Shown: positions 1-64,000 of the stretch, in pieces
Numbering within the stretch: the stretch's first letter is position 1
Layout: the number at the start of each line of letters is the position of its first letter
NCBI GenBank assembly: GCA_016192685.1
Contig: JACPTS010000001.1
Coordinates: 394,628-458,627, forward strand
Source of the DNA: Candidatus Harrisonbacteria bacterium
GTDB taxonomy: Bacteria > Patescibacteriota > Minisyncoccia > UBA6257 > 02-FULL-45-10c
Length of the DNA: 64,000 nt
Reading direction: 5' to 3'
Position numbers and translations under genes: made by a program
The notes under the pieces: model-generated
The model's database searches: none
What the model was told of the DNA's origin: nothing
The model's input: only the letters and a program-made list of their open reading frames with translations

Positions 1-240
1 GGGAAGTCGATCCTAGTACGAGAGGACCGGATTGAATAGGCCTCTGGTCTACCAGCTTTGTTACCAAATGAAGCGCTGGGTAGCTATTGCCTAGACGGGA
101 TAAGTGCTGAAAGCATCTAAGCACGAAGCCTCGCCCAAGATTAAGTGTTAGGACCGTAGTAGACTACTACGTTGATAGGCTCTAGGTGTAAGGCCAGTAA
201 TGGTTTTAGCCGAGGAGTACTAATAATCCGATTTTTTCTT
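1..240 (+). rRNA. rrl: 23S rRNA, 3' terminal portion (partial; window starts inside the gene)
   Basis: AGTACGAGAGGACCGG (sarcin-ricin loop) and GATAAGTGCTGAAAGCATCTAAGCACGAAGC are universal 23S 3'-domain motifs, followed by the 3' terminal helix. Confidence 0.85.
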
Positions 241-317
241 ACATAAGGCTTTGCGCAAGTGAAGTTTTATGTAAGAAATTTCTGACCTCTTAAGCCAGTA
301 CTCTAATTAGTTTTTCT

Positions 318-453
318 CCAGTGACTTTCCGGTGATTTAGCTTAGCGTGCCCTACCTCTTCCCATTCCGAACAGAGAAGTAAAAGCGCTAAGCGCTGATG
401 ATAGTTACGACTTCGAGTTGTAGCGAAAGTAGGCTTCGCCGGAATATCACTGG
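318..453 (+). rRNA. rrf: 5S rRNA
   Basis: Terminal helix CCAGTGA...TCACTGG encloses the 5S-like core CCCATTCCGAACAGAGAAGT. It lies about 80 nt downstream of the 23S end after a processing hairpin. It is slightly longer than a typical 5S. Confidence 0.65.
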
Positions 454-520
454 AGAAAAAATAAAAAATTCCCTTATCGGGGGTTTTTTAATTTAAAAAA
501 ATAATTGTATAATTTCAATA

Positions 521-1288
521 ATGAGATTGCTCAAACAATTTTTATACGGCACTTTTTATCTTTTGATTTTGGCCGGAGTTTTGTGGGGGATTTACGCGAT
601 TACTTTGCGGCCGGCGCCGAGCTGTTTTGATAATCGTCAAAATGGCAAGGAGACCGGCGTGGATTGCGGCGGAGACTGCGTTTCCTGCGAGATTAAAAAT
701 CTTCAGCCGCTTTCTTTGTCGCCGGCGGCATTATTCAGCGCGGACAGAAATTTTTCCGCGAGCGCAGCATTACGCAATCCAAATTCTACTTACGGCGCGA
801 AGTTTGATTATGAAGTTAATTTTTTGGATGCTGGGGGAAAAGTTTTAAAAAATATTACAAATAAAGGATTTATTTATGCCGGAGAAGCTAAAAGTATTAT
901 TGAAGCCGGGGGGCGGATTACTACCGGCATTCCAGCGCGGGCGGAAATTAAATTAAATGAAGAAAGTGTTGCTTGGGAAAAGCCGCAGGATTTTTTCCAG
1001 CCGCCGCACAAAATTGGAGAATTATCCGCTGTTTTAGAAAATGAACAAGCGGTAATCAGCGGCAATGTGGCTAATTTAAATAATTATCCGCTATCTCGCG
1101 TGATAGCAAGCGGATTTTTAGTTGATAAGCTTGGTGTGAAAATTGGCGCGTCCAAAACTGAACTCCAAAATGTAGGGCCATTCCGGGTGGAGAGTTTTAA
1201 GATTTTTATTCCGGTGAGGAAAGATTTAATAAGCGCGGTGGATTTGGAAGCCACCGCGCAAAGTGTGTTTGTAGAGATACTTAAATAG
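521..1288 (+). CDS. hypothetical membrane-anchored protein (N-terminal TM helix, CGGDCVSC cysteine cluster)
   Basis: 255-aa ORF with an extended -10 TGTATAAT upstream and a hydrophobic N-terminus. No recognisable family. Confidence 0.5.
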   Translation: MRLLKQFLYGTFYLLILAGVLWGIYAITLRPAPSCFDNRQNGKETGVDCGGDCVSCEIKNLQPLSLSPAALFSADRNFSASAALRNPNSTYGAKFDYEVNFLDAGGKVLKNITNKGFIYAGEAKSIIEAGGRITTGIPARAEIKLNEESVAWEKPQDFFQPPHKIGELSAVLENEQAVISGNVANLNNYPLSRVIASGFLVDKLGVKIGASKTELQNVGPFRVESFKIFIPVRKDLISAVDLEATAQSVFVEILK

Positions 1289-1291
1289 AGT

Positions 1292-2362
1292 ATGTATTTA
1301 AAGCGTCTTGATTGGATTTTAAATTTTGGGATTATTTTTTTATTGGCGGCCGGATTGGTTTCGCTTTTTAGCACCGCGCCACGTTTGGCTTGGCTTCAAT
1401 TGTTGTGGGCGGTTTTGGGACTAGCAATTATTTTGGCGCTGGCGAATTTTGATTGGCGGCCGTTTGTAAATTATAGATGGTTTACTTTTGGATGTTATTG
1501 GTTATCAGTTATTTTGTTAATTGTTACATATGTGGTTGCTCCTCCGGTTCGCGGCGTGCGGGCTTGGCTGCCGCTCGGGCCGCTGCAGGTACAGACTTCC
1601 GAGCTTGCCAAAGTCGCTTTAATACTTTTATATTCATCTTTTTTTGCCAAGGGCCACATTAGCATTGCCCGTTTGAAAACTATCGGAGTATCATTTTTAT
1701 ATTTTTTAATTCCTGCTATTTTAGTTTTAATCCAGCCGGATTTGGGGACGGCGCTTATTCTTTTCAGTCTTTGGTTCGGCTATCTCTTGGTCAGCGGATT
1801 AAAATGGAAACATATTTTGTGGTCAAGTGCCGTTTTTATTGTAGTTATGATTCTAATGTGGTCATATGCCTTGAAGGATTATCAAAAAGAAAGAATTTTA
1901 GGCCTTTTTAATCCTTCGCGGGATCCGCTCGGCACTAATTACAGCGTGATTCAGTCTAAAATCGCTATTGGCTCTGCTGGATTCTTGGGCAAGGGTTTTC
2001 GGCAGGGAACGCAGGTCCAGCTGGGATTTTTGCCAGAAGCTCAAACTGATTTTATTTTCGCGGCTCTGATAGAAGAATTTGGCGTGGCGGCTGGCTTAGC
2101 AGTGGTTGGAGCGTTTTTACTGCTGCTTTTTGAAATTATGCGGATTGGGATTGGGGCGGATAATAATTTTTCTAAATTTATCTGCCTTGGAACGGCTATT
2201 ATTTTTTTAACCCATTTTATTTTAAATATCGGGTCTAATTTGGGATTAGTTCCCGTGGTGGGCGTGCCGTTTCCATTTTTAAGTTATGGGGGGTCTAATT
2301 TATTAGTCAGCGCGTTTTTGATCGGGATGATTCAGGGCGTTGTGGTGCATAAGAGATTTTAG
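1292..2362 (+). CDS. SEDS-family peptidoglycan glycosyltransferase (FtsW/RodA)
   Basis: Multi-TM 356-aa protein with the SEDS signature region GKGFRQGTQVQLGFLPEAQTDFIFAAL and C-terminal PVVGVPFPFLSYGGS. Confidence 0.85.
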   Translation: MYLKRLDWILNFGIIFLLAAGLVSLFSTAPRLAWLQLLWAVLGLAIILALANFDWRPFVNYRWFTFGCYWLSVILLIVTYVVAPPVRGVRAWLPLGPLQVQTSELAKVALILLYSSFFAKGHISIARLKTIGVSFLYFLIPAILVLIQPDLGTALILFSLWFGYLLVSGLKWKHILWSSAVFIVVMILMWSYALKDYQKERILGLFNPSRDPLGTNYSVIQSKIAIGSAGFLGKGFRQGTQVQLGFLPEAQTDFIFAALIEEFGVAAGLAVVGAFLLLLFEIMRIGIGADNNFSKFICLGTAIIFLTHFILNIGSNLGLVPVVGVPFPFLSYGGSNLLVSAFLIGMIQGVVVHKRF

Positions 2363-2460
2363 AATAATGAATAATGAATCATGAATAAGGTATCAGGTAT
2401 TAGGGGAAAAGAAAAAAGTCCATAATTCATAATTCCTGATTCATAATTCATATCCTAATT
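2363..2460. repeat. intergenic block of short tandem/inverted AT-rich repeats (AATGAAT and ATAATTC units)
   Basis: aataatgaataatgaatcatgaataagg ... cataattcataattcctgattcataattcat. The two halves are imperfect inverted copies. The ATAATTC/TAATTCC units recur inside tatD. Confidence 0.6.
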
Positions 2461-2461
2461 T

Positions 2462-3430
2462 ATGCAAAGACTTCTATTTATATTTTGGACCAGTATCAGC
2501 TTAGTCATCGCCTTATTTTTATTTTTTCTTGGTTCGGCCGCGGCTAATTCGGATTATCGTTCGGTGGAAATTTTGCCCGGTACCGGTTTTAAAGAAATTG
2601 CCGGGCTGTTAGAAAACCAAAAAATCATCCGTTCCAGAAACACCTTTTTGATTTATGGAATTTTATCCGGTTCGGCGCATCAGTTAAAGCCGGGAAATTA
2701 TTTATTAAGCGCCGGTTCCAGCACGCCAGCCATTGTTTTGTCATTAACCCGCGGGCCGGAAATTGATAGAGAAATCACTTTTCCGGAGGGGGTAACTTTA
2801 AAAGATATTGACACGATGCTTGCCAGAGAAAAAATTTTGCCGGCCGGAGCGCTGATTAATCTCAATAAATCCAGAGATAAAGGATTAGAAGGATTTTTAT
2901 TTCCTGATACTTATAGGTTTTTTATAAATAGCAATACGGAGCAAGCAGTAAGGAAATTTTTGGATAATTTTGAAAAAAAAGCCGTCCCGCTGTTGGGGAA
3001 GTGTCTAGTATCAAGCGGCAAGTGTCAAGAATTATTAACCATTGCTTCTTTATTGGAAAAGGAGGCGCCGGAGTTTAGAGACAGGCAGATAATCGCTGGC
3101 ATTATTTATAAAAGATTGGAAGCCGGCATTGCTTTGCATATTGATGCCACTATTACTTACGCTAAATGTGGCGGCGCGTTTTTAACTTGCGATGACCCGA
3201 AAGTTTATCGTAAAGATTTAGATTTTCAATCAAGGTACAATACTTATCTATATAACGGCTTGCCGCCCGGACCAATCGGCAACCCGGGCTTAGAAGCGAT
3301 TAAAGCCGCGCTAAATCCCATTAAGTCGGAATATCTTTATTATCTTTCCGACCCGAAAACCAAAAAAACCATTTTCAGCCAAACTTTAGAAGAACATATT
3401 GAGAATCGGGCGAAATATTTAGGGGTTTAA
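2462..3430 (+). CDS. mltG: endolytic murein transglycosylase MltG (YceG family)
   Basis: N-terminal TM, YceG-like domain and a C-terminal GLPPGPIGNPG signature. Confidence 0.8.
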   Translation: MQRLLFIFWTSISLVIALFLFFLGSAAANSDYRSVEILPGTGFKEIAGLLENQKIIRSRNTFLIYGILSGSAHQLKPGNYLLSAGSSTPAIVLSLTRGPEIDREITFPEGVTLKDIDTMLAREKILPAGALINLNKSRDKGLEGFLFPDTYRFFINSNTEQAVRKFLDNFEKKAVPLLGKCLVSSGKCQELLTIASLLEKEAPEFRDRQIIAGIIYKRLEAGIALHIDATITYAKCGGAFLTCDDPKVYRKDLDFQSRYNTYLYNGLPPGPIGNPGLEAIKAALNPIKSEYLYYLSDPKTKKTIFSQTLEEHIENRAKYLGV

Positions 3431-3488
3431 TAAAAAGCCATGTGAGTAAGTTGTGGATAATTCAATATTTTAAAGCTATCCGCAATGC

Positions 3489-3517
3489 TTGACAGAAAAT
3501 TAGTAGTGCGCTATAAT
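3489..3517 (+). promoter_or_regulatory. near-consensus sigma-70 promoter upstream of rpoB
   Basis: TTGACA, 17-nt spacer, TATAAT. Confidence 0.6.
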
Positions 3518-3663
3518 ATTACTTACGTGTTTTGTATACAGAAATTAGCCGTTTTTTAGAGGGGTGGTTTTTATTTATTCTGGATAATTAATTTTATTTT
3601 TTACGGAGGTCTTAGTCTCTAGGAAAATTTATTTGCTAAAAAATAATTTTTCCAATTTTTAAA

Positions 3664-6600
3664 ATGCCAAAACTTCCAGCCAAAGTTTTTTCTAGCCATC
3701 CGGGCGCTTTAATGGCCCAGCCAAATTTGGTAGAAATTCAAACCAATTCCTATAACTGGTTTTTAAATAACGGTTTGAAAGAGCTTTTTGAAGAAGTGTC
3801 GCCAATCAAAGATTATACCGGAAAAGACTTAGAGCTGCATTTTAAGGATTTTTATTTTGATGAGCCGAAATATGACGAAGAATATTCCCGCTATAAAGAT
3901 CTGACTTATGAATCGGCTCTTCGGGTGAAGTTTCAACTGATAAATCGAAGGACGAAAGACAAAAAAGAGCAGGAAGTTTATCTTGGCGATTTTCCGGTGA
4001 TGACTTCCCGCGGCACTTTCATTATTAATGGGGTGGAGCGGGTAGTAGTTTCCCAGCTAATCCGCTCTTCCGGGGTTTACTTTACCGCCAATGTTTGGAA
4101 GGGGCGGAAGCTTTTTGGAGCTAAAATAATTCCGAATCGCGGAGTTTGGATTGAATTTGAAACCGATGCCGACGGTTTAATTGGCGTTAAAATTGACCGT
4201 AAGCGCAAAGCTCCCGCTACTGCCATGCTTAGAATTTTCGGATTGGAGGATAACGCGGAAATCGCGGACACTTTTAGCGATGTTGATACCGGAGAAATAA
4301 AATATCTTCAGACTACGCTTAAAAAAGATTCCGCCAAATCAGCCGACGATTCGTATATTGAAATTTATAAAAGAATCCGGCCGGGAGATTTGGCCACGCC
4401 GGAAAATGCCAAAAGTTTGATTGACGCCATGCTTACCCGGTTTGACCGCTATGATTTATCGCAAGTCGGAAGATTTAAAGTCAATCAGCGGCTCGGCCTG
4501 AACAGCCAAAATCGGATGCTGGAGCTTCAGGATATCATTGCTATTTTAAAAGAAGTGATTCGTTTGAATAATAATCAGTCGGTTGAGCCGGATGATATAG
4601 ACCATTTGGGTAATCGCCGGGTGCGGCCGGTGGGAGAACTTCTGCAAAATAAACTCCGGGTGGGGCTGGCCAGAATGCGGCGCATTGTTCAGGATAGAAT
4701 GTCCACTTTAGACATTAATACCCTGTCGTCAGTGCAGCTGGTTAATTCCCGGCCGATTGTTTCGGTGGTAAAAGAATTTTTCTCTTCTTCCCAACTTTCT
4801 CAATTTATGGATCAGGTGAATCCGCTGGCGGAATTGGAGCATAAACGGAGAATTTCGGCTATGGGCCCCGGCGGTTTAACCCGTGAACGGGCTGGTTTTG
4901 AGGTGCGTGATGTGCATAGTTCCCACTATGGCCGGATTTGCCCGATTGAAACTCCGGAAGGATCCAATATCGGCTTGGTGAATCATTTAGCCGGCTATGC
5001 CCGGGTGAATGAGCTCGGATTTTTGGAGACGCCCTACGTTGCCGTTGAAAAAGGAAAGATAACTTCTAAAATTGTCTGGCTGAATGCTTTAGAAGAAGAA
5101 AAATATAAAATTGCCCACGCGGGTGTGCCATTTAATCCGGAAACCAAAGAAATTATTCCTGAAGTGGTGGGCGCCAGAATTAACGGCGAGCCGGGCACCT
5201 GCTTGAAAAGCGAGGTGGATTTTATTGATGTGGCGCCAAATCAATTAATCAGCATTGCCACCGCCTTAATTCCTTTTTTGGAGCATGATGATGCCAACCG
5301 GGCTTTGATGGGTTCTAACATGCAGCGGCAGGCAGTGGTTTCAATAATGGCGGAAGCTCCCTATGTCGGTACGGGCATGGAAGAAAAGGCGGCGCGCGAC
5401 TCCGGGCATCTGCTTTTAGCCGAGGCGGCGGGAGAAATAACCGCGGTGGATGCTAATCGTATAATTCTTAAAACCAAATCAGGAGCGAAAAAATATGTTT
5501 TAAATAAATTCAAACGGTCTAACCAGTACACCTGTATTTCTCAGCGGCCGCTGATCAGTCGCGGCCAAAAGGTTAAAAAAGGAGAAGCGCTGGCTGACGG
5601 TCCCTCCATGGAAAACGGCGTTCTGGCCCTTGGCCAGAATTTAGTGGTGGCTTTTGTTCCTTGGGAAGGGGCTAACTTTGAAGACGCTATTGTGCTTTCC
5701 GAACGGGCAGTTCAGCGCGATAAATTCACCTCAATCCATATTGAAGATTTTTATATTGATGTCCGGGATACCAAGCTTGGTCCGGAACTTACCACTCCGG
5801 ATATTCCTAATGTTTCTGAGGAAAAGTTGAAGAATTTGGATGAGGAAGGAATTATCCGGATTGGCGCCGAAGTGCGCTCCGGCGATATTTTAGTCGGTAA
5901 AATTTCTCCCAAAGGCGAAAGCGAGCTGACCGCGGAAGAAAGATTGCTTCGGGCAATTTTCGGCGAGAAAGCCCGAGACGTAAAAGATACTTCTTTATCC
6001 ATGCCGCACGGAAAATTCGGCCATGTGGTCGGCATTAAGATTTTTGACCGGGAGCGCGGCGATAAGCTGGAGCCGGGAATTATCAAGCGGGTGCAGGTGG
6101 AAGTTGCCCAGCTTCGGAAGGTGATGGCGGGCGATAAATTAGCCGGCCGCCATGGCAATAAGGGCGTTATTTCCCAGGTGCGTCCGATAGAAGATATGCC
6201 TTATCTGGAAGACGGGACGCCGGTGGATATTGTTTTAAATCCGCTTGGCGTTGCTTCTCGTATGAATTTAGGCCAGGTTTTAGAAACTCATTTGGGATGG
6301 GCAGCGGCGAAACTCGGCTATCGCGCTTATACGCCGGCGCTTTCCGGCGCCAGCTGGCAGCAAATTCAGGAGGAGCTGGAAAAAGCCGGTTTGCCGAAAT
6401 CCGGAAAAGTGAAATTGCATGACGGACGGACCGGCAAGCCATTCCATCAAGAAGTGACGGTCGGCGTTATTTATATGATGAAGCTTAATCATTTAGTGGA
6501 AGATAAAATTCATATGCGTTCCATCGGCCCGTATTCTTTAATTACGCAGCAGCCGCTGGGCGGCAAAGCGCAGTTTGGCGGCCAGCGTTTCGGCGAAATG

Positions 6601-6846
6601 GAGGTTTGGGCGTTGGAAGGTTATGGCGCGGCGCATACGCTTCAGGAAATGCTTACGATTAAATCGGACGATGTTCTGGGGCGTTCGGCTGCTTATGAAT
6701 CAATTATTCGCGGCGAGCCCATTCGGAGTCCGAATATTCCGGCATCATTTAATGTTTTAGTCAGTGAGTTAAAAGCGCTTGGCTTAAATGTGGAATTGCT
6801 TGGCGCCGATGGCCAAGTCGGGGAAAGAAAGCCAAGAAGAAAATAA
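3664..6846 (+). CDS. rpoB: DNA-directed RNA polymerase beta subunit
   Basis: 1060 aa with conserved beta-subunit blocks (GDKLAGRHGNKGVIS, NMQRQAVVS etc.). Confidence 0.97.
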   Translation: MPKLPAKVFSSHPGALMAQPNLVEIQTNSYNWFLNNGLKELFEEVSPIKDYTGKDLELHFKDFYFDEPKYDEEYSRYKDLTYESALRVKFQLINRRTKDKKEQEVYLGDFPVMTSRGTFIINGVERVVVSQLIRSSGVYFTANVWKGRKLFGAKIIPNRGVWIEFETDADGLIGVKIDRKRKAPATAMLRIFGLEDNAEIADTFSDVDTGEIKYLQTTLKKDSAKSADDSYIEIYKRIRPGDLATPENAKSLIDAMLTRFDRYDLSQVGRFKVNQRLGLNSQNRMLELQDIIAILKEVIRLNNNQSVEPDDIDHLGNRRVRPVGELLQNKLRVGLARMRRIVQDRMSTLDINTLSSVQLVNSRPIVSVVKEFFSSSQLSQFMDQVNPLAELEHKRRISAMGPGGLTRERAGFEVRDVHSSHYGRICPIETPEGSNIGLVNHLAGYARVNELGFLETPYVAVEKGKITSKIVWLNALEEEKYKIAHAGVPFNPETKEIIPEVVGARINGEPGTCLKSEVDFIDVAPNQLISIATALIPFLEHDDANRALMGSNMQRQAVVSIMAEAPYVGTGMEEKAARDSGHLLLAEAAGEITAVDANRIILKTKSGAKKYVLNKFKRSNQYTCISQRPLISRGQKVKKGEALADGPSMENGVLALGQNLVVAFVPWEGANFEDAIVLSERAVQRDKFTSIHIEDFYIDVRDTKLGPELTTPDIPNVSEEKLKNLDEEGIIRIGAEVRSGDILVGKISPKGESELTAEERLLRAIFGEKARDVKDTSLSMPHGKFGHVVGIKIFDRERGDKLEPGIIKRVQVEVAQLRKVMAGDKLAGRHGNKGVISQVRPIEDMPYLEDGTPVDIVLNPLGVASRMNLGQVLETHLGWAAAKLGYRAYTPALSGASWQQIQEELEKAGLPKSGKVKLHDGRTGKPFHQEVTVGVIYMMKLNHLVEDKIHMRSIGPYSLITQQPLGGKAQFGGQRFGEMEVWALEGYGAAHTLQEMLTIKSDDVLGRSAAYESIIRGEPIRSPNIPASFNVLVSELKALGLNVELLGADGQVGERKPRRK

Positions 6847-6848
6847 AA

Positions 6849-9800
6849 ATGGATAATTTAAAAGCCTTAAAACTAAAAATTGCTTCTCCGGACGACATTT
6901 TAACTTGGTCGCATGGGGAAATTATTAAGCCGGAAACAATTAATTACCGCACTCAACGGCCGGAAAAAGACGGCCTTTTCTCGGAGAGAATTTTCGGCCC
7001 GACCAAGGACTGGGAATGTTATTGCGGAAAATACCGGCGTATCCGTTATAAGGGTATTGTTTGTGACCGCTGCGGAGTGGAGGTTACCCGTTCTATCGTG
7101 CGGCGCGAGCGGATGGGGCATATAAAGCTCGCGACGCCGGTTTCTCATATCTGGTTTTTACGCAGCGCGCCTTCCAAATTAAGCTTGGTTTTGGATGTGC
7201 CGGTGCCTAAGCTGGAAAAAGTTGTTTATTATATTTCTTATATTATTACCGCCGTTAATGAGGATAATCGGGAACGGGTTCTTAAGGAATTGGAAAAAGA
7301 ATTTGATTCCCGGAAAAAGACTGCCCGTAAGGAAGGGGTGAAGACTGCCGATTTGCGTTCCGGCCTTTCGGAAAGCAAAAAGGAGGTGGAATATTTAAAA
7401 ACCGGAGCGATTTTAAGCCAGATGGAATTTCATCATTTAGCCAGAAAATACGGCGATGTTTTTGAAGCCGGCACCGGAGCCGAAGCCCTGCGGAAAATTT
7501 TGGAAGAAGTTAATTTAGAGAAATTAGTCAAACAAGTGGAAAAAGAACTGGAAACTAACAAAGACAATCTTCGGGAGCGCCGGCTTTTAAAGCGCCTTAA
7601 GCTGGCCAAATCCATGCTTAAAGAAAAAATGAGGCCCGAATGGATGATTTTGACTACTTTGCCGGTGTTGCCGCCGGATTTGCGCCCGATGGTGGCTTTG
7701 GATGGCGGCCGCTATGCCACTTCTGATTTAAACGATCTTTACCGCCGGGTTATCAATCGGAATAACCGGTTAAAGAAACTTTTGGAATTAAACGCTCCGG
7801 AAGTGATTATCACTAATGAAAAAAGGATGCTCCAAGAATCAGTGGATGCTTTATTTGATAACTCGGTTCGTTTTGGGACTCAGCAAATGTCCAGCCAGCG
7901 CCGCCCGCTTCAATCCTTATCAGACCAGCTAAAGGGAAAAACCGGCCGTTTCCGGCAAAATCTGCTTGGAAAACGGGTAGATTATTCCGGCCGCTCGGTA
8001 ATCGTTATTGGTCCGGATTTGAAAATCAATGAGTGCGGTTTGCCCAAAAAAATGGCTTTGGAACTTTTTAAGCCGTTTGTGATTAATAAAATTATTGAAC
8101 GGGGACTGGCCCATAATATCAGGAATTCCAACAGGCTGATTGAGCAGGCGCCGCCGGAAATTTGGGCAATTCTGGAAGAGGTGATTGCGGACCGCAAAGT
8201 GCTTTTAAACCGGGCGCCGACCCTGCATCGCCTTGGTGTTCAGGCTTTTAAGCCGGTTTTGATTGAAGATTTGGCGATTCGGATTCCGCCGATGGTCTGC
8301 ACGGCTTTTAACGCGGACTTTGACGGCGACCAAATGGCGGTGCATTTGCCGCTTTCGGCGGAAGCCCAGAAAGAAGCATCGGAAATTATGCTTTCCAGCC
8401 ACAATCTTTTAAAACCCGCCACCGGCGACCCGATTGTTTATCCAACCCAGGATATCATTCTCGGGATTTATTTCTTAACTAAAATTAATAAAAACGGCAA
8501 AGGGGCCGGTTTGAATTTTGCCAGTCCGGAAGAAGCCAATGTAGCTTATGAAAACGGCATAATTGACGTTAACTCGCCAATCCAGACGGTTTGGAATGGC
8601 GGAAAGCTGGAAACTTCTTATGGCCGGATTCTTTTCAACAGCGTTTTGCCGGAAGGGCTCGGCTTCATTAATAAAATGTTCCGCAAGAAAGATGTTACTG
8701 TGCTGGTTGGAGAAATTATTCATCGATATGGCAATGAGGATTCCGGCAAGTATTTGGACGCGATGAAAAAGCTGGGATTTGAGTATGCCACCCGTTCCGG
8801 AATCACTTGGTCAATGAGCGATTTAACGACACCAAGCGAAAAGCCGGCGATGCTCGTCAAAGCCGAACAGGAAGTGGCGGCTATCCGCCAGCAGTATGAA
8901 GAAGGATTGCTTACGGATTCGGAGCGGCGAGCCAGAGTTTTAAGCGTCTGGGAAAAAGTAAAAGAAGCCGTCAGTAAATTAGTTCCTCAATCTTTGTCGG
9001 AACATAACCCGATTTATTCCATCATTGATTCGGGGGCGCGGGGAACCTGGTCTCAGCCGGTGCAGATGATTGGCATGAAAGGTTTGGTGGCTAATCCTAA
9101 AAACGAAACTATTGAATTGCCGATTAAATCTTCGTATAAAGAAGGGCTTTCGGTGCTGGAATTTTTCATTAATACCCATAGCGCCAGAAAAGGAACCACC
9201 GATACCGCTTTAAAAACCGCTTCAGCCGGCTACTTAACCCGGCGCTTAGTTGATGTCTCGCAAGATTTAGTCATTAGAGAAGAAGACTGCAAAACTAAAG
9301 AAGGGATTGAGATTGCCAGGGCGGAACGGGAGCAGTTCGGATTAGATTTCGGCGACCAATTATTTTCCAGAACGGCATTGGAAGATATTAAGATTGACGG
9401 GAAGACCCTGATTAAATCCGGAGAGGTTATTGACAGAGAAACCGCCAATCTTTTTAAAGCTTCCAAGGTTGAGATGGTAAAAGTGCGTTCCCCGATTGTC
9501 TGCCGAACTCTATATGGCGTTTGCTCCAAGTGTTATGGTTTTGATCTCGGTAATAATCAGCTGATTAAGCCCGGATCGGCAGTGGGCATTGTGGCCGCCC
9601 AATCTATCGGAGAGCCGGGAACACAGCTGACCATGAGAACTTTTCATACCGGCGGCGTGGCCGGAACCGATATTACCCACGGTTTGCCGCGGGTAGAAGA
9701 GATTTTTGAATGCCGGCCGCCGAAAGGGCGCGCGTTTTTGGCGGAAGATGACGGAGTGATTGACGGCATTGAAGAAAAAGGACTTTTAAAAAATATTCGG

Positions 9801-10427
9801 CTTAAAAATCAAAAAGGGAAAAAGGAAAAAATTTACGAATATCTGGTGCCCCGCCTTTCCGTAATTTTTGTTAAAACCGGAGACACGGTCAAGAAAGGAG
9901 ACCAGCTTTCCGAAGGCGCCCTGGATCTGAAAGAATTATTCAATTTAAAAGGCAGCCGGGCAGTGGAGCAATACGTGGTTAATGAAGTGTTAAGGATTTA
10001 TGTTTCTGAAGGAGCGACTATTAATAATAAGCATATTGAAATTATCGTCCGCCAGATGTTTTCCCGGGTGAAAATCAAAGAATCAGGCGGCACGGAGTTT
10101 GTCGGCGGCGAAATTGTGGAAAAATCCCGCTTTTTAGAAGTTAACCGGGAAGTAAAAAAAGCCGGCAAGCAGCCGGCGAAAGCCCAGCAGCTTTTGCTGG
10201 GAATCACGAAAGTGGCTCTTTCTACCCAGAGTTTTCTTTCCGCCGCTTCTTTCCAGGAAACAGCCAGAGTGCTTATTTCGGCTGCCAGCGAAGGAAAGTC
10301 GGATTTGCTCCGCGGCCTGAAAGAAAATGTCATTATTGGCAAATTAATACCGGTTGGGACCGGCTATCCGGGTTTAGTAAAAGAAGCGTCAAACGAGGCG
10401 ATTGACGAAGAAGAGGCGGTAAGTTAA
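6849..10427 (+). CDS. rpoC: DNA-directed RNA polymerase beta' subunit
   Basis: 1192 aa with the zinc-binding CxxC...CxxC N-terminus and the NADFDGD catalytic motif. Confidence 0.97.
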
Positions 10428-10438
10428 ACTATCCTAAA

Positions 10439-10864
10439 ATGGATAAAGATAAAGAAAAAAAAGAGTATGAGATTGCGATTCTCGCAAAAATGCCGGAGGT
10501 ATCTGCCGTAACAGATATTTTGAACCAATATCGGGCGGAAATATTTTATCAGAGCCCGGTTACTGAAGTTCGGCTAGCTTATCCGATTAAAAAACAACGG
10601 CAGGCTTATTTTGGCTTTTTTCAATTTCGGGCAGAACCGGAAGCCGTGGAAAAAATCCAGCAGGCCCTAAAGCTCAATTCGTCAATTTTAAGATTTTTGG
10701 CGGTTTCTTCGCCGATTAAAAAATCAGAAAAATTGCAACGCCCAGCCGCGGAAATAAAATATTCCCGGAGCAAACCGGAGCCAGCGGCGGCTGAAAGCGT
10801 GCCGCTCGGCGGAATTTTAACCAATGAAGCTTTGGAAGAAAAGTTAGAAGAAATACTTAAATAA
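10439..10864 (+). CDS. rpsF: 30S ribosomal protein S6 (with acidic C-terminal extension)
   Basis: N-terminal S6-like fold pattern (YEIAIL...RLAYP). Position in the conserved rpsF-ssb-rpsR arrangement. Confidence 0.6.
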   Translation: MDKDKEKKEYEIAILAKMPEVSAVTDILNQYRAEIFYQSPVTEVRLAYPIKKQRQAYFGFFQFRAEPEAVEKIQQALKLNSSILRFLAVSSPIKKSEKLQRPAAEIKYSRSKPEPAAAESVPLGGILTNEALEEKLEEILK

Positions 10865-10869
10865 ATGTT

Positions 10870-11295
10870 ATGAATCTCAATAAAGTATTTATTTTAGGAA
10901 GATTAACCGTTGATCCGCAGCTGCGATCTACCGCCAGCGGCCAGCAAGTAGCGAGTTTTGGCGTTGCTACTAATCGGGTTTGGAATGATAAAAGCGGCCA
11001 GCGCCAAGAGGCGGTTGAATTCCATAATGTGGTAGTTTGGGGCAGGCAAGCGGAAGTGGCCAGCCAATATTTAACCAAAGGCAGTTTAGTTTTAGTTGAG
11101 GGCAGGCTGCAAACCAGGGATTGGGAAGGAAAAGACGGCCAAAAACGAAGGACTACCGAAATTATCGGAGAAAGAATCCAATTGGGGCCGAAGCCGTTTG
11201 GCAAAAGCGTTAAAGAAAATCCGGCTCCGGATTCTTCAGTCCCCACTGTTAATTTAGATGAAGGAGAAATTAAATCGGAAGACCTCCCCTTTTAA
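10870..11295 (+). CDS. ssb: single-stranded DNA-binding protein
   Basis: OB-fold SSB sequence with the acidic C-terminal tail ending DLPF. Confidence 0.9.
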   Translation: MNLNKVFILGRLTVDPQLRSTASGQQVASFGVATNRVWNDKSGQRQEAVEFHNVVVWGRQAEVASQYLTKGSLVLVEGRLQTRDWEGKDGQKRRTTEIIGERIQLGPKPFGKSVKENPAPDSSVPTVNLDEGEIKSEDLPF

Positions 11296-11310
11296 ACGGC
11301 TCTTAAACCT

Positions 11311-11511
11311 ATGAGACAATGTTACTTTTGCTCCCAAAATTTTAAAGACATTGATTATAAAGAAGCCGAACTTTTAAAGCGGTTTATTTCCGGCCAGGCA
11401 AAAATTATTGACCCGAAATTTACCGGTACCTGCGCGAAGCACCAGCGGGCGCTGGCCAAATCCATCAAACGCTCGCGATTTTTGGGATTGCTGCCATTTA
11501 CAAGGAGATAA
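11311..11511 (+). CDS. rpsR: 30S ribosomal protein S18
   Basis: 66-aa ORF with the S18 pattern YFC...IDYK...LKRFIS...KIIP...TG.CAKHQR.LA.AIKRAR. Confidence 0.9.
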   Translation: MRQCYFCSQNFKDIDYKEAELLKRFISGQAKIIDPKFTGTCAKHQRALAKSIKRSRFLGLLPFTRR

Positions 11512-12023
11512 TGAATTTTGATTTAGCTTTATTTAATTTAATCCATAATTTGTCCGGCAAAAGCCGGCTGCTGGATTTTTTTGGCGTTTTTTTTGCCGAT
11601 TATTTCGGCTATTTTTTAATTATTGCCGTTGGCCTAATATTATTTTCTCGGAATGGCTGGAAAGAGAAATACCGTTATTTTTCGCTGATTTCACTGGCAG
11701 TTATTTTATCCAGAGGAATTTTTACGGAATTAATCCGTTTTTTTTGGCATCGGCCAAGGCCTTTTTTGGTTTTGAATTTTACGCCATTAATTGAACAGGC
11801 TAATCAAGGCGCTTTTCCTTCCGGCCACGCCGCTTTTTATTTCGCGCTGATTTTGCCGGTTTTTTTGATTAATAAAAAATGGGGTAATTATTTGGCGGCC
11901 GGCGTTTTGTTAATGGGTTTATCCCGTATTTTTGTCGGCGTTCATTGGCCGCTGGATATAGCCGGCGGCGCTTTGGCGGCTATTTTAAGCGTGCTAGTGG
12001 CAAAACGAATCTTGCGCTCCTAG
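11511..12023 (+). CDS. PAP2-family phosphatase (undecaprenyl-diphosphatase-like)
   Basis: Multi-TM protein with the PSGH acid-phosphatase motif (FPSGHAAFYFA) and a distal SR..GVHWPLD block. Confidence 0.7.
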   Translation: MNFDLALFNLIHNLSGKSRLLDFFGVFFADYFGYFLIIAVGLILFSRNGWKEKYRYFSLISLAVILSRGIFTELIRFFWHRPRPFLVLNFTPLIEQANQGAFPSGHAAFYFALILPVFLINKKWGNYLAAGVLLMGLSRIFVGVHWPLDIAGGALAAILSVLVAKRILRS

Positions 12024-12075
12024 GCTATTATGTTTTATATTGGATTTAAGCGTACTTTGAAAAGCAGGAGTTGAG

Positions 12076-13836
12076 ATGAAAATTTGCTGGTGTGACGGCT
12101 GCAAAAAAGAAGAACTGAACCGGCTTAAGAGCGAGATTAAAAAGCTTCAAGAAGAAATAAAGGAGTTGGAAGAAGCTAATCAGGACGATAAAGCTTTGAT
12201 TAGGATTTTGATGAAAAGGATAAGAAAGTTGGAAAAAGCAGTATCGGAATTGGCGGAAAGGGCGCAGCATTATAAAAATAGCGTTGCTAGGCTGTCGGAA
12301 AGGGCAAAGCGTCCGCCCTGCGGCTACGCTATTTTTGTCCGTCCGCATCCCGGCGGCGAGCCGGATGAGGTTGATGTGCTGGATGGCGGCCATCTTAAGA
12401 AGGTGGCGCTCGCCATGTCTGATATTACTGCCAAGGATTTGAAATGCGGTTGGGAAGTTTTACTGAATGCGAAAGATAATGTGGTGGAGGTGACTAAAAA
12501 TTATTGGTCGTGGGGATCGGAAGTAATTTTTAAAGAGCGTTTAAGCGAGGATATTGCTTTAGTAATGAGTGAAGTGGATAGCGTCCAGCAATGTTTTTTA
12601 AGCCCAGAATTAAAAAATGTTCAATTAAAGTCCGGCGATTCTTTATTGAATTGCGGCGGCCTGCTGGTGAAGATTCTCCCGAAAACCGAAGAGAAAGATC
12701 ATGATTTGGAAGAGGTTCCGGATTTGGACTTTTCTAAGGTTGGCGGATTAGCCAAGCAAATCGCCGAAATTGAAGAGGCGTTGGCTCCTTTTGCGGATCG
12801 CGAGGTGTATATAAAAGAAGCTAAAGGCCAGGATATGCCTCGGGGCATTTTATTGGATGGGCCTCCCGGTTGCGGCAAGACGCTTCTTGCCAGGGTTATT
12901 GCTTCTAATTTAGCCAAGCACCGCGGCCTTAAAGGTTATTTTATGGCCCTGACCAGTACCGAGCTTATCAATAAATATGTCGGAGAAACCGAAAGAAAGC
13001 TCCGCGAATTATTCAATCGGGCGAAAGAAAAATCCGGCGAAGGCAATTTGGTAGTCATTTTTATTGATGAAATTGACGCTTTGGTTCGGAGTCGGGATTT
13101 TGCCATGGATAAGGAGCCGTGGAAAGGCGATACAGTCGCGCAATTCTGCGGGCTCTTGGACGGCATTACGCCGTTGGGCGATATTATCGTTATCGGAGCG
13201 ACCAATCATAAAAATTTGATTGACCCGGCTATTTTAAGGCCCGGAAGAATGACGGTGCAGATTACGGTGCCGCGGCCGAATCGGAAAGGCGCCGAGGAGA
13301 TTTTGAGGATTTATTTGGCCCCGGATTTGTCATTTGGGCAGAAATATTTTCAAGATGATTTGTATGAGTACCTTGACCATTTTGGCAGCGGCAAGAAAGA
13401 AATTGCCGAGCTTAATAAAAATCCGGAAAAGGTGCGCGATCATTTCTTAGACATGGTCATCAAAAGAATTTTCTATAAAGGCAATCCGCTGGAAATAGTT
13501 TTGGGCGAGGGCACGGAAGATGAAGAGGTTTTAAAGATTGACAATAAAATTGAGGTTATGAATGAGCATCAGCTGCTTAAGACTTACCTCAAGGATTGGG
13601 TATCGGGCGATATGCTTAAAAATATCGTGGAAAAGGCGAAGCGCATCGCTTTTACCCGTTGGCTTCGGAAGAGGAAACAGGATCCGGCTGTCAAATATGA
13701 ATTAACTAAGAAAGATTTTTTTCTGGCTGTTGATGCCGAATATCAAAGAATTGTTTCTTCGGTGAAGGCCCCGAAACAAGCGGCGGAAAAGAAATATGAA
13801 ATAGGATTTAAAAGTAAAGAAGAGAAAAATGAATAG
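12076..13836 (+). CDS. AAA+ ATPase of the ARC/Mpa (proteasome-associated ATPase) type
   Basis: N-terminal coiled coil, OB-like inter-domain, Walker A GPPGCGKTLLAR and Walker B VIFIDEIDAL. Sits upstream of dop-pup. C-terminus ends ...EEKNE with no GQYL-like docking motif. SD AGGAG 8 nt upstream. Confidence 0.65.
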   Translation: MKICWCDGCKKEELNRLKSEIKKLQEEIKELEEANQDDKALIRILMKRIRKLEKAVSELAERAQHYKNSVARLSERAKRPPCGYAIFVRPHPGGEPDEVDVLDGGHLKKVALAMSDITAKDLKCGWEVLLNAKDNVVEVTKNYWSWGSEVIFKERLSEDIALVMSEVDSVQQCFLSPELKNVQLKSGDSLLNCGGLLVKILPKTEEKDHDLEEVPDLDFSKVGGLAKQIAEIEEALAPFADREVYIKEAKGQDMPRGILLDGPPGCGKTLLARVIASNLAKHRGLKGYFMALTSTELINKYVGETERKLRELFNRAKEKSGEGNLVVIFIDEIDALVRSRDFAMDKEPWKGDTVAQFCGLLDGITPLGDIIVIGATNHKNLIDPAILRPGRMTVQITVPRPNRKGAEEILRIYLAPDLSFGQKYFQDDLYEYLDHFGSGKKEIAELNKNPEKVRDHFLDMVIKRIFYKGNPLEIVLGEGTEDEEVLKIDNKIEVMNEHQLLKTYLKDWVSGDMLKNIVEKAKRIAFTRWLRKRKQDPAVKYELTKKDFFLAVDAEYQRIVSSVKAPKQAAEKKYEIGFKSKEEKNE

Positions 13837-13858
13837 CGCTCGTTAAGGGCGCTTTTTT
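13835..13858 (+). terminator. rho-independent terminator after ARC/Mpa gene
   Basis: AGCGCtcgttaaggGCGCT followed by a T6 run. Confidence 0.6.
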
Positions 13859-13924
13859 ATTCCCTTGTATTCTCGTTGGCGGTAGTTTAAAATAGGTTCA
13901 AGTTCTTTGAAAGAGCGGAGGGCT

Positions 13925-15388
13925 ATGGCAATTCCGAAGCTGTGCGGCATTGAAAATGAATTTGGATTTTCTGTTTTTGACGCGGCCGGTAAGCAATTAG
14001 GGAGTGATGGCTATTTGGAGGCGGCGCATCGCTTTGTGGCTTATTTTCTGGCGCACGAAAAAGCCATTCGTTACGATCCGGCGAAGGAATCTCGGCGGCG
14101 CGATACCGACGGAGACGACGAAGAAGAATCGGAAACTTTATTTGAGCGGACGCACCGGCGGCTTACTGAAAGTCTTACAACGGGAACTGACGGTTTTTTG
14201 GCAAATGGCGCGCGGTTTTATTTGGACGCGCACCATCCGGAATATTCCACGCCGGAATGCTTGACCCCGCTGGAATTAGTTGCTCATGATAAAGCGAGCG
14301 AGCTGGTGATGCTGGAGGCGGCGCATTTATTTTCGCGTCAGCTGGCCGGCAATCGGCATCGTATATTCGTCCATAAAAATAACAGCGATGGCAATGGCCA
14401 CAGTTACGGTTGCCATTTAAATGTCCTTTTAAAGCGGGAATTGGTAAGCGGCAATTTTAAATATCTGGTAAAGCAGTATATTCCGTTTCAAATCAGCAGG
14501 ATTATTCTGATTGGGGGCGGGAAGCTGGGGGCGGAGAATAATCGGCCCGTCTGCCAATTTCAAATTTCCCAGCGAGCGGATTTTTTTGAAAAGTTGGTTA
14601 GCCAGAATACGGTTGAAAATCGCCCGATTTTCAATACCCGAGACGAGCCGCACGCGGACCCTAAAAAATATTTTCGCCTTCACGATATTTCCACCGATTC
14701 TTTGGTGTGCGAACAGGCCATTTTTCTTAAAGCGGCGCTTAGCCAAGTTGTGCTGGCGATGATTGAAGACGGATTTTTAAAAGACAATGTTTTGCCTAAA
14801 AATCCGGCAGAGGCGATGGCGCGCGTATCCCGCGACCTTTCGTTTAAAGACGGACTTCTGTTGGAAACCGGCAAAAAAATGACCGGCTTAGAAATATTGC
14901 GCCATTATCTGACGCAAAGTAAAAAATATCTGGCTGAACATCCCATGAGCGATCAGCATATTTTAGCGGTTGACCAGGCGCTGGGACTGCTTAATCAATT
15001 GGAAGAAAATCCGCTGGCAACTGCCGGAAAATTAGATTGGACTACCGCTTGGAAAATCGCCGAAAGCCGGCCAGCTCAAGCCAAGCAAAACCTTTTGGCT
15101 TTTAGGGAAATTTACCCCCGCGGATACTACCGGGAATTGGTTAAAAGAGGAAAAATATGCCGTCTGGTAAGCGATGAAGAGATTGCGCGGGCTAAGTTAA
15201 GCCCGTCAATTAATACCAGGGCTTATTTAAGAAGCGAGATGATTAAAAAATTCGGTTTAACGATACGCGATATGAGCTGGTCTCTTTTCTCGGTAAAAAT
15301 CGGCCAACGGCTAAAAGTCCTGGAGGCGGATAACCCCCTTCTTGCAAAAGCGGAAGCGGATATGCTATTATCAAATTTAGAAATTTGA
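13925..15388 (+). CDS. dop: Pup ligase/deamidase family enzyme (Dop-like by position, immediately upstream of pup)
   Basis: N-terminal CGIENEFGF (the GIETEYG motif), NGARFYLDAHHPEYSTPEC and GCHLN blocks characteristic of PafA/Dop carboxylate-amine ligases. Start placed at the ATG preceded by GGAGGG (the ORF track starts 18 nt earlier). Confidence 0.75.
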   Translation: MAIPKLCGIENEFGFSVFDAAGKQLGSDGYLEAAHRFVAYFLAHEKAIRYDPAKESRRRDTDGDDEEESETLFERTHRRLTESLTTGTDGFLANGARFYLDAHHPEYSTPECLTPLELVAHDKASELVMLEAAHLFSRQLAGNRHRIFVHKNNSDGNGHSYGCHLNVLLKRELVSGNFKYLVKQYIPFQISRIILIGGGKLGAENNRPVCQFQISQRADFFEKLVSQNTVENRPIFNTRDEPHADPKKYFRLHDISTDSLVCEQAIFLKAALSQVVLAMIEDGFLKDNVLPKNPAEAMARVSRDLSFKDGLLLETGKKMTGLEILRHYLTQSKKYLAEHPMSDQHILAVDQALGLLNQLEENPLATAGKLDWTTAWKIAESRPAQAKQNLLAFREIYPRGYYRELVKRGKICRLVSDEEIARAKLSPSINTRAYLRSEMIKKFGLTIRDMSWSLFSVKIGQRLKVLEADNPLLAKAEADMLLSNLEI

Positions 15389-15409
15389 TTTTACTGGAAA
15401 AGGAAAAAT

Positions 15410-15622
15410 ATGGTTCCGGAAGAGGAGCGGAAGAAAAAGAAAGATAAGAAAAAGAAGAAACCAGGCGATCCGGAAGAGGAAGAAGAGGAGAAGGAATCCG
15501 ACGAGGATGAAGAGTTAAAAAAAGACCTTGAAAGCGATGATATTGGAGACATTTTGGACGATTTGAAGAGCACTCAACCGGAGCAAATTCCCGATGAATT
15601 CCGCCAAAAGAGCGGACAATAA
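15410..15622 (+). CDS. pup: prokaryotic ubiquitin-like protein Pup
   Basis: 70-aa disordered acidic protein with C-terminus DIGDILDDL...DEFRQKSGQ, matching the Pup C-terminal helix and ...QKGGQ tail. Located between dop-like and pafA-like genes. Confidence 0.8.
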   Translation: MVPEEERKKKKDKKKKKPGDPEEEEEEKESDEDEELKKDLESDDIGDILDDLKSTQPEQIPDEFRQKSGQ

Positions 15623-15626
15623 TTAG

Positions 15627-15658
15627 AGCGAGCCGCCTTTTTTAAGGGCGGTTTTTTG
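15627..15658 (+). terminator. rho-independent terminator after pup
   Basis: GC hairpin GCCGCC...GGCGG followed by a T-run. Confidence 0.5.
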
Positions 15659-15723
15659 TTGTCAAAAAAACCGCCAGAGAGTATAGTATAAACAGCTTAT
15701 TTAAAATAATGCAATAAACAGCC

Positions 15724-16866
15724 ATGCCAGACCGGCTCTGCGGAAAAGAACAAGAGTACGGCATGAGAATTTTACCCACAAAGAAATTCATCGCTTCTCT
15801 GCCTCAGGGGATTTTACTCCCCCCGGAACATCTGGAATATTACTTAAAAGAAGATAGTTTTACTGATTGGAGACGCGGTTTTGCGCAAGCAATTATCAGC
15901 AATATTATGAATTCTAAAATTCCAAATTTTTCTAATGGCAGCGATCGAATTTGGCTTGCTAATGGGTCGCTGATTTATATTGACCTTAAATGTATTGTAG
16001 AAACGGCAACCGCCGAATGCCGCGCCGGATCCCTGGACGGATTATTGCAGGAAAAAGCCTCTGAGCTGATTCTTAATGAAGCCGCGCAATCGGTCGTGGC
16101 GCAGCGCGGCATTGAATCGCTTACTTTGTATAAAAATAACGTCGGCCCTTCCGGCTTGGGGGAAGACAGATTTAACGAAGTAACGTATGGGAGCCATCAT
16201 AATTATTCTTATCTTGAGTCCAAACAGGTGGCTGTATTCCAGGTATTGAAGAGTTTTCTTCCGGTTTCTATTATTTTTAGCGGCAATGGGCACGTGTACA
16301 AGCATAGAAATAATATAATGTACGCGCTTTCTCAAAGGGCGTCTCACATTACGCTGGCGCAGTCGGGAGCGACGTTGGATAATCGAGCTATCGTGACTAC
16401 GCGGGATGAATCGCTTATGGACAGGTCAACCGGCTTAAGCCGCCTGCATTTAATTTCGCGGGATGCCACGCGCTGTGAATTTCAGACGTGGCTGGTGGAT
16501 ACAATCACTCATTTAGTATTAAGACTGGCGGAAGAGGGGTGGAAATTGCCTTTAAATTTATCGCTTAGCGGCCCAGTCACGGAAATGCACGCCATTAATT
16601 TATCACTGGAGGTTAATTTAGATTATAAAGCGGCCTGCTGGCCGTTTGGGGTTAATAGGATAGATATTTTTGAGTATAACAAGATTTTTTTGGATGCCGC
16701 TAAACAGCTTAGTCCGCTCTCCGAACCAGAAAAACTCTGCCTCCAAGAATGGGAAAGAGTTTTAGAGCTCCTGAAAGCCAGAGCTTTTGACCAGCTGGTG
16801 GGAGAATTAGATTGGGTAACTAAATGGTGGCTGCTTAAGAAAAAAATGAGCAAATATTTTAGATAA
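15724..16866 (+). CDS. PafA/Dop-family paralog, C-terminally truncated (ends just after the conserved ELDWVTKWW block)
   Basis: LCGKEQEYG N-terminal motif, NGSLIYIDL..ETATAEC and TYGSHHNYSYL blocks. The final ~250 nt contain two tracts identical to the next paralog. A degraded C-terminal-domain remnant continues in the +1 frame after the stop. Confidence 0.65.
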   Translation: MPDRLCGKEQEYGMRILPTKKFIASLPQGILLPPEHLEYYLKEDSFTDWRRGFAQAIISNIMNSKIPNFSNGSDRIWLANGSLIYIDLKCIVETATAECRAGSLDGLLQEKASELILNEAAQSVVAQRGIESLTLYKNNVGPSGLGEDRFNEVTYGSHHNYSYLESKQVAVFQVLKSFLPVSIIFSGNGHVYKHRNNIMYALSQRASHITLAQSGATLDNRAIVTTRDESLMDRSTGLSRLHLISRDATRCEFQTWLVDTITHLVLRLAEEGWKLPLNLSLSGPVTEMHAINLSLEVNLDYKAACWPFGVNRIDIFEYNKIFLDAAKQLSPLSEPEKLCLQEWERVLELLKARAFDQLVGELDWVTKWWLLKKKMSKYFR

Positions 16867-17109
16867 AATTCTATATATCAATTGGGACGCGGTGTACTTG
16901 CAAGGCAATCCGCCTAAACATTACCCGACCGGAGAGACTGGCAATCCTTTCGCCGCCGTCAGTTCTTCGTTGGAAAATTTGTATAAAGAATTAGGATTAG
17001 CGGCCGATTAAAAAATTTATCCTCGTTAGGCGAGGATTTTTTAATTGATAAAATTAATAATTTGCCTTATATTAAAATGAGCTTCTTAAAAAAATAACAG
17101 AGAAAGAAA

Positions 17110-18201
17110 ATGCAGAAACGTCTTTGCGGCCGCGAGCAAGAGTTTGGAGCTAAGATTATCCTTTCTTCCGGGGGCCTCAGAAAATTAAAACTAGGTACGC
17201 GAGCAGATGTTATCTGTAAAATAATAAGTTTAATTGCCGATGTTGTTCCGGCAGTAACTTTTAACGACAGCAGCAGTGATTATTGGCTTTGCAACGGCTC
17301 AAGGGTTTATTTGGATATGGATTCGGTAGAAACTTCAACTGCCGAGCATCTTGCCGGTTCTTTTGACGGGATAGCTCAGGAGAAAGCTCTGGAGTTAATT
17401 CTTAATAAGGCGGTTCAATCAATAATACGGTCAAAAATAGGGTTAGAGTCTGTTGCCCTTTACAAGAATAATGTTTGGCTTCAAAAAGAAGATGGTCGTT
17501 TTCAGGAGGAGACTTACGGAAGCCACCACAATTACTCTTATTTAACTAAAAAACGGGAGAGGGTTTTCGGGTTAATGAAAAATTTTATTCCCGCCGCCCT
17601 GCCATTAACCGGGAATGGGCATGCGCTTGGCTTAAGGTCGGGACAGTTCGTTTATTGTTTGTCCCAAAGGGCAAGGCACATCATTTTAGTCAAGCATGAT
17701 GATACTTCTTCCGTGCGGCCGATTATCAATCTTCGCGATGAGCCTTTAATGAATGAATCAACCGGCTTAAGCCGCCTGCATTTAATTTCGCGGGATGCCA
17801 CGCGCTGTGAATTTCAGACGTGGCTGGTGGATACAATCACTCATTTAGTATTAAGACTGGCGGAAGAGGGGTGGCAGTTGCGGCCAAGTTTGGTTTTGGA
17901 AAGGCCGCTGGCGGAGCTGCATCATCTGAATTTTAAATTTGATTTGAATTACGAATTAAAGACTGCCTCCTGTGCCATGGATGTCGTTGATTACAATTAT
18001 CTTTTTTTGCGTGCCGCGGAGAAATTAAAGCCTCTCTCCGAACCAGAAAAACTCTGCCTCCAAGAATGGGAAAGAGTTTTAGAGCTCCTGAAAGCCAGAG
18101 CTTTTGACCAGCTGGTGGGAGAATTAGATTGGGTAACTAAATGGTGGCTGCTTAAGAAAAAAATGAGCAAATATGCTTCTGGAAGCAGAAGGAAAGATTA
18201 A
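17110..18201 (+). CDS. PafA/Dop-family paralog, N-terminal catalytic part (frameshifted gene)
   Basis: LCGREQEFG, NGSRVYLDMDSVETSTAEH and TYGSHHNYSYL. Nucleotides 17760-17880 and 18030-18170 are identical to paralog 15724..16866. Confidence 0.65.
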   Translation: MQKRLCGREQEFGAKIILSSGGLRKLKLGTRADVICKIISLIADVVPAVTFNDSSSDYWLCNGSRVYLDMDSVETSTAEHLAGSFDGIAQEKALELILNKAVQSIIRSKIGLESVALYKNNVWLQKEDGRFQEETYGSHHNYSYLTKKRERVFGLMKNFIPAALPLTGNGHALGLRSGQFVYCLSQRARHIILVKHDDTSSVRPIINLRDEPLMNESTGLSRLHLISRDATRCEFQTWLVDTITHLVLRLAEEGWQLRPSLVLERPLAELHHLNFKFDLNYELKTASCAMDVVDYNYLFLRAAEKLKPLSEPEKLCLQEWERVLELLKARAFDQLVGELDWVTKWWLLKKKMSKYASGSRRKD

Positions 18202-18472
18202 GCATCTTGTCTCCAAAGAAGACATCAAAAAAGCCATTCTCACTCCGCCGGAGACAAGGGCTAAGAGCCGGGGGAAGTTTATAAAAGCTTGTTTTAAAAA
18301 TCCCGGGTTGGCAAAACGGGTTAGGGAATTTAATTGGGGCAGCGCGGCAATCTACGATAAAATTATTTATTTCGGAGAAATAAATAATCCTTTTTCCGTT
18401 TCCACGGTTGTGGAGAATGGCTGGCCTTTTTTAAGGCCCGGGATAGATTACAGACCGTTACGGCATTTTTAA
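18173..18472 (+). CDS. C-terminal domain of the PafA/Dop paralog, encoded in the +1 frame (split or frameshifted)
   Basis: LLEAEGKIKHLVSKEDIKKAILTPPETRA aligns with the PafA/Dop C-terminal domain (...RLVSDEEIARA...TRA in the upstream Dop-like gene). Overlaps the end of 17110..18201 by 29 nt. Confidence 0.55.
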   Translation: MLLEAEGKIKHLVSKEDIKKAILTPPETRAKSRGKFIKACFKNPGLAKRVREFNWGSAAIYDKIIYFGEINNPFSVSTVVENGWPFLRPGIDYRPLRHF

Positions 18473-18512
18473 TCTTTGGCTAAAAATCCTAAAATCTATT
18501 ATATTTCTCGTA

Positions 18513-18541
18513 AAAACCTGCTGTATTCAGCAGGTTTTTTA
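18513..18541 (+). terminator. rho-independent terminator
   Basis: AAACCTGCTGtattCAGCAGGTTTTTT. Confidence 0.7.
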
Positions 18542-18557
18542 TTTTAAGAAGTGTTTT

Positions 18558-18644
18558 TGGTGCCTAGGGAGGGATTTGAACCCTCATGACCTTGCGATCG
18601 CAGGTTTTTGAAACCTGTGCGTATACCAGTTCCGCCACCTAGGC
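18558..18644 (-). tRNA. tRNA-Leu (anticodon CAA), encoded with CCA
   Basis: Reverse complement folds as a type II tRNA: acceptor GCCTAGG/CCTAGGC, anticodon arm CAGGT-TTCAAAA-ACCTG, long variable arm, T-arm GAGGGTTCAAATCCCTC. Confidence 0.8.
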
Positions 18645-18656
18645 ATCTTAATTATT

Positions 18657-19592
18657 ATGCTTTCTGAAGCCATTGGATTACAATATAATATAAATATGCT
18701 TAACAATCAATTTCAATCTCAGCCAAAACCGCCCGACCCGATTTTTCATATTGAAGCGGACAAGATTAAGCCTAATCCTTTTCAGCCGCGGCGGGATTTT
18801 GATGAAGAATCACTGAAAGAATTGGGCAGTTCTATCCGGGAATTCGGCATTTTGCACCCGATAGTGGTTACCAAGCATGAAGTGGAAACTGACCACGGCA
18901 CGGACGTAGAGTATCATTTGATTTCCGGTGAGCGGCGCTGGCGGGCTTCCAAAATGGTTGGTTTGGAGCGGATACCGGCGATTATCCGGGCCATGCCCAG
19001 CGAACGGGAACGGCTGGAAATGGCGATTATTGAAAACATCCAGCGGGAAGATTTGAATCCGATTGAAACTGCCCGCGCCTATGCCAAGCTTCAGGATCAG
19101 TTTGGCCTTACCCAGCGGGAAATCGCGGTTCGGGTCGGGAAAAGCCGGGAAGTGGTGGCTAACGCGGTTCGGCTTTTGAATTTGCCGACGGAAATCCAGG
19201 AGGCGGTGGCAAAAAGCCAAATCAATGAAAGTCAGGCGCGTCTGCTTCTCATGCTTTCGGATTTAAAAGACCAGCAGAATTTATTTACGGAACTGGTCAG
19301 CAGCAATTTAAGCGTCCGGGATCTTCGCACCCGCATTCAGCAAACCAGAGAAAAAACTTCGGCTGCCCCGCCTTTACCGCCCGACCCAGTACTCCAAAGC
19401 ATTGAGGAGCAACTGCGGGAATTACTTGGAACAAAAGTAAAACTCCAAAAAGAAGGCACTGGCGGGAAACTCACCATCAGTTTTTACTCGCCGGAAGAAC
19501 TGCAGGGAATTATTGAAAAATTAACCAAAGCCAATGCTGAAAAACCAGCATTGCCTGACTTATCCGAACCAAAAGAAGAATTTACGATTTAA
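18657..19592 (+). CDS. parB: chromosome partitioning protein ParB/Spo0J
   Basis: ParB box (HLISGERRWRASKMVGLERIPAII) and an HTH region. Confidence 0.85.
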   Translation: MLSEAIGLQYNINMLNNQFQSQPKPPDPIFHIEADKIKPNPFQPRRDFDEESLKELGSSIREFGILHPIVVTKHEVETDHGTDVEYHLISGERRWRASKMVGLERIPAIIRAMPSERERLEMAIIENIQREDLNPIETARAYAKLQDQFGLTQREIAVRVGKSREVVANAVRLLNLPTEIQEAVAKSQINESQARLLLMLSDLKDQQNLFTELVSSNLSVRDLRTRIQQTREKTSAAPPLPPDPVLQSIEEQLRELLGTKVKLQKEGTGGKLTISFYSPEELQGIIEKLTKANAEKPALPDLSEPKEEFTI

Positions 19593-19605
19593 ATAAAATT
19601 TATAG

Positions 19606-21300
19606 CTAAATCAGCTGATAGCTAATTTCTTTTATTTCTTTCAGTTTTTTTAGTTTTAATATAAGTTTTTCTATTTTATCTTTATTAGTGATATCGCAGC
19701 GGATGCGGAGAATCGGGAATTTGGCGTTGGTAACGGTATTAACGGAAGTCATATTTACGTGGGAACGGGCAATAATAACGGAAATATCTTTTAAAAGCCC
19801 GACCCGGTCTTCAACAATGATTTTTAATTCCGTGGTCTTTGGCTCCCGTTTATCTAATTGGGTATTTTTTGTTTTTAGCGCGGCCCTGATATGGTTTTTG
19901 GCTCCGGATGTCTTAACAAATTCTAGCCAATCCTCCGACGGTTTTTTATTTTTTTGAGTTATGATTTCTATGATGTCTCCGGAGCGAAGCGGATGATCCA
20001 GGGGTTTGATTTTTCCGTTGATTCTGGCGCCGGTGCAGCTATTGCCGATTTCAGTGTGGATTTGATAGGCAAAATCTATCGGGGTGGCGCCGGCCGGCAA
20101 ATCAATTACCTCGCCCTTCGGGGTGATGGCAAAAATTCGGTCTTTGAAAAAATCAATTTTTAAGGATTCCATAAATTCTTCCGGATTGCTGAATTCTTTT
20201 TGCCAGTTGCGCAGCTGCTGGACCCAGTCCAGCTCTTTTTTATCGCTAAGCGCGGATTTTTTTTCATTATAAATTTTAGTGCCCTTGGTTTGTTCGTAAA
20301 GCCAGTGGGCGGCAATGCCGGTTTCCGCTTCATCATGCATTTCTTGGGTGCGGATTTGAATTTCCGTAATTTTGTTGTCAGCGCAGAAAACCGTAGTATG
20401 GATGCTTCGGTAGCCGTTTGGTTTTGGCAAGGCAATATAATCTTTAATCCGATTCGGAAGCGGCGGCCAAAGGTTATGAATTGCCCCAAGAGCGGCATAA
20501 CAATCAGCTATGGTTTTTACTACTATCCGGACGGCTACTAAGTCGTAAATTTTATCAATATCCATATCATAACGGAGCAGTTTTTTATAAAGGCTGGAAT
20601 AGCGTTTGGCCCGGGAGTCTACCGAAATTAATCCGACGCCTGATTTTTGGAGCGCTTCAATTACTAATGGTTTTACTTTTTCTATATATTTTTCCCGCTC
20701 TCCATATTTCTCTTTGGTGTGTTCAATCAGCCAGCAGTATTCTTTCGGATAAATATATGGAAAGGCCAGATCTTCCAATTCGCCGCTGATTTTTTGCATT
20801 CCCAGGCGATAGGCAAGCGGCGCGTAAATTTCCATTGTTTCCAGGGCAATTCGTTTTTGTTTCTGGGGCGGCACGGCATTTAATGTCCGCATATTATGGA
20901 GCCGATCCGCTAATTTTACGATGATTACCCGGATGTCCTGGCTTAAAGCCAGGATCATTTTCCGGAGATTTTCCACTTGCCGCTCTACGCCGCGATATTT
21001 GATTTTACCAAGCTTAGTAACGCCATCTACAATAAAAGCCACTTCCTCGCTAAACTCTGATTTGATTTTCTCCAGCGGATAATTGGTGTCTTCCACGACA
21101 TCGTGAAGAAGAGCGGCCGCAATGCTGGTTTGATCCAGTTCCCACTCGGCAATAAATTCCGCCGTTGCCAGCACGTGGTTGAAATAAGGTTCGTTGGTGT
21201 TTCTTTTTTGGCCCTCGTGCTGGCTTTTGGCAAGATTATAAGCACGCCGGATAAAATCGTTAGCTTGAATAAGCTTTTCAATTTTTGGCGCTTTCATCAT
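19606..21300 (-). CDS. rel: (p)ppGpp synthetase/hydrolase of the RelA/SpoT family (compact form: HD, synthetase, TGS, ACT)
   Basis: HD motif HDVVEDT, synthetase block RIVVKT...YRSIHTTV, and TGS and ACT-like C-terminus. Confidence 0.85.
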   Translation of the reverse strand: MMKAPKIEKLIQANDFIRRAYNLAKSQHEGQKRNTNEPYFNHVLATAEFIAEWELDQTSIAAALLHDVVEDTNYPLEKIKSEFSEEVAFIVDGVTKLGKIKYRGVERQVENLRKMILALSQDIRVIIVKLADRLHNMRTLNAVPPQKQKRIALETMEIYAPLAYRLGMQKISGELEDLAFPYIYPKEYCWLIEHTKEKYGEREKYIEKVKPLVIEALQKSGVGLISVDSRAKRYSSLYKKLLRYDMDIDKIYDLVAVRIVVKTIADCYAALGAIHNLWPPLPNRIKDYIALPKPNGYRSIHTTVFCADNKITEIQIRTQEMHDEAETGIAAHWLYEQTKGTKIYNEKKSALSDKKELDWVQQLRNWQKEFSNPEEFMESLKIDFFKDRIFAITPKGEVIDLPAGATPIDFAYQIHTEIGNSCTGARINGKIKPLDHPLRSGDIIEIITQKNKKPSEDWLEFVKTSGAKNHIRAALKTKNTQLDKREPKTTELKIIVEDRVGLLKDISVIIARSHVNMTSVNTVTNAKFPILRIRCDITNKDKIEKLILKLKKLKEIKEISYQLI

Positions 21301-21313
21301 TATTTTTTTATTA

Positions 21314-21581
21314 GGAGATCAGGATACGAACCAAATCGGATTTAGAATCTAAAAAATGAGATGATTTCAAGGCGCGAGGAGGAAATCGCAGCCATAGCTG
21401 CCTTTCCGACGAGCAACAAAGAAATCAGCCATTTTTTAGATTCCCTTCGGGCGGGCCAATTTTATCCATCTTCTTCGTTGCGATTTCGCTTATGTGCCTA
21501 CTGGCACACCGCGCTCATCGCGCCTTGAAGCTGAACAAAATTGGCTCCGCTAAACCGATTTAGGTTCGTATCCTGTTCTCC
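21314..21581 (+). ncRNA. rnpB: candidate reduced RNase P RNA
   Basis: A 19-bp terminal helix (GGAGATCAGGATACGAACC / GGTTCGTATCCTGTTCTCC, one mismatch) encloses GAGGAGGAAAUCGCAGCCAUAGCUGCC, which resembles the P4/CR-I region GAGGAAAGUCCGGGCUCCAUAGGGCAG. CGACGAGCAACAAAGAAAUC resembles ACGACCAGUGCAACAGAGAGCAAAC. ACAAAAUUGGCUCCGCUAA resembles CR-IV ACAGAACCCGGCUUA. Confidence 0.45.
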
Positions 21582-23616
21582 TAGGTTTTTCTTCTAAATT
21601 TTCTTTTGGCTGGTCTTTTTCCGGCTCAGGATTTAGCGGATTGGCCCAAGAGGCGTAATCGCATTTCGGGTATCGGTTGCAGCCCCAAAAAATTTTACCG
21701 CGCACCTTGCCGCGAGAAACTCTTTTTTCAATGATATCTCCGGGGTTGTCCAGCGTAGCGGGATCTGGCGAAGCCAGACATTTCGGGCATTGCATGCCTA
21801 TTTTTTTCGGCTCTTCTTTTAAGCTTTTGGTATTTCGGCATTCCGGAAATCCCGAACAAGCCAGGAATTTTCCGAATCGGCTGAATTTTACCACCATTGG
21901 TTTTCCGCATTTATCGCAATTTATCCCGGTTGCCTCTTTTCCGATTAATTCGGTTTTAGTCACTTCTTTATATTTTTTCTCCAAATTTTTAGAGAAAGGA
22001 GTATAAAATGCGCCGATTAAATCCCGCCAATTTTCATTTCCTTCCGCTACCTCATCCAGGCTGGATTCCATTTTGGCGGTAAAATCTATATCCACGATTT
22101 CCGGGAAATTTTCCGTCAGTACTTTATTAACTAAAGTTCCCATTTCCGTGGGTAAAAATTTTCCCTGCTGTTTTTCCACGTAGTTCCGCGTTTGAATTAC
22201 CGAAATCGTCGGCGCGTAAGTGGATGGCCGGCCAATGCCGTATTCTTCAAGCGTTTTAATCAGGCTGGCTTCGGTATAGCGGGGCGGCGGTTCGGTAAAA
22301 TGCTGAGCCGGAACTAACTCTTTAACGGTTAATTTTTCCGCAGCCGTTAATTCGGGCAGTTGGTTCTCTTCAAATTTTTGCTTCCAGATTTTCAGAAAAC
22401 CGTCAAATTTTAAAACATTGCCGTTGGCCCGGAAAGTATATTGGCCGGATTCAATATCGGCTTGAGTGGCATAAAATTCCGCCTGAGGCATTTGAGAAGC
22501 CAAAAAGCGCGACCAGATTAGCTCATAAAGTTTTAATTCACTTTGGTCGTCAATATTTTTCGCGGTTGGTTTCTCGGACGGATCCGTCGGCCGGATAGCT
22601 TCATGCGCTTCTTGGGCTAAGCGGGATTTAGTGGTAAAAGTTCGCGGCGCTTGGCTGGCGTATTGGACGCCCAATTCTTTTTCCAGCCAAATTTTAGCGG
22701 CGGCCAGCGATTCTTTGGAGAGGTTCACGGAATCAGTCCGCATATAGGTGATTAATCCTTTTTCGTAGAGGCGCTGGGCCATCAGCATGGTTTTTTTCGC
22801 GGAATAGCCGAGTTTTTTCGCGGCAGTTTGCTGAAGGGTGCTGGTGGTAAAAGGCGGCAAGGGGTTTTTCTTAACCTCCTTTTTATCAATTTTAGAAACC
22901 GTAAATTCGGAATTTTTTATTTGCGATAAAATTTCGTTTATCGCCCCTTGGCTTTTTAATTCCAGTTTTTCAATAGTTTTTCCATTAATTTTAATGAGCG
23001 AGGCTTCCAAGGCTTCCCCGGTTTCTTTTTGCAAAGTTGCTTTCAGGGTCCAATATTCTTCCGGTTTAAATTTTTTAATTTCCTCTTCGCGTTCAACGAT
23101 TAATCTTACCGTCACCGATTGCACTCGGCCGGCCGAAAGGCCGCTGGCCACTTTTTTCCATAAAAATGGCGATAGTTTATAGCCGACCAGCCGATCTAAA
23201 ATCCGCCGTCCCTGCTGGGCGTTAACAAGGCTTTCGTTAATTTGGCGGGGGTTTTTAAGCGCGGTTTCAATGGCATTTTTGGTAATTTCATGGAAAACAA
23301 TCCGTTCGGTTTTTTCCGGCGGCAAAGCCAGAGCTTTGGTTAAATGCCAGGCAATGGCTTCTCCTTCCCGGTCTTCGTCAGTAGCTAAGACAACCCTTTC
23401 TGATTTTTGAGCGGTTTTTTTAAGGCCGTTTACCAGTTTTTTGGCTTTAGTGGGAATAACATATTGCGGCTCAAAATTTTTTTCAACTTCAATTCCGAGT
23501 TTGCTTTTGGGCAAATCTCTGATATGGCCGTAAGATGACTCAACTTTATAGCCATTTTTAATAAATTGAGAAATGGTTTTAGCTTTGGTCGGAGATTCTA
23601 CGATAACAAGTTTCAT
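21550..23616 (-). CDS. topA: DNA topoisomerase I
   Basis: Toprim N-terminus (KLVIVESPTKAKTI), topo IA core and C-terminal Cys4 zinc-ribbon repeats. Confidence 0.95.
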   Translation of the reverse strand: MKLVIVESPTKAKTISQFIKNGYKVESSYGHIRDLPKSKLGIEVEKNFEPQYVIPTKAKKLVNGLKKTAQKSERVVLATDEDREGEAIAWHLTKALALPPEKTERIVFHEITKNAIETALKNPRQINESLVNAQQGRRILDRLVGYKLSPFLWKKVASGLSAGRVQSVTVRLIVEREEEIKKFKPEEYWTLKATLQKETGEALEASLIKINGKTIEKLELKSQGAINEILSQIKNSEFTVSKIDKKEVKKNPLPPFTTSTLQQTAAKKLGYSAKKTMLMAQRLYEKGLITYMRTDSVNLSKESLAAAKIWLEKELGVQYASQAPRTFTTKSRLAQEAHEAIRPTDPSEKPTAKNIDDQSELKLYELIWSRFLASQMPQAEFYATQADIESGQYTFRANGNVLKFDGFLKIWKQKFEENQLPELTAAEKLTVKELVPAQHFTEPPPRYTEASLIKTLEEYGIGRPSTYAPTISVIQTRNYVEKQQGKFLPTEMGTLVNKVLTENFPEIVDIDFTAKMESSLDEVAEGNENWRDLIGAFYTPFSKNLEKKYKEVTKTELIGKEATGINCDKCGKPMVVKFSRFGKFLACSGFPECRNTKSLKEEPKKIGMQCPKCLASPDPATLDNPGDIIEKRVSRGKVRGKIFWGCNRYPKCDYASWANPLNPEPEKDQPKENLEEKPRRTGYEPKSV

Positions 23617-24629
23617 TTTATAAAGTATTTGCCGTTAGATTCTTTAATTATACCCTTAATAACTAGCATCGCTAAATTTTTGTTTAGCGCGGAAAGGCTA
23701 AGGGCAGTATCCCCTTGTAATTGTTCAATAGATAAGTTTTCTTTTTTCAGGGCGTGGAGAATATTTTCCTCCAAGGAATTTTCGCTGGCGGCAGGTTTAT
23801 CCCCTTCGGTTTTCGCGGAAATTCCGAAATAATTAAGAAGGTCTTCCGGTTCGGTTACCGGGGTGGCGCCGGCCTTGATTAAGGCATTGGAGCCTTTGTA
23901 ATTTTGAGCTTTAACATTGCCCGGAACAACAAAGACTTCCCGGTTTTGCTCTAAAGCGAATTTGGCGGTGGCTAACGCCCCGGATTTTTCCGGCGCTTCA
24001 ATAATCAGCACGCCGTCAGCTAAGCCGCTAATCAGGCGATTTCTGATTAGGAAATTTTGCGGATGGTATTCTTGGTTTAGGGGATATTCGGAAATGATGG
24101 CGCCGCCGGATTCCAGGATATTTTTCGCCAACCCTTCATTTTGTTTTGGATAAAGATTATCTAAAGCAGTTCCTAAAACCGCGATGGTTTTGCCATTGGC
24201 ATCCAGCGCGCCGCGGTGCCCCGATTCATCAATGCCCAGCGCTAATCCGCTGATAATGGTTAATCCCGTCCGAGCCAGGCCTTGGGCAAAGGAACGCGCC
24301 AGTTCTTTGCCGAGCGGAGTGGCGTTTCTGGTTCCCACAATGGCCAAAGCCGGCTGCCGGTAGCTGATGTCGCCTAGGACGTAAATTCCAAAAGGCGGCC
24401 AAGCTATTTCTTTCAGGAGAGGCGGGAAAGTTTTATCTTCTTTAAGAATTAATCGGATATTCAAATTTTCCAGCCGCTGCCATTCCTGGTCAGCATCTTT
24501 TAATTTATTTTTTTCATGCTGGCAGGCGGATTCCCAAGTTAAAAATTTCTCTTTTGCCTTTTTTAGCTTGGGGTAATCGCTTTGGTATAAAAGATTCAGG
24601 GCATTATAGTATTTAGTTTCTTTATCCAT
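23613..24629 (-). CDS. dprA: DNA processing protein DprA (Smf)
   Basis: Rossmann-like DprA core (GLALGIDESGHRGALD...AVLGTALDNLYP). Start moved to an internal Met (MDKETKYY...). The longer ORF-track N-terminus would overlap the divergent promoter region. Confidence 0.8.
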   Translation of the reverse strand: MDKETKYYNALNLLYQSDYPKLKKAKEKFLTWESACQHEKNKLKDADQEWQRLENLNIRLILKEDKTFPPLLKEIAWPPFGIYVLGDISYRQPALAIVGTRNATPLGKELARSFAQGLARTGLTIISGLALGIDESGHRGALDANGKTIAVLGTALDNLYPKQNEGLAKNILESGGAIISEYPLNQEYHPQNFLIRNRLISGLADGVLIIEAPEKSGALATAKFALEQNREVFVVPGNVKAQNYKGSNALIKAGATPVTEPEDLLNYFGISAKTEGDKPAASENSLEENILHALKKENLSIEQLQGDTALSLSALNKNLAMLVIKGIIKESNGKYFIK

Positions 24630-24651
24630 ATTGGTATAATATAGTAGAAGT

Positions 24652-25167
24652 ATGGAATTTAGACAATGGCTTTTAAAAAATGGAGGCATCGCTTTAGCGG
24701 TTATTTTATTTTTGGCTATTCTCCTTTTGCTGTTGGGCCGGGATATTTCCAGCCGAACGGCCATGATTGGAAAACAGCGGCAGGATTTATTGCTCCGTTC
24801 CCAGGCGATAAATTCTCTGGCCCTTCTTCGTTCGGAGGGAGAAAAATCAGAAAACATTTTTAAGGCGGTGAAGGATTTTTTGCCGACCAGCGACCAATTG
24901 ATTAGTTTTCCTAATACATTGGAAAATTTGGCCAAAAACAACCAACTGGGATTTGGCTTCGCCTTTAATGCCGAGGTGCCGGCCAGCGAATCCGAGCCGG
25001 GAGTTAATACTTTTACTTTAACTTCCAGCGGCGCTTACAATAATTTTCTTAATTTTTTGAAAGCGGTGGAAAAAGGGAAATATTATGCCGGCTTTGATTT
25101 TATTGAGCTGAACAAAAAAGACAAGGATTTTCAAATTTTAATGAAAGGCAAGGTTTTTTCTCAATAA
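24652..25167 (+). CDS. hypothetical single-pass membrane protein
   Basis: 171-aa ORF with an N-terminal TM segment and no recognisable domain. Confidence 0.45.
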   Translation: MEFRQWLLKNGGIALAVILFLAILLLLLGRDISSRTAMIGKQRQDLLLRSQAINSLALLRSEGEKSENIFKAVKDFLPTSDQLISFPNTLENLAKNNQLGFGFAFNAEVPASESEPGVNTFTLTSSGAYNNFLNFLKAVEKGKYYAGFDFIELNKKDKDFQILMKGKVFSQ

Positions 25168-25169
25168 TT

Positions 25170-25361
25170 ATGCTTAAAAATAAAAGAGAATTGACTTTTT
25201 GGGCGCTTGGGGTTTTAATGTTATTCATAGTTGTTGGTTATTCGGGAATGGCGATTTGGTTTTTGGTCAGAAATTTAAACGCCGCTTTTAATAAGGGCAT
25301 AGAAACAGCGCCGGCTATTCTTCGGTTCCAGCTGGAGAAAGCGGAAACTTTGAAGAAATGA
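25170..25361 (+). CDS. small hypothetical membrane protein
   Basis: 63-aa ORF with one TM helix. Possibly translationally coupled to the previous ORF. Confidence 0.35.
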   Translation: MLKNKRELTFWALGVLMLFIVVGYSGMAIWFLVRNLNAAFNKGIETAPAILRFQLEKAETLKK

Positions 25362-25367
25362 AAATCG

Positions 25368-25440
25368 GGTGTGTAGTTCAGTGGTAGACCTGCCTGCCGG
25401 CAGGCAGGACGCTGGTCCTGACCTCCTCGCACAAAACAAT
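25368..25440 (+). pseudogene. tRNA fragment / pseudo-tRNA (5' half identical to the downstream tRNA)
   Basis: GGGTGTGTAGTTCAGTGGTAGA is identical to the 5' 22 nt of the next tRNA. It is followed by the perfect palindrome CCTGCCTGCCGGCAGGCAGG. There is no T-arm and no 3' acceptor strand. Confidence 0.55.
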
Positions 25441-25443
25441 TAT

Positions 25444-25516
25444 GGGTGTGTAGTTCAGTGGTAGAACGTTGTCCTGATAAGACAAAGGCCGAAGGTTCGA
25501 TTCCTTCCACACCCAC
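25444..25516 (+). tRNA. tRNA-Ile (anticodon GAT)
   Basis: Cloverleaf with anticodon arm TTGTC-CTGATAA-GACAA and T-arm GAAGGTTCGATTCCTTC. Acceptor GGGTGTG/CACACCC. Confidence 0.7.
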
Positions 25517-25536
25517 AAATGGCCCCCGGGGGTCAA

Positions 25537-25608
25537 GCGCGTTTAGCTCAGTGGTAGAGCGTTTCATTGACATTGAAAAGGCCGCTGGTCCGATTCCAGC
25601 AACGCGCA
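25537..25608 (+). tRNA. tRNA-Val (anticodon GAC)
   Basis: Acceptor GCGCGTT/AACGCGC, anticodon arm TTTCA-TTGACAT-TGAAA, T-arm GCTGGTCCGATTCCAGC. Confidence 0.75.
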
Positions 25609-25654
25609 CCGATTATTTGATTTTTGCCATTTTTTCATTTAATATATAAAATCA

Positions 25655-26212
25655 ATGGAACAAACCCTAAAAGACGAAGAAATTTTAAAGCTTTCGCTGG
25701 AAGACCCGTCTTATTTTAGTATTTTAGTTGATAAATATCAGATTCCTTTTTTGCGGAAAACCATGGGAATTTTGCGCAATCGCGAGGAAGCGGAAGATAT
25801 TGTCCAGGAAACCTTTGCCAAAATTTACCGTTACGGCCATCGGTTTAAAAAGGAAGACGGCATAGAATTCAAAAGCTGGGCTTACAAAATTTTGATGAAT
25901 ACTTCTTTTACCCATTATCAAAAAATCAAGAAAGGCAGCGCCAATGTTGAATATTTAGACCCGTTATTGTATGAGGATACGCCGGAAGAAAATCAGGATT
26001 TTGCCACTATCCAGGACGCCAAAGCGGCGGTAGCGGCCGTCATTGATAAAATGCCGGAACATTTGGCCCGGGTGTTAAAGTTATATTATTTGGAAGACAA
26101 GTCTTACGCGGATATTTGCAAAACGGAAAAAATTTCCATTCCCACTCTTAAAATGCGGCTTTTCCGGTCCAAGCGGCTTTTTGAGAAGCTAAGCGCCGAT
26201 TTAGATTTATAA
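25655..26212 (+). CDS. RNA polymerase sigma factor, sigma-70/ECF family
   Basis: Region 2 (IVQETFAKIYRY...FKSWAYKILMN) and region 4 HTH (LKLYYLEDKSYADICKTEKISIPTLKMRL). Confidence 0.8.
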   Translation: MEQTLKDEEILKLSLEDPSYFSILVDKYQIPFLRKTMGILRNREEAEDIVQETFAKIYRYGHRFKKEDGIEFKSWAYKILMNTSFTHYQKIKKGSANVEYLDPLLYEDTPEENQDFATIQDAKAAVAAVIDKMPEHLARVLKLYYLEDKSYADICKTEKISIPTLKMRLFRSKRLFEKLSADLDL

Positions 26213-26217
26213 ATATT

Positions 26218-26577
26218 ATGGATAATCAAAAACCTGTTACAGTAAAAGAAATGCTAAAGAATCGGATTTTATGGCGGATTTATGTTTTGTGGTTTTTGCG
26301 CCGGATTATGCCGCTGGTCATTTTCCAAGTCGCCGCTTTTATTTTGCTGTTCAGGATTTTCGCCAAAAATGTTTTCGTCAGCAAAGTTTTCCGGAACGCG
26401 ACTTATGCCGCTGATTTCGGTTACTGGTCATTATTAAAATACAGCTTGGCCGCTTTTCTTAATACTCATTTAATTACCCAGGTTTCCATTCTTTTAATTT
26501 TAGGCGTGGTGGCGCTTCTCTTGCGTGACCTGATGAGGGTTCTTATTACCTATAAGGCAATGTGGTTAAAGCGATAA
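26218..26577 (+). CDS. membrane protein, putative anti-sigma factor (by context)
   Basis: 119-aa multi-TM ORF immediately downstream of the sigma factor gene. Confidence 0.4.
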   Translation: MDNQKPVTVKEMLKNRILWRIYVLWFLRRIMPLVIFQVAAFILLFRIFAKNVFVSKVFRNATYAADFGYWSLLKYSLAAFLNTHLITQVSILLILGVVALLLRDLMRVLITYKAMWLKR

Positions 26578-26593
26578 TTATTTATAGAACCTA

Positions 26594-26616
26594 AAAAGCC
26601 CCTTGCGGGGCTTTTT
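26594..26616 (+). terminator. rho-independent terminator
   Basis: AAAAGCCCCttgcGGGGCTTTTT. Confidence 0.7.
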
Positions 26617-26741
26617 AAGATAAAGGATTATGAATAAAAGCGATCATAGCAACTTTAGAAAGTTTATGAGGGTTAATCGCGGTCGAAACGATTAACAAGA
26701 CATTCCAAATTTGCTAGATCTACTATATAAAACCAGGGGGT

Positions 26742-27464
26742 ATGGGGTTTGGTCACATGGATACAAAAGTAATTTATCAAGATAAAAATCTGCTGGTTTT
26801 GAATAAACCGGCCGGTCTTTTGACGCACGGAACAAAAGAGAAGCGGGAAGAGGCCAGTTTGGCGGATTGGCTTTTAAATAATTATCCGGAAGTGCGAACA
26901 GTAGGCGATGACCCGGTCAGCCGGCCGGGGATTGTTCATCGTTTGGACAAAGACACCTCCGGCGTTTTAATCGCGGCTCGCAATCAAGAAACTTTTGATT
27001 ACCTAAAAGCTTTATTTCAAAAACATCTGGTCCAAAAAACTTATCTGGCTTTGGTTTATGGGAAAATAAAAGAAAAAAGCGGCATTATAGATAAACCGAT
27101 TGGCATTAAATCCGGCAGCACCAAACGGAGCACCCATAGCGAGAAAATGAAAAAAGCGGCGATTACCGAGTATAAAGTTATAAAATATGTAACCCTTCGA
27201 CAAGCTCAGGGCAAAAGCGTTGAAACAACGCTTTTGGAAGTTACTCCGAAAACCGGCCGAACCCATCAAATTAGAGTTCATTTAGCCGCTATCGGCTATC
27301 CGGTGGTTGGCGATAAACTTTATGGCGGCAAGAGGCCGCCAGCCGGTTTAACAAGGCAATTTCTCCATGCCCAATCTTTGGAATTTACTTTGCCTACCGG
27401 CGAGCGGATGAAATTTGAGGCTGATTTGCCGGAAGAGCTTAAATTGCTGTTAAAGTCAGACTAA
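26742..27464 (+). CDS. RluA-family 23S rRNA pseudouridine synthase
   Basis: Catalytic motif GIVHRLDKDTSGVLIAA and TGRTHQIRVHL. Confidence 0.85.
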   Translation: MGFGHMDTKVIYQDKNLLVLNKPAGLLTHGTKEKREEASLADWLLNNYPEVRTVGDDPVSRPGIVHRLDKDTSGVLIAARNQETFDYLKALFQKHLVQKTYLALVYGKIKEKSGIIDKPIGIKSGSTKRSTHSEKMKKAAITEYKVIKYVTLRQAQGKSVETTLLEVTPKTGRTHQIRVHLAAIGYPVVGDKLYGGKRPPAGLTRQFLHAQSLEFTLPTGERMKFEADLPEELKLLLKSD

Positions 27465-29481
27465 TAATTTCCCTGGCTTTTATTTTTTGGGTGCCGTATT
27501 CAAAAGTTTCTTTACCGGATTCTTTCCAAATATAGCCGGGCGGGGCAGTGATGGAATATTCCAGGGAGCCGTCTACGCCGGACTGTTTTTCAAAAATAAA
27601 TTGGTAGTGAAGCCCGTCTTGAACATTCAATCGCACCCCGCTTTCATATTCCACGGTTAAATTTTTGTTTTGGCCGGCCGGCACGGTCAGCCAAGCGGCA
27701 AAAAAAGTTTTTCCGAATTCCGCTCCCACCCAGGCCTGAAATTGGCCAATTAAGCTCGCTGTTTTTTCAATATTAGCTAAGTCGGGGTCTTGTTCGTAGG
27801 ATTCCGGATAGCTGGATTTTTGAATAGCCGGCAAATCATTATTTCCCCGCAGGTTTTTTAGCCGGCTATTGAGGGGCGTTAAAATTTTTAAATAATTTTT
27901 ATTCGGAATCCGGTACCACCAGTCTTTTTCTTTTTGGCCGGAGTGGGTTCTTGTAATCGTTAAATTATTGGCTATTTTCCCGTCTTTTGTAATTTCAGTC
28001 TGAAGTTTTATGTGTTGGGTAATAAAGGCATCGCTTTTTCCTCCGGCGATATTGGCATTGATTACCGCCAAGTAATCCCCGGAAAAATTTTCCGGAAGAT
28101 TAATAATTTCCCCGCCAACTCCGGCAATTTCCAGGAAATTTTGGAGCTGCCAATCCCGGAAATAAACCATAATATCTTTTTTCAAAAGATGATTCCGGAA
28201 AGCGGCGATTAATTGCTCTTGTTCTTTATCAGACAGCAGATTTAATTTTTCCAGCAGGAGCGGCGCCAGCGCGGAAAGAATTTTTTTTGGATTTTGGCCC
28301 GGTTTTTTATCCCGGCCTGCTTCCACTTCCCGCTGGATTTCTTCCAGGAAATTTTTGCCGTCCAAAGTTAATTCATAATTAGGCAGTTTTATCGGTCCTA
28401 GGATTTCAATCAGCGTTTTTAAAACGCCGGTATTGACGGCGATTGCCCCCTGAAAATGGATTCCGGTTTGGCGGTGGAGGTCGGATTGCTCCAGCAGGCT
28501 GATGACTTTTTTTGCCGAAGTCGGAAAATCAAAAAACCAATTGGCGTCCCGTGCCCCCCAATTTTTGGTGATTCCCCGCAGTTCCTTGGGGGGGATGAGT
28601 TTTAGATTTAATTGGCGGTCCGCGTTATAAATATCGTCAATCCGGATATTTTTGAGATTGCCCCGGTTGATGGTTAAATCTCCATAACTGCCGATGAAGC
28701 CGCCGGCCGGCCGAATCTCCGAAGGATTTTGGAAAATTAGGAGAAAGTGCTGGTCCTGCGGCTGCTGTAAAATTGCGAGGAAAGCATCTACTGAATTTTT
28801 CGCCCGATATAAATTTGAATTAATGGTTAAATAATTTTTATCCAGGAGATTGGAAAAATAAGCCAATCGCGAGGAAATATTTTTTAATTGGAAACTTTGG
28901 CTCTTGAGCCGGCTATTCAGGTTTTCAATATTTTCCAGATTGCGGGATAGCCGCCCCAAAGCGCTGATTACCTCTTCTCCTTTTTGCCGGTGCATTAATT
29001 GGAATCCGTTTCTTTTTAAAAAATCCAAATCCTTAGCAATCAAAAATCCTTTTTCGTTAAGCAGGGCAAGATTATCCAGGGCGGCGGGAACTTGAGCGAA
29101 GGGAGGAGAAAATCTGCCAAGAAGAGAGGTTAGTTTTATTAAGCCGATGATTTTTGCCTGGTCGTTAATTCGGCTGATTTTTTGATAAGTGTTTTCCAAT
29201 GATCGGGCGATTTGGTCAGGCTTTAATTCTAAAGCCGCGTTTTTAATCTGGACAGCTTCTTTTTTAATGGTAGCCGCGGCCGCCGTAATTTCATTTTTAA
29301 AATTAAAAAGAGCAACGAGATAGAGGCTGGCCAGAAACAGCAAAACTGCCAAAATCGGCGCTCGATAGGATATCCCACCCCCCCCTTTTTTTATAGCGAT
29401 AGCCGGCTGGATAGCCGAGGTTTCCGGTTTTGCCAGCGGCGGCTGGACATCCCTAACCAGTTTATTTTTTTCATCAGCCAT
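27439..29481 (-). CDS. large hypothetical membrane-anchored protein
   Basis: About 680 aa with an N-terminal TM helix after the start MADEKNKL.... The ORF track's additional 54 N-terminal codons were judged an over-extension. Confidence 0.5.
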   Translation of the reverse strand: MADEKNKLVRDVQPPLAKPETSAIQPAIAIKKGGGGISYRAPILAVLLFLASLYLVALFNFKNEITAAAATIKKEAVQIKNAALELKPDQIARSLENTYQKISRINDQAKIIGLIKLTSLLGRFSPPFAQVPAALDNLALLNEKGFLIAKDLDFLKRNGFQLMHRQKGEEVISALGRLSRNLENIENLNSRLKSQSFQLKNISSRLAYFSNLLDKNYLTINSNLYRAKNSVDAFLAILQQPQDQHFLLIFQNPSEIRPAGGFIGSYGDLTINRGNLKNIRIDDIYNADRQLNLKLIPPKELRGITKNWGARDANWFFDFPTSAKKVISLLEQSDLHRQTGIHFQGAIAVNTGVLKTLIEILGPIKLPNYELTLDGKNFLEEIQREVEAGRDKKPGQNPKKILSALAPLLLEKLNLLSDKEQEQLIAAFRNHLLKKDIMVYFRDWQLQNFLEIAGVGGEIINLPENFSGDYLAVINANIAGGKSDAFITQHIKLQTEITKDGKIANNLTITRTHSGQKEKDWWYRIPNKNYLKILTPLNSRLKNLRGNNDLPAIQKSSYPESYEQDPDLANIEKTASLIGQFQAWVGAEFGKTFFAAWLTVPAGQNKNLTVEYESGVRLNVQDGLHYQFIFEKQSGVDGSLEYSITAPPGYIWKESGKETFEYGTQKIKAREIISLTLTAI

Positions 29482-29547
29482 TAATTTAAAATTAACATAT
29501 TTTTGAGATTGACAGTTAGGAATAAATGGATTATTCTTGGAAAGGTT

Positions 29548-29877
29548 ATGATAAATGAATCTATTTTGCCAAAAATTAAAGCTGGAGCTACGGTGAAAGT
29601 TTATGAGAAAGTAAAAGAGGGGGATAAAGAGCGGCTGGCCCAATTTTCCGGTTTGGTTTTAGCGAGAAAACACGGCAGTGAACCGGGCGCCACTTTTACC
29701 GTCCGGACGACGGTAGCCGGAGTTGGCGTGGAAAAAGTTTACCCAATCCATTCGCCGGTAATTGAAAAAGTGATGATTTTGAGTTCGCCAAGAAAGGTAA
29801 AAAGGGCAAAGCTTTATTATGTCCGGGATCTTTCCCGCCGCCAAATTCGGCAAAAAGTAAGCGCCGCCCAACAATAA
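29548..29877 (+). CDS. rplS: 50S ribosomal protein L19
   Basis: L19 signature ...GDKERLAQFSGLVLARKHGS...RRAKLYYVRD. Start chosen at the internal Met matching L19 length. Confidence 0.85.
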   Translation: MINESILPKIKAGATVKVYEKVKEGDKERLAQFSGLVLARKHGSEPGATFTVRTTVAGVGVEKVYPIHSPVIEKVMILSSPRKVKRAKLYYVRDLSRRQIRQKVSAAQQ

Positions 29878-30002
29878 GCCAACTTTTTTCTTTTTAGTTC
29901 TTGATTTAAATATTTTTTATTAATATATATTGGCATACGCTATTACCTTGAGGTATGGTATAATATATTATTAAATATTAAGCGCCAGGTAGTAATAAAA
30001 AT

Positions 30003-30653
30003 ATGGGAAAACCGCAGAATAAAGTAAAAATTAAATGGACATCAGAGTTTGCTTATGCAATTGGCCTTATAACAACTGACGGATCTTTATCTAAAGATGG
30101 GAGGCACATAGATCTTACTTCTAATGATCGTGAGCAACTAGAGAATTTTTTATTATGCCTGAAAAGTAAAAATAAAATTGGATTTAAACATAAAAATCAC
30201 GGTAGCGCTTTGAGGATTCAACTTGGAGATGTAAATTTTTATAAATTCTTAGGCGGGATAGGACTTATGCCAAATAAGACAAAAATAATCCAAGATGTTA
30301 AAGTGCCAAAAAAATACTTCTTTGATTTTTTGCGGGGACATTTTGATGGCGATGGGAGTTTTTATTCTTATTGGGATCCGCGCTGGAAATCAAGTTATAT
30401 GTTTTACACGGTTTTTATTTCCGCAAGTAAAAATCATATTCAATGGATTAGAGAAAGCATCAAAAGGATTTTACAAATAAAAGGTCATATTACTAAAAGC
30501 ATTAATAATTCGGTATATCAGTTAAAATATGCCAAAGCTGAATCGTTGAAATTATTGCCTAAATTGTATTATAGTAAAGACGTTATCTGTTTATCTCGGA
30601 AGCGTATAAAAATAGAAAAAGCTTTGGCAATAATAAATCAAAAGATAAAATAA
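30003..30653 (+). mobile_element. free-standing double-motif LAGLIDADG homing endonuclease gene
   Basis: Two LAGLIDADG motifs (FAYAIGLITTDGSL and FLRGHFDGDGSF). It sits in a very AT-rich patch between rplS and a tRNA, with its own extended -10 promoter. Confidence 0.75.
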
Positions 30654-30654
30654 T

Positions 30655-30740
30655 GCGCGGGTGATGAAATGGTATACATGCCAGCTTGAGGTGCTGGTGT
30701 CCGCAAGGACGTGGAGGTTCGACTCCTCTCCCGCGCACCA
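30655..30740 (+). tRNA. tRNA-Leu (anticodon GAG), encoded with CCA
   Basis: Type II tRNA with acceptor GCGCGGG/CCCGCGC, anticodon arm CCAGC-TTGAGGT-GCTGG, a long variable arm and T-loop TTCGACT. Confidence 0.8.
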
Positions 30741-30798
30741 GTTATATTAACTCAAACCAATTGACACTACTGATACACTTTTGATACACTAATAGCAT

Positions 30799-31026
30799 AT
30801 GGCCTCTATTACTAAAACGCGAATCAATATAAGTTTGCCAGACGAGTTGAAAGAGGCGCTTCATAAACTTGCGAAACGAGACCGTATCCCGGAAGCAACT
30901 AAAGCGGCGCGGCTTCTTGAAGTAGCGCTTGAACTTGAAGAAGATCAGGTTTGGAATGAAATCGCAGAAAAACGAGACAAGAAAAAAGCTCGCTTTGTTT
31001 CGCATACAAAAGCGTGGAAAGAATAA
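30799..31026 (+). CDS. ribbon-helix-helix antitoxin (CopG/RelB-like)
   Basis: 75-aa ORF with an RHH-like N-terminus (TRINISLPDELKEALHKLAKRDRIPEA). Overlaps the downstream toxin gene. Confidence 0.65.
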   Translation: MASITKTRINISLPDELKEALHKLAKRDRIPEATKAARLLEVALELEEDQVWNEIAEKRDKKKARFVSHTKAWKE

Positions 31027-31304
31027 CTTTTGAAATCTTCTACCATTATCTTGTTGCGGAGAACGACATTCCAAAACTCCCAACCTCATGGAAAAAGAAA
31101 ATCCGGCGCGCTATTGATTCAAAACTTGCGACTAGGCCGGACGTCTATGGCAAACCGCTTCGCCGTTCACTAAAAAACTACCGTAAGCTTCGCGTTGGAG
31201 ATTACCGAGTTATTTTTAAAATTGAAAAAAGTGTTGTAAGAATATTTGTTATTCAACATCGATCTGTAGTCTATGCCGTTGCCGAAAAACGGGTTAATCG
31301 TTAA
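31014..31304 (+). CDS. RelE/ParE-family type II toxin
   Basis: 96-aa ORF ending GDYRVIFKIEKSVVRIFVIQHRSVVY (RelE/ParE fold pattern). Overlaps the antitoxin by 13 nt. Confidence 0.7.
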   Translation: MERITFEIFYHYLVAENDIPKLPTSWKKKIRRAIDSKLATRPDVYGKPLRRSLKNYRKLRVGDYRVIFKIEKSVVRIFVIQHRSVVYAVAEKRVNR

Positions 31305-31450
31305 AGAAAATTTTTTAATAATATTCGTAATTATTTGATATAAGAAACGGCAGAGATGCTGGTTTTTATTGGACTTGACAGATTGGCATAAATTTGCTAT
31401 ATTACAATGAAGCTGAAAGTTGTACATTTCTATTAGAAAAGGAGGAAGAG

Positions 31451-32233
31451 ATGAGGGGAAAACCAGCAGTGGTCACCGTTACGATGCACTATCTTGGTGG
31501 TGACTCTCCGTATCTTAAAGCGAAACTCAACAGGGAGATCAGTGAACAGGAATACAATGCCCTATTTCGAGGGTTGACCTCTAAGGGCGCGGAGAAGAGT
31601 GTCTACTACGATCAAACTGATGATACTGGCATCTACGTCGCCAAGAGTGATAACGGAACGTGGGGCGAGGCAAAGTCATATCTTGTCAAAAGCCTGAAAA
31701 AGGTTTTTGGCGGGGCGACTAGCATCACCATCATCGAGCCTCAGTGGAAACCGGTGGCTGGTCAGAAAGCCACGATTCTCACCGGCTGGAACTGGGGCGG
31801 CTTCAAAGTGAAGTTCGCCAAAAAAATATCCAAGGAGCAATGCAGTGCCTTGAGTGAAGAGATCGCCCCCGAGGGTCCAGTCGAAAACGGCATAACCGAA
31901 GGCGAAGTAAAGCGCACTGGCATAGAGTTCAGTATCGAAGATGCCAAGCTGGAAGATGTTGTCAAGTGTCTGAAAGTGGTGCTAAAGAAAATCCTTGGCC
32001 AGAACATCAAGATCGTGCATAAGCATGAGGCGCGAAAGCTGAGGAAATATTCGGTTCCCTGCATGGACTGCAAGAAACTACACCGCGGACAAGATGAACT
32101 CTGTGACAGTTGCAGAGAGGAAGACGAGGGCTACCAATCAGTCATACGTGAGGAAGCAGCTTTGGATCCTACGGGTCCTGCTGCCTACATTATCTCGGGT
32201 GGCCACTCGGAACTACGTCGGGGGTGGAGCTGA
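31451..32233 (+). CDS. hypothetical protein with C-terminal zinc-ribbon (GC-rich, likely horizontally acquired)
   Basis: Perfect SD AAGGAGG 7 nt upstream of ATG (MRGKPAVV...). Compositionally GC-rich relative to flanks. CMDCKK...CDSC near the C-terminus. Confidence 0.55.
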   Translation: MRGKPAVVTVTMHYLGGDSPYLKAKLNREISEQEYNALFRGLTSKGAEKSVYYDQTDDTGIYVAKSDNGTWGEAKSYLVKSLKKVFGGATSITIIEPQWKPVAGQKATILTGWNWGGFKVKFAKKISKEQCSALSEEIAPEGPVENGITEGEVKRTGIEFSIEDAKLEDVVKCLKVVLKKILGQNIKIVHKHEARKLRKYSVPCMDCKKLHRGQDELCDSCREEDEGYQSVIREEAALDPTGPAAYIISGGHSELRRGWS

Positions 32234-32247
32234 AAAAGGAGGTGAAG

Positions 32248-32502
32248 ATGGAAATGATCGTCGGAGTGTTGAAAGCGGGCATGATGGGTCACCGCGCCTT
32301 CGCGGGATTCATGACGGCGCTGGTGTTTTGGAAGAACGCGCAAGTGAGAGAGATCTGTCTCATCCTCGGCCTGATGGGATTCATCAGGGGAGCGATGGCA
32401 TATCTTGGCTTCTCGAAGAGCGACGCACTCATAACATCTGGATTCGTCGCCATCTTCGTAGCCTCTCTCGTCCATGCCGCCATTCGTAAGTTCGGAGGTT
32501 AA
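32248..32502 (+). CDS. small hypothetical membrane protein (GC-rich)
   Basis: SD AAGGAGG then ATG (MEMIVGVLKAG...). Two predicted TM helices. Confidence 0.5.
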   Translation: MEMIVGVLKAGMMGHRAFAGFMTALVFWKNAQVREICLILGLMGFIRGAMAYLGFSKSDALITSGFVAIFVASLVHAAIRKFGG

Positions 32503-32517
32503 CAAAATCTCTGATAT

Positions 32518-32552
32518 GGGCCACATCGTAATTTTTACGATGTGGCCCTTTT
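32518..32552 (+). terminator. strong rho-independent terminator
   Basis: GGGCCACATCGTAAtttttTTACGATGTGGCCC followed by TTTT. Confidence 0.8.
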
Positions 32553-32736
32553 CATTTTGTAAAAGAATTTGCCGCTAAAGAAAAATTGGAAATTGTCACC
32601 CGCCTTCGTTAAAACTTCGGCGGGACAAGTCGGTGCGGCGGTCTTGCCCTGAGTTTATCGAAGGGAGCCGCGGGTAATTTCAGGGCAAAATGCGTTCGGA
32701 CTAATTCAAGAATACCGCACCAAAATTTACTGAATG

Positions 32737-33456
32737 CTAAAAACCGTTTTTTGAAAATTCGTTCAGCGCTTTTTGTTGCGCGTCCTCAAGATGAATGGAC
32801 GGCCGCTTTGCTTTGATGATGGCGAGGGCTTCGTCAACGCTTTTGCCCTTTTTAATAAGGTAGGCGGCCACTAAAGTTGGCGCGCGGCCGTGGCCGTTTT
32901 TGCAGTGGATGTAAATTTTCTTTTTCATATTCACGAATTTTTCTAAAGTTGAAGCGCCAAAATCCAACTGCTCTTTGGTGGGGGCGGAGTGGTCTTTGAT
33001 GGGAATCCAGGTGTAAAATTGAACCCCAAAGGGCGCGTCAATCCGATTTTCTTCCAGAGATATGTCCGCTTCAATGTTTTCTTTCTTTAATTGTTCATCA
33101 AAATGGGTCTTACAACACTGATTCGTTCCGATATAAATGCCGTCGGTAATATAGTTAAAATCCAGTTGTCCTTTCGCCGGAGAATGGCCCAGCGCCGGTT
33201 TTTCTCCCGAAGCCCATTTCGTCAGTTCTTCATAAGAAGTTTCGCCGCAAATAAATTTTCCGCTTTCGGTGTTAATGAAAAAGGGGACGCCGCCGCAAAG
33301 TTCTTTGTCATACTCCCGCATCTTTTTTAAATTTTCTTCATTATGCCAAACCTCGTATTTTTCAATATCAATGCCGGTCTCTTTTTTGAGGCGCGGAAAA
33401 AACTCCGCCATTTTCAAGCAATGCGGGCATTCTTGCCCGTAAAATTCTATAAGCAT
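32737..33456 (-). CDS. fusion protein: N-terminal thioredoxin/glutaredoxin-like domain (CPHC) plus C-terminal dual-specificity/tyrosine phosphatase (HCX5R)
   Basis: FYGQECPHCLKM redox motif at the N-terminus. IYIHCKNGHGRAPTLVAAYLI P-loop at the C-terminus. Confidence 0.7.
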   Translation of the reverse strand: MLIEFYGQECPHCLKMAEFFPRLKKETGIDIEKYEVWHNEENLKKMREYDKELCGGVPFFINTESGKFICGETSYEELTKWASGEKPALGHSPAKGQLDFNYITDGIYIGTNQCCKTHFDEQLKKENIEADISLEENRIDAPFGVQFYTWIPIKDHSAPTKEQLDFGASTLEKFVNMKKKIYIHCKNGHGRAPTLVAAYLIKKGKSVDEALAIIKAKRPSIHLEDAQQKALNEFSKNGF

Positions 33457-33461
33457 ATATT

Positions 33462-33890
33462 TTACTCCACGATAATCGTTCCCGTGTCGCCGGGATTTAG
33501 ATGGTTGTGATATTTCCAGGTGCCGGCAATATCAAATTTAAACGGCCAAGAATCGCCTGGCTGAATTCCTTTGCAGGCATCAAAGGCGCTGCTTATACAG
33601 CCGCCGGTTGCGGGATATAACGTATGCGTCGGATGAATCGCCGAAGCGGTCCACATTGTTTTTGAACTTTCATTTTTAAAAGTAACCGTTCCCCCCTTTT
33701 TTATTGTTAACGCGGATGGCGAAAATCCAGAGTCGGTGTAAGTTACCGTATTAGTTAATGGTTGAGCGGTCGGCTGTTGGCTTGGCAGTTGAGAAACTGG
33801 CGGCGCGGGTTGATAGGCGCTCCTTAACAAGAAGTAACCGCCCGCAGCGATAATCGCTACGGCGACAATAGTAATAATAGTTTTGTTCAT
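33462..33890 (-). CDS. exported cupredoxin-like domain protein (type-1 copper site apparently incomplete)
   Basis: N-terminal TM/signal anchor. C-terminal GTWKYHNHLNPGDTGTIIV resembles the plastocyanin/azurin C-terminal strand but lacks the Cys of the C..H..M motif. Confidence 0.4.
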   Translation of the reverse strand: MNKTIITIVAVAIIAAGGYFLLRSAYQPAPPVSQLPSQQPTAQPLTNTVTYTDSGFSPSALTIKKGGTVTFKNESSKTMWTASAIHPTHTLYPATGGCISSAFDACKGIQPGDSWPFKFDIAGTWKYHNHLNPGDTGTIIVE

Positions 33891-34246
33891 TGATTTATTT
33901 TTTGCGGCAAGGAATCAATCATCAGCGCCAAGGCCGCGACCAAAAGTCCGATATCCCGTACTGTTATATCAGTAATGCCAGCAACCATAAGAACAATAAT
34001 AAGATGGCTTGCTCCGACGAGAGCGGCCAACCAGGTTAAAACATCAATCAACAAGAAAAAACCGACAGTAATATCTAAAATGGCTACCCCAATCATTGTT
34101 TGAGAAACGGGAATTGGTAAAAGTGAAGCCGCCCAAGTTTGAATATAGCCGCCCCAAGCCTCCGGATTTTTGAAAATCAAAACGCCAATCCAAAGAAAAG
34201 TTATGGCCAGTCCGACTCTTAAAATATGGAATGAAGTTTTTTTCAT
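33887..34246 (-). CDS. DoxX-like membrane protein
   Basis: 119-aa, 3-4 TM helix protein in an operon with VKOR. 4-nt overlap with the downstream gene. Confidence 0.45.
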   Translation of the reverse strand: MKKTSFHILRVGLAITFLWIGVLIFKNPEAWGGYIQTWAASLLPIPVSQTMIGVAILDITVGFFLLIDVLTWLAALVGASHLIIVLMVAGITDITVRDIGLLVAALALMIDSLPQKINQ

Positions 34247-34247
34247 A

Positions 34248-34658
34248 TCAAATCACTGTGCTTACCAATATTATAATTCCCATCAGCCAAATAGTAAAAG
34301 CCGACATCAGACACCAAAAACACCAGGCGTGAATGACGCGCCATTGAAGGTAAGTCAGAAAAAAAGATACAAGCGAAGCAACGGCCACTAAAATTTTTAG
34401 AGCGGAATTCCACATAAACATCGGCTCAACCCCAATCACCAGAAACGCGGCAATCAATGAAATAATAATGTAAGACAAAAGCCCCAAAATATCGTTGGGA
34501 ATAAGAAACATTTTGTTGTATTTGCTGGTCAAAACAGTTGCGCAACCGCCGCCAATCGGGCAAATCGGTTTTTCGGAAGCAATTCTCTTGCGGATAAGAT
34601 AAACGGTTTCACTGATGCCGATGGCCGAAAGCGTAAAAAGTAAAGCCAAGGAAGTCAT
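34248..34658 (-). CDS. vitamin K epoxide reductase (VKOR) family protein
   Basis: Loop cysteine pair CPIGGGCATVLTSKY and active-site CXXC (AWCFWCL) in a 4-TM protein. Confidence 0.7.
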   Translation of the reverse strand: MTSLALLFTLSAIGISETVYLIRKRIASEKPICPIGGGCATVLTSKYNKMFLIPNDILGLLSYIIISLIAAFLVIGVEPMFMWNSALKILVAVASLVSFFLTYLQWRVIHAWCFWCLMSAFTIWLMGIIILVSTVI

Positions 34659-34761
34659 GCTGATATCATATTATAAAATTAAAATTTTGAAAAATTTAAT
34701 TCGCTAAAGTTTTCTTCGCTGGAAGCTTTTTTCTTTTTTTAAAAGGATTATAATTTAAATT

Positions 34762-35340
34762 ATGTTTGAGATTATTACCGAAGCGATTGTTTTGGACAAA
34801 GAAGACCTTGGCGAATCCGACAGCCGAGTTTTTTTATACACCAAAGATTTGGGGAAAGTAGCGGCTAAAGCAACCAGCTTGCGGAAAATTACTTCTAAGC
34901 TGGCGGCCCATCTGGAGCCGTTTAATTGGGTAACGGCGCGGCTGGTTTCCCGTTCGGATTTCGCGGATAGCCGGAATTTCCAGCTGGCTGAAGCTCTTTT
35001 AATTGACAATGCCGGAGATTTAAAATCCAATCCGGCCAATTTGCGGCAGGCGATTGAAGCTGTAAATTTAATCCGAAAAAGCATTCCGGAGAGCGCGCCA
35101 GACGAGAATCTTTGGCAAGTTTTGCAGAACATCCGTTCCCAAAAAACAATCTATTCCATTCAAGAAATTTTGAAAATTTTAGGTTTGGATTTGGAGTTTG
35201 CCGGCTGTGAACTGTGCCGGAAACCCGGCCCGGAATATTTTTACCCTAGAGGGAATTTTTTTACTTGCCGGACCTGCCGTTTGGCCTCTAAAGAAACCAA
35301 AGAAAATTTTATCCGTTTATGCGCCTTAATTCAAAAATAG
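34762..35340 (+). CDS. recO: DNA repair protein RecO (short form)
   Basis: N-terminal OB-fold region (EAIVLDKEDLGESDSRVFLYTKDLG) and a C-terminal Cys4 zinc motif (CELC...CRTC). Confidence 0.6.
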   Translation: MFEIITEAIVLDKEDLGESDSRVFLYTKDLGKVAAKATSLRKITSKLAAHLEPFNWVTARLVSRSDFADSRNFQLAEALLIDNAGDLKSNPANLRQAIEAVNLIRKSIPESAPDENLWQVLQNIRSQKTIYSIQEILKILGLDLEFAGCELCRKPGPEYFYPRGNFFTCRTCRLASKETKENFIRLCALIQK

Positions 35341-37043
35341 TTAATTTGACTATCGCGGCTTTCGTCGCTATTTCTTTAGCCAGTTCTTTTTATATTTTTG
35401 TTTTGCGTGACCGAAGCGCTTTGAATTTGGAGCTGGAGGCGCCGGAAGAAATTTTAACCGGAGTTCCTTTTGATTTAAGAGTGAATTTCAGCAATAATTC
35501 CGGAAATTTAATCAGCGATGTCCGATTATCGGTAGTTTTGCCGGAGGGAGCCGCCTTTTTCGGTAAAGACCCGCGAAAAAATATTGATAATAAGCCGTTA
35601 GGCAATATCGGCGACGGCAGTTTGGTTCAGGAAACTTATAAAGTAATTGTTTTTTCCGCCGAGCCGACCGGAAAAGAATTCAAAGCAGCCGTGAATTATG
35701 CCCCGGCGTCTTTGGGGTCCCGGGTCCGTTTTGAAAAATCCGAAACCATAGCGATAGAACCCCGGTCTGCCGGCATTAAGATGGAAATGGCCGCTCCGGG
35801 AGAAACCGTCAGCGGCGACCAATTTTCTTTGGACATTGCTTATCGGAATGTTTCGGAACTGGATTTTTCCGATTTGGAATTGCGTTTGGAGTACCCGCCT
35901 AATTTTACCTTTGCCAGCGCTTCTTTAAAGCCGGATAGCGGCAATAATGTCTGGCTGCTTGGCGATCTTAGAAAAAATTCCGAAGGCAAATTTTCCGTGA
36001 AGGGAAATTTAATCGGCAGCGAAGGCGAATCTTTTGAATTTAAGGCGGAGCTTGCCAGCCGCCAGGGAGGTTATTCTTATTTGGTAAGCCAAGGTTCGGT
36101 GAAGACGGCCATCAGCTCTTCGCCGCTTTCTTTGGCAATTCATTTAAATAACGGAGAAGATTATATTGCCAGGCCGGGAGATAATTTAAATTACACCATT
36201 AGCTACATTAATAATACTGATTCCCTATTAAGCAATGTGGCCATTAGAGCAAAATTAATTGGCGAGCTGTTTGATTTGAGTTCGGTGCAGACTCAAGCCA
36301 CGCCTGCCGGCGGGCAGGGATTTTTTCGGCCAACAGACAGCACTTTAATTTGGAACTCGGCTAACGCGCCGGATTTAGCCTCCTTACCCCCGGGGAAAGC
36401 TGGAGTGGTAAATTTCAGCGTGAAAATCAAAGAAATTTACCCAATCCGCCGTTTCAGCGATAAGAATTTTCTTTTGAAAGTTCAGGCGGAATCTGAAAGC
36501 AACGGGCGGATTTTTAGCAAGGTCCAATCGGAGACTAAATTGATTGGCAAGGCGGAAGTTGACGCCAAAGCTTATTTTAGGGACGCCGAGTCCGGGTTTT
36601 TAAATCAGGGTCTTTTGCCGCTGAAGATTGGCCAGCCGACCAATTTTACTATCCATTGGCTGGTAAAAAGCTTTGCCAATGATCTTTCCAATATTGAAGT
36701 GCGGGGAGCGTTAGGTAATAATGTTAAGATGGTTGGCGCGCCGAAGAGCAATGCCGGAGCACCGCCGTTTTATTCCGTCGGAGGCAATGAAGTAGTTTGG
36801 CAGATAGAAAAAATCCAGGCCAATCAGGGATTAATTGGCATTCCGATTGAAGCGGTTTTTCAGGTGGAAGTTTTGCCGGAGGCCGGCAATGTCGGAAATT
36901 ATATCCAAATTTTAGGGCCGACGGGCATTAAGGCTTTGGATAGTTTTACCGGCCAGGAATTATCCAACAGCGATGGAGCGTTGACTACTGCTTTGCCGGA
37001 TGACTCTACTGTTGGGCAGCAGGGAGGAGTAGTCCAGCCTTAG
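35319..37043 (+). CDS. large hypothetical exported/surface protein
   Basis: 574-aa ORF with an N-terminal TM anchor and beta-rich repetitive sequence. No recognisable catalytic motif. Confidence 0.5.
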   Translation: MRLNSKIVNLTIAAFVAISLASSFYIFVLRDRSALNLELEAPEEILTGVPFDLRVNFSNNSGNLISDVRLSVVLPEGAAFFGKDPRKNIDNKPLGNIGDGSLVQETYKVIVFSAEPTGKEFKAAVNYAPASLGSRVRFEKSETIAIEPRSAGIKMEMAAPGETVSGDQFSLDIAYRNVSELDFSDLELRLEYPPNFTFASASLKPDSGNNVWLLGDLRKNSEGKFSVKGNLIGSEGESFEFKAELASRQGGYSYLVSQGSVKTAISSSPLSLAIHLNNGEDYIARPGDNLNYTISYINNTDSLLSNVAIRAKLIGELFDLSSVQTQATPAGGQGFFRPTDSTLIWNSANAPDLASLPPGKAGVVNFSVKIKEIYPIRRFSDKNFLLKVQAESESNGRIFSKVQSETKLIGKAEVDAKAYFRDAESGFLNQGLLPLKIGQPTNFTIHWLVKSFANDLSNIEVRGALGNNVKMVGAPKSNAGAPPFYSVGGNEVVWQIEKIQANQGLIGIPIEAVFQVEVLPEAGNVGNYIQILGPTGIKALDSFTGQELSNSDGALTTALPDDSTVGQQGGVVQP

Positions 37044-37048
37044 TTATT

Positions 37049-38380
37049 ATGGAGAATTTAATGGAAAAAATAATCAGTCTTTGCAAACGGCGGGGTTTTA
37101 TTTTCCCTGGTTCGGAAATTTACGGCGGACTGGCTAACAGCTGGGATTTTGGCCATGCCGGAACAGAGCTTTTCAATAATATTTCGGCGCTTTGGTGGAA
37201 AAAATTTGTACAAGAGCGTCCGGATATGCTGGGCATTCGCGGGCCAGTACTGATGAATCCGAAAGTTTGGGAAGCGTCCGGGCATGTAAAAAATTTTACC
37301 GACCCGCTGGTGGAATGCCGGGTATGCCACGCCCGTTTTCGGGCTGACAAGGAAAAAGAATTAAAAGAACACGCCAAAGAACATAAAGAAAAAGATATTT
37401 GGACCGAATCAAAATTATTCAGTCTTTTAGTCAAAACTTTTCTCGGTCCGGTAGAAGACCAGCAATTAATGGTTTATCTCCGCGGGGAATTGGCGCAAAC
37501 GATGTTTACTGATTTTAAGATAATGCTGGAAACTAATCGCCGAAAATTGCCTTTTGGCATTGCTCAGATTGGAAAGGTGTTTAGAAATGAAGTTACCACG
37601 GGAAATTTTATTTTCCGAAGCCGGGAATTTCATATTGCCGAGCTGGAATATTTTGTAAAGCCGGGGAAAGAAGACGCTGTATTTTATTCTTGGGCAGAAG
37701 CAATTGAAAAATTTTTGACAGCTGAATTAGGGTTGAAAAAAGAAAATTTGCGGCAATACGAACACCCCTCAAAAGACCTTGCCCATTATTCCAAAGGAAC
37801 TATTGATTTCCAATATCGTTTTCCGTGGGGATGGGACGAATTGTGGGGATTGGCATCGCGGACGGATTACGATTTGAAGAATCACGAACAGCTTTCCGGT
37901 CAGAATTTAAAATATAAAGACCCAGAAAGCGGCGAAGAATTTTGGCCGTATGTGGTGGAGCCGAGCGTTGGATTGGAGCGGCTGATGCTGGCGGTATTAT
38001 TGGATGGTTATACGGAAACTGAAGCGCGTTCCGGGAAAGAAGACGCGGTGCATGAGGTTGAGACGGTGCTTCGCCTTAAAAAATCATTATCGCCGGTCAA
38101 GGTTGCGGTTTTGCCGCTTTCCAAGAAAGAAAATTTATCTAAAAAGGCGCAGGAAATTTATCAAGATTTAATTAAAGATTTTGTTTGTGAATATGATGAA
38201 ACTCAAAGCATTGGCAAGCGCTACCGCCGGCAGGATGAAATCGGCACGCCGTATTGCGTAACCGTGGATTTTGAGTCGTTGGAAGATAACGCGGTTACTG
38301 TTCGCGATCGGGATACTATGAAACAAGATCGTATTAAAATTGCCGAACTAAAAGGTTATTTAAAAGAAAAATTGGCATAA
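37049..38380 (+). CDS. glyS: glycyl-tRNA synthetase, dimeric (archaeal/eukaryotic-like) type
   Basis: N-terminal RRGF.FPGSEIYGG...WDFGHAGTEL, class II motifs and a C-terminal anticodon-binding domain. Confidence 0.85.
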   Translation: MENLMEKIISLCKRRGFIFPGSEIYGGLANSWDFGHAGTELFNNISALWWKKFVQERPDMLGIRGPVLMNPKVWEASGHVKNFTDPLVECRVCHARFRADKEKELKEHAKEHKEKDIWTESKLFSLLVKTFLGPVEDQQLMVYLRGELAQTMFTDFKIMLETNRRKLPFGIAQIGKVFRNEVTTGNFIFRSREFHIAELEYFVKPGKEDAVFYSWAEAIEKFLTAELGLKKENLRQYEHPSKDLAHYSKGTIDFQYRFPWGWDELWGLASRTDYDLKNHEQLSGQNLKYKDPESGEEFWPYVVEPSVGLERLMLAVLLDGYTETEARSGKEDAVHEVETVLRLKKSLSPVKVAVLPLSKKENLSKKAQEIYQDLIKDFVCEYDETQSIGKRYRRQDEIGTPYCVTVDFESLEDNAVTVRDRDTMKQDRIKIAELKGYLKEKLA

Positions 38381-38382
38381 GC

Positions 38383-39654
38383 ATGCATAGTTTCAAAAAA
38401 TACATTTTCACTAACGGCCTCCGAGTGGTATTGGTGCCGCAGCCGGAGAGTTTGGCGACCACGGTTTTGGTATTGGTGGAAGCCGGCTCCAAATACGAAA
38501 AAAAGGAAATCAACGGCATTTCCCATTTTTTAGAGCATCTTTGCTTTAAGGGGACAAAAAAACGGCCAACCGCTCTAGCAATTTCTTCGGAAATGGAATC
38601 AATGGGCGCGGTTTCCAACGCTTTTACCGGCCATGAAGCAACCGGCTATTATTCCAAAGTCCGTTCGGAAAATTTGGATACGATTTTGGATATTATTTCC
38701 GATATTTATTTGAATCCGGTGTTTAACGCGGAAGAAATTGAAAAAGAAAAAGGAGTGATTATTGAAGAATTAAATATGTATGAGGATACGCCGACCAGGA
38801 AAGTCAGCGATCTTTTTATGGAGCTGGTGTACGGCGATCAGCCGGCTGGCTGGGATATTGGCGGCACTAAAGAAGTAATCCGTTCTTTGCGGCGGGAAGA
38901 TATTGTTAAATACCGCAGCCAGCATTATGTTGCTAAGGCCACAACCGTAGTAGTGGCCGGCGCTTTTGACGATAAAAAAACGCTTTTAAAAATTAAGGAA
39001 TTATTTAAGGGAATCCAGGCCGATAAAAAGTTTTCTAAATTAAAAACAGTTGACTCTCAAAATAAGCCGGCAGTTTTAGTGCACCACAAAGCTTCGGACC
39101 AAACCCATATTGTTTTGGGATTCAGGGCTTTTAGCATGTACGATAAACGGCGATTTGTCCTGGAAGTTTTAGGCGATATTTTGGGAGGCGGAATGAGCTC
39201 CCGGCTTTTTCAGCGGGTGCGGGAACAGCTTGGGGCGGCTTATTATGTCCGAGCCGGTTCGGATTTGCTGACAGACCATGGCCTTTTCGCGGTTTCCGCC
39301 GGACTGGATAATCGCCGGGCCGACGCGGTTATCAAGGCAATTTTGGAAGAGCTTAAAAAAATCAGCACTTATAAAGTCAGCGAGACCGAGCTGCAAAAGG
39401 CCAAAAATCATTTAAGCGGGACAATGATGATTGGTTTAGAAACCTCGGATGAACTGGCTAGTTTTTATGGCCAGCAGGAATTATTCCATAAGGACATTCT
39501 GTCGCCTAAAGATGTGCTTAAAAAAATAGAATCGGTTAGCGCTAAGGAAGTTTTAAAAGTAGCCCAAGATATCATTAAAAACGAACATTTAAATCTTGCC
39601 CTTATCGGCCCGTTTAAAGATAAAAAGCCATTTGAGAAAATTTTGCGGCTTTAG
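38383..39654 (+). CDS. M16-family zinc metallopeptidase (pitrilysin-like)
   Basis: Inverted zinc motif HFLEHLCFKGT. Confidence 0.8.
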   Translation: MHSFKKYIFTNGLRVVLVPQPESLATTVLVLVEAGSKYEKKEINGISHFLEHLCFKGTKKRPTALAISSEMESMGAVSNAFTGHEATGYYSKVRSENLDTILDIISDIYLNPVFNAEEIEKEKGVIIEELNMYEDTPTRKVSDLFMELVYGDQPAGWDIGGTKEVIRSLRREDIVKYRSQHYVAKATTVVVAGAFDDKKTLLKIKELFKGIQADKKFSKLKTVDSQNKPAVLVHHKASDQTHIVLGFRAFSMYDKRRFVLEVLGDILGGGMSSRLFQRVREQLGAAYYVRAGSDLLTDHGLFAVSAGLDNRRADAVIKAILEELKKISTYKVSETELQKAKNHLSGTMMIGLETSDELASFYGQQELFHKDILSPKDVLKKIESVSAKEVLKVAQDIIKNEHLNLALIGPFKDKKPFEKILRL

Positions 39655-39713
39655 GAAACAAATAAGCTTATTTTCTCGTTGTAATCAGTAATTGATTACT
39701 ATAATATAAAAGC

Positions 39714-40733
39714 ATGGAAAAATCTTTAGATATCACTTGGACGGGCCTTTGGCGGCTGGCTGGAATGATTATTTTAGCCAGTGTTTTTTATTACGCGTTG
39801 GATGTTTGGGTAGCGGTTTTGCTGGCTATTGTTATTTCTTCCGCTTTAGATGCTTCGGTTAGCTGGCTGGAGAAGAAAAAGATACCAAGAATTGTCGGCA
39901 CCCTTGCTATTTATATATTGTTGGTTTTGGCGATTGCCTTAATTTTATATGCCATTGTACCGGTAGCCCTAGGCGAACTTTCCAGTCTTTTAAAAAGTAT
40001 TGGGAAATTAGACGGAACCGCTCTTGGCTTGGAAGAGGCAAGCCGGATTATCGCGGTAGTTAATGAAAGCCTAACCAGAGTCACCAATCTTCTTTTAAGC
40101 GGCAATATTTCTTTTATGGATATTTTATCTAAGTTTATTGGCGGAGTTTCTCTCGCGATAGCGGTTTTTGTGCTTTCTTTTTATCTGACCGTTGATCGGG
40201 ATGGAGTGGAGAAATTTTTATTGGAAGTAATGCCGACTGGCTATGAAGATAAAGTGTTGGAGGTTTATTACCGGACCAGGGTCAAGATTGGGCAATGGCT
40301 TTATGGGCAATTGCTTTTAAGTTTGTCGGTAGGTACCGCGGTTTTCTTCGGCCTTTGGTTTATCGGCGTGAAATATAGTTTGGTGCTTGGAATTTTAGCC
40401 GGTTTGCTGGAAATTGTTCCTTATGTCGGGCCGATTTTAAGCGGCTTGATTGCTTTTCTGATTGCCGCCTCTGATTCTTTGGTAATCGGCCTTTACGTCT
40501 TGGCTCTTTTTATTTTAATTCAGCAGGCAGAAGGGACTTTGCTGGTGCCGCTTTTAATGCGTCTTACCACCAGCGTTCATCCGGCCGCGGTTTTAATTTC
40601 TCTTTTAGTCGGAGCAAGAATTTTCGGTTTTGTCGGAATTATTTTAGCCGTGCCGATTGCGGTTATGGCGCAGGAATTAATGGAAAGCTGGGCAAATGAG
40701 AAGACCAAGCGTAAAACTTCTTCTCTGGCGTAA
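39714..40733 (+). CDS. AI-2E family transporter (UPF0118/PerM-like)
   Basis: 8-TM, 339-aa protein with the characteristic topology and a conserved C-terminal region. Confidence 0.55.
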   Translation: MEKSLDITWTGLWRLAGMIILASVFYYALDVWVAVLLAIVISSALDASVSWLEKKKIPRIVGTLAIYILLVLAIALILYAIVPVALGELSSLLKSIGKLDGTALGLEEASRIIAVVNESLTRVTNLLLSGNISFMDILSKFIGGVSLAIAVFVLSFYLTVDRDGVEKFLLEVMPTGYEDKVLEVYYRTRVKIGQWLYGQLLLSLSVGTAVFFGLWFIGVKYSLVLGILAGLLEIVPYVGPILSGLIAFLIAASDSLVIGLYVLALFILIQQAEGTLLVPLLMRLTTSVHPAAVLISLLVGARIFGFVGIILAVPIAVMAQELMESWANEKTKRKTSSLA

Positions 40734-40764
40734 AAGCGGTCGCCTAAGGCGACCGCTTTTTTAA
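40732..40764 (+). terminator. rho-independent terminator
   Basis: AAAAGCGGTCGCCtaaGGCGACCGCTTTTTT. Confidence 0.75.
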
Positions 40765-40791
40765 TTCATTTTTTTGTTTTAATATCAGATT

Positions 40792-42234
40792 ATGAATAAA
40801 TTTTATATAACAACTTCTATTGCCTATGTTAACGCGCCGCCCCATCTTGGTTTTGCTTTGGAATCGGTGCAGGCGGATGTTTTGGCGCGCTGGCATCGCC
40901 AGCAAGGCGATGAGGTATTTTTTTTAACCGGCACGGATGAGCATGGGGCCAAAATTGTCCGCGCTGCTGAAGCGGCCGGAAAAACATCGAAAGAATTAAC
41001 GGATGAAAATTCAGAAAATTTTAAAGCTTTAAAATCCGCGCTTAATTTATCGTGGGATAATTTTATTAGGACTTCTGACCAAAAGGTTCATTGGCCAGTG
41101 GCACAGGAGCTATGGAAAAGATTGGAAAAAGCCAGCGATTTATATAAAAAAACCTATCAAGGGCTATATTGCGTTGGTCATGAGGCATTTGTTACTCAAA
41201 AGGATTTGGAAAATGGAAAATGCCGCGACCATCAAAAAGAGCCGGAAGCGCTGGAGGAAGAAAATTGGTTTTTTCGGCTTTCTAAATATACCAAAGATAT
41301 AGAAATAAGAATTAAGAATGAAGAATTAAGAATTATGCCGGAGACCAGAAAAAATGAAATTTTATCGTTTTTAAGCGACGGGCTGGAAGATATCAGTTTT
41401 TCCAGGCCGGCTAAAGATTTATCCTGGGGCGTGCCAGTGCCGAATGACCCGAGTCAGACAATGTATGTTTGGGCAGACGCGCTTGCCAATTATATTAGCG
41501 GCAAAGACGGAATTAAAAAATGGGAGGAACATCCGGCAGATATTCATTTAATCGGCAAAGATATTTTGCGGTTTCACGCCGCAATTTGGCCGGCCATGTT
41601 GCTTTCGGCGGGGCTTCCGCTGCCTAAAGCCATTTATGTCCACGGCCATATTTTAGTTGACGGGGAAAAGATGTCTAAAACCGTTGGCAATGTAATAGAT
41701 CCATTTGAGCTGGTTAAAAAATACGGAGTTGATCCGGTGCGTTATTTTCTTTTGCGGGAAATTCCATCCGGAGAAGACGGCGATTTTAGTTATAAAAAAT
41801 TTGAAGAGCGGTATAATGGCGATTTAGCCAATGGGCTTGGAAATTTTGCGGCTCGCGTTTTAACGCTAGCCAGCAAAGAGAAAAAATTAGGGGGTAAGGC
41901 GGAAGAGGGTATTGGTGGAAAAATAGAAGCTGCTAAAGCAGCCGTATTGAGAAAAACCGAAGAGTTTAAATTAAATGAAGCCTTAGAAGCGCTTTGGAGT
42001 TTAATCCATTTTGGCGACCAATATGTGAATGAGAAAAAGCCGTGGGACAAAGAACAAACGACTGACGACCAACGACTAACAACAATTTATAATGCCGTGG
42101 TAATTTTGGATAATGTGGCGGCAATGCTGGCGCCGTTTTTGCCGGCCACCGCGGAGAAAATTACCGATTCAATTCACTGGTCTGACGGCAAATTAGAAAT
42201 AAAAAAAGGCGAAGTTTTGTTTCCTCGCCTGTGA
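40792..42234 (+). CDS. metG: methionyl-tRNA synthetase (short form)
   Basis: HIGH-region (TTSIAYVNAPPHLGFA) and KMSKT motif. It contains two in-frame heptamer repeat tracts (41307-41334 and 42058-42085). Confidence 0.85.
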   Translation: MNKFYITTSIAYVNAPPHLGFALESVQADVLARWHRQQGDEVFFLTGTDEHGAKIVRAAEAAGKTSKELTDENSENFKALKSALNLSWDNFIRTSDQKVHWPVAQELWKRLEKASDLYKKTYQGLYCVGHEAFVTQKDLENGKCRDHQKEPEALEEENWFFRLSKYTKDIEIRIKNEELRIMPETRKNEILSFLSDGLEDISFSRPAKDLSWGVPVPNDPSQTMYVWADALANYISGKDGIKKWEEHPADIHLIGKDILRFHAAIWPAMLLSAGLPLPKAIYVHGHILVDGEKMSKTVGNVIDPFELVKKYGVDPVRYFLLREIPSGEDGDFSYKKFEERYNGDLANGLGNFAARVLTLASKEKKLGGKAEEGIGGKIEAAKAAVLRKTEEFKLNEALEALWSLIHFGDQYVNEKKPWDKEQTTDDQRLTTIYNAVVILDNVAAMLAPFLPATAEKITDSIHWSDGKLEIKKGEVLFPRL

Positions 42235-42249
42235 AAATTGCGGAAAAGT

Positions 42250-42915
42250 TCAATAGTTGATGGCTGTTCGGCTGCGGAAACGGTTGATTTCCGGATTATC
42301 CAGGAACCACCGGATTGCTGTTTCTGTTTCTTGAATAAGGGAAACTATTTCTTCGGCCCTGGATTTTTTATTCCCGCGGAATAAATTTCTTATTTTTTTG
42401 ATAAACGGCGGATAAATTGTTTGGGAATATCTTTCATTAAAAATCTCCTTCCGTTCTTTTAAGAATCCTTTTTGGATAACGGATTTTAGAGTTTCTCCGG
42501 CTACCGCGTCCACGATCATTTTTTCACCTCTTAAAATTTGAAGATCGGCCGGATCGCCGGCGGTTTTGGTAAGATTAAAAAGAGTTACTTCTATCCGATA
42601 GTTTAGAGTTTTTATGCCAAAGAGTTTTTCATTTTCCGAAGCGGTTTCGCTGCGCGCGATGGAAAGCCAAACAGCAGAATCTAATTTTCCCAGCGGCAGA
42701 ATGGCATTCAGATAATCTCCCGGCACTTTGTAGATATTAAAGAGAGCGGTTTCTTTCGGGCGAAAGCAATAAACATCCCGGTGTTTAAAAAGATTTTCCG
42801 GAATTTTGGCAAAGAATTGGAAAATACCCTCATCAATATCCGCTTCCATTTTTTCGGATAATTTTTCAAGGTAGCTAAGGATGGGGTCGGGGTTTTCCAT
42901 GCCGTGGGCGGCCAC
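42250..42915 (-). CDS. hypothetical protein
   Basis: 221-aa ORF with no recognisable motif. Confidence 0.45.
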   Translation of the reverse strand: MAAHGMENPDPILSYLEKLSEKMEADIDEGIFQFFAKIPENLFKHRDVYCFRPKETALFNIYKVPGDYLNAILPLGKLDSAVWLSIARSETASENEKLFGIKTLNYRIEVTLFNLTKTAGDPADLQILRGEKMIVDAVAGETLKSVIQKGFLKERKEIFNERYSQTIYPPFIKKIRNLFRGNKKSRAEEIVSLIQETETAIRWFLDNPEINRFRSRTAINY

Positions 42916-42957
42916 TTTTTTATTACTGATTTATATATTAAACTAAAACTTATTTTT

Positions 42958-47133
<4,176 letters not shown>

Positions 47134-47169
47134 AAGCGGTGAAACGAGCCAGAGAAATATTTTAAAAAT

Positions 47170-47200
47170 TGAATCCGTCCCATGAGGGCGGATTTTTTTA
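47170..47200 (+). terminator. rho-independent terminator
   Basis: AATCCGTCCCatgaGGGCGGATTTTTTT. Confidence 0.75.
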
Positions 47201-47432
47201 AGCTCCGCCCGTCTGCATATCGATACTGGCATTTATTTTGAAAATGCCGCTCCGCCGAATTGTCTATGAGAACCGCGGTTCTCGCACTCCAGCGGCGCGA
47301 GCCCGCTACGCCTCGGCGTCAAAAGTCGCCTTTGGCGACACCAATCTTTTGACGCCTCCGTAGTTTCTCTACGACAACTCGGCAGATCGGCTTTCATAGT
47401 TGTCGCACGACAAACAGGCGGGGCTTTGCGTA
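47201..47432. other. GC-rich, hairpin-dense intergenic element of unknown function (possible ncRNA or repeat element)
   Basis: About 58% GC in an AT-rich genome. Multiple perfect stems (GGCGTCAAAAG...CTTTTGACGCC, CGACAACT...AGTTGTCG, GAGAACCGCGGTTCTC). Shares GCCCGCTACGC with the element at 56.9 kb. Confidence 0.4.
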
Positions 47433-47436
47433 ACAT

Positions 47437-47465
47437 TTGACATATTAGGATTTATATATTATACT
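47437..47465 (+). promoter_or_regulatory. near-consensus sigma-70 promoter for the 47512 gene
   Basis: TTGACA, 17 nt, TATACT. Followed by SD GAGGAGG. Confidence 0.6.
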
Positions 47466-47511
47466 ACTCTAAGTTCCTAAGAAGCAAATACGAGGCGAGG
47501 AGGTAGTAAAA

Positions 47512-47886
47512 ATGAAAATAGAATTAAAGGGAAGGGTAATAGAAATAAATAATCCGCTAGTTAAGGAAGGTTATGCTCCTAACGATTTAATATCGAAGCT
47601 AAAGAAAGCCGGTTGGGATTATGTAGGAAATTTTACAGGAATGGGCCTAGGTGGATGTGCATTAGTGAATAGCCCTGACGACTTATGCACCATTAAGTAC
47701 TGTATCACCGTACTAGACGTACAGTCTAGAAAAATCTTTACAATAGAAGGATACGGATTTGATAGCTTGCTGATAGATGCCGGAACTGAAGTGGAGAAAA
47801 AGAATAAGTTTGGGGGCTATCATTTGACTAAAAAACCGAAAGATAAAAACGATAGGCTTTTTCGCATAAATATTGAAGCTAAGTAA
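47512..47886 (+). CDS. hypothetical small protein (probably highly expressed)
   Basis: 124-aa ORF with a strong promoter, a strong SD and its own terminator. No known domain. Confidence 0.55.
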   Translation: MKIELKGRVIEINNPLVKEGYAPNDLISKLKKAGWDYVGNFTGMGLGGCALVNSPDDLCTIKYCITVLDVQSRKIFTIEGYGFDSLLIDAGTEVEKKNKFGGYHLTKKPKDKNDRLFRINIEAK

Positions 47887-47925
47887 ATTTAATAATTCTT
47901 TTCTTAACTCCTTTCCAAACAAAAC

Positions 47926-47950
47926 CCCAACCTCTACGGCTGGGGTTTTT
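47926..47950 (+). terminator. rho-independent terminator
   Basis: CCCCAacctctacggcTGGGG followed by TTTTT. Confidence 0.7.
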
Positions 47951-48222
47951 CATTTCTTATAACAACCTAACTATAAAAATGATTAGCCAGTATGTTTCGT
48001 AAAAATTAAATACTCTAGCTACTTATTAAAATTAAGCAATCGCGAGAACTCTTTTTGAAAAGGCAACATGCAAAATACCTTCTGGAGCGAAGCCCGACCG
48101 AGCACATAATATTTATGTGCTCGGGAGAGCCCCGCACAGCGGGGCGTGGCGAGAGGGGTTGAGGAGCGAAGCGACGAAATCGCCCGAGCGGAAGTGCTGT
48201 TGCCGTTTAAAAAGAGTTTGAG

Positions 48223-49263
48223 CTACTTTCTTTCCGCCAGCACCACTTTAATCTTCGTCGGTTTTCCGAAACGGAGAATTTTCATATTTAAGACGTCTCC
48301 CACCGCCAGTTCTTCCAGGAAATCTTGGATAGTTTTTCCCATGGTTAATTTTTCGCCATTGCATTCCAAAATAATATCTTTTTCTTTAAGGCCGGCTTGA
48401 TGGGCGGGGGTTCCGGGAATGACGGCTTCATGATGCGGCCCTTTGCCGGCAACGATGGCGCCGTAATTTACCGGTAATCCCATTTTTTCTTTTAAATTGT
48501 CGTCAATGTTTAAGTAGCGCAGTCCCAAGAGCGGCCGCCGCACCCGGCCGTATTTTTTTAAATCTTCCAAATCGCGTTTAGCGTAATTTATAGGAATAGC
48601 AAAACCGACATTTTGAGCGCCAAAAACAATAGCCGCGTTAATGCCGATTACCTCGCCGCTTAAGTTTATTAACGGCCCTCCGGAATTTCCCGGATTGATT
48701 GCCGCATCGGTTTGGATAAGGCCTCGCAATTCCTGAATCGGTTCTTTAGGGTCGGGTTTCGCGGCAATGGAACGGGACAAGCCGGAAATAATCCCTTTGG
48801 ACACGGTATTATTAAACAAGCCAAGCGTATTGCCGATGGCCAGCACTTCTTCGCCCAGTTCCAAACCAGTGGATTCTCCTAATTTCGCGACTAGAAGATT
48901 TTTCGCGTTAATTTTTAAAATCGCCACGTCATCAACCGGATCTCGGGCGGCAATTTCCGCTTTATATTTTTTCCCATCGCTGGCAATAACCGTATATTCG
49001 GCATTGGCATCGGAAACCACGTGTTTATTGGTCAGGATAATGCCGCTAGCGTCAACGATAAAGCCGGAGCCGCCGCCGACCTGCACCATTCCCCGGGCGT
49101 CAATTTTATCTTCGGGAATTTTTAAATCCGGCATCCCAAAAGGCATGAGCGGCATCAGCTCCGCCGGCAATTCTTTTTCAATCTCTTCTAAACTTTTGGA
49201 AATGATAATTGAAATCACGGCTGGCATCACTTTTTTAATAACTTTAGTAGGATTGGTAGCCAT
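48223..49263 (-). CDS. htrA: HtrA/DegP-family serine protease with PDZ domain
   Basis: Catalytic Ser motif GNSGGPLINLSGEVIGIN, a His/Asp region and a C-terminal PDZ. Confidence 0.85.
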   Translation of the reverse strand: MATNPTKVIKKVMPAVISIIISKSLEEIEKELPAELMPLMPFGMPDLKIPEDKIDARGMVQVGGGSGFIVDASGIILTNKHVVSDANAEYTVIASDGKKYKAEIAARDPVDDVAILKINAKNLLVAKLGESTGLELGEEVLAIGNTLGLFNNTVSKGIISGLSRSIAAKPDPKEPIQELRGLIQTDAAINPGNSGGPLINLSGEVIGINAAIVFGAQNVGFAIPINYAKRDLEDLKKYGRVRRPLLGLRYLNIDDNLKEKMGLPVNYGAIVAGKGPHHEAVIPGTPAHQAGLKEKDIILECNGEKLTMGKTIQDFLEELAVGDVLNMKILRFGKPTKIKVVLAERK

Positions 49264-49310
49264 AAAATAATTTTAACACAAGTTATCTGTTATTAGTTAT
49301 TGGTTAATTG

Positions 49311-51932
49311 TTACTTACGGTATAGCCACTTACCCAATTCAATCGCCGCAATGTTAGAGAATCCCACTCCGGCTACTCCTAATAGCCAAAGCGGCGGCAG
49401 AGGGACGGTTTTTAACAGCATTTGCATTGGCGGAAAATAAATTGAAGCCAGCATCAAGATTAAGCCCGCTCCCACGCCGCTAAGAAGATAAAGATTGGAA
49501 AAGGGATTATATTGAAAAATGCTTTTTTGCAGGCTGCGGACGGAAAAAATCAAAAATAAAGAGTAGGTTCCAAAAGCGGCAAAGATAAAAGTTCTTACAA
49601 TTAACGGGTTAAAGCCTAATTTTAACAGCGTAAAATAGAGCGCGAATAATAAAACGCTGGTGGGAATGCCGATGGCGGCAATTAAAAATTTCATTTCCGG
49701 GTCAATTAGTTTTTTGGGCGATCGTTTTGGTATTTGGAGCAGATGGTCAATGTGGTCTTCAAAAGCCAGGGTAATGGCCGGAAAACTGTCAGTTAAAAAA
49801 TTTACCCAAAGAATTTGGATGGCATTTAGGGGCAGGGCAATGCCGACTAGAAGTGACCCTCCAATCAGTATTAGTTCGTCCAGGACTGAAGAAAGGAGAT
49901 AAACAATTACTTTTCGGATATTTTCCATTGTCCGCCGGCCCTCTTCAATGGCGGCGACAATGGTGTGATAGTTATCGTCCAAAAGCACCAGTTCGGCAAC
50001 GTCCTTGGCGACATCGGTTCCCGAACCCATGGCCACGCCAATATCAGCTTGCTTGAGGCTGGGAGCGTCATTTACCCCATCGCCGGTCATAGCCACTATT
50101 TCCCCGATATCTTGGAAAGCCTTAACGATTTTTAATTTTCCTTCCGGACTGACTCTGGAAACAACGCGCAGTTGCGGCAAGCGGGATTTCAGCTCTTCGG
50201 CATCCATCGCGTCTAATTCCGAACCGTTAATAATATGTTCCGGTTTGGTTGGCAATCCTAATTCTTTTGCCACTGCTTCCGCGGTGCCGCGATGGTCGCC
50301 GGTTACAATTACCGTTTTAATTCCCACTTCTCCTATCCGATGAATAGTATCCCGGACGCCTTTTCGGATTGGGTCAGTAAAAGAAAGAGTTGCCAAGAAT
50401 TGGAAGTCTTCAAATTTATATTTAGCGGTAAGAGCGATTGGCTGATGGCTGTTTATTTCCCGTACGGCGATTCCCAGGACCCGTTCGCCGCTATTCGCCA
50501 TTTTATCTATTTCTTTTAAAATCTGCCGGCGGTTTTCTTCCGGAGTTTGGGTGGAAATTTTAATGAGAATTTCCGGAGCGCCGAAAAGGCAGATATAATT
50601 TTTTCCCTGGTAATCAATGAGGGAAGCGGAAAATTTACTGGCGGAATTAAATGGCCGGTAATTCAATACCGGAATTTCTTTTTTAATTTGATGCGGTAAA
50701 ATGCCGATTTTTACTGCCGCTTTTACCACGGCTGCTTCCAGCGGCCGGCCGACAATCCGCCACTTATCTCTCGGCTCTTTTGGATTTTCAATGACGACAT
50801 CGGAATTGGTGATGGCCAATTTCAGTACTAATTCATCATCGGCCCAGTCATCAAATATTAAAAGGCGGGAAAGATTCATTTTTGCTTCGGTTAAGGTGCC
50901 GGTTTTGTCGGTTAAAATTACCGTGGTGTTTCCCAGAGTTTCGGCCGCGAGCAATTTTCGGATAATGCCGTTCTTTTTTGCCAGGCGCTGGACGCCGATT
51001 GCCAAAATAACCGTCATCGCGATCGGCAGGCCTTCCGGGATGGCAGATACCAAAATGGCCACCGAAGTTAAAAACATTTCCAGCGGCGAGTAACCGACCA
51101 GAACACCGGTAATAAAAATAACCGCTGTTAGGATTAAAAGAATGATGCTGGCTTTAACGCTGAAACTGGTAATGGCTTTTTGAAGCGGGGTTTGTTCCCG
51201 GGTTTGTTCTTTTACCAAGGAGGCGATGCGGCCGATTTCCGTGTTTTCATCAGTGCGGCAGACAACCGCGTTGCCGAATCCCTGCACCACCAGCGTGCCG
51301 CTGAAGATCAGGGATTTTTGGTCTCCAATGGAAGCTTGAAAACTGACTGCTTCAGTCCCTTTATTAACCGGCAGAGCTTCGCCGGTTAAAATTGCTTCGT
51401 CCACCATTAAATCATTGATATAAATCAGCCGGCAGTCGGCTGGCACGCGGTCTCCTTGGGAAACCCGGATAATATCTCCGGGAACCAATTCCTTGGCGTC
51501 AATTTCAATTTCGCGGCTGTCCCGAATCACCCTAACCCGTTCTTCAATGTAACTTTGGAGGTGGGCGAGCGCTTCCTCGGCTTTATTTTCCTGATAAAAT
51601 CCCAATAGGCTGTTAATGATGGCCGCGGCCAGAATAGCAATGGCATCCCGATAATCCTTTAAAAGGACAGTGATAGAACCGGCGATTAATAAAAGGAAAA
51701 TCAGCGGATTTTTGAATTGATTTAAAAGGATTTTTATTCTGGTGGTCTTTTTTTGCCCGTTGATTTCATTTTTACCGAAAATTTTCAATCTTTTTTTGGC
51801 TTCTTCATCGGATAGTCCTTCTTGGGTGGATTCCAATAAATCCAAAACCTCGCCGGTTTTGAGCGCCCAGAAAGATTTATGAACAATGTCTCTGATAATC
51901 ATCTCTTTATTATAACCTTCGCCGCTTGTCAT
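49311..51932 (-). CDS. P-type cation-transporting ATPase (Ca2+/Mg2+-type, P2 family)
   Basis: DKTGTLT phosphorylation motif, TGDHRGTAEAVA, GDGVNDAPSL and 10 TM helices. Start set at MTSGEGYN. The ORF-track extension upstream is a translation of the inverted repeat. Confidence 0.85.
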   Translation of the reverse strand: MTSGEGYNKEMIIRDIVHKSFWALKTGEVLDLLESTQEGLSDEEAKKRLKIFGKNEINGQKKTTRIKILLNQFKNPLIFLLLIAGSITVLLKDYRDAIAILAAAIINSLLGFYQENKAEEALAHLQSYIEERVRVIRDSREIEIDAKELVPGDIIRVSQGDRVPADCRLIYINDLMVDEAILTGEALPVNKGTEAVSFQASIGDQKSLIFSGTLVVQGFGNAVVCRTDENTEIGRIASLVKEQTREQTPLQKAITSFSVKASIILLILTAVIFITGVLVGYSPLEMFLTSVAILVSAIPEGLPIAMTVILAIGVQRLAKKNGIIRKLLAAETLGNTTVILTDKTGTLTEAKMNLSRLLIFDDWADDELVLKLAITNSDVVIENPKEPRDKWRIVGRPLEAAVVKAAVKIGILPHQIKKEIPVLNYRPFNSASKFSASLIDYQGKNYICLFGAPEILIKISTQTPEENRRQILKEIDKMANSGERVLGIAVREINSHQPIALTAKYKFEDFQFLATLSFTDPIRKGVRDTIHRIGEVGIKTVIVTGDHRGTAEAVAKELGLPTKPEHIINGSELDAMDAEELKSRLPQLRVVSRVSPEGKLKIVKAFQDIGEIVAMTGDGVNDAPSLKQADIGVAMGSGTDVAKDVAELVLLDDNYHTIVAAIEEGRRTMENIRKVIVYLLSSVLDELILIGGSLLVGIALPLNAIQILWVNFLTDSFPAITLAFEDHIDHLLQIPKRSPKKLIDPEMKFLIAAIGIPTSVLLFALYFTLLKLGFNPLIVRTFIFAAFGTYSLFLIFSVRSLQKSIFQYNPFSNLYLLSGVGAGLILMLASIYFPPMQMLLKTVPLPPLWLLGVAGVGFSNIAAIELGKWLYRK

Positions 51933-51946
51933 TGTATAACTTTTAA

Positions 51947-52094
51947 TTGCAAAAATAAAATACTCCAACAAGCGGAGTATTTTATTTTTGCGGTGTCTGT
52001 TTGAAAATATCCGAACGGAACTCTCTGGGCTCGGCGGGCGGAATTCCCCCCACACCCCCCTTCCGCCCGCCTCGCTTTGAACCGGAGCGGAAAG
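51947..52094. repeat. left copy of a 149-bp terminal inverted repeat (contains a bidirectional terminator hairpin and a GC-rich palindrome)
   Basis: Reverse complement of 53701-53847 matches with one mismatch. Includes AAAATACTCCaacaagcGGAGTATTTT and GGCGGGCGGAAttccccccacaccccccTTCCGCCCGCC. Confidence 0.85.
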
Positions 52095-52127
52095 GACGAT
52101 TTCAAGTTTTTCTTTGGCGGCAAATTC

Positions 52128-52667
52128 CTAATCAATTTTATCCTTAAAAAACTCCAATGTCGATTTTACAGTGCTACCATCGGATTTGGTTAAAACCGAT
52201 TCCACTTTTCTAAAAACTTCAGCCGGAGGTTGATCTTTTTTATCAATTCTTATTTCTCCGGTTTCGCCAAAAATTAAATGAACTTTTTGTCCATCGCTCT
52301 GTTTATCGCCAATCAGTAAGTGTTGTTCATTGCCTTGCGTTCTTGATTCAACCCAAAGTTTTTCATCTTCGAGACGGTTTATAATTTTTTTCTCGGTTAT
52401 ATATTGCTCAAAGAAATCTATGTATGGTTTTATCCAACTTTCACCGCCCATTGGGAAACCGCTAGTGTCGGACCATAAAGTTCTCGGCTTGCTGGGAAGT
52501 TTAAATTTCCGATAGCGTAGAGATAACAAGCCATCGCCTTTTAGGTTCTGGTCTAAAAATTTCTCAACTTGGTCTTTAGTTTCAGTAAGCTCCGTAGATA
52601 AGAGTAAATTCTCGGCGATGGCTTGAGATTTCGATTTTATCAATTTTATGATTTCTTCTTCGTTCAT
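52128..52667 (-). CDS. hypothetical protein (cargo of the IR-flanked cassette)
   Basis: 179-aa ORF, no recognisable domain. Confidence 0.5.
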   Translation of the reverse strand: MNEEEIIKLIKSKSQAIAENLLLSTELTETKDQVEKFLDQNLKGDGLLSLRYRKFKLPSKPRTLWSDTSGFPMGGESWIKPYIDFFEQYITEKKIINRLEDEKLWVESRTQGNEQHLLIGDKQSDGQKVHLIFGETGEIRIDKKDQPPAEVFRKVESVLTKSDGSTVKSTLEFFKDKID

Positions 52668-52674
52668 ATTATCT

Positions 52675-53349
52675 TTATTCCAAATCGCTTTTCCCGATAT
52701 TGCACTTTGAGCAAAGCGTTTGTAAATTTTCTAAAACTGTTTCTCCGCCATTTGCCCACGCCTTGATATGGTCAACATGAAGAATGATAGTCGGGTCTGT
52801 CGCGGGCGATCTCCCGCAATTTTTACATTTGAAATTATCACGCCTCATAACAATAAATCGCAACCTCCAATTTATCGTCCGTGGTGTTTTGTGTTGAGCA
52901 GGAAATTCAGCCCTCTCAATTTTCTTGATTGATTCTTCAGAAGTAGCACCTTCTTCGCTATTTACATATTCAACAAAACGCTCTAACGCTTTACGCCAGC
53001 CACCAAAACGATTTTCATAAGTCCCAACATGAAATTTTGAAAGCGGCTTCTGCACTTCTTGATAGCGAGGTTGTCGTCCAAGTTTTATCCATACTTCCTC
53101 TAAATTCTTAAACAATTCTTCTTCCGGAACATTCGGAGAAGTTCTTGTTTTTTGCAGCCCCGCTTTTTTTAATGCGTCAAACCAGCTTCCAAACCGTCGA
53201 AGTTGGGTTGTGCTGTGATATTTCCCGTTAGTATCATATTCTTCTCGCGTAACGGAATCCTTGTTGAGTTTTTTGGCAACAACTTTTAAATCCTCTATAA
53301 GAGATTCATCAGATACATTTCGGTTGTAATCGTCTAGTTCAAATTTCAT
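52675..53349 (-). CDS. HNH endonuclease with an N-terminal domain carrying a duplicated FG.W..AL motif
   Basis: C-terminal HNH motif CKNCGRS...HVDHIKAWANGGETVLENLQTLCSKCN. Internal repeats RFGSWFDALKKAG and RFGGWRKALERF. Confidence 0.75.
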   Translation of the reverse strand: MKFELDDYNRNVSDESLIEDLKVVAKKLNKDSVTREEYDTNGKYHSTTQLRRFGSWFDALKKAGLQKTRTSPNVPEEELFKNLEEVWIKLGRQPRYQEVQKPLSKFHVGTYENRFGGWRKALERFVEYVNSEEGATSEESIKKIERAEFPAQHKTPRTINWRLRFIVMRRDNFKCKNCGRSPATDPTIILHVDHIKAWANGGETVLENLQTLCSKCNIGKSDLE

Positions 53350-53353
53350 AAAA

Positions 53354-53560
53354 TTATCTTAGTAAATCTTCCATAGAAACGCCGAGGGCTTTAGCGATTT
53401 TGGCAATCATCTGAACGCCCGGCTTCGTTACAAAATCGCCCTCAATCTTGGCGAGAGTGGAGTATTTTATACCCGTCTTTTTAGCAAGGTCATCCTGCGT
53501 TATTCCTTGCTTTGCCCTTATTCTCTTTATGTTTTCTCCTATTGTTGCCATAGTATCCAA
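53354..53560 (-). CDS. XRE-family helix-turn-helix transcriptional regulator
   Basis: 68 aa: IKRIRAKQGITQDDLAKKTGIKYSTLAKIE is a canonical Cro/C1 HTH. Confidence 0.8.
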   Translation of the reverse strand: MDTMATIGENIKRIRAKQGITQDDLAKKTGIKYSTLAKIEGDFVTKPGVQMIAKIAKALGVSMEDLLR

Positions 53561-53700
53561 ATTTTGATAGTATAAAAATATGTTATACTTTTACTTGTAT
53601 GATTATCATATCTAATTTTTTGATTTTGTTCAAGAAAAGCCCGCTTTTGGCCTTCATAAAGTTCGAGTCGACATTTTTGACAGGCTCTTTGGCAGTTTGC

Positions 53701-53847
53701 CTTTCCGCTCCGGTTCAAGGCGAGGCGGGCGGAAGGGGGGTGTGGGGGGAATTCCGCCCGCCGAGCCCAGAGAGTTCCGTTCGGATATTTTCAAACAGAC
53801 ACCGCAAAAATAAAATACTCCGCTTGTTGGAGTATTTTATTTTTGCG
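53701..53847. repeat. right copy of the 149-bp terminal inverted repeat. Its outer end coincides with the 3' end of tRNA-Ser(TGA)
   Basis: See the left copy. The outer terminus ...TTTTGC sits directly against the discriminator position of the minus-strand tRNA-Ser. Confidence 0.85.
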
Positions 53848-53932
53848 GAAGCGGGAGGATTCGAACCTCCGATGCCCTTTCGGACATAACAGTTTTCAAG
53901 ACTGTCCGTTTAAACCACTCACGCACGCTTCC
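53846..53932 (-). tRNA. tRNA-Ser (anticodon TGA)
   Basis: Reverse complement: acceptor GGAAGCG/CGCTTCC, anticodon arm ACAGT-CTTGAAA-ACTGT, long variable arm, T-arm GGAGGTTCGAATCCTCC. Confidence 0.75.
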
Positions 53933-53940
53933 TTGCCGAG

Positions 53941-54011
53941 TGGACCTACGGGGAATCGAACCCCGGCCTCCTCCATGCCATGGAGGCGTAATGCCATTTT
54001 ACTATAGGCCC
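53941..54011 (-). tRNA. tRNA-Ala (anticodon GGC)
   Basis: Reverse complement: acceptor GGGCCTA/TAGGTCC with a G3:U70 alanine identity pair, anticodon arm CCTCC-ATGGCAT-GGAGG, T-arm CCGGGGTTCGATTCCCCGG. Confidence 0.65.
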
Positions 54012-54071
54012 GTCAGTATTTTATTTTAAATAAAATCTGGTAAAATTGGAAGCAGACCTTATTTTTAACAA

Positions 54072-54959
54072 TTGAAAATGAAACGATTAGTTTTATCGGC
54101 AGGTATTTTGTTATTTCCTTGGCAGGAGCTTTTTGCGGAACAAGTAAGAGTTACCATAAATAAAAAAACAGTTTATCAATCAGAAGTTTTAAAAATCCAG
54201 CTGATTCAAAAAAGCACTGCCCCGTTTTCAGTTAATTTTCTAGGGAGAAAACACGAATCTTTTTTAATGGGGCGGCGCCAAACAGTTTTACTCGGAATTG
54301 ATTATCAATTAAAGCTAGGCACTTACAGCATTACCGGAGTTTTAAAAGAAGCTGATAATTTTTATTTCCCGATTTATTATAAAATTACAGTCAGGGAAAA
54401 ATTCCCGAAATTGAAATATGTTCCTCCTAAGCGGTCGGAAAAAGAGCAGGCGCGGATTAATAAAGAAACGGAAGAGAAAAGAGCCGTTCTGGAACGGATA
54501 GATTACCAGCCGGATTCAATGGGGCATTTTGCGCGGCCAGTCCATCCGGCTGTTGTTAATGCCAATTTTGGAGAAAAGCGATGCCGTGACCGTACTTTGT
54601 GGAGGCGATTTAATTGCCGTTATCATCTGGGGATTGATTATCGGGCGGCTTTTGATTTTTTCCATCAGCGGCCGGAACCGATCCGGGCAATCAATAATGG
54701 CAGAGTTGTTTTGACCGAGAGCCGCATTGTTGACGGCAAGACGGTTGTTATTGACCATGGGTATGGAATTTCTTCCGAATATCTGCACCTTTCAAAATTT
54801 TCAGTAAAAATTGGCGAAATTGTTAAGCGTGGGCAAATTATCGGCATTGCCGGCAAGACTGGGGCAACCGAAGCGATTCATTTGCACCTCACGATTAAAA
54901 TGGATAATGGAAAAACTATAGTTGACCCGGAAAGTTTTTTCCAGGCAGTCAGTAAATAA
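54072..54959 (+). CDS. M23-family metallopeptidase (peptidoglycan endopeptidase-like)
   Basis: HxxxD (IDHGYGISSEY) and HxH (AIHLHLTI) zinc motifs. N-terminal signal/TM. Confidence 0.75.
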   Translation: MKMKRLVLSAGILLFPWQELFAEQVRVTINKKTVYQSEVLKIQLIQKSTAPFSVNFLGRKHESFLMGRRQTVLLGIDYQLKLGTYSITGVLKEADNFYFPIYYKITVREKFPKLKYVPPKRSEKEQARINKETEEKRAVLERIDYQPDSMGHFARPVHPAVVNANFGEKRCRDRTLWRRFNCRYHLGIDYRAAFDFFHQRPEPIRAINNGRVVLTESRIVDGKTVVIDHGYGISSEYLHLSKFSVKIGEIVKRGQIIGIAGKTGATEAIHLHLTIKMDNGKTIVDPESFFQAVSK

Positions 54960-55058
54960 TTATTCAAATTGCTCCTTCTCGGGGCATTTTTATTGCCATT
55001 TAGTTTTAAATGGAGTAGAGTTTGGGATAGGAAATTGTCAACTGTATAGGATAAGGGG

Positions 55059-55628
55059 ATGAAGAAAGTTTTTGCTTGGCTGTGGGATAATTTTAAGTTA
55101 GGCGTAACTCCGTTGATTCTTCTGATTATTATATGGATCGCTATTGCCTGGTTATCGCCCTTGGTGTTGCGTTGGGGATCGCTGCTGTTAAAATTTCACA
55201 TTGTTAATCTGGTTGCGGTGGACGTTTCATTGAATTTGCTTATTCTTTCCTTAGCCATTATGATTTTCGGCTACCTTAGAAAACTGGAATGGTTCCAAAA
55301 ATTTATTTGTATTTTTTTAAAAGTACCGATTGTTGGGCTGCCCATTTATAAGGTTTTATCGGTTAAGCCGTTTATTTTAGTAGAAGTAAGAACTGTTTGG
55401 GGGCCGACTCCAGAAGAAAGTTGTTGGGAGTATGCTATTTTGTTGGGAGAGGAGGAAGAGGAGTTGCCGGATAGAAAATTAATTTGGTATCGCGCGCATA
55501 CCTTGGGAATGGGTTCAGGAAAATTATTTTCCCGAGTCGGACGATTGAATATCCGTTTTTTGTCCAAGAAAGAACAAAAACGCGCTTGGCTGTTAGTAAT
55601 GACAATGGGATTTTATGATTCTAATTGA
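55059..55628 (+). CDS. hypothetical membrane protein
   Basis: 189-aa ORF with 2-3 TM helices, followed by a terminator. Confidence 0.45.
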   Translation: MKKVFAWLWDNFKLGVTPLILLIIIWIAIAWLSPLVLRWGSLLLKFHIVNLVAVDVSLNLLILSLAIMIFGYLRKLEWFQKFICIFLKVPIVGLPIYKVLSVKPFILVEVRTVWGPTPEESCWEYAILLGEEEEELPDRKLIWYRAHTLGMGSGKLFSRVGRLNIRFLSKKEQKRAWLLVMTMGFYDSN

Positions 55629-55633
55629 CGATA

Positions 55634-55663
55634 AAAAGTCCGCTAGTTGAAGCGGACTTTTTC
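55634..55663 (+). terminator. rho-independent terminator
   Basis: AAAAAGTCCGCtagttgaaGCGGACTTTTT. Confidence 0.75.
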
Positions 55664-55667
55664 TTGT

Positions 55668-55738
55668 CTCCTCAGAGGGAATTGAACCCCCATCTTTCCC
55701 TTAGGACGGGATTGCTCTATCCGTTGAGCTATGAGGAG
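55668..55738 (-). tRNA. tRNA-Arg (anticodon CCT), somewhat atypical anticodon loop
   Basis: Reverse complement: acceptor CTCCTCA/TGAGGAG, D-arm GCTCAACGGATAGAGC, anticodon region ATCCC-GTCCTAA-GGGAA, T-arm GGGGGTTCAATTCCCTC. Confidence 0.55.
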
Positions 55739-56169
55739 TATTTTTATAATTTAACCCAAGATAAAGTTATTCACAATTGGCAGTTTTACATTCCCCACCC
55801 TAAATTTGCTATACTAATGATTAGCGTGTTTATAAAAGGGTTGTTTATCTTTTGTGCGTTGTTTTTGAATTTTATTGTGAGGATAAAATTTTATTAATAA
55901 TAAATTTAAGATAAAACTGATTAGTTGAGTAACCCAATTGATTTTTTAGAAAAAATCAGGTGGCAGGCGAATTTCATTAAATTTTATTTTTTTGTTTCCC
56001 TCGCACGAGAATTTTTTCGTGAAAAATCAATTGGCAGTGCATTGGCTGGTTAGTTTGGAAAATATTGCGGCTATTCCGAATTCGGAGCTGAAATATTTGC
56101 CAACCCTTTTATAAGCGTGATAATATTTTAGTTCAAAGGTCGCGATTCTTACTTCAAATTTTAAAAAAT

Positions 56170-56418
56170 ATGGCGAATAGCGCATTTATGAAACCATTGA
56201 AGGTTAGTTCGGATTTAGCGGCGGTGGTCGGCAACGGGCCGATGCCTCGCAGTGAAGTCGTCAAAAAGCTTTGGGTGTATATTAAAAAGAACGGCCTTCA
56301 GGACTCCAAAAATAGGCGGAATATCAATGCTGACGCGAATTTAAAGAAAGTTTTTGGCGGAAAGTCGGTTGTTAATATGTTTGAGATGACCAAGTTAGTT
56401 TCTAAACACCTTTCTTAG
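56170..56418 (+). CDS. SWIB/MDM2 domain protein
   Basis: 82-aa ORF. MKPLKVSSDLAAVVGNGPMPRSEVVKKLWVYIKKNGLQD...MFEMTKLVSKHL matches the SWIB domain pattern. Confidence 0.7.
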   Translation: MANSAFMKPLKVSSDLAAVVGNGPMPRSEVVKKLWVYIKKNGLQDSKNRRNINADANLKKVFGGKSVVNMFEMTKLVSKHLS

Positions 56419-56524
56419 AAATTGATTTTTAATGGGGAACCGTTATATACTCAATTTATTAAGAGAAAGGTCGTAATGAATAGTTGAAAGTTATTAAAGT
56501 TCATAAAGTTTATAAACTAAAACT

Positions 56525-56683
56525 ATGGAAGGTTATTGCGTAAAGTGTAAAGAAAAAAGAGAAATGGACAATGCCAAGGAAGTTACCATGAAAGGCAAGG
56601 GCGGTAAGACCAGAATGGCCATGACCGGTACTTGTCCGAAGTGCGGCACTAAGATGTTCCGCATTATGGGGAATAAGAAGTAA
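56525..56683 (+). CDS. small zinc-ribbon protein (52 aa; below the ORF-track length cutoff)
   Basis: MEGYCVKCKEKREMDNAKEVTMKGKGGKTRMAMTGTCPKCGTKMFRIMGNKK. Two CxxC pairs. Followed by a strong terminator. Confidence 0.5.
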   Translation: MEGYCVKCKEKREMDNAKEVTMKGKGGKTRMAMTGTCPKCGTKMFRIMGNKK

Positions 56684-56713
56684 GACTTATAGATCTATAA
56701 ATCTTAAAAAACA

Positions 56714-56748
56714 AAAAATCCGCCTGCTAGCTATAGGGCGGATTTTTT
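56714..56748 (+). terminator. rho-independent terminator
   Basis: AAAAATCCGCCCtgctagctataGGGCGGATTTTTT. Confidence 0.75.
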
Positions 56749-56765
56749 GTTATCTTAATAAAGTT

Positions 56766-56852
56766 GGAAGGTTCGCATAGTGGTCTATTGCGCCGCATTC
56801 GAAATGCGGTTGGGGAGAAATCCCCTCGGAGGTTCGAATCCTCCACCTTCCG
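56766..56852 (+). tRNA. tRNA-Ser (anticodon CGA)
   Basis: Acceptor GGAAGGT/ACCTTCC, anticodon arm CCGCA-TTCGAAA-TGCGG, long variable arm, T-arm GGAGGTTCGAATCCTCC. Confidence 0.75.
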
Positions 56853-56854
56853 CA

Positions 56855-57225
56855 AATTTAAAAATCTCCAATTGGAGATTTTTAAATTTTCTGGAGGATT
56901 CGAACGGGAAGGGGTCGGGAAACGGGAGTTTCCCGTGTAGGAAGGCAGCCCGCTACGCTATAGCGTAGCGGGCGTCGGAAAACCGAGGGTTTCCGAGCTT
57001 CGTAACTCCTCCACCTTCCGCAAAGTTATTTTACCCGCCTTCGCAGAAAGCCCCGAGCTTTAGCCCGGGGATGAATGCGAACAAGGGTAATCCGCCGTAG
57101 CTTTAGCGAAGGAGGATACGCTTCGGTGGGTTTCGCCGAAGTATAATGGAGAAGCCACGGCTTTTAAGCCGTGGAGCTTCACTTGTCTTAAGCTCAAATT
57201 TTAAATATACTGGTTATGGTTTCTT
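56855..57225. other. GC-rich palindrome-dense element carrying an 18-nt direct duplicate and an inverted copy of the tRNA-Ser(CGA) 3' end
   Basis: TGGAGGATTCGAAC (inverted T-arm) at 56881. The perfect palindrome GCCCGCTACGCTATAGCGTAGCGGGC. TCCTCCACCTTCCGCAAA repeated at 56997-57014. Further hairpins continue to the guaB SD. Confidence 0.5.
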
Positions 57226-57241
57226 GAAAAGGAGAAAGAGA

Positions 57242-58693
57242 ATGAATTTGGAAGCAGCGGTAAGGCGATATTTTAAGACAAAGGGTTTGCCGTTGCAGCC
57301 GGCGCTTACTTTTGCCGATGTGGCGATTAAGGATAATTTTTCCGCCATTGATAGCCGGTCAGATATTAAGAATTTGAAAATCCGGCTGGCGGGGGAGATT
57401 TGTTTGAATATGCCGATTGTTTCGGCGAATATGGATACCGTGACTGATTCCAGGATGGCTATTGCTTTAGCGCGCCTGGGCGGTCTGGGTTTTATCCATC
57501 AATTTTTTTCTTTGGAAGAAAGAATTAAAGAGGTGGCGAAGGTAAAGCGGGCGGATAACGCTTTAATTGAGGATCCGGTAACTATTTTGAATACCGCCAC
57601 TCTTGGTGAAGCGAAAGAGCGCATGGCCGAATATAAAATTTCCAGTATTTTAGTGGTGGATGAGTTTAGTCGGCTTTGGGGAATTTTGACTTCCAGAGAT
57701 TATCGGTTTCAGTATGACGATGGGCTTTTGATAGAAAAAATTATGAGTTGGATGCCGCTGGTTATTGCCGCGCCGAATATTACCAGAGACGAGGCGTTAA
57801 AGATTATGGATAAAGAAAGGATTGAAAAATTGCCGCTGATTGACAATCGCGGCTTGCTGAAAGGATTGATCACCTCTAAAGATATTTTGAAGGAAAAAGA
57901 ATTTTTGCAAGCGGTGCGCGATCGGCGGGGGAAATTGATGGTTGGCGCGGCAGTTCAGCTTAACGCGGATTATCTTGCTGAGGCCGAACAGCTTTTAAAA
58001 GCCGGAACCGACGTGATTCTTTTGGATGTCGCCCGGGCTAATGCAAAAAGAGTAAAAGAAGCGGTTCAAAAAATTAAAAGCCGATTTCCTAAAGCGCCGC
58101 TGGTGGTTGGAAACATTGATACCCCGGAAGCGGCTTTGATGCTGATTCAGGCGGGCGCCGATTGTCTGAAGGTTGGAGTTGGCCCGGGTTCAGCTTGTAA
58201 AACCAGGGAAACAACCGGTGTTGGGTTGCCGCAATTGATGGCCGTGGTTTCCTGCGCGGCGGTTGCCAAAAAATACGGCGTTTCTCTTATTGCTGACGGC
58301 GGAATTCGCAGCGGAGCGAATCTGGCAAAAGCGTTTGTTGCCGGAGCGGACGCCGTTATGATCGGCAGCCTATTTGCCGGAACTGACGAGTCTCCCGGCG
58401 AGATATTTCAGGATGAAGGAAGGCGTTGGAAAATGTATCGCGGTTCAGCTTCTGCCGAACATCAGTTTGACCGAATGGAATCAGGGAGCCTTGATGGCAT
58501 GCGGACGCCGGAAGGAGTGCCAAGGCGCATTCCATACACCGGTCTTGTTAAATCGGTGGTGGAGGAATTGCTTGGCGGGCTTCGGTCTTCAATGAGTTAT
58601 GTTGGCGCTCATGATTTGAATGAATTTTGGAAATTGGGAAAGTTTGTCTGGCAAAGCCGCTCTGGTTATGAAGAGGGTAAGCCGCAAAGTTAA
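57242..58693 (+). CDS. guaB: inosine-5'-monophosphate dehydrogenase
   Basis: IMPDH catalytic loop GVGPGSACKTRETTGVGLPQ, a CBS pair and GGIRSGANLAKA. Start chosen at MNLEAAV after the SD AAAGGAGAAAG (the ORF track begins 96 nt earlier). Confidence 0.85.
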   Translation: MNLEAAVRRYFKTKGLPLQPALTFADVAIKDNFSAIDSRSDIKNLKIRLAGEICLNMPIVSANMDTVTDSRMAIALARLGGLGFIHQFFSLEERIKEVAKVKRADNALIEDPVTILNTATLGEAKERMAEYKISSILVVDEFSRLWGILTSRDYRFQYDDGLLIEKIMSWMPLVIAAPNITRDEALKIMDKERIEKLPLIDNRGLLKGLITSKDILKEKEFLQAVRDRRGKLMVGAAVQLNADYLAEAEQLLKAGTDVILLDVARANAKRVKEAVQKIKSRFPKAPLVVGNIDTPEAALMLIQAGADCLKVGVGPGSACKTRETTGVGLPQLMAVVSCAAVAKKYGVSLIADGGIRSGANLAKAFVAGADAVMIGSLFAGTDESPGEIFQDEGRRWKMYRGSASAEHQFDRMESGSLDGMRTPEGVPRRIPYTGLVKSVVEELLGGLRSSMSYVGAHDLNEFWKLGKFVWQSRSGYEEGKPQS

Positions 58694-58751
58694 ATTTAAA
58701 TCTGCCCTAGTGGCGGATTTTTTTATTTTCGTTTAGCATAAATATTATTCA

Positions 58752-58822
58752 GGGCCATTAGCTTAGTGGCAGAGCACCCGGTTTGCATCCGGGAGATGGG
58801 GGTCCGATTCCCCCATGGTCCA
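58752..58822 (+). tRNA. tRNA-Ala (anticodon TGC)
   Basis: Acceptor GGGCCAT/ATGGTCC with G3:U70, anticodon arm CCCGG-TTTGCAT-CCGGG, T-arm GGGGGTCCGATTCCCCC. Confidence 0.8.
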
Positions 58823-58859
58823 CAACTATTTATTACTTTGTTCTGTTATAAATTAATAT

Positions 58860-59810
58860 ATGCCTAAAACGATATTAGTAACCGGTTGCGCCGGATTTAT
58901 CGGCAGTAATTTTGTAAAGCAGTTTAAGAAAGAGTTTCCTAAAATTAGGATTGTCGGGATTGATGATTTTTCCACTGGGCGTCGAAAAGCCCTGGATAAA
59001 ACCGTCACTTTTTATAAAGGTTCAATTTTAGATGAAAAATTATTAGAAAAAATTTTTAAAAAGCATAAGCCGGAATATGTTTTTCATTTCGCGGCCTTGC
59101 CAAGGGTTTCTTATTCCCTGGAACAGCCGTATCAAACCACGCTGGTGAATATAGGGGGAGTGGTCGCTCTTTTGGAAAAATCAAATAAGCATGGGATTAA
59201 AAGATTCATTTATTCCGCTTCGTCCGCGGCTTACGGCGGCGCGAGAATATTGCCCACTAAGGAATCGGAAAATCTTCCGAATCCGAAATCGCCGTACGCT
59301 TTGCAAAAATATGTCGGAGAATCTTTTTGCGAAATTTTCAGCGGTTTATACGGGCTGGATACGGTTTGCCTACGCTATTTTAATGTTTTCGGTCCGGGAC
59401 AATATGGTGATTCGCCTTATTCTACGGTAATTTCCGCCTGGCTGGAAGTATTGTATTTTCCAAAAAAGAAACCGGCTTTTCTGGAGGGCGACGGCAAACA
59501 ATCCAGAGATTTTTGTTACGTTGATAACGTAGTTCAAGCGAATATTTTAGCAATGAAATGTAAAAATAAATTCAATGGCGAGGTATTTAATATCGCGCAC
59601 GGCGAGCGGACCGCTGTCGCGGAAGTTAAAAGATTAATTGAAAAATACACCGGCAAGAATTTGTTTTTAGAAAAGCGTCCGGCGCGGCTTGGGGACGTGC
59701 GGCATACGCACGCCGATATTTCCAAGGCCCGGAAATGGTTTGGTTATAATCCGAAAATAAAATTTAAAGAAGGGCTTCGGCGCACGATTCAATGGTTTCA
59801 GGCGCGTTGA
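58860..59810 (+). CDS. NAD-dependent epimerase/dehydratase (UDP-sugar 4-epimerase-like SDR)
   Basis: Rossmann motif ILVTGCAGFIGSNF. Catalytic YxxxK (PYALQKYVGE). Confidence 0.8.
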   Translation: MPKTILVTGCAGFIGSNFVKQFKKEFPKIRIVGIDDFSTGRRKALDKTVTFYKGSILDEKLLEKIFKKHKPEYVFHFAALPRVSYSLEQPYQTTLVNIGGVVALLEKSNKHGIKRFIYSASSAAYGGARILPTKESENLPNPKSPYALQKYVGESFCEIFSGLYGLDTVCLRYFNVFGPGQYGDSPYSTVISAWLEVLYFPKKKPAFLEGDGKQSRDFCYVDNVVQANILAMKCKNKFNGEVFNIAHGERTAVAEVKRLIEKYTGKNLFLEKRPARLGDVRHTHADISKARKWFGYNPKIKFKEGLRRTIQWFQAR

Positions 59811-59837
59811 TATTGATGGCTCCCGCAGGAAAAAGAA

Positions 59838-59872
59838 AAGCCCTCCGATGTCACATCGGAGGGCTTTGGATT
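59838..59872. terminator. bidirectional rho-independent terminator between convergent genes
   Basis: AAAGCCCTCCGATGtcaCATCGGAGGGCTTT flanked by A/T runs. Confidence 0.7.
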
Positions 59873-60223
59873 TTAATTGAAAAACGCGGATTTAATCAGC
59901 GCTTCTCGGCATTCAAAACAGTCTGGCAATCCGGGTTTAACTTGCGGTTTTGATTTTTCATTTTTGTGATTCAGGCAACGAAATTTTAGTTTGCGTATCT
60001 CTGTTTCTTTGGATAAGCGGCAATCAATCGGCGTTTCTTTCAGAAAATAAGAATCCGCGGAAGCGAAAACCAGAATTGAATCCAGCGGCGCGTCGGTTCG
60101 CTCTTTGTAATCATGGATTGCCGCGGCGATTGCCGGTTTTGATTTTTCCATAAATGCCAGGGCATTGATTCTATACCCGCCTTGAGTATGAGCCACATAG
60201 AACACCCGATTTTTTAATTTCAT
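59873..60223 (-). CDS. hypothetical protein
   Basis: 116-aa ORF with a C-terminal CxxC pair. No confident family assignment. Confidence 0.4.
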   Translation of the reverse strand: MKLKNRVFYVAHTQGGYRINALAFMEKSKPAIAAAIHDYKERTDAPLDSILVFASADSYFLKETPIDCRLSKETEIRKLKFRCLNHKNEKSKPQVKPGLPDCFECREALIKSAFFN

Positions 60224-60274
60224 TTTCTCCCCTTTGAAGTTTTAAACGAACAGCAGTTTTATATTATAGCATAT

Positions 60275-60997
60275 TTATTTGGTTTTTGCAATGACCAGGG
60301 CGACAATTTTTTTAGCGCCGGCGGTCCGCAGAGTTTTTACCGCTTCATTGACGGTGGCTCCGGAAGTGTAGACATCGTCAACTAAAATTATATTTTTATT
60401 TTTGAGATATTCGGCATTTTCAATTTTAAAAGCGCCAGTCAGATTATTTTTCCTTTCATCCCAATTTTTCAGTTCAGTTTGGGATTTAGTTTCTTTATTC
60501 CTGATTAAAATTCCTTTTGCTAAGGGCAGATTATATTTTTCGGAAATTATTTTTCCGATCAGTTCGGCCTGGTTGAATCCGCGTTCCCGTTCGCGGTTTT
60601 TATGAAGAGGAATCGGGATTACTAGATAATTTTTCAATTTAGCCTTGTCTAATTTCAAATTTTTTAAATAAATTTTTAAAAGATAGCCAATCGGATTTTT
60701 CAATCGGCTCCAGGATTTATATTTGAGACGGCGAATGATATTTTTAACGGCGCCATCATAGTCAGCGGCCGCTCCGAGCAAGTAAGCGGAGTTCTGGTGG
60801 CAGGTTTTTTTATTTTCCGGAAGTCGGGCGCGGCAGGTGGGGCAAAAAAGAGTGGTATGAATAATGATTTTTGACAGGCATAAATCGCAGATTCCGTTAT
60901 TTTTTTCTGCTTTAACAAGGGAATTTTCGCAATTCAGGCAAATCGGCGGGAAAAGGATATCTAACGCCAACTCTTTCAGTTTAATGAGATTAGACAT
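60275..60997 (-). CDS. comFC: ComF-family competence protein (phosphoribosyltransferase-like, ComFC)
   Basis: N-terminal zinc-finger CLNC...C..C and a C-terminal PRTase motif ILVDDVYTSGATVNEA. Confidence 0.7.
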   Translation of the reverse strand: MSNLIKLKELALDILFPPICLNCENSLVKAEKNNGICDLCLSKIIIHTTLFCPTCRARLPENKKTCHQNSAYLLGAAADYDGAVKNIIRRLKYKSWSRLKNPIGYLLKIYLKNLKLDKAKLKNYLVIPIPLHKNRERERGFNQAELIGKIISEKYNLPLAKGILIRNKETKSQTELKNWDERKNNLTGAFKIENAEYLKNKNIILVDDVYTSGATVNEAVKTLRTAGAKKIVALVIAKTK

Positions 60998-61045
60998 TGC
61001 TGGTATAATAAAGATAGCTGAAAAAATAAGCAATTATTTTATATT

Positions 61046-62125
61046 ATGGCCTTTGGATTTTTTAAAAAGTTTTTTCCCGTCAAATCTTCTCTTGGCATTG
61101 ACATTGGCACCGCCTCCATAAAATTAGCGGAGATTAAAAAAGATTCGGCTCAGCCGGAACTTTTAAATTACGGGATTTTGGAGAGTTACGGCCATTTAGA
61201 ACGGCCGAACAGCGCTATCCAAACCAGCACTCTTAAAATGCTGGACAGGGAAACTGCCGAGCTTTTAAAAATTCTTTTAAAAAATTCCGGCGTAAAATCA
61301 ACTGACGCGGTGGCCGCCCTCCCGGCCTTTTCTTCTTTTGTCGCGCTTTTAGAAATGCCGGCGATGTCCGGAAAAGATACCACTCAGGCGATGCAATTCC
61401 AGGCTAAGCAGTATATTCCTTTGCCGATTTCCGAAGTGACGATTGATTGGCTGAAAGTCGGCGAGCGGCAGGATGCCAAGGGTAATTCGGTTCAGCAAAT
61501 TTTATTGGTTTCCGTTCCGAATGAACAGATAGAGAAATACAAAAATATTTTTAAATGGGCAGGTTTAAATTTAACGGCATTGGAAGTTGAAGGCCTTTCC
61601 AGTTCCAGAGCTTTAACCGGCAATAATAGCAAAACCGCTTTAATTATGGACATCGGCTCCCGTTCTACCGCTATATCCATTGCCCAAAGCGGCTTATTAA
61701 AATTTTCCGGCCAAACTGATTTTTCCGGCGGCTCTTTAACCCAAACGCTGGCCGCTGGTCTTAATATCCGGCCGCGCCGGGCAGAAGATTTAAAAAAACA
61801 GCGGGGACTCAGGGGAACCGGCGGAGAATACGAGTTATCCACTTTAATGCTCCCGATTCTGGATGTTATAATAAATGAAGCAAGAAGAGTCAAGGAGAAT
61901 TACGAGAAGGCCTATAATGATAAAGTAGAGCAGGTTATTTTGTCCGGCGGCGGAGCTAATTTATTGGGGGTGGCGCCTTACGTTCAAGAGGCTTTAGCTT
62001 TGCCTGCCAGTAAGGCCAATCCGTTTTCCCAACTGCGTTATCCATCTGGGATTGAGCCGTTTGTCGGCGAATTAGGGCCCCAGTTTTCCGTTGCCATTGG
62101 ATTGGCGATGAAACCGTTCCAATAA
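61046..62125 (+). CDS. pilM: type IV pilus assembly protein PilM
   Basis: Actin-like ATPase fold start LGIDIGTASIKLAEI and a second ASKHA motif LIMDIGSRSTAISI. Confidence 0.75.
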   Translation: MAFGFFKKFFPVKSSLGIDIGTASIKLAEIKKDSAQPELLNYGILESYGHLERPNSAIQTSTLKMLDRETAELLKILLKNSGVKSTDAVAALPAFSSFVALLEMPAMSGKDTTQAMQFQAKQYIPLPISEVTIDWLKVGERQDAKGNSVQQILLVSVPNEQIEKYKNIFKWAGLNLTALEVEGLSSSRALTGNNSKTALIMDIGSRSTAISIAQSGLLKFSGQTDFSGGSLTQTLAAGLNIRPRRAEDLKKQRGLRGTGGEYELSTLMLPILDVIINEARRVKENYEKAYNDKVEQVILSGGGANLLGVAPYVQEALALPASKANPFSQLRYPSGIEPFVGELGPQFSVAIGLAMKPFQ

Positions 62126-62137
62126 ATTTTAGATTTT

Positions 62138-62683
62138 ATGCCTCAGCAGTTTAATCAAAGCCCTCTCAATCAATTTGAATCGGAAAATCTGCCGGTCGGC
62201 TGGCCGTGGCGGTTTTTTTCCGCGTCTTTAATTATTTTTTTAACTTCCCTTTTGATTTTTTTGGGTTTGACCCTGGGCTACGGCCCATACCTCCGTTCCC
62301 AAATTCAGGAAACGGACGCCAAAATTAACCAGCTTTTGGAAACGGTTTCCAAAGAAGACCAAGAGAAATTTATCCAATTTTATTCTCAGCTGGTAAATTT
62401 AAAAAATCTTTTGGATAATCATATCGCCAGCTCAAAAATTTTTCCTTGGCTGGAAAAAATTACCAACCAAAAAGTTTATTATGGCAATTTAAATTTGCGG
62501 GTGCCGGAAAAAGAACTGGAATTGGAGGGACTGGCCGATTCTTACGCGGTTTTAGGAGAGCAATTGGAGGCTTTTAACCAGGCGCCGGAAATTGAACGCT
62601 ATCTCATGAACCAATCGCAGGTTAGCGGGAATTTAGTCCAATTTAAAGTGACCCTAAAATTAAAAGATGAAACCATCCACTAA
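62138..62683 (+). CDS. pilN: PilN-like pilus assembly protein
   Basis: Single N-terminal TM plus a coiled-coil periplasmic region. Position after pilM. Confidence 0.5.
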   Translation: MPQQFNQSPLNQFESENLPVGWPWRFFSASLIIFLTSLLIFLGLTLGYGPYLRSQIQETDAKINQLLETVSKEDQEKFIQFYSQLVNLKNLLDNHIASSKIFPWLEKITNQKVYYGNLNLRVPEKELELEGLADSYAVLGEQLEAFNQAPEIERYLMNQSQVSGNLVQFKVTLKLKDETIH

Positions 62684-63236
62684 AAGAGCTTTAAGTTTAA
62701 TTCTTTCCGCGGGTTTTTTGATCGCGGCTTTGGTCATTTACGGCACTTTTATCCGTCCGGAATACCGGTTAATTTTGGGTTGGCGCGGCGAATTGGCGTC
62801 TAAATCAAATCTTTTGGAAAAACAGCAGGCGGTTATGACCAATATGCAAAATTTAATCGCTCAATATCGCAGTACGGAAAGATTAGGCGATTCCTTGTCT
62901 CTGGCCCTGCCGGTAAAAGAAAATGTTTCTTCCGTTATGTCCCAGCTTAACGCCGTCTCTCAATTTTCCGGATTGGCGCTTCAATCAGTCGGTATTTCTT
63001 ATCTGCCGATTAAATCAGCGCCCGGAAAATCTTCCCTAAATCAGGGATTGGGGGCTTTCCGGCTGGATTTGCGCCTGTTTGGAAATTATTCCGGATTAAA
63101 AAAATTTTTATCCGCCCTGGAAACCAATATTCAAATAATGGATGTTAAAGCGTTAAAATTAGAACCAGCCAGTAAAACCGAATCGGATATTTTTACTTAT
63201 CTTTTAACCGTCGATACTTATTATCAAACAAAATAA
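62667..63236 (+). CDS. pilO: PilO-like pilus assembly protein
   Basis: Single TM plus a coiled-coil region. Overlaps the pilN stop. Synteny pilMNO. Confidence 0.5.
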   Translation: MKPSTKRALSLILSAGFLIAALVIYGTFIRPEYRLILGWRGELASKSNLLEKQQAVMTNMQNLIAQYRSTERLGDSLSLALPVKENVSSVMSQLNAVSQFSGLALQSVGISYLPIKSAPGKSSLNQGLGAFRLDLRLFGNYSGLKKFLSALETNIQIMDVKALKLEPASKTESDIFTYLLTVDTYYQTK

Positions 63237-63242
63237 ATCGTC

Positions 63243-63530
63243 ATGGCTTTAGTTTTTGAAGGTGAGAAAAAATTTAATTGGAGGGGGGTGGCAATCGTGG
63301 CGGCAGTTATTTTGGCTGTTGGCGGAGCGGCTTACTTTCTGTTTTTTACGCCGGTTCCGGCAATTGAAATTATCGTGCCGCCGGCCGCCCGCTCCATTGA
63401 AGAACTTTCCGGCGCCCATTTTGACCCGGCCGGAGTAGTGAATAGCGAAGATTTCCGTTCGCTCCGCCGTTACGCCGGCCAGCCGAGCATCGGCCAAATC
63501 GGCAGGCCGAATCCTTTCATTAAGTTTTAA
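63243..63530 (+). CDS. small single-TM protein (possible PilP analogue)
   Basis: 95-aa ORF with one TM helix, downstream of pilO. Confidence 0.35.
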   Translation: MALVFEGEKKFNWRGVAIVAAVILAVGGAAYFLFFTPVPAIEIIVPPAARSIEELSGAHFDPAGVVNSEDFRSLRRYAGQPSIGQIGRPNPFIKF

Positions 63531-63544
63531 TAAATATAATACGA

Positions 63545-63640
63545 ATCTACAAATTTATTCTAATCTACAAATATACAAATAAATTTATATTCGTTATTTG
63601 TAGATTGGCATTCATTCGTAGATTAGTATTACATCAAGCG
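63545..63640. promoter_or_regulatory. repeat-rich putative operator/promoter region upstream of pilB
   Basis: Two direct copies of AATCTACAAAT and two inverted copies (ATTTGTAGATT, CGTAGATTAG) within 90 bp. Confidence 0.45.
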
Positions 63641-63653
63641 TAAGCGTATATGG

Positions 63654-64000
63654 ATGATAAACAATTACTAGACAATTTAATTTCGGCCGGCCTTTTGGCT
63701 AAAGAGGCGGCGGAAAAACTTTTAAAAGAAATGGAGCTTTTGGGTAAAAGCGCCGAGGAAATTATTTACGACCGCCGCTTGGTTCCGGAAGAGGAGGTAA
63801 TAAAAATTAAAAGCCAGCTTTTAAAAATTCCTTATAAGAAAATCAATGTGGAAGAAATCACCAAGGAGCTGCTGGCGAATATTCCGGAAGAAGTAGCCCG
63901 GACTTATAAAGTAATTCCGCTTTCCAAAGCCAAGGATTTGTTAGTGGTGGGAATGGTCAGCCCGATGGATTCTCAGGCGCAGGATGCTCTTCGTTTTGTC
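63654..64000 (+). CDS. pilB: type II/IV secretion system ATPase PilB/GspE, N-terminal part (runs off the window)
   Basis: GspE_N-type domain (LLAKEAAEKLLKEMELLGKSAEEIIYDRRLVPEEEV...). Confidence 0.7.

Follow-up and report, generated by a model that had tools for sequence, protein, structure and literature searches.

Pupylation loci that lack proteasome genes are known in some Actinobacteria: in Corynebacterium glutamicum and Micrococcus luteus the order is arc-dop-pup-pafA, without prcBA, and C. glutamicum makes an ARC-dependent, degradation-independent use of pupylation (PMC8223512). The canonical Pup-proteasome arrangement is represented here by Mycobacterium tuberculosis (mpa-dop-pup-prcB-prcA ... 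pafA) and by a Nitrospiria reference locus (L022; dop-pup-prcB-prcA-pafA). Pup homologues were also reportedly described in 2017, under the name UBact, from Gram-negative and candidate phyla, Parcubacteria among them; their tails are said to be of an R-x-G-[EQ] type in place of GG[EQ], and their loci to hold one PafA gene beside genes for proteasome subunits. Hecht et al. used single-copy PafA/Dop-like proteins of Planctomycetes, which partially align with the Dop-loop, as an outgroup (PMC7947786).

Here we analyzed a pupylation-type module at positions 12076-18472 of a 64-kb stretch (the window) of a 608-kb contig from a Candidatus Harrisonbacteria MAG. Judged from its genes, the system resembles pupylation as Corynebacterium carries it out without a proteasome, except that it has two ligase paralogs. 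It shares with the C. glutamicum and M. luteus loci an ARC-type ATPase, Dop, Pup, a ligase, and the lack of prcBA, and by analogy would be expected to support ATPase-driven unfolding or remodeling rather than 20S degradation. It differs from them in having a pair of ligase-family paralogs where those loci have one PafA, in the placement of these paralogs in a separate long-branch clade with ~29% identity to PafA (~27% to Dop), in a tag that ends in QKSGQ rather than GGQ or GGE and escapes Pup HMMs, and in its host, a CPR bacterium with a ~0.6-Mb genome. With the canonical systems it has in common the ATPase-dop-pup order, a Dop ortholog with a Dop-loop, a tag with C-terminal Gln or Glu, and an acidic helix segment (DDIGDILDDL in the window, DDLLDEIDDVL in canonical Pup); in contrast, prcB and prcA are missing from the locus, the ATPase lacks GQYL, and the first ligase paralog occupies the prcBA position. 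Tails of the window type, [FY]RQ[KR]xG[QE], look similar to the UBact tails. By description, the Planctomycetes proteins are alike in being Pup_ligase members with ~29 to 31% identity to PafA and Dop that lie outside both clades, whereas the window paralogs are duplicated, lack the loop, and stand beside a bona fide Dop.

A conserved Pup-type locus in a narrow CPR clade

A sequence-only reading of this DNA had described a complete pupylation-type module of five consecutive plus-strand genes in a CPR-like genome, with no proteasome genes in the cluster. That observation is real in part, and its interpretation as a pupylation-type module is supported. All of the open reading frames lie on the plus strand (Table 1), as claimed, but the last gene is not a single ORF; likewise, every component assignment held, but each ligase gene is broken in this assembly, probably as an artefact. 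The CPR assignment is borne out by paralog 1, whose sequence matches, at 100% identity, a protein that NCBI lists for a Candidatus Harrisonbacteria MAG. The host is a groundwater bacterium.

The layout rpoBC-S6-SSB-S18-PAP2-AAA-Dop-small ORF-ligase-ligase-ParB is common to seven related CPR loci, which together with the window make up the eight loci referred to below (Dop identity, 49 to 92%), and synteny with housekeeping genes is kept in all of them. A PADLOC defense search of the locus matched only the generic AAA. We lean toward the view that the locus is a Pup-type tagging operon, carried on the chromosome and inherited vertically in a narrow Harrisonbacteria/Paceibacteria clade, without adjacent 20S genes, in which tagging probably serves something other than classical proteasomal degradation.

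Table 1. Positions of genes, repeats, and candidate regulatory signals in the window
Feature	Positions	Strand	Basis
Mpa/ARC-like AAA+ unfoldase, 586 aa	12076..13836	+	PF00004, TIGR03689, Mpa alignment
Terminator-like hairpin after ATPase gene	13835..13853	+	consensus match only
Dop ortholog (predicted depupylase/deamidase)	13925..15388	+	TIGR03688, Dop-loop, motif, tree
Pup-like tag, 70 aa	15410..15622	+	position, size, composition, C-terminus, hhalign, end-anchored similarity
Terminator-like hairpin after tag gene	15630..15654	+	
Promoter-like site after tag-gene hairpin	15659-15687	+	10/12 matches
PafA-like paralog 1	15724..17011	+	ORF 15724-16866 (380 aa) and out-of-frame tail 16859-17011
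Inter-paralog repeat A, exact, 117 nt	16426..16542		identical to 17758-17874
Inter-paralog repeat B, exact, 141 nt	16717..16857		identical to 18034-18174
Terminator-like hairpin past the original end of paralog 1	17019..17037	+	
Promoter-like site 3' of the preceding hairpin	17045-17073	+	
PafA-like paralog 2	17110..18472	+	ORF 17110-18201 (363 aa) and +1-frame ORF 18173-18472
Terminator-like hairpin at module close	18512..18539	+	

The ATPase and the absence of nearby proteasome genes

The product of the first gene is supported as an Mpa/ARC-like ATPase by its sequence, in line with the earlier AAA+ assignment. An N-terminal coiled coil is followed by an OB-like interdomain and a single AAA module with Walker A (GPPGCGKT) and pore-loop (KYVG) motifs; the protein matches PF00004 in a Pfam profile search, and its alignment to Mpa (7px9_A) covers residues 25-457. 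Its top NCBIfam model is TIGR03689, "proteasome ATPase," at 307.7 bits, below the cut-off of 504.75; the NCBIfam equivalog cut-offs for Dop, PafA, and pup_AAA were all missed by wide margins. The lack of a proteasome-docking tail was also confirmed: the protein ends in ...KSKEEKNE, without GQYL. A conserved IGF near the C-terminus is followed by a variable tail, and none of the eight orthologs carries a terminal GQYL/HbYX-type motif, their tails extending 0 to 15 residues past the conserved GF.

No 20S genes were found in the window or in the seven related loci, as had been claimed for the cluster: PF00227 matched none of the 40 window ORFs and none of the relatives' called genes, and tblastn and phmmer --max searches of the same eight loci with Nitrospiria PrcA and PrcB queries returned only noise. 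An ordinary Pup-proteasome system whose locus is merely rearranged, with prcB and prcA (and perhaps a docking adaptor) encoded elsewhere, is conceivable given that ~540 kb of the contig lies outside the window and that in Actinobacteria several genes often separate pafA and mpa from prcBA (PMC8223512). We nevertheless regard this arrangement as quite unlikely, considering that the same compact order is kept in all eight loci with no 20S gene within ~10 kb, that the Nitrospiria reference has prcBA between pup and pafA, and that the docking motif is missing from all eight ATPase orthologs.

Dop and the Pup-like tag

The second gene is supported by sequence as a clear Dop ortholog because it scores higher against Dop than PafA structures (243.9 versus 151 bits), carries an aligned acidic Dop-loop and a Dop-type motif (YLD-AH-HPEYSTPE, of the form D-xx-HPEYSTPE), and clusters, with the other CPR Dop-like proteins, with Dop in the tree. 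TIGR03688 likewise outscores the PafA model (316.5 versus 258.3 bits). The longest ORF begins at a TTG (13907; 493 aa), and public assemblies call the 487-aa form that begins at the ATG at 13925.

A small ORF of 60 to 84 aa directly follows dop in 8/8 loci. In the window it encodes, in order, a Lys-run, a Glu-run, the acidic segment, and the C-terminal DEFRQKSGQ that had been noted earlier. Across the loci the C-termini read QKSGQ, QKSGE, QKPGQ, QKGGQ, and QQGGE, and some relatives have canonical tag ends (...YRQKGGQ or ...PQQGGE); among 624 six-frame ORFs of at least 70 aa, the pattern Q[KQ].G[QE]$ was found only in tag ORFs. Over its final 28 residues the window protein lines up in register with PDB-verified M. 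tuberculosis Pup (10/28 identities; z = 5.2), an end-anchored similarity equaled by none of 5,000 shuffles, and hhalign gave an end-anchored match to Pup (E = 7e-5; probability, 63%).

Membership in the Pup family, as first proposed, thus drew a blank in family HMM searches and stands on position, size, composition, C-terminus, and register-exact similarity. No Pfam, NCBIfam, or PDB profile identified it as Pup, even with the threshold relaxed to E ≤ 10, and neither a UBact HMM nor any NCBIfam model matched it. That the ORF is a chance or low-complexity peptide unrelated to Pup might be read from these blank searches and from a strongly biased composition: phmmer over 1.84 billion representatives recovered two true relatives only, together with a spurious, composition-driven 130-bit match to a repetitive 1954-aa protein, showing that composition can mislead. 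We find this very improbable, since position, length, and C-terminal motif are conserved in all eight loci over the full span of Dop identity, relatives have canonical ends, and the resemblance to Pup is register exact. The protein is supported, from sequence, as Pup-like.

Two PafA-leaning paralogs

All three enzymes fall in the PafA/Dop family, as anticipated, scoring 357 (Dop-like), 171.5, and 156 bits against Pup_ligase PF03136 (cut-off, 25), and all three start with the predicted motif, G-x-E-x-E-[YF]-G. The NGARxYxD...HPEYSTPE block ascribed to all three is confined to the Dop-like protein; at this site (NGARFYLD..HPEYSTPE) the paralogs read NGSLIYIDLKCIVETATAE and NGSRVYLDMDSVETSTAE. 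The GxHxNY block holds for the paralogs (GSHHNY) but not for the Dop-like protein (GCHLNV). The suggested phylogeny and loop check placed gene 2 with Dop and the paralogs in their own clade within the family, not with plain PafA, and found no Dop-loop in the paralogs. An unrooted split of paralogs plus PafA from Dop has 74% NJ bootstrap support, and the next-best matches of a paralog profile are all "Pup--protein ligase" (PafA). Both paralogs have a PafA-type His in the alpha-loop and an A-x-A-E signature. These data support, at the sequence level, two PafA-leaning Pup_ligase members of a distinct clade.

Judged by a residue list from PMC7947786, both window paralogs retain GxExE, the catalytic Asp, HxN, SQR, and R..RDE, and every residue invariant across the family alignment is kept. 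In all paralogs HPE has become [LIVF]xE, GCHEN has become GSHHN, and DEPHA has become DExLM, with the His gone from both HPE and DEPHA; the RDE motif (NTRDEP) is absent from some paralog 2 copies (L018, L021). Because of these changes, ligase chemistry is only assumed for the paralogs. An AF2 model of a full-length paralog ortholog (pLDDT, 93) superposes on Dop and PafA structures with TM ~0.78; its alpha-loop is a strand and loop, not the PafA helix, and Foldseek ranked Dop structures slightly over PafA.

The paralogs might not both act as Pup ligases. A heteromer in which one copy is a regulatory or pseudo-enzyme partner is one option; others are that one copy acts as a second depupylase or trans-pupylase, or that the two join the tag to a non-protein amine. 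Besides the distinct clade with its active-site changes, the missing NTRDEP, and the marginal Foldseek preference for Dop, such a reading is favored by a division between the copies: wherever a locus holds both, a single residue is inserted behind the catalytic Asp in one copy, as in PafA, and is missing from the other, as in Dop, and gene conversion has homogenized the C-terminal two-thirds while the N-terminal catalytic parts remain distinct. Taken jointly, these variants still seem unlikely to us, given the intact family-invariant residues, the lack of a Dop-loop, and the need of tagging for a ligase, for which the locus offers no other candidate.

With the order of steps taken from the actinobacterial pathway, the Dop ortholog would deamidate the C-terminal Gln of the tag to Glu, a step that relatives with a Glu-terminated tag would not need. 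The PafA-derived paralogs, either one or both, would then use ATP to phosphorylate the Glu gamma-carboxylate and ligate the tag to target lysines. The Mpa/ARC-like hexamer would grip the tag via its N-terminal coiled coil and thread or unfold the tagged protein; with no docking motif at the ATPase C-terminus and no 20S genes close by, the outcome would probably be remodeling or disassembly (compare Corynebacterium ferritin) or transfer to a different protease. Tag removal would also fall to Dop.

Interruption of the ligase genes

The paralog 1 ORF breaks off at position 359 of 441 in the Pfam profile, with its conserved tail out of frame; compared with the relative whose Dop is 92% identical (L005, gene of 501 aa), ~220 nt are missing at junction 16857/16858. 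The C-terminal domain of paralog 2 is a separate 99-aa ORF in the +1 frame, with a gap of ~86 nt at junction 18174/18175. Both breaks come directly after repeat B, exactly 141 nt into the exact repeat, and a relative's MEGAHIT k141 contig stops 141 nt into the same repeat. Logan contigs L001-L004 stop at 16455, 30 nt inside repeat A. Logan assemblies from 12 or more samples, which elsewhere match the window at 100% identity, branch at 18283, and their contigs begin at 18253, which calls for another copy of the 30-mer 18253-18282, one that the window lacks; this 30-mer marks the point where homology between the paralogs ends.

If the system were instead decaying, with the two gaps as real deletions that disable or split the two ligase genes and leave only the ATPase, Dop, and tag, the breaks could stand as deposited (NCBI carries the 380-aa product). 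The right-hand ends of both gaps, which fit no simple k-mer overlap join, point this way, and the 99-aa ORF has its own ATG, so that a split gene is conceivable. Two independent deletions would, however, have to agree in their left ends, precisely 141 nt into an exact repeat, and the Logan assemblies need a repeat copy that the window lacks. Moreover, the out-of-frame tail of paralog 1 is under purifying selection (dN/dS, 0.23; Dop, 0.20), and the paralogs are intact in all relatives (475 to 522 aa). Decay is thus rather unlikely. Misassembly at the inter-paralog repeat is the most likely cause of the truncation and frameshift in these genes, and the organism itself probably carries both ligase paralogs at full length, as its relatives do.

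Gene order and genomic setting

Six successive plus-strand ORFs occupy positions 12076-18472, and their coordinates are collected in the table. Public assemblies call the Dop-like protein in its 487-aa ATG form, and exact searches for the longer TTG-start form (493 aa) and for paralog 1 (380 aa) returned no record. A tRNA-Leu(caa) gene (18558-18644) lies on the opposite strand between paralog 2 and parB. The rest of the window carries typical CPR housekeeping genes (rpoBC, S6, SSB, S18, ParB, RelA/SpoT, TopA, and DprA), along with tRNA synthetases, PilM/PilO, and homing endonucleases. Seven window ORFs of 179-282 aa match no Pfam family at E <= 0.001.

Features of the module and ORFs without a Pfam family, in window coordinates
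Feature	Position	Strand	Remarks
ATPase ORF	12076-13836	+	586 aa
Dop-like ORF	13907-15388	+	493 aa with TTG start; 487 aa with ATG at 13925
Tag ORF	15410-15622	+	70 aa
Paralog 1 ORF	15724-16866	+	380 aa
Paralog 2 ORF	17110-18201	+	363 aa
Paralog 2 C-terminal ORF	18173-18472	+	99 aa; +1 frame, overlaps the 17110-18201 ORF
Terminator-like hairpins	3' of the ATPase gene, the tag gene, the original paralog 1 end (17019-17037), and the last gene		consensus matches only
Promoter-like sites	5' of both ligase genes		10/12 matches; consensus matches only
ORFs without a Pfam family	521-1288, 31394-32233, 42250-42915, 46285-47133, 52128-52667, 55059-55628, 62138-62683		

We compared the window with seven related loci, taken from a Harrisonbacteria MAG (GCA_016214655.1), "Candidatus Paceibacter sp." DYGE01, GCA_030700025.1, and four metagenome contigs. 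These share the order rpoB-rpoC-S6-SSB-S18-PAP2-AAA-dop-tag-ligase-ligase-parB, with two exceptions: the upstream genes differ in L021, and L019 stops after the tag. The signature of the two ligase-family paralogs was found in 2 of 185,579 GTDB species representatives. We regard the module as a trait that is rare, found in a narrow clade, and conserved by vertical descent, and not as a mobile island. A defense-island reading was rejected, since PADLOC returned generic AAA hits only and, in all relatives, the locus is flanked by rpoBC/S6/SSB/S18 and parB.

Absence of proteasome genes from the locus

In a reference locus from Nitrospiria (L022), the order is dop-pup-prcB-prcA-pafA, and the canonical Pup ends in YVQKGGE. 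When the PrcB and PrcA proteins of this locus were used as tblastn and phmmer --max queries against the window and the seven related loci, they returned noise only (E >= 0.67). PF00227 was found in none of the 40 window ORFs and in none of the called genes of the relatives. Neither prcB nor prcA was found within the 64-kb window or the seven related loci, in agreement with the sequence-only reading, which had reported no proteasome genes in the cluster.

The Dop-like protein and the ATPase

On every test, gene 2 behaves as a Dop orthologue. Its product matches PF03136 (Pup_ligase) at 357.4 bits (threshold, 25) and the NCBIfam Dop model TIGR03688 at 316.5 bits, versus 258.3 for the PafA model; the Dop score is below the equivalog cut-off of 492.3 bits. 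A structure-sequence comparison gave 243.9 bits to Dop versus 151.3 to PafA, with the Dop alignment running end to end and including the Dop-loop. This loop, which the sequence-only reading had named as a point to check, precedes the NGAR strand at residues ~50-85 (RYDPAKESRRRDTDGDDEEESETLFERTHRRLTE) and aligns to the loop of A. cellulolyticus Dop 4b0r. Dop is distinguished from PafA by the lack of an insertion after the catalytic Asp and by Ser-[Ala/Thr]-Pro after HPEY (Hecht et al., Table 1, PMC7947786). The motif in gene 2, YLD-AH-HPEYSTPE, has no inserted residue and is of the Dop type. In a neighbor-joining (NJ) tree, the CPR Dop clade (200/200 bootstrap) groups with reference Dop; it comprises ~40 members at 49 to 92% identity, and the next sequences are actinobacterial Dop proteins at ~39%.

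The ATPase matches PF00004 in Pfam, and its top NCBIfam model is TIGR03689, "proteasome ATPase" (307.7 bits; runner-up PAN, 169.6), at a score below the equivalog cut-off of 504.75 bits. In a comparison with solved structures, residues 13-418 aligned with Mycobacterium tuberculosis Mpa (residues 25-457), spanning the coiled coil, the OB region, and the AAA module. The arrangement that marks Mpa/ARC proteins (coiled coil, OB interdomain, and single AAA module) is found in the window protein, and the coiled coil and OB-like interdomain noted in the sequence-only reading are both covered by the alignment. The OB_N family PF17758 scores 21.5 bits on the window ATPase, slightly below its cut-off of 23.4, and is a confident precomputed match in the orthologue from L019. 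The window protein ends in ...YEIGFKSKEEKNE (the same end is also given as ...KKYEIGFKSKEEKNE), and the eight orthologues compared, this one included, share a conserved [ILT]GF followed by 0 to 15 variable residues. A terminal GQYL, the motif that docks Mpa to the 20S particle (PMC8223512), is absent from all eight, as had been proposed for the window ATPase.

The ATPase begins with MKICWCDGC, of which the Cys-rich CWCDGC forms residues 4-9 (window 12085-12102). This hexapeptide is common to the three closest orthologues (window, L005, and L008), and L010 and L018-L021 lack it. Located before the coiled coil, it may act as a small metal-binding or redox site.

A putative divergent Pup-type tag

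The 70-aa product of the tag gene consists of a Lys run, a Glu run, DDIGDILDDL, and a C-terminal DEFRQKSGQ. Membership in the Pup family, as expected in the sequence-only reading, found no backing in profile searches, as no Pup model in Pfam or NCBIfam matches the protein at E <= 10. A profile of four tag orthologues (A1) found no Pup chain in the PDB, and a word-indexed search of 5.8 billion proteins with the tag returned nothing. A full phmmer search of 1.84 billion representatives yielded two true relatives, ending in FRQRPGE and FRQKEGQ, and one low-complexity artifact. The latter, a repetitive 1954-aa protein (P0241), matches the tag at 130 bits in 27 stretches and is a caution for searches using this tag.

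The last 28 aa of the tag align with M. tuberculosis Pup (sequence checked against PDB 7px9 and 3m9d) ungapped and in register, with 10 identities, a BLOSUM62 score of 45, and z = 5.2; none of 5000 composition-preserving shuffles matched this score. An hhalign comparison of the tag clade with two Pup sequences gave an E value of 7e-5 and a probability of 63% over the last 20 columns. A small ORF (60-84 aa) lies directly 3' of dop in all eight loci, and the C termini of the relatives read EFRQKSGE, EYRQKSGE, QYRQKPGQ, KYRQKGGQ, VPQQGGE, and FPQKDCE. The sequence-only reading had likened the C terminus to the Pup helix plus the GGQ/GGE tail; the window tag ends in Ser-Gly-Gln instead of the canonical Gly-Gly-Gln/Glu. 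Gly-Gly ends do occur in the clade (KGGQ in L021 and QGGE in L018), and KYRQKGGQ is nearly identical to the M. tuberculosis Pup tail YVQKGGQ. The penultimate Gly and a terminal Gln or Glu are kept in 9 of the 10 tag members seen. The pattern Q[KQ].G[QE]$ is confined to these tag ORFs in a six-frame set of 624 ORFs (>= 70 aa) from the window and the seven loci. We accept the 70-aa protein as a putative divergent Pup-type tag.

The tag ends in Gln in the window and L005 and in Glu in L008, L010, L018, and L019, paralleling the Q/E dimorphism of actinobacterial Pup. Because of the terminal Gln, deamidation by Dop would be needed in the window and L005. The N-terminal half of the tag (15428-15510) contains ~13 Lys followed by the Glu run, where M. 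tuberculosis Pup is Gly/Asp rich; tag chains or self-modification could use these lysines as acceptors.

Two ligase-family paralogs

Paralogs 1 and 2 match PF03136 at 171.5 and 156 bits, and the C-terminal ORF of paralog 2 does so at 27.1 bits (gathering threshold, 25), so that all three enzymes of the module pass the family profile. The superfamily is defined by a GhExE motif and a catalytic Asp in N-G-x-x-x-Y-x-D (PMC7947786); these read GIENE and YLD in the Dop-like protein, GKEQE and YID in paralog 1, and GREQE and YLD in paralog 2. The sequence-only reading had assigned the same motif blocks to all three enzymes. HPEYSTPE is indeed found in the Dop-like protein, whereas in the paralogs HPE is changed to [LIVF]xE. 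This is one of several systematic differences from both PafA and Dop, the others being GCHEN to GSHHN and DEPHA to DExLM.

The PafA model TIGR03686 scores paralogs 1 and 2 at 121.3 and 111.8 bits, below its equivalog cut-off of 551.3, and the Dop model scores them about equally (119.9 and 115.2 bits). In the NJ tree, they belong to a monophyletic clade (200/200) on a long branch, with 29% identity to PafA and 27% to Dop, and the split placing the paralogs with PafA apart from Dop has 74% bootstrap support. A profile of full-length orthologues retrieved ~35 family members before the score dropped from 540 to 219 bits; below the drop, all named proteins among the matches listed carry the annotation "Pup--protein ligase" or "proteasome accessory factor A." An NCBI entry on a 608,392-bp contig, named [quoted passage not shown] is 100% identical to paralog 1.

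Several local features are of the PafA type. The Dop-loop is missing from both paralogs, as in PafA; the alpha-loop His (Msm His174 position) is present (SQRAsHI..); and the HPE equivalent is followed by the PafA-type Ala/Thr/Ala (..E-T-A-T-A-E / E-T-S-T-A-E; A-x-A-E). The one-residue insertion that PafA carries after the catalytic Asp (Msm Val58) is found in paralog 1 (D-LKC-IVE) and not in paralog 2 (D-MD-SVE), and in all six loci where both copies are known, one paralog has the extra residue and the other lacks it. An AF2 model of P0122, a full-length paralog 1 orthologue 84% identical to the window copy, has a pLDDT of 93 and superposes about equally on Dop and PafA structures (TM, 0.77 to 0.79). 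In this prediction, the alpha-loop forms a strand (210-213) and a coil (214-220), where PafA has a helix and Dop a loop. The paralogs appear to form a new clade of the Pup_ligase family with PafA-like features, and we class them as putative ligases. Of their earlier description as two PafA-like proteins, family membership and the PafA-side placement stand, with the amendment that they form a separate clade.

In L018 and L021, the second ligase paralog lacks the NTRDEP motif (RPLIDYKNEDRA and RPMGYFKDLVIS); one copy may therefore be catalytically degenerate in some lineages.

Paralogs 1 and 2 are not reciprocally monophyletic in the full-length tree, which we attribute to gene conversion in the C-terminal two-thirds. 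This part of the proteins shows concerted evolution, and the N-terminal catalytic parts are distinct throughout. The two genes of L008 share an identical tract of 641 nt (12447-13087 = 13987-14627), and those of the window share tracts of 117 nt (16426-16542 = 17758-17874) and 141 nt (16717-16857 = 18034-18174); no identical inter-paralog tract was found in L010 or L020. The N-terminal 240 alignment columns recover the split between paralogs 1 and 2 across loci, with a bootstrap value of only 48%, which suggests that the duplication predates the clade.

Interrupted ligase genes in the window

Both ligase genes are broken in the window, and the earlier account of the last two genes as intact was overstated. 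Compared with L005, whose Dop is 92% identical and whose paralog 1 is 501 aa long, the window is short by ~220 nt after 16857 and by ~86 nt after 18174. Both junctions lie directly 3' of the exact 141-nt inter-paralog repeat. A MEGAHIT k141 contig of a relative (L006) stops 141 nt into the same repeat. Logan contigs of the region, otherwise 100% identical to the window, stop at 16455, 30 nt into the 117-nt repeat (repeat A), and start at 18253 in at least 12 samples. With k = 31, a start at 18253 implies a branch at 18283 and hence two copies of the 30-mer 18253-18282, the second of which the window lacks; 18282 is the exact end of homology between paralog 2 and paralog 1 of L005. The out-of-frame tail of paralog 1 (16859-17008) has a dN/dS of 0.23 versus L005, with Dop at 0.20, and the paralogs are 475-522 aa long in all relatives. 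Given the repeat-bound junctions, the contig ends, the dN/dS of the tail, and the intact relatives, the breaks are probably an assembly error at the repeat. Recent deletions in the genome itself would explain them with less likelihood, and we keep this option because joining by a simple k-mer overlap does not account for the right-hand breakpoints. JGI metagenome contigs contained no copy of an exact 31-mer taken from the paralog 1 tail.

Programmed +1 frameshifting at 18167-18200 in paralog 2 was rejected: in relatives, this stretch is read in a single frame and encodes 29 additional residues, and paralog 1 is broken at the same nucleotide with different sequence downstream.

A proposed tagging cycle without a proteasome

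Pupylation is usually seen as a trait of Actinobacteria (and Nitrospira), with the 20S proteasome and a single ligase, PafA, at its core. The best-supported reading of the locus is a Pup-type tagging cycle without a 20S partner. Dop would deamidate the tag, the PafA-like enzyme or enzymes would ligate it, the ARC-like unfoldase would recognize it, and Dop would take it off again, all without a 20S partner. The module is largely as the sequence-only reading had described it, apart from motif details and the state of the last two genes, and its interpretation as a proteasome-less Pup tagging locus is supported by the window and the seven related loci.

Corynebacterium glutamicum offers the closest precedent: with its proteasome-less locus, pupylation and ARC free iron from ferritin without degradation (PMC8223512). 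The present locus differs in three ways: its ligase-family paralogs number two and belong to a new clade, its tag goes unrecognized by Pup HMMs, and its host is a CPR bacterium. A more specific scenario, which we put forward tentatively and consider doubtful, is that a small clade of ultra-small CPR bacteria performs proteasome-free pupylation with two obligatory PafA-derived enzymes. These would make up a third clade within the family, with changed active-site residues and the PafA insertion in only one of the two copies, and may differ in specificity as ligases or combine into a heteromeric one, the tag serving ARC-driven remodeling and not degradation. If true, this would break the "single Pup ligase" rule.

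A genome of ~0.6 Mb gives roughly 1% of its DNA to this conserved five-gene module, which has no adjacent proteasome, an unfoldase without a docking tail, and two adjacent ligase-family paralogs in every relative seen. If functional, it would be a minimal natural system for Pup tagging without a proteasome and a natural experiment on the diversification of PafA/Dop-type enzymes, and it would offer divergent tag/ligase pairs, possibly orthogonal to those of PUP-IT proximity labeling. In a 2017 paper on "UBact," Pup homologues with tails of the form R-x-G-[EQ] were reportedly described from several Gram-negative and candidate phyla, Parcubacteria among them. In the searchable open-access literature, we found no link between Patescibacteria and pupylation or between Parcubacteria and Pup ("prokaryotic ubiquitin-like protein"). 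The terms "candidate phyla radiation" and "pupylation" co-occur in a single open-access text, in which neither appears within the first 300,000 characters. Standard Pup HMMs appear to overlook genuine tags such as this one, so that counts of where pupylation occurs are probably too low.

Other features of the window

A LAGLIDADG-like homing-endonuclease-type ORF (30003-30653) lies directly before tRNA-Leu(gag) (30655-30740), and an HNH endonuclease ORF with homing-endonuclease repeats is found on the minus strand at 52675-53349. The DprA ORF (23613-24941, minus strand) encodes 442 aa from a TTG codon, compared with 336-340 aa in relatives; its start is probably over-called, because the Pfam domain begins at residue 157. 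On the minus strand at 32737-33456, a 239-aa dual-specificity phosphatase-like protein (DSPc) also matches polymorphic-toxin-type DSP-PTPase models; its neighbors in a small cluster on that strand are VKOR and cupredoxin-like ORFs (33462-34658).

Follow-up and report, generated by a model that had tools for sequence, protein, structure and literature searches.

Gene conversion between two tandem PafA-like paralogs in a Pup/UBact-type gene cluster of Candidatus Harrisonbacteria, and a shared frame break that probably originates from assembly

Two tandem PafA-like paralogs of a Candidatus Harrisonbacteria genome repeatedly exchange sequence by gene conversion, a real process that affects the central region where they are best conserved, and the break of the reading frame that both copies share at the edge of a conversion tract is probably a scaffold-join artefact of metagenome assembly rather than a biological feature. 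The solid result is a modest one, namely a CPR lineage with a Pup/UBact-type cluster and two tandem PafA-like ligases whose central regions evolve in concert. All positions given below refer to the forward strand of the window, i.e., of the whole 64-kb stretch of DNA that was analysed, and all features lie on this strand.

The source organism is a tiny groundwater bacterium belonging to a CPR lineage. The genes follow one another in the order Mpa-like AAA ATPase, Dop-like paralog 1, small tag protein with a C-terminal GQ, and paralogs 2 and 3, a tandem pair of PafA-like genes; the best explanation of the locus is a tagging cluster of the Pup/UBact type that is conserved in Harrisonbacteria/Parcubacteria. 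The Mpa/ARC-like ATPase (12076–13836, 586 aa; Pfam AAA and Prot_ATP_ID_OB_N) is present in all syntenic loci and reaches 308 bits against the NCBIfam model pup_AAA, which is below the equivalog cut-off. Paralog 1 (13907–15388, 493 aa) is a full-length member of the Pup_ligase family (Pfam PF03136, positions 1–438 of 441, E = 1.6e-106). It is closest to Dop, with 316 bits against the Dop model (TIGR03688) vs. 258 bits against the PafA model, both scores being below the NCBIfam equivalog cut-offs (492 bits for Dop TIGR03688, 551 bits for PafA TIGR03686). The next gene encodes a small acidic Pup/UBact-like protein of 70 aa ending in ...FRQKSGQ (15410–15622), for which orthologous ORFs of 64–71 aa can be found in 9–10 loci; their C-termini read ...GQ or ...GE, in most cases ...RQK(S/P/G)G(Q/E). 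The protein shares the defining traits of Pup and UBact (small size, disorder, C-terminal G-[Q/E], gene beside those for Dop and PafA) and matches no Pfam or NCBIfam model, Pfam Pup included; its dN/dS against the 88% identical relative L001 is 0.03. Gene calls in the syntenic neighbourhoods that were read include none for proteasome subunits.

Paralogs 2 and 3 are present as N- and C-terminal parts in different frames. The N-terminal part of paralog 2 as assembled (15724–16866, 380 aa) covers Pfam positions 1–359 of 441 and is 84% identical at the amino acid level to the intact 501-aa L001 orthologue P0006. The N-terminal part of paralog 3 (17110–18201, 363 aa, NCBI MBI3046317, 100% identical to P0001) matches the same family up to position 360 of 441. 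Their PF03136 scores are 171 and 156 bits, respectively, and the separate 99-aa C-terminal part of paralog 3 (18173–18472, +1 frame, NCBI MBI3046318, P0072) scores 27 bits (cut-off 25) over positions 390–432 of 441 and 88 bits over positions 398–478 of the clade HMM. Profile positions 361–389 are absent as assembled, the rest of the profile lying in the +1 frame; N- and C-terminal domains are not on one polypeptide here, as they are in all orthologues. The motifs of the active-site cradle are in place and aligned to the PafA/Dop positions, with the G-x-E-x-E strand as LCGREQEFG / LCGKEQEYG and the NG-x-x-x-Y-x-D motif as NGSRVYLD / NGSLIYID. Against the PafA model TIGR03686, P0006 and P0003, both full-length orthologues, reach 200 and 141 bits; the Dop model follows closely with 183 and 137 bits. 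By their sequences they are PafA-like, PafA identity not being demonstrable with scores below the 551-bit cut-off. Terminator-like hairpins are located past the ancestral stop codon of paralog 2 (17019–17037) and past paralog 3 (18512–18539).

Outside the conversion tracts, paralogs 2 and 3 are only ~55% identical (range ~40–65%). Within them, 117 nt are exactly the same at 16426–16542 (paralog 2) and 17758–17874 (paralog 3), and so are 141 nt at 16717–16857 and 18034–18174, both copies of this second tract ending at the break; 47 codons in a row are identical, third positions included. Such identity is far beyond chance. Furthermore, at the sites within the tracts where the window differs from L001, both paralogs of each genome carry the same substitution. 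These genome-specific shared substitutions, together with exact tracts in diverged flanks, identify the process as gene conversion. Its extent varies among the relatives, with an identical run of 641 nt between the paralogs of L002 and none in L003, L006 and L007. The original prediction of gene conversion in this genome is thus borne out and extended to other genomes, and its two identical tracts are real, with limits corrected to those given above.

The ORF of paralog 2 ends at 16866 and that of paralog 3 at 18201, in each case soon after ...ELDWVTKWWLLKKKMSKY. The two frames break at one shared nucleotide, with which the 141-nt tract ends, and homology to the C-terminus resumes in the +1 frame; coordinates and HMM matches agree with the earlier description of C-terminal domains displaced into that frame, in paralog 3 at the edge of a conversion tract. 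The lesion is, however, no simple point frameshift as had been supposed. As revealed by BLASTN against L001 and direct reading, the paralog 2 junction (16857–16858) lacks 221 nt of the orthologue (L001 11132–11352, with an ambiguity of 1 nt) and the paralog 3 junction (18174–18175) lacks 86 nt relative to the intact L001 orthologue, both gaps beginning at the same base. The C-terminal part of paralog 3, which had been called intact, is indeed an open +1 ORF, but the 86 nt upstream of it are gone. The 29 aa missing there belong to a confidently folded, well-ordered region, and among them are the Y, H, I and S of an invariant YHxIS motif. In paralog 2, only a deleted remnant is left, as originally described: it extends from LDKILYINWDAVYLQG to ...LGLAAD and a stop codon (16859–17011, +1 frame, recognised by homology to L001), is 86% identical at the amino acid level to the C-terminus of L001 paralog 2, and matches clade HMM positions 442–489 alone (ORF span 16850–17008). 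At the paralog 3 junction, TAT joined to GCT creates the ATG of the 99-aa ORF, with GAG 5 nt upstream. Both displaced pieces remain open reading frames without stop codons, and dN/dS values against L001 (0.15 for the N-terminal part of paralog 2, 0.21 for that of paralog 3, 0.23 for the remnant) give no sign of relaxed selection. An A7 run, earlier considered a possible cause, also sits in the intact L001 gene, which rules out a homopolymer sequencing error; AGA and AGG, taken for a rare-codon pair, are each used ~8 times per 1000 codons here, so a rare-codon shift site can be dismissed as well. Direct reading revealed no microhomology at either junction, ruling out a microhomology-mediated deletion.

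Comparison with orthologous loci, which had been recommended alongside the prediction, revealed full-length paralogs 2 and 3 (475–520 aa) in all five other syntenic genomes in which both genes are complete, and none shares the break. The arrangement of split paralogs seen in the window was found in no other genome, and neither the metagenome nor the genome collections contained a match to the 36-nt left-flank pattern. Exact look-ups of the proteins of the window in the contig index likewise gave no entry. When the 99-aa ORF was used as a protein query, the sole hit was the ORF itself, with no closer orthologue of paralog 3 that would display the ancestral junction. Other lesions do exist: paralog 3 is truly frameshifted in L008/L009 (with an identical 1-nt deletion in both assemblies) and has an N-terminal frame break in L007, and L019 paralog 1 carries an in-frame TGA near the same region. 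Besides that, the independent assemblies of L001, L020 and L042 break inside the same tract, L001 paralog 3 being cut by a contig end inside tract 2.

On this sequence evidence, we favour the view that the shared break was produced during scaffolding, since in both copies it lies exactly 141 nt into a repeat, a length equal to the default final k of MEGAHIT; the contig name k141_2132810 fits this value. The identical run preceding the breaks is exactly 141 nt in both copies, and the tract is the only exact repeat of at least 141 nt in the window. In a de Bruijn graph with k = 141, both contigs entering the repeat would stop after exactly 141 nt of it. During scaffolding, each of them would then be abutted to the next contig with a wrongly estimated overlap, so that 221 and 86 nt would be dropped and no Ns inserted; the IDBA-UD scaffolder presumably trims negative estimated distances without checking the overlap. 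In the organism, both genes would be intact single ORFs of ~490–500 aa, as in close relatives. The genome appears to come from a study, apparently BioProject PRJNA640378, in which assembly with MEGAHIT v1.2.9 at default settings was followed by IDBA-UD scaffolding, with curation at the bin level only. The proteins of the window are NCBI MBI3046316–18, annotated as three separate proteins of a Candidatus Harrisonbacteria MAG (608-kb scaffold), and their accession series is that of the NC_groundwater sister MAG JACROC01; the window thus appears tied to this pipeline through accession series and organism name rather than through its own record. A scaffolding origin is further supported by the open state of the displaced pieces, their dN/dS values, the full-length genes of relatives and the other assemblies breaking inside the tract, and it resembles known misassembly at repeat boundaries and scaffold joins in the position of the break k nt into a repeat, the lack of Ns and the related contigs ending in the same repeat. 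On the other hand, distances would have to be misjudged by as much as 86 and 221 nt, more than in typical join errors, and the lesions in L008/L009 show that true disruption of paralog 3 occurs. Widespread scaffolding damage can be ruled out, as the gene map is otherwise normal (90% coding) with no other split genes in the window. The offsets of the contig ends in L001 and L020 (55 and 99 nt) were dropped as additional k-mer signatures, a reading that would need the k values of these assemblies. If the break is an artefact, exact paralog tracts as long as or longer than the assembler k can make genes in MAG scaffolds appear truncated or split.

Alternatively, the deletions may truly have occurred, and recently, leaving both PafA-like paralogs as pseudogenes, as had been considered from the beginning; this is a serious but distinctly less probable explanation than a scaffold join. 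One copy would have been deleted first and would later have served as the template of a conversion or repair event. This event would end where homology ends, i.e., at the first junction, and be sealed by illegitimate joining, so that the second copy would gain a deletion whose left breakpoint is the same. The deposited sequence does contain the deletions, and NCBI annotation follows it. The disruptions of paralog 3 in L008/L009 and L007 imply that the gene is seemingly dispensable at times, and the products without the 29 aa would probably be inactive because the invariant Y, H, I and S are lost from a confidently folded region. However, real deletions require that the left breakpoints coincide and, in addition, are placed at exactly position 141 of the tract (a coincidence of about 1 in 200), come with junctions that lack microhomology, and are at odds with the open displaced parts and the lack of relaxed selection. 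It would also be odd for both ligases to be lost from a cluster whose ATPase, Dop-like gene and tag are under strong constraint.

It is improbable that paralog 3 works as a split ligase, in which the N-terminal domain (363 aa) and the separate 99-aa piece associate in trans, the latter possibly serving the truncated paralog 2 as well. The ATG gained at the deletion junction and the intact 99-aa ORF do exist, and a domain-swapped PafA dimer involving the C-terminal domain has been reported (PMC12053664). In addition, paralog 3 of L008/L009 consists of two ORFs near the same region, where paralog 1 of L019 has its in-frame TGA. A working two-polypeptide enzyme with a start codon acquired through deletion, paralleled by these other splits, is nevertheless doubtful: the break does not coincide with a domain boundary and removes 29 aa of the N-terminal domain with the invariant YHxIS, most of the C-terminal domain of paralog 2 is gone, including the PPxTRA core, and the three cases are different lesions at different sites, as expected for damage rather than design, the arrangement of the window being unique to this genome. 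A real and functional break would make this the first split enzyme of the Pup ligase family, which the evidence does not favour. Still further from the evidence is programmed +1 ribosomal frameshifting, proposed to give a fused paralog 3 within the 29-nt overlap (18173–18201): a +1 overlap holding AGA AGG is present between TGA 18164–18166 and TAA 18199–18201, but these codons are ordinary here, no known shift-prone motif is found, paralogs 2 and 3 are single ORFs wherever else they are complete, with no conserved shift site, L008/L009 shift elsewhere, and the fused product would still lack the 29 conserved residues, making this explanation extremely improbable.

The cluster resembles the actinobacterial mpa-dop-pup-prcB-prcA...pafA cluster in its order of an AAA ATPase with an OB domain, a Dop-like protein, a small disordered acidic tag with G-Q/E and a PafA-like protein, and P0006 and PafA of C. 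glutamicum (PDB 4B0T) align over their full lengths. It differs in that no proteasome-subunit genes were called in the neighbourhoods read, in two tandem PafA-like paralogs instead of one PafA, in scores that are all far below the NCBIfam equivalog cut-offs, and in a tag that ends in SGQ/SGE/PGE in most loci rather than in GGQ/GGE and has no Pfam Pup match. To our knowledge, a duplicated ligase and concerted evolution do not figure in the description of the UBact system. This system of Gram-negative and candidate phyla, reportedly described by Lehmann et al. in BBRC in 2017, is said to be similar in having, outside Actinobacteria, a Pup-like tag with a basic-x-G-Q/E C-terminus between Dop-like and PafA-like genes and an adjacent Mpa homologue. 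The details of the present cluster should be useful for research on pupylation-like tagging outside Actinobacteria.

Bacterial paralogs are known to evolve in concert by RecA-dependent gene conversion, as do tufA/tufB in Salmonella and rRNA operons. Paralogs 2 and 3 follow the tufA/tufB type in their mosaic of exact tracts on conserved segments and in the substitutions shared by both copies, in several lineages. Unlike there, only internal segments of 117–641 nt are homogenised here, whereas each paralog keeps a sequence of its own in the N-terminal third and at the extreme C-terminus.

The Pup_ligase-family genes of the window lie in a + strand cluster comprising an upstream PAP2 gene, an AAA ATPase gene with a proteasomal-ATPase OB domain (12076-13836), the full-length paralog 1, which is closest to Dop (13907-15388), an acidic 70-aa ORF ending in FRQKSGQ (15410-15622), paralog 2 (15724-16866), paralog 3 (17110-18201), a 99-aa ORF in the +1 frame (18173-18472) and, 3' of it, tRNA-Leu, parB, relA/spoT and topA. 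The window proteins correspond to NCBI MBI3046316-18 of a Candidatus Harrisonbacteria MAG (608-kb scaffold). The order PAP2, AAA, Pup_ligase 1, small ORF, Pup_ligase 2, Pup_ligase 3, ParB, RelA, TopA can be found in at least six other genomes (full order in the related loci L001, L002, L003-5, L006/L010, L007 and L008; in L011 and L019, the Pup-ligase cluster alone is seen). Where the contig permits, paralogs 2 and 3 are each encoded by one uninterrupted ORF of 475-520 aa (exceptions: L008/L009, L007). L001 is ~88% identical to the window over the entire locus, and its intact paralog 2 (P0006, 501 aa) can be aligned over the full length with PafA of C. glutamicum (PDB 4B0T). The small ORFs of related loci terminate in ...GQ or ...GE (majority ...RQK(S/P/G)G(Q/E)) and resemble the tag ends of Pup/UBact. 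The last residue is Q in the window, L001, L017 and L019 and E in L002, L003, L006, L007, L008 and L011, which implies that the need for deamidation varies within the clade. No gene of the proteasome-subunit Pfam families was called beside the Mpa/Dop/tag/PafA-like genes in the 20-kb neighbourhoods of the syntenic loci L001-L008; the tagging system may dispense with a 20S core or rely on one that is encoded elsewhere.

The PafA-like paralogs 2 and 3 share two exact runs, tract 1 (16426-16542 = 17758-17874, 117 nt) and tract 2 (16717-16857 = 18034-18174, 141 nt), in a background of ~40-65% identity. In a four-way alignment with paralogs 2 and 3 of L001, orthologues group together outside the tracts (75-95% versus 40-65%), and inside them the substitutions between the window and L001 are common to the two paralogs of each genome. 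Window paralog 2 is of paralog 3 type over the second half of tract 1. The predicted gene conversion is thus borne out by exact tracts in a diverged background and by genome-specific substitutions common to both copies. The two genes evolve in concert through repeated and continuing conversion that is seeded where conservation is highest, and the mosaic is confirmed as an ordinary, if neat, case of this. In L002, paralogs 2 and 3 are perfectly identical over 641 nt (9082-9722 = 10622-11262); either the genes underwent a large conversion very recently, or the assembler placed one repeat consensus twice. No identical run between the two paralogs was present in L003, L006 and L007.

Both ORFs stop a few codons past tract 2, and the displaced pieces match the C-terminus of the family; exact runs, ORF ends and C-terminal matches confirm the coordinates and +1 displacement of the original prediction. 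Compared with L001 paralog 2, 221 nt are absent from window paralog 2 (...MSKY to LLNKIMYINWD) and 86 nt from paralog 3 (...MSKY to LLEAEGKIKHLV). Directly after the break, 108 nt of paralog 3 match paralog-2-type sequence at 86% identity, indicating that the conversion tract formerly extended to ...GKFI. The 29 aa missing from paralog 3 include Y379, H380, I382, S383 and S389 (numbering of the full-length orthologue P0003), invariant in 22 clade sequences. In the AlphaFold model (pLDDT 86, pTM 0.89), this segment is confidently ordered and forms helix 370-379, the YHxIS turn and the start of helix 390-396; by alignment to 4B0T, it belongs to the N-terminal domain, upstream of the C-terminal domain (start at ~residue 408). 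In paralog 2, the C-terminal domain has additionally lost its PPxTRA core.

The frame displacement is probably an artefact of scaffold joining. The breaks of both paralogs fall at the same nucleotide, and tract 2, exactly 141 nt up to the break, is the sole exact repeat of at least 141 nt in the window. The default final k of MEGAHIT is 141, and a contig named k141_2132810 is found among the related contigs. In a k=141 graph, a contig entering the repeat would end with the first shared 141-mer, which would account for the length of the run as well as for the breakpoint that the two copies share. A scaffolder abutting contigs on a mis-estimated negative distance, as IDBA-UD may do, would lose sequence at the join without placing Ns; the window contains no Ns. 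Contigs of independent related assemblies terminate in tract 2 as well (L001 end, 12575; L020 end, 7084; L042 start), showing that the repeat breaks assemblies. According to accession series and organism name, the source genome appears to belong with the NC_groundwater MAGs, which were assembled using MEGAHIT v1.2.9 with default parameters followed by IDBA-UD scaffolding, only bins being curated (He et al. 2021). The dN/dS values against L001 for the parts of paralogs 2 and 3 and the remnant (0.15-0.23) are as low as that of paralog 1 (0.20), and both displaced C-terminal pieces remain open reading frames.

Recent pseudogenisation through real deletions is a less likely alternative. These genes are sometimes damaged in nature, as indicated by a common 1-nt deletion splitting paralog 3 of L008 and L009 ~10 codons downstream, an N-terminal catalytic strand in another frame in L007 paralog 3 and a TGA that interrupts L019 paralog 1 in frame in this region. 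However, a biological deletion would fall at exactly 141 nt into the tract with a chance of roughly 1-in-200, and a special mechanism would be required to strike both copies at one base. A functional split ligase is improbable: neither the type nor the site of the lesions agrees between genomes, a pattern more in keeping with decay or error than with design. Programmed frameshifting has next to no probability. The A7 run noted at the break is also present in the intact L001 gene, and AGA AGG, taken for a rare-codon pair, consists of codons ordinary here.

The split in L008 (6928-6950) and L009 (1258-1280) yields ORFs of 380 and ~113 aa; the deletion (AGCCCGG-TGCC versus L006) costs zero residues, and the sequence is identical between the ENA MEGAHIT contig and the JGI contig. 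In L007 (7665-7740), the displaced strand (MQKRLVGREQEFGIEIK) lies within an A-rich stretch, and the first 16 residues of paralog 3 are those of that genome's paralog 2, perhaps as a result of conversion at the N-terminus. The TGA of L019 (3915-3917; ORFs 2691-3914 and 3918-4163) falls at the position of the conserved Gly in the ...RG(K)I.RLV motif, close to the domain-boundary region of the window break; the terminal stop is also TGA, and the in-frame one could be an error, a pseudogene mark or recoding. The architecture of L016 (262-3415) is odd: two ORFs overlap, one of 474 aa in which the clade ligase HMM hits the C-terminal half only, and a ligase ORF of 620 aa that carries a large insertion.

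Elsewhere in the window, a 147-nt inverted repeat (51949-52095 / 53700-53846; 127 nt exact) flanks a cassette of an HNH homing endonuclease (52675-53349; PF18780 and PF01844) and a 179-aa ORF of unknown function, located between a P-type ATPase gene and tRNA-Ser/tRNA-Ala. This repeat provides second copies of the ATPase gene's 5' end and of a terminator-like hairpin.

Follow-up and report, generated by a model that had tools for sequence, protein, structure and literature searches.

A 1.9-kb segment bounded by two inverted arms lies between a tRNA-Ser(tga) gene and the gene for a P-type cation ATPase in the window, by which we mean the whole 64-kb stretch of DNA that was analysed. Its features are listed in Table 1. 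The arms (51949-52095 and 53700-53846) are each 147 nt long and identical at 146 of the 147 positions (blastn E=2e-72), the sole mismatch being GCCTCGCTTTG vs GCCTCGCCTTG, and blastn found no further copies of them in the 64-kb window. A preliminary description made from the sequence had given a 149-bp near-perfect inverted repeat; the single-base difference was confirmed and the length was corrected to 147 nt. Both arms have the outer hairpin described earlier, with a 20-bp stem, and a GC-rich hairpin of 39 nt, which had been called a 39-bp palindrome but is made up of an 11-bp stem and a 17-nt C-rich loop. The terminus of the right arm is the discriminator base of tRNA-Ser, and its reported flush position agrees with the tRNA coordinates from Rfam and ARAGORN. 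The left arm was said to lie just upstream of the ATPase start. It does lie upstream, but about 46 nt away, since the start was moved from 51932 to the ATG at 51902; this position is suggested by the comparison with a related metagenome contig, L136, in which GGAGG stands 13 nt upstream of the ATG.

Table 1. Features of the segment and its immediate neighbours, from the tRNA side to the ATPase side.
Feature	Position	Strand	Basis or remark
tRNA-Ser(tga)	53846-53932	minus	Rfam; ARAGORN puts the end at 53845; presumed integration target
Hairpin H, tRNA-side copy	53804..53846		GCAAAAATAAAATACTCC-loop-GGAGTATTTTATTTTTGC
XRE-side arm A	53700..53803	minus	Family-conserved 104-106 nt; GC hairpin 53724-53762 inside
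XRE-side sub-terminal segment, conserved	53637..53699	minus	ii-a 53681-53699; ii-b 53655-53678; U 53637-53652
Putative promoter/operator region of the XRE operon	53549..53636	minus	Consensus scan and the sequence itself
XRE/Cro-C1 regulator, 64 aa	53354..53548	minus	Pfam HTH_3 3.8e-16; PADLOC 'Control_protein' 2.3e-8
HNH endonuclease, 224 aa (cargo)	52675..53349	minus	Pfam; two N-terminal PF18780 repeats
179-aa protein (cargo), no assigned family	52128..52667	minus	ORF
Segment i'	52095..52126	minus	AATTTGCCGCCAAAGAAAAACTTGAAATCGTC; between cargo end and arm
Cargo-side arm A, inverted copy	51992..52095	plus	GC hairpin 52033-52071
Hairpin H, ATPase-side copy	51949..51991		Preceded by ..CAGACACC-GC
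P-type cation ATPase, host flanking gene outside the element	49311..51902	minus	Pfam

The three open reading frames of the segment are all on the minus strand. The small HTH controller gene (XRE) comes first in the operon, and the Cro/C1-type assignment given earlier was borne out by the Pfam match. A consensus scan found a sigma70-like promoter, TTGAAC-17-TATGAT, at 53633->53605, with the palindromes ATGATAATCAT and GTATAA..TTATAC nearby. By analogy, the XRE protein heading the cargo operon probably represses the cargo like the C-protein of restriction-modification systems. The duplicated N-terminal motif noticed in the HNH nuclease corresponds to the two PF18780 repeats, a family named 'homing endonuclease associated repeats'. 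The HNH protein also matched PADLOC REase_II at 8e-9, and its matches to PDB sequences were confined to the HNH core. Pfam detected no methylase domain in the window cargo, and thus no cognate methyltransferase. A profile and fold search of both cargo proteins had been proposed; the 179-aa protein had no match in Pfam, PHROGs, PADLOC or NCBIfam, in line with its earlier description as an unknown protein. Its AF2 model is confident (pLDDT 90), and Foldseek gave no significant fold match in the PDB. In other contexts, its roughly 90 unnamed homologs are neighbours of other tRNA genes, with arms, XRE and HNH all missing, and the genes partnering these homologs in other genomes had no Pfam matches.

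Empty site and composite repeat

The contig L136 carries M23, tRNA-Ala, tRNA-Ser(tga), one H-like hairpin and the ATPase gene, and the cassette is absent. It is colinear with the window, with 82-90% nucleotide identity on both sides of the site and a 1.86-kb insert missing, and this defined chromosomal site is thus occupied in the window and empty in L136. The window therefore carries an insertion, and the 1.9-kb segment is foreign DNA inserted at the 3' side of tRNA-Ser. Insertion at the tRNA 3' end had been proposed in the preliminary description, which recommended looking for empty sites in relatives; this one was found, and the GC content of the cassette interior (37.9%, against 42-44% in the flanks) also supports insertion. 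The ATPase ortholog of L136 is 89% identical; in the relatives with orthologs at 71% and 61%, ordinary housekeeping genes lie between tRNA-Ser and the ATPase gene.

The 147-nt repeat has two parts of different origin: the outer 43 nt (hairpin H) are a copy of the tRNA-Ser terminator, and the inner 104 nt (arm A) are element sequence; the repeat measures 147 rather than 104 nt because an inverted 43-nt copy of H adjoins the arm. The whole repeat had been read as the terminal inverted repeat of the element, with the caveat that it might be merely a duplicated terminator. The first reading holds for the inner 104 nt and the second for the outer 43 nt, which are an inverted duplicate of the host terminator. 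On the XRE side, the outer boundary of arm A is sharp, lying between GC and GGTGT; the arm begins GGTGTCTGTTTGAAAATATCCGAAC, which is similar to the T-loop/acceptor of a tRNA, and the 3' end of tRNA-Ser, ...CTTCC-GC, is the source of the CC-GC junction core. The tRNA-side H, together with the CC of the tRNA and the GG of the arm, forms a perfect 20-bp stem. As in the empty site, the ATPase leader follows directly on the ATPase-side H.

The host origin of the outer 43 nt would also fit a segment that is not mobile here, namely a rearranged defence islet acquired once by homologous recombination, with the repeat as a by-product of repair, in the form of an inverted duplication of the sequence downstream of the tRNA that plays no part in movement. 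The cassette proteins are identical across nine Logan assemblies, all from one study, and no recombinase is present, as would be expected of such an islet. However, the inner 104 nt are not host sequence and are absent from the empty site, and they keep the same boundaries in unrelated contexts with different cargo. We consider this explanation improbable.

Family of arm-bearing loci

Arm positions 42-147 matched 43 other loci at 70-99% identity, giving at least 44 loci in total, mostly in Patescibacteria MAGs. The search for further copies that had been recommended was thus productive outside the window, for the inner 104 nt. Inward-facing arm pairs 1.3-3.6 kb apart were found at nine of the 43 loci, and tRNA-Ser lies within 3.5 kb at 13 of the 44 arm-bearing loci, compared with none of 76 control loci. 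The arms occur in many CPR classes, and the recombinases described below form more than 120 clusters at 60% identity or above. Non-CPR phylum labels are attached to several of the MAGs with arms; binning error and wider transfer are both possible. There were no arm matches in annotated phage and plasmid collections or in IMG/VR, where four pattern matches were unrelated GC hairpins, and no described family of such elements was found in the searched literature. The family is widespread in the ultra-small CPR bacteria and apparently undescribed.

Complete relatives have the order tRNA-Ser, R', large serine recombinase (LSR), R, arm, XRE, variable cargo, arm'. The LSR, present at L013, L021, L047, L120, L123, L153, L155 and L157, has Resolvase, Recombinase and Zn_ribbon_recom domains and abuts the XRE-side arm via the 87-nt segment R, which occurs twice around the recombinase gene in inverted orientation. 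As an independent test, three LSR homologs (L153, L155 and L157) were taken with long contigs as the sole selection criterion, and all of them showed the order LSR - R - arm - XRE - cargo - arm'. In L153 and L157, a tRNA-Ser gene adjoins the recombinase end; in L155, no tRNA was called. Within-locus identity in L153 and L157 was 99% for the arms and 99-100% for the R copies, and in L155 it was 94% and 90%, respectively. The junctions all share GC (tRNA..CTCC-GC-CAGTT; R..AACTG-GC-GGTGTG; A'..CACACC-GC-host), and GC directly precedes the arm start in 33 of 35 arms. The window copy has terminal sequences of the same kind (70-99% identity) and the same form of CC-GC junction as the LSR-bearing loci.

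The cargo of the family is variable, mostly related to defence and often a restriction-modification pair. Relatives carry a methylase with CfrBI/TdeIII/ThaI nucleases, an EcoRI methylase with GmrSD-HNH and AAA_21, HEPN or Mrr. The XRE gene is the only protein-coding gene common to the cassettes, with homologs at 33-91% identity in 25 or more loci. The HNH protein has a single cassette homolog, in L059 (62%), and is thus found in two cassettes; a relationship between the 179-aa protein and the gene after this homolog was considered and rejected, the two being unrelated. The window copy belongs to a recurrent element family whose terminal arms are conserved and inverted and whose cargo is of the nuclease or defence type, and the earlier reading of defence cargo in an element distinct from a standard IS was upheld.

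Folding of the arms is stronger than that of shuffled sequence (z = -7.3 and -6.8), and the repeats of the HNH protein bear the name of homing endonucleases. Both observations would suit arms that function as structured RNA, such as an sRNA, a riboswitch-like ATPase leader or an intron-like element with an HNH homing endonuclease. However, Rfam matched only tRNAs and rRNA in the window, at the gathering threshold as well as at the permissive E<=5, leaving the arms uncovered. Hairpin 1 keeps only a 4-5-bp core, with one-sided changes and no compensatory pairs, and the arm alignment, in which the GC stem is fixed by the search pattern, showed no convincing covariation in the hairpins. Moreover, relative to transcription the arm is found on either strand, only the two cassettes mentioned above contain HNH, and the ATPase gene of the empty site has no arm. 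An RNA function of the arms is very unlikely.

The sub-terminal sequences differ between the two ends of the element and are side-specific. In relatives, ii-a corresponds to recombinase codons ~47-53, ii-b to codons ~445-454, and U to the region upstream of the recombinase gene. At the other end, segment i' has 32-nt 100% matches within the recombinase genes of L013, L021, L047, L120, L107, L030 and L153, where it corresponds to codons ~29-40, the part of the gene with the highest synonymous-site invariance. The recombinase gene contains a site conserved at the DNA level, i'-palindrome-ii-a (codons ~29-53), and the halves of this site recur just inside the arms.

Terminal inverted repeats, passenger genes, the lack of an internal transposase and many copies across genomes are what a DDE-type non-autonomous element (a MITE or mobile insertion cassette) would show, its arms being recognised in trans by a transposase encoded elsewhere. 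However, a direct target-site duplication is absent: the duplicated hairpin is inverted according to its 7-nt loop, which, read on one strand, is AACAAGC in one copy and GCTTGTT in the other. The 64 kb hold just two arm copies, the insertions are not dispersed but linked to the 3' ends of tRNA-Ser genes, and the two ends have different sub-terminal sequences. In addition, the mapped arm-bearing loci contained no DDE-type gene and thus no autonomous transposase relative, the partner gene in complete relatives being a serine recombinase. A DDE-type origin is therefore very improbable.

Origin of the window copy

A tblastn search found no homolog of the family LSR in the cassette or in the rest of the 64-kb window. 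The window copy is a recombinase-less derivative and not an autonomous member, and as no LSR is encoded in the window, the mobility of this copy is unproven. The earlier statement that the cassette has no transposase or integrase is correct for the window copy but not for the element type, which has an LSR in complete relatives. Other recombinase-less copies lie beside tRNA-Ser in L066, L112 and L044, and L033 has the same adjacency; the layout of L066 (tRNA - hairpin - GC - arm) is that of the window. We read the cassette as a probable member, non-autonomous or fossil, of a tRNA-Ser-targeting family of serine-integrase islets. It can be grouped with the tRNA-targeting integrative islets as a variant of unusual architecture, of which no description was found in the searched literature. 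A new type of small mobile element had been suggested as a possibility; the family is unusual and apparently undescribed, but as an islet variant it is not categorically new.

Read in the tRNA sense, a complete element runs from tRNA-Ser..CC-GC through R', the LSR gene (antisense) and R..-GC to arm A, and onward through recombinase-derived short segments with the promoter, XRE, the cargo, i' and arm A'..CC-GC to the host. The LSR presumably recombines the element site R-GC-A, the A side of which resembles a tRNA T-loop/acceptor, with the 3' end of tRNA-Ser, and the crossover would fall within the shared CC-GC or beside it. The cargo is exchangeable. We infer the integrase role of the LSR and the crossover at GC from the junction sequences. 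Among the assembled contigs, we saw no excised circle, attP-only form, or occupied and empty pair of an LSR-bearing member. Typical serine-integrase sites are ~40-50 bp long (PMC3783163). Sites of this length leave the conserved ~104 nt with its GC hairpin, and the inverted duplication of the arm, unexplained.

In the window, the element would have entered an ancestor with the order tRNA-Ser, terminator H, ATPase. The ATPase-side H with the preceding ..CAGACACC-GC is the canonical arm'-CC-GC-native downstream junction of complete elements, and on the tRNA side the inverted 43-nt copy of H occupies the position of the R'-recombinase-R module. The LSR module may have been lost, and repair or gene conversion involving both arms may have copied H from one side to the other. 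A conservative crossover at GC was also considered as the sole source of the inverted H, through integration at either hairpin base, inversion, or excision and re-integration, and was rejected: all of these paths give direct or single copies of H, and therefore a replicative or repair step, or a flip of the loop, is needed. The window copy could also have arrived by homologous recombination from a relative.

The element had also been described as possibly invertible, and its arms are long, near-identical inverted repeats. On this view, a Pin-like or large serine recombinase would use the arms as inversion sites, and flipping the XRE-cargo segment would switch expression of the cargo or the downstream ATPase. 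The arms are 99-100% identical within a locus and 70-99% between loci, which suggests continuing exchange between them, and the GC junction dinucleotide is non-polar, so inversion is chemically allowed. Some sources call the neighbouring recombinase 'DNA invertase Pin-like', and in L046 and L119 the loop of the GC hairpin is flipped relative to its flanks. However, a single orientation was observed in the assembled contigs, with the XRE-proximal arm adjoining the recombinase module in 11 of 11 loci and lying on the same side in the window and L066. The apparent exception, L071, in which R beside the cargo-side arm had been taken as a candidate inversion, is a tandem/mosaic array, and the candidate was rejected. 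Moreover, the window has no recombinase, and each cassette is a terminator-flanked operon with its own promoter, for which flipping would have no obvious regulatory consequence. The idea of an invertible element was thus not sustained, and the probability we attach to it is small.

The serine-integrase islet reading leaves some room for a more elaborate one, which we regard as rather unlikely: the family could be a natural platform for recombinase-mediated cassette exchange, in which an LSR with a palindromic, and hence non-polar, GC crossover dinucleotide acts on two identical, inverted att-type arms around an XRE-led module. Such a platform could allow defence cassettes to be exchanged, to enter in either orientation or to accumulate at tRNA-Ser. 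The recurrence of the two halves of i'-palindrome-ii-a just inside the arms hints, within this reading, at cassette capture or a split of the recombinase gene at that site, in an integron-like manner but with a serine recombinase.

Significance and comparison with known systems

Few mobile elements have been characterised in the tiny genomes of CPR/Patescibacteria. The family seems to serve these bacteria as a major and recurrent carrier of defence genes, among them those for restriction-modification, and such a vehicle would help to explain the exchange of immunity genes among these bacteria. In the Logan assemblies with the cassette or the flanking M23 gene, every contig ends at an arm or hairpin boundary. 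The arms break short-read assemblies at these loci, and the defence cargo of CPR MAGs is therefore systematically fragmented. The compact, sequence-defined site pair (tRNA-Ser 3' end and R-GC-A) is of interest, large serine recombinases being sought as genome-integration tools. The double inverted-repeat build, in which R flanks the recombinase and A flanks the cargo, bears on the question of polarity control in serine integrases, as does the apparent crossover at GC.

Tycheposons are integrative elements that target tRNA genes and build islands in streamlined genomes, combining a terminal integrase with modular cargo; large serine recombinases are used by a minority of them, and their labelled sites include tRNA-Ser(tga) (Hackl et al., bioRxiv 10.1101/2020.12.28.424599). 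Their definition rests on a lineage-specific tyrosine integrase, replication hallmark genes and tRNA or partial-tRNA repeats (bioRxiv 10.1101/2020.12.28.424599). The present family shares tRNA targeting and exchangeable cargo with them. However, the defining features are absent from the window and the complete relatives, and the conserved inverted arms are foreign to tycheposons.

A small HTH controller that heads a nuclease operon, in a movable cassette with long flanking repeats, resembles C-protein type II restriction-modification units, and in the relatives true pairs of methylase and nuclease occur as cargo. Mobile forms of restriction-modification systems flanked by long repeats have reportedly been described by the Kobayashi laboratory. 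In contrast to such units, the window has no methyltransferase, and the repeats are family-specific and linked to a serine recombinase rather than duplicated target DNA.

The mobile insertion cassettes (MICs) of Bacillus cereus are derived from IS231. Like MICs and MITEs, the window copy has terminal inverted repeats around passenger genes and no internal recombinase; it differs in having no direct target duplications and no DDE parent, in its tRNA site specificity, and in its ~105-nt arms with asymmetric sub-terminal sequences. The serine-invertase switches Hin, Gin and Pin, and the yeast 2-micron circle with its inverted repeats, are similar in that a site-specific recombinase gene lies beside an inverted-repeat segment and the repeats are kept identical within the element. 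In the present family, however, one orientation was observed, and a large recombinase of the integrase type is tied to the tRNA junction.

SCC-type cassette chromosomes, including SCCmec and the ccr-less pseudo-SCC, are moved by the large serine recombinases CcrAB or CcrC and target rlmH. In SCC, and presumably in the present family, a large serine recombinase places a small to mid-size island at a specific site, the 3' end of a single conserved housekeeping gene. Further common features are variable cargo, tandem or mosaic accretion, and recombinase-less derivatives that keep the terminal repeats of the element. The present family differs from SCC in its target (tRNA-Ser, not rlmH), its much smaller size (3-5.5 kb) and its CPR hosts, and also in the ~105-nt inverted arms around the cargo, the 87-nt inverted repeat around the recombinase and the XRE gene as the constant first gene.

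The inverted repeat and its empty site

The window contains one long inverted repeat, and blastn of the arm against the whole window returned only these two copies (E=2e-72). The preliminary description of the locus was accurate except for the repeat length, which is 147 and not 149 nt. All genes of the region lie on the minus strand, and the order is tRNA-Ala, tRNA-Ser(tga), right arm, XRE, HNH, p179, left arm and P-type ATPase. Both strands of the outer hairpin, H, score as intrinsic terminators.

Features of the cassette and its arms (window coordinates)
Feature	Position	Strand	Description
Inverted-repeat arms	51949-52095 and 53700-53846		147 nt, 146/147 matching, 1604 nt between; inverted-repeat search
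Hairpin H	outer part of each arm		AT-rich, 18-20 bp stem, 7-nt loop; folding and terminator scan
Small hairpin	each arm, besides H and the GC-rich hairpin		folding
GC-rich hairpin	52033-52071 and 53724-53762		11-bp stem, 17-nt C6-N3-C6 loop
tRNA-Ser(tga)	53846-53932	-	tRNA gene adjoining right arm
XRE regulator	53354-53548	-	
HNH nuclease	52675-53349	-	two PF18780 repeats
p179	52128-52667	-	179-aa protein, no family match

A metagenome scan with the ATPase as query yielded L136, a relative of the kind suggested for an empty-site check, whose ATPase shares 89% protein identity with that of the window. The two are colinear over M23, tRNA-Ala and tRNA-Ser(tga), and colinearity resumes at the ATPase leader (82-90% nucleotide identity). 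Between these blocks, L136 has a single H-homologous hairpin and about 70 nt including a GGAGG ribosome-binding site, and no cassette, a comparison that identifies H as the native terminator of tRNA-Ser and about 1.86 kb of the window sequence as an insertion. The GC content is 37.9% in the cassette interior versus 42-44% in the flanks.

The window ATPase is probably mis-started at ATG 51932 (or as a 914-aa GTG ORF); comparison with L136 favours ATG 51902, the likely start, which is preceded by GAAGG in the window and by GGAGG at the same place in L136. At the start of the window lie the terminal 3' portion of a 23S rRNA gene (1-244) and a 5S rRNA gene (327-445). Five tRNA genes are packed into 5 kb at 53845-58823 (Ser-tga, Ala-ggc, Arg-cct, Ser-cga, Ala-tgc), and the second tRNA-Ser (cga, 56766-56853) has no arm or cassette.

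The arm family and its recombinase

One genome per species was scanned for the GC-hairpin core, with the stems fixed and the loop free, and the pattern returned more than 120 loci. Further copies of the repeat, sought as the preliminary description had proposed, were found at 43 of these, which match arm positions of about 42-147 at 70-99% identity (blastn); none of the 43 shares H by blastn. The window repeat is composite, and it is the inner part that defines an element family. The notion that the repeat is a duplicated native terminator region holds for H and fails for the inner 104 nt or so, which is conserved family-wide. That conservation is likewise not accounted for by a pure repair artefact that is not mobile in this lineage, an explanation we regard as unlikely. 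The outer boundary was sharp at ..GC|GGTGT.. in 33/35 aligned arms, with unrelated sequence beyond it, and inward-facing arm pairs 1.3-3.6 kb apart lay inside the fetched block at nine loci. Hosts are mostly Patescibacteria MAGs of many classes (Saccharibacteria, Levyi-, Davies-, Wolfe-, Peregrini-, Harrison- and Magasanikii-bacteria, among others); a few arm-bearing contigs carry labels of other phyla, as binned. It is scarcely plausible that the arms are a structured RNA, as they had no Rfam match and their alignment showed no covariation.

A tRNA-Ser lay within 3.5 kb of the arm at 13/44 arm loci versus 0/76 control loci from the same pattern. This tie speaks against a DDE-type MITE or mobile insertion cassette, which is most improbable given also that neither a direct target duplication nor a transposase-bearing parent was found. 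The similarity of XRE does not track that of the arm (L110, XRE 91% and arm 68%; L047, arm 99% and XRE 54%), which indicates that arms and cassettes have been shuffled relative to each other. The 17-nt loop of the GC-rich hairpin is flipped (C-rich vs G-rich) against the flanking arm at L046:4303-4414 and L119:3057-3169 / 6784-6896, and the L119 arm has its hairpin portion in reverse orientation to the XRE-side segment.

At many loci, a large serine recombinase (LSR) of about 500 aa with Resolvase, Recombinase and Zn_ribbon_recom domains lies outside the XRE-side arm. Its ORF extends across an 87-nt segment, R, and from there enters the 3' end of a tRNA-Ser in antisense, and a second, inverted R copy adjoins the arm. 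LSR homologs form more than 120 clusters (at least 60% identity), many of them on contigs of 1.6-1.8 kb, which matches the length of the R-bounded module. As an independent check, three homologs (L153, L155, L157) were selected solely for their long contigs, and all three showed the order recombinase (divergent), R, arm, XRE, cargo, arm'. A tRNA-Ser borders the recombinase end in two of them (L153 and L157); in L155, tRNA calling found none. Within loci, the arm and R copies are 110 nt (99%) and 87 nt (99%) in L153, 108 nt (99%) and 87 nt (100%) in L157, and 101 nt (94%) and 68 nt (90%) in L155.

Short segments inside the arms match the recombinase gene at codons of about 29-40 (i'), 47-53 (ii-a) and 445-454 (ii-b), and segment U matches the sequence upstream of it. 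The intact gene has a 17-nt palindrome between i' and ii-a, codons 29-53 or so reading ..AAAGAAAAACTTGAAATCGTC - GCCTCGCTAAGCGAGGC (the palindrome) - AAAAACTGCCAAAGAACCTG.. (L013:1994-2063; equivalents in L021, L047, L120, L153 and L157), and both flanking halves recur just inside the two cassette arms. Third positions are 90-100% invariant at codons 31-45 versus about 40% elsewhere (four genes, proteins 75-91% identical), which places the constraint on the DNA.

Several variants were observed. At L123:3893-5452, the ORF of a divergent LSR (53% aa identity) runs directly into the arm (..NW|RCAFEKIRTDFAQNL*), and the module is oriented opposite to those of L013, L021, L047, L120, L153 and L157. 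The tRNA-Ser at the recombinase end of L013 (3350-3437) has anticodon ACT (ARAGORN) and is an approximately 82% copy of the neighbouring tRNA-Ser(tga) at 3557-3645. This gene may be an altered tRNA copy or one associated with the element. A distant homolog (L076:860-2361, 41% identity) lies directly against tRNA-Pro instead of tRNA-Ser; it has a perfect 93-nt inverted repeat of its own, and an arm-like GC hairpin occurs close by. Other tRNAs may be targets of related recombinases. The JGI protein cluster P0119 (559 aa, 7 contigs), called as a fusion of recombinase and XRE HTH, is either a gene-call artefact across a short spacer or a real fusion. Logan assemblies (L001-L008, SRR121133xx-SRR121134xx) break exactly at arm/hairpin boundaries, with the cassette interior on 1.66-kb contigs and flank contigs beginning at the 3' end of tRNA-Ser. 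In short-read MAGs, the family's cassettes will therefore be systematically fragmented or missing.

Junctions and proposed mechanism

We consider it probable that the LSR moves these elements as integrative islets targeting tRNA-Ser, and that the window carries a derivative lacking the recombinase. The junctions of L153, L155 and L157 read tRNA..CTCC-GC-CAGTT.., R..AACTG-GC-GGTGTG.. and arm'..CACACC-GC-host DNA. An attP/attB-like pair would cross over at or beside the GC, which fits two features: the three types of junction have CC-GC in common, and the outer 25 nt of the arm resemble a tRNA T-loop/acceptor (GTTCGAAT..GCACACC-GCCA vs GGTTCGAATCCC..TCTCTCC-GCCA). The dinucleotide GC is palindromic. 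The orientation in which serine integrases recombine their sites depends solely on the central dinucleotide (PMC3783163 and references cited there). GC-centred sites would thus be non-polar, which could underlie the many inverted duplications of the family. The conserved arm of about 104 nt, present twice in inverted orientation, exceeds LSR sites of about 40-50 bp (PMC3783163), and the integrase model accounts neither for the excess nor for the inverted second copy.

The near-identical arms could instead serve as sites of an inversion switch, in line with the earlier suggestion of an invertible element. This is improbable, as the orientation was the same in 11/11 LSR-adjacent loci, the window and L066; L071, considered as a counter-example, turned out to be a tandem array.

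Regarding the islet copy in the window, its ATPase-side junction reads, in the tRNA sense, ..CAGACACC-GC-AAAAATAAAATACTCC..H..-AATTAAAAG-ATPase, which by sequence has the canonical form arm'-CC-GC-native downstream. On the tRNA side, tRNA..CTTCC-GC-[inverted copy of H]-GC-GGTGTCTG(arm) places a 43-nt hairpin where R'-recombinase-R stands in complete elements. As previously described, the cassette lacks an integrase; tblastn with the family LSR found no match across the window. L066 likewise has tRNA, a perfect AT-rich hairpin and GC|arm without a recombinase; L112 and L044 are also recombinase-less cassettes adjoining tRNA-Ser, and L033 has the same tRNA-Ser/XRE adjacency. Since the H stems are perfectly palindromic, orientation is readable only from the 7-nt loops, which agree with an inverted and not a direct duplication. 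No derivation of this duplicate from conservative recombination steps alone was obtained. The most economical origin we infer is loss of the recombinase module, together with repair or gene conversion between the arms by which the repeat came to include H.

Cargo and comparison with known systems

XRE homologs (33-91% identity) occur in most loci, about 200-250 nt inward of one arm, and the genes beyond them differ almost everywhere. XRE is presumed to control the operon, given its position, its PADLOC match to 'Control_protein' and palindromes in the promoter-like region. By Pfam, many cargoes are type II restriction-modification pairs (N6_N4 methylase with a CfrBI, TdeIII or ThaI nuclease), or other defence genes (EcoRI methylase with GmrSD-HNH and AAA_21; HEPN; Mrr); some are non-defence genes. 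The HNH gene occurs in one other cassette only (L059, 62% identity), and p179 was found in no other cassette of the family. About 90 p179 homologs elsewhere adjoin other tRNA genes and have no arms. Those at L145:7207-8540, L148:5549-7269 and L152:7417-8477 lie directly downstream of tRNAs (Ser-cga, Ala-cgc, Glu-ttc) and are preceded by different unnamed partners (200 aa; 218 + 107 aa); they look like another type of accessory module next to tRNA genes in CPR genomes, this one without arms.

We found no description of the arm family in the searched literature, and it does not have the defining features of IS/MITEs, invertons or integrons. SCC-type cassette chromosomes resemble it in function as site-specific islets with exchangeable cargo and recombinase-less derivatives. 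Tycheposons are also site-specific islets with exchangeable cargo, but the family does not have their defining features (bioRxiv 10.1101/2020.12.28.424599). The window copy is a degenerate member of the family. The earlier view that it follows no standard architecture is right with respect to IS elements, but the logic of an integrative islet is already known; what is unfamiliar is the double inverted-repeat architecture, the XRE-led module of swappable defence genes and, in CPR bacteria, the pairing of tRNA-Ser with an LSR.
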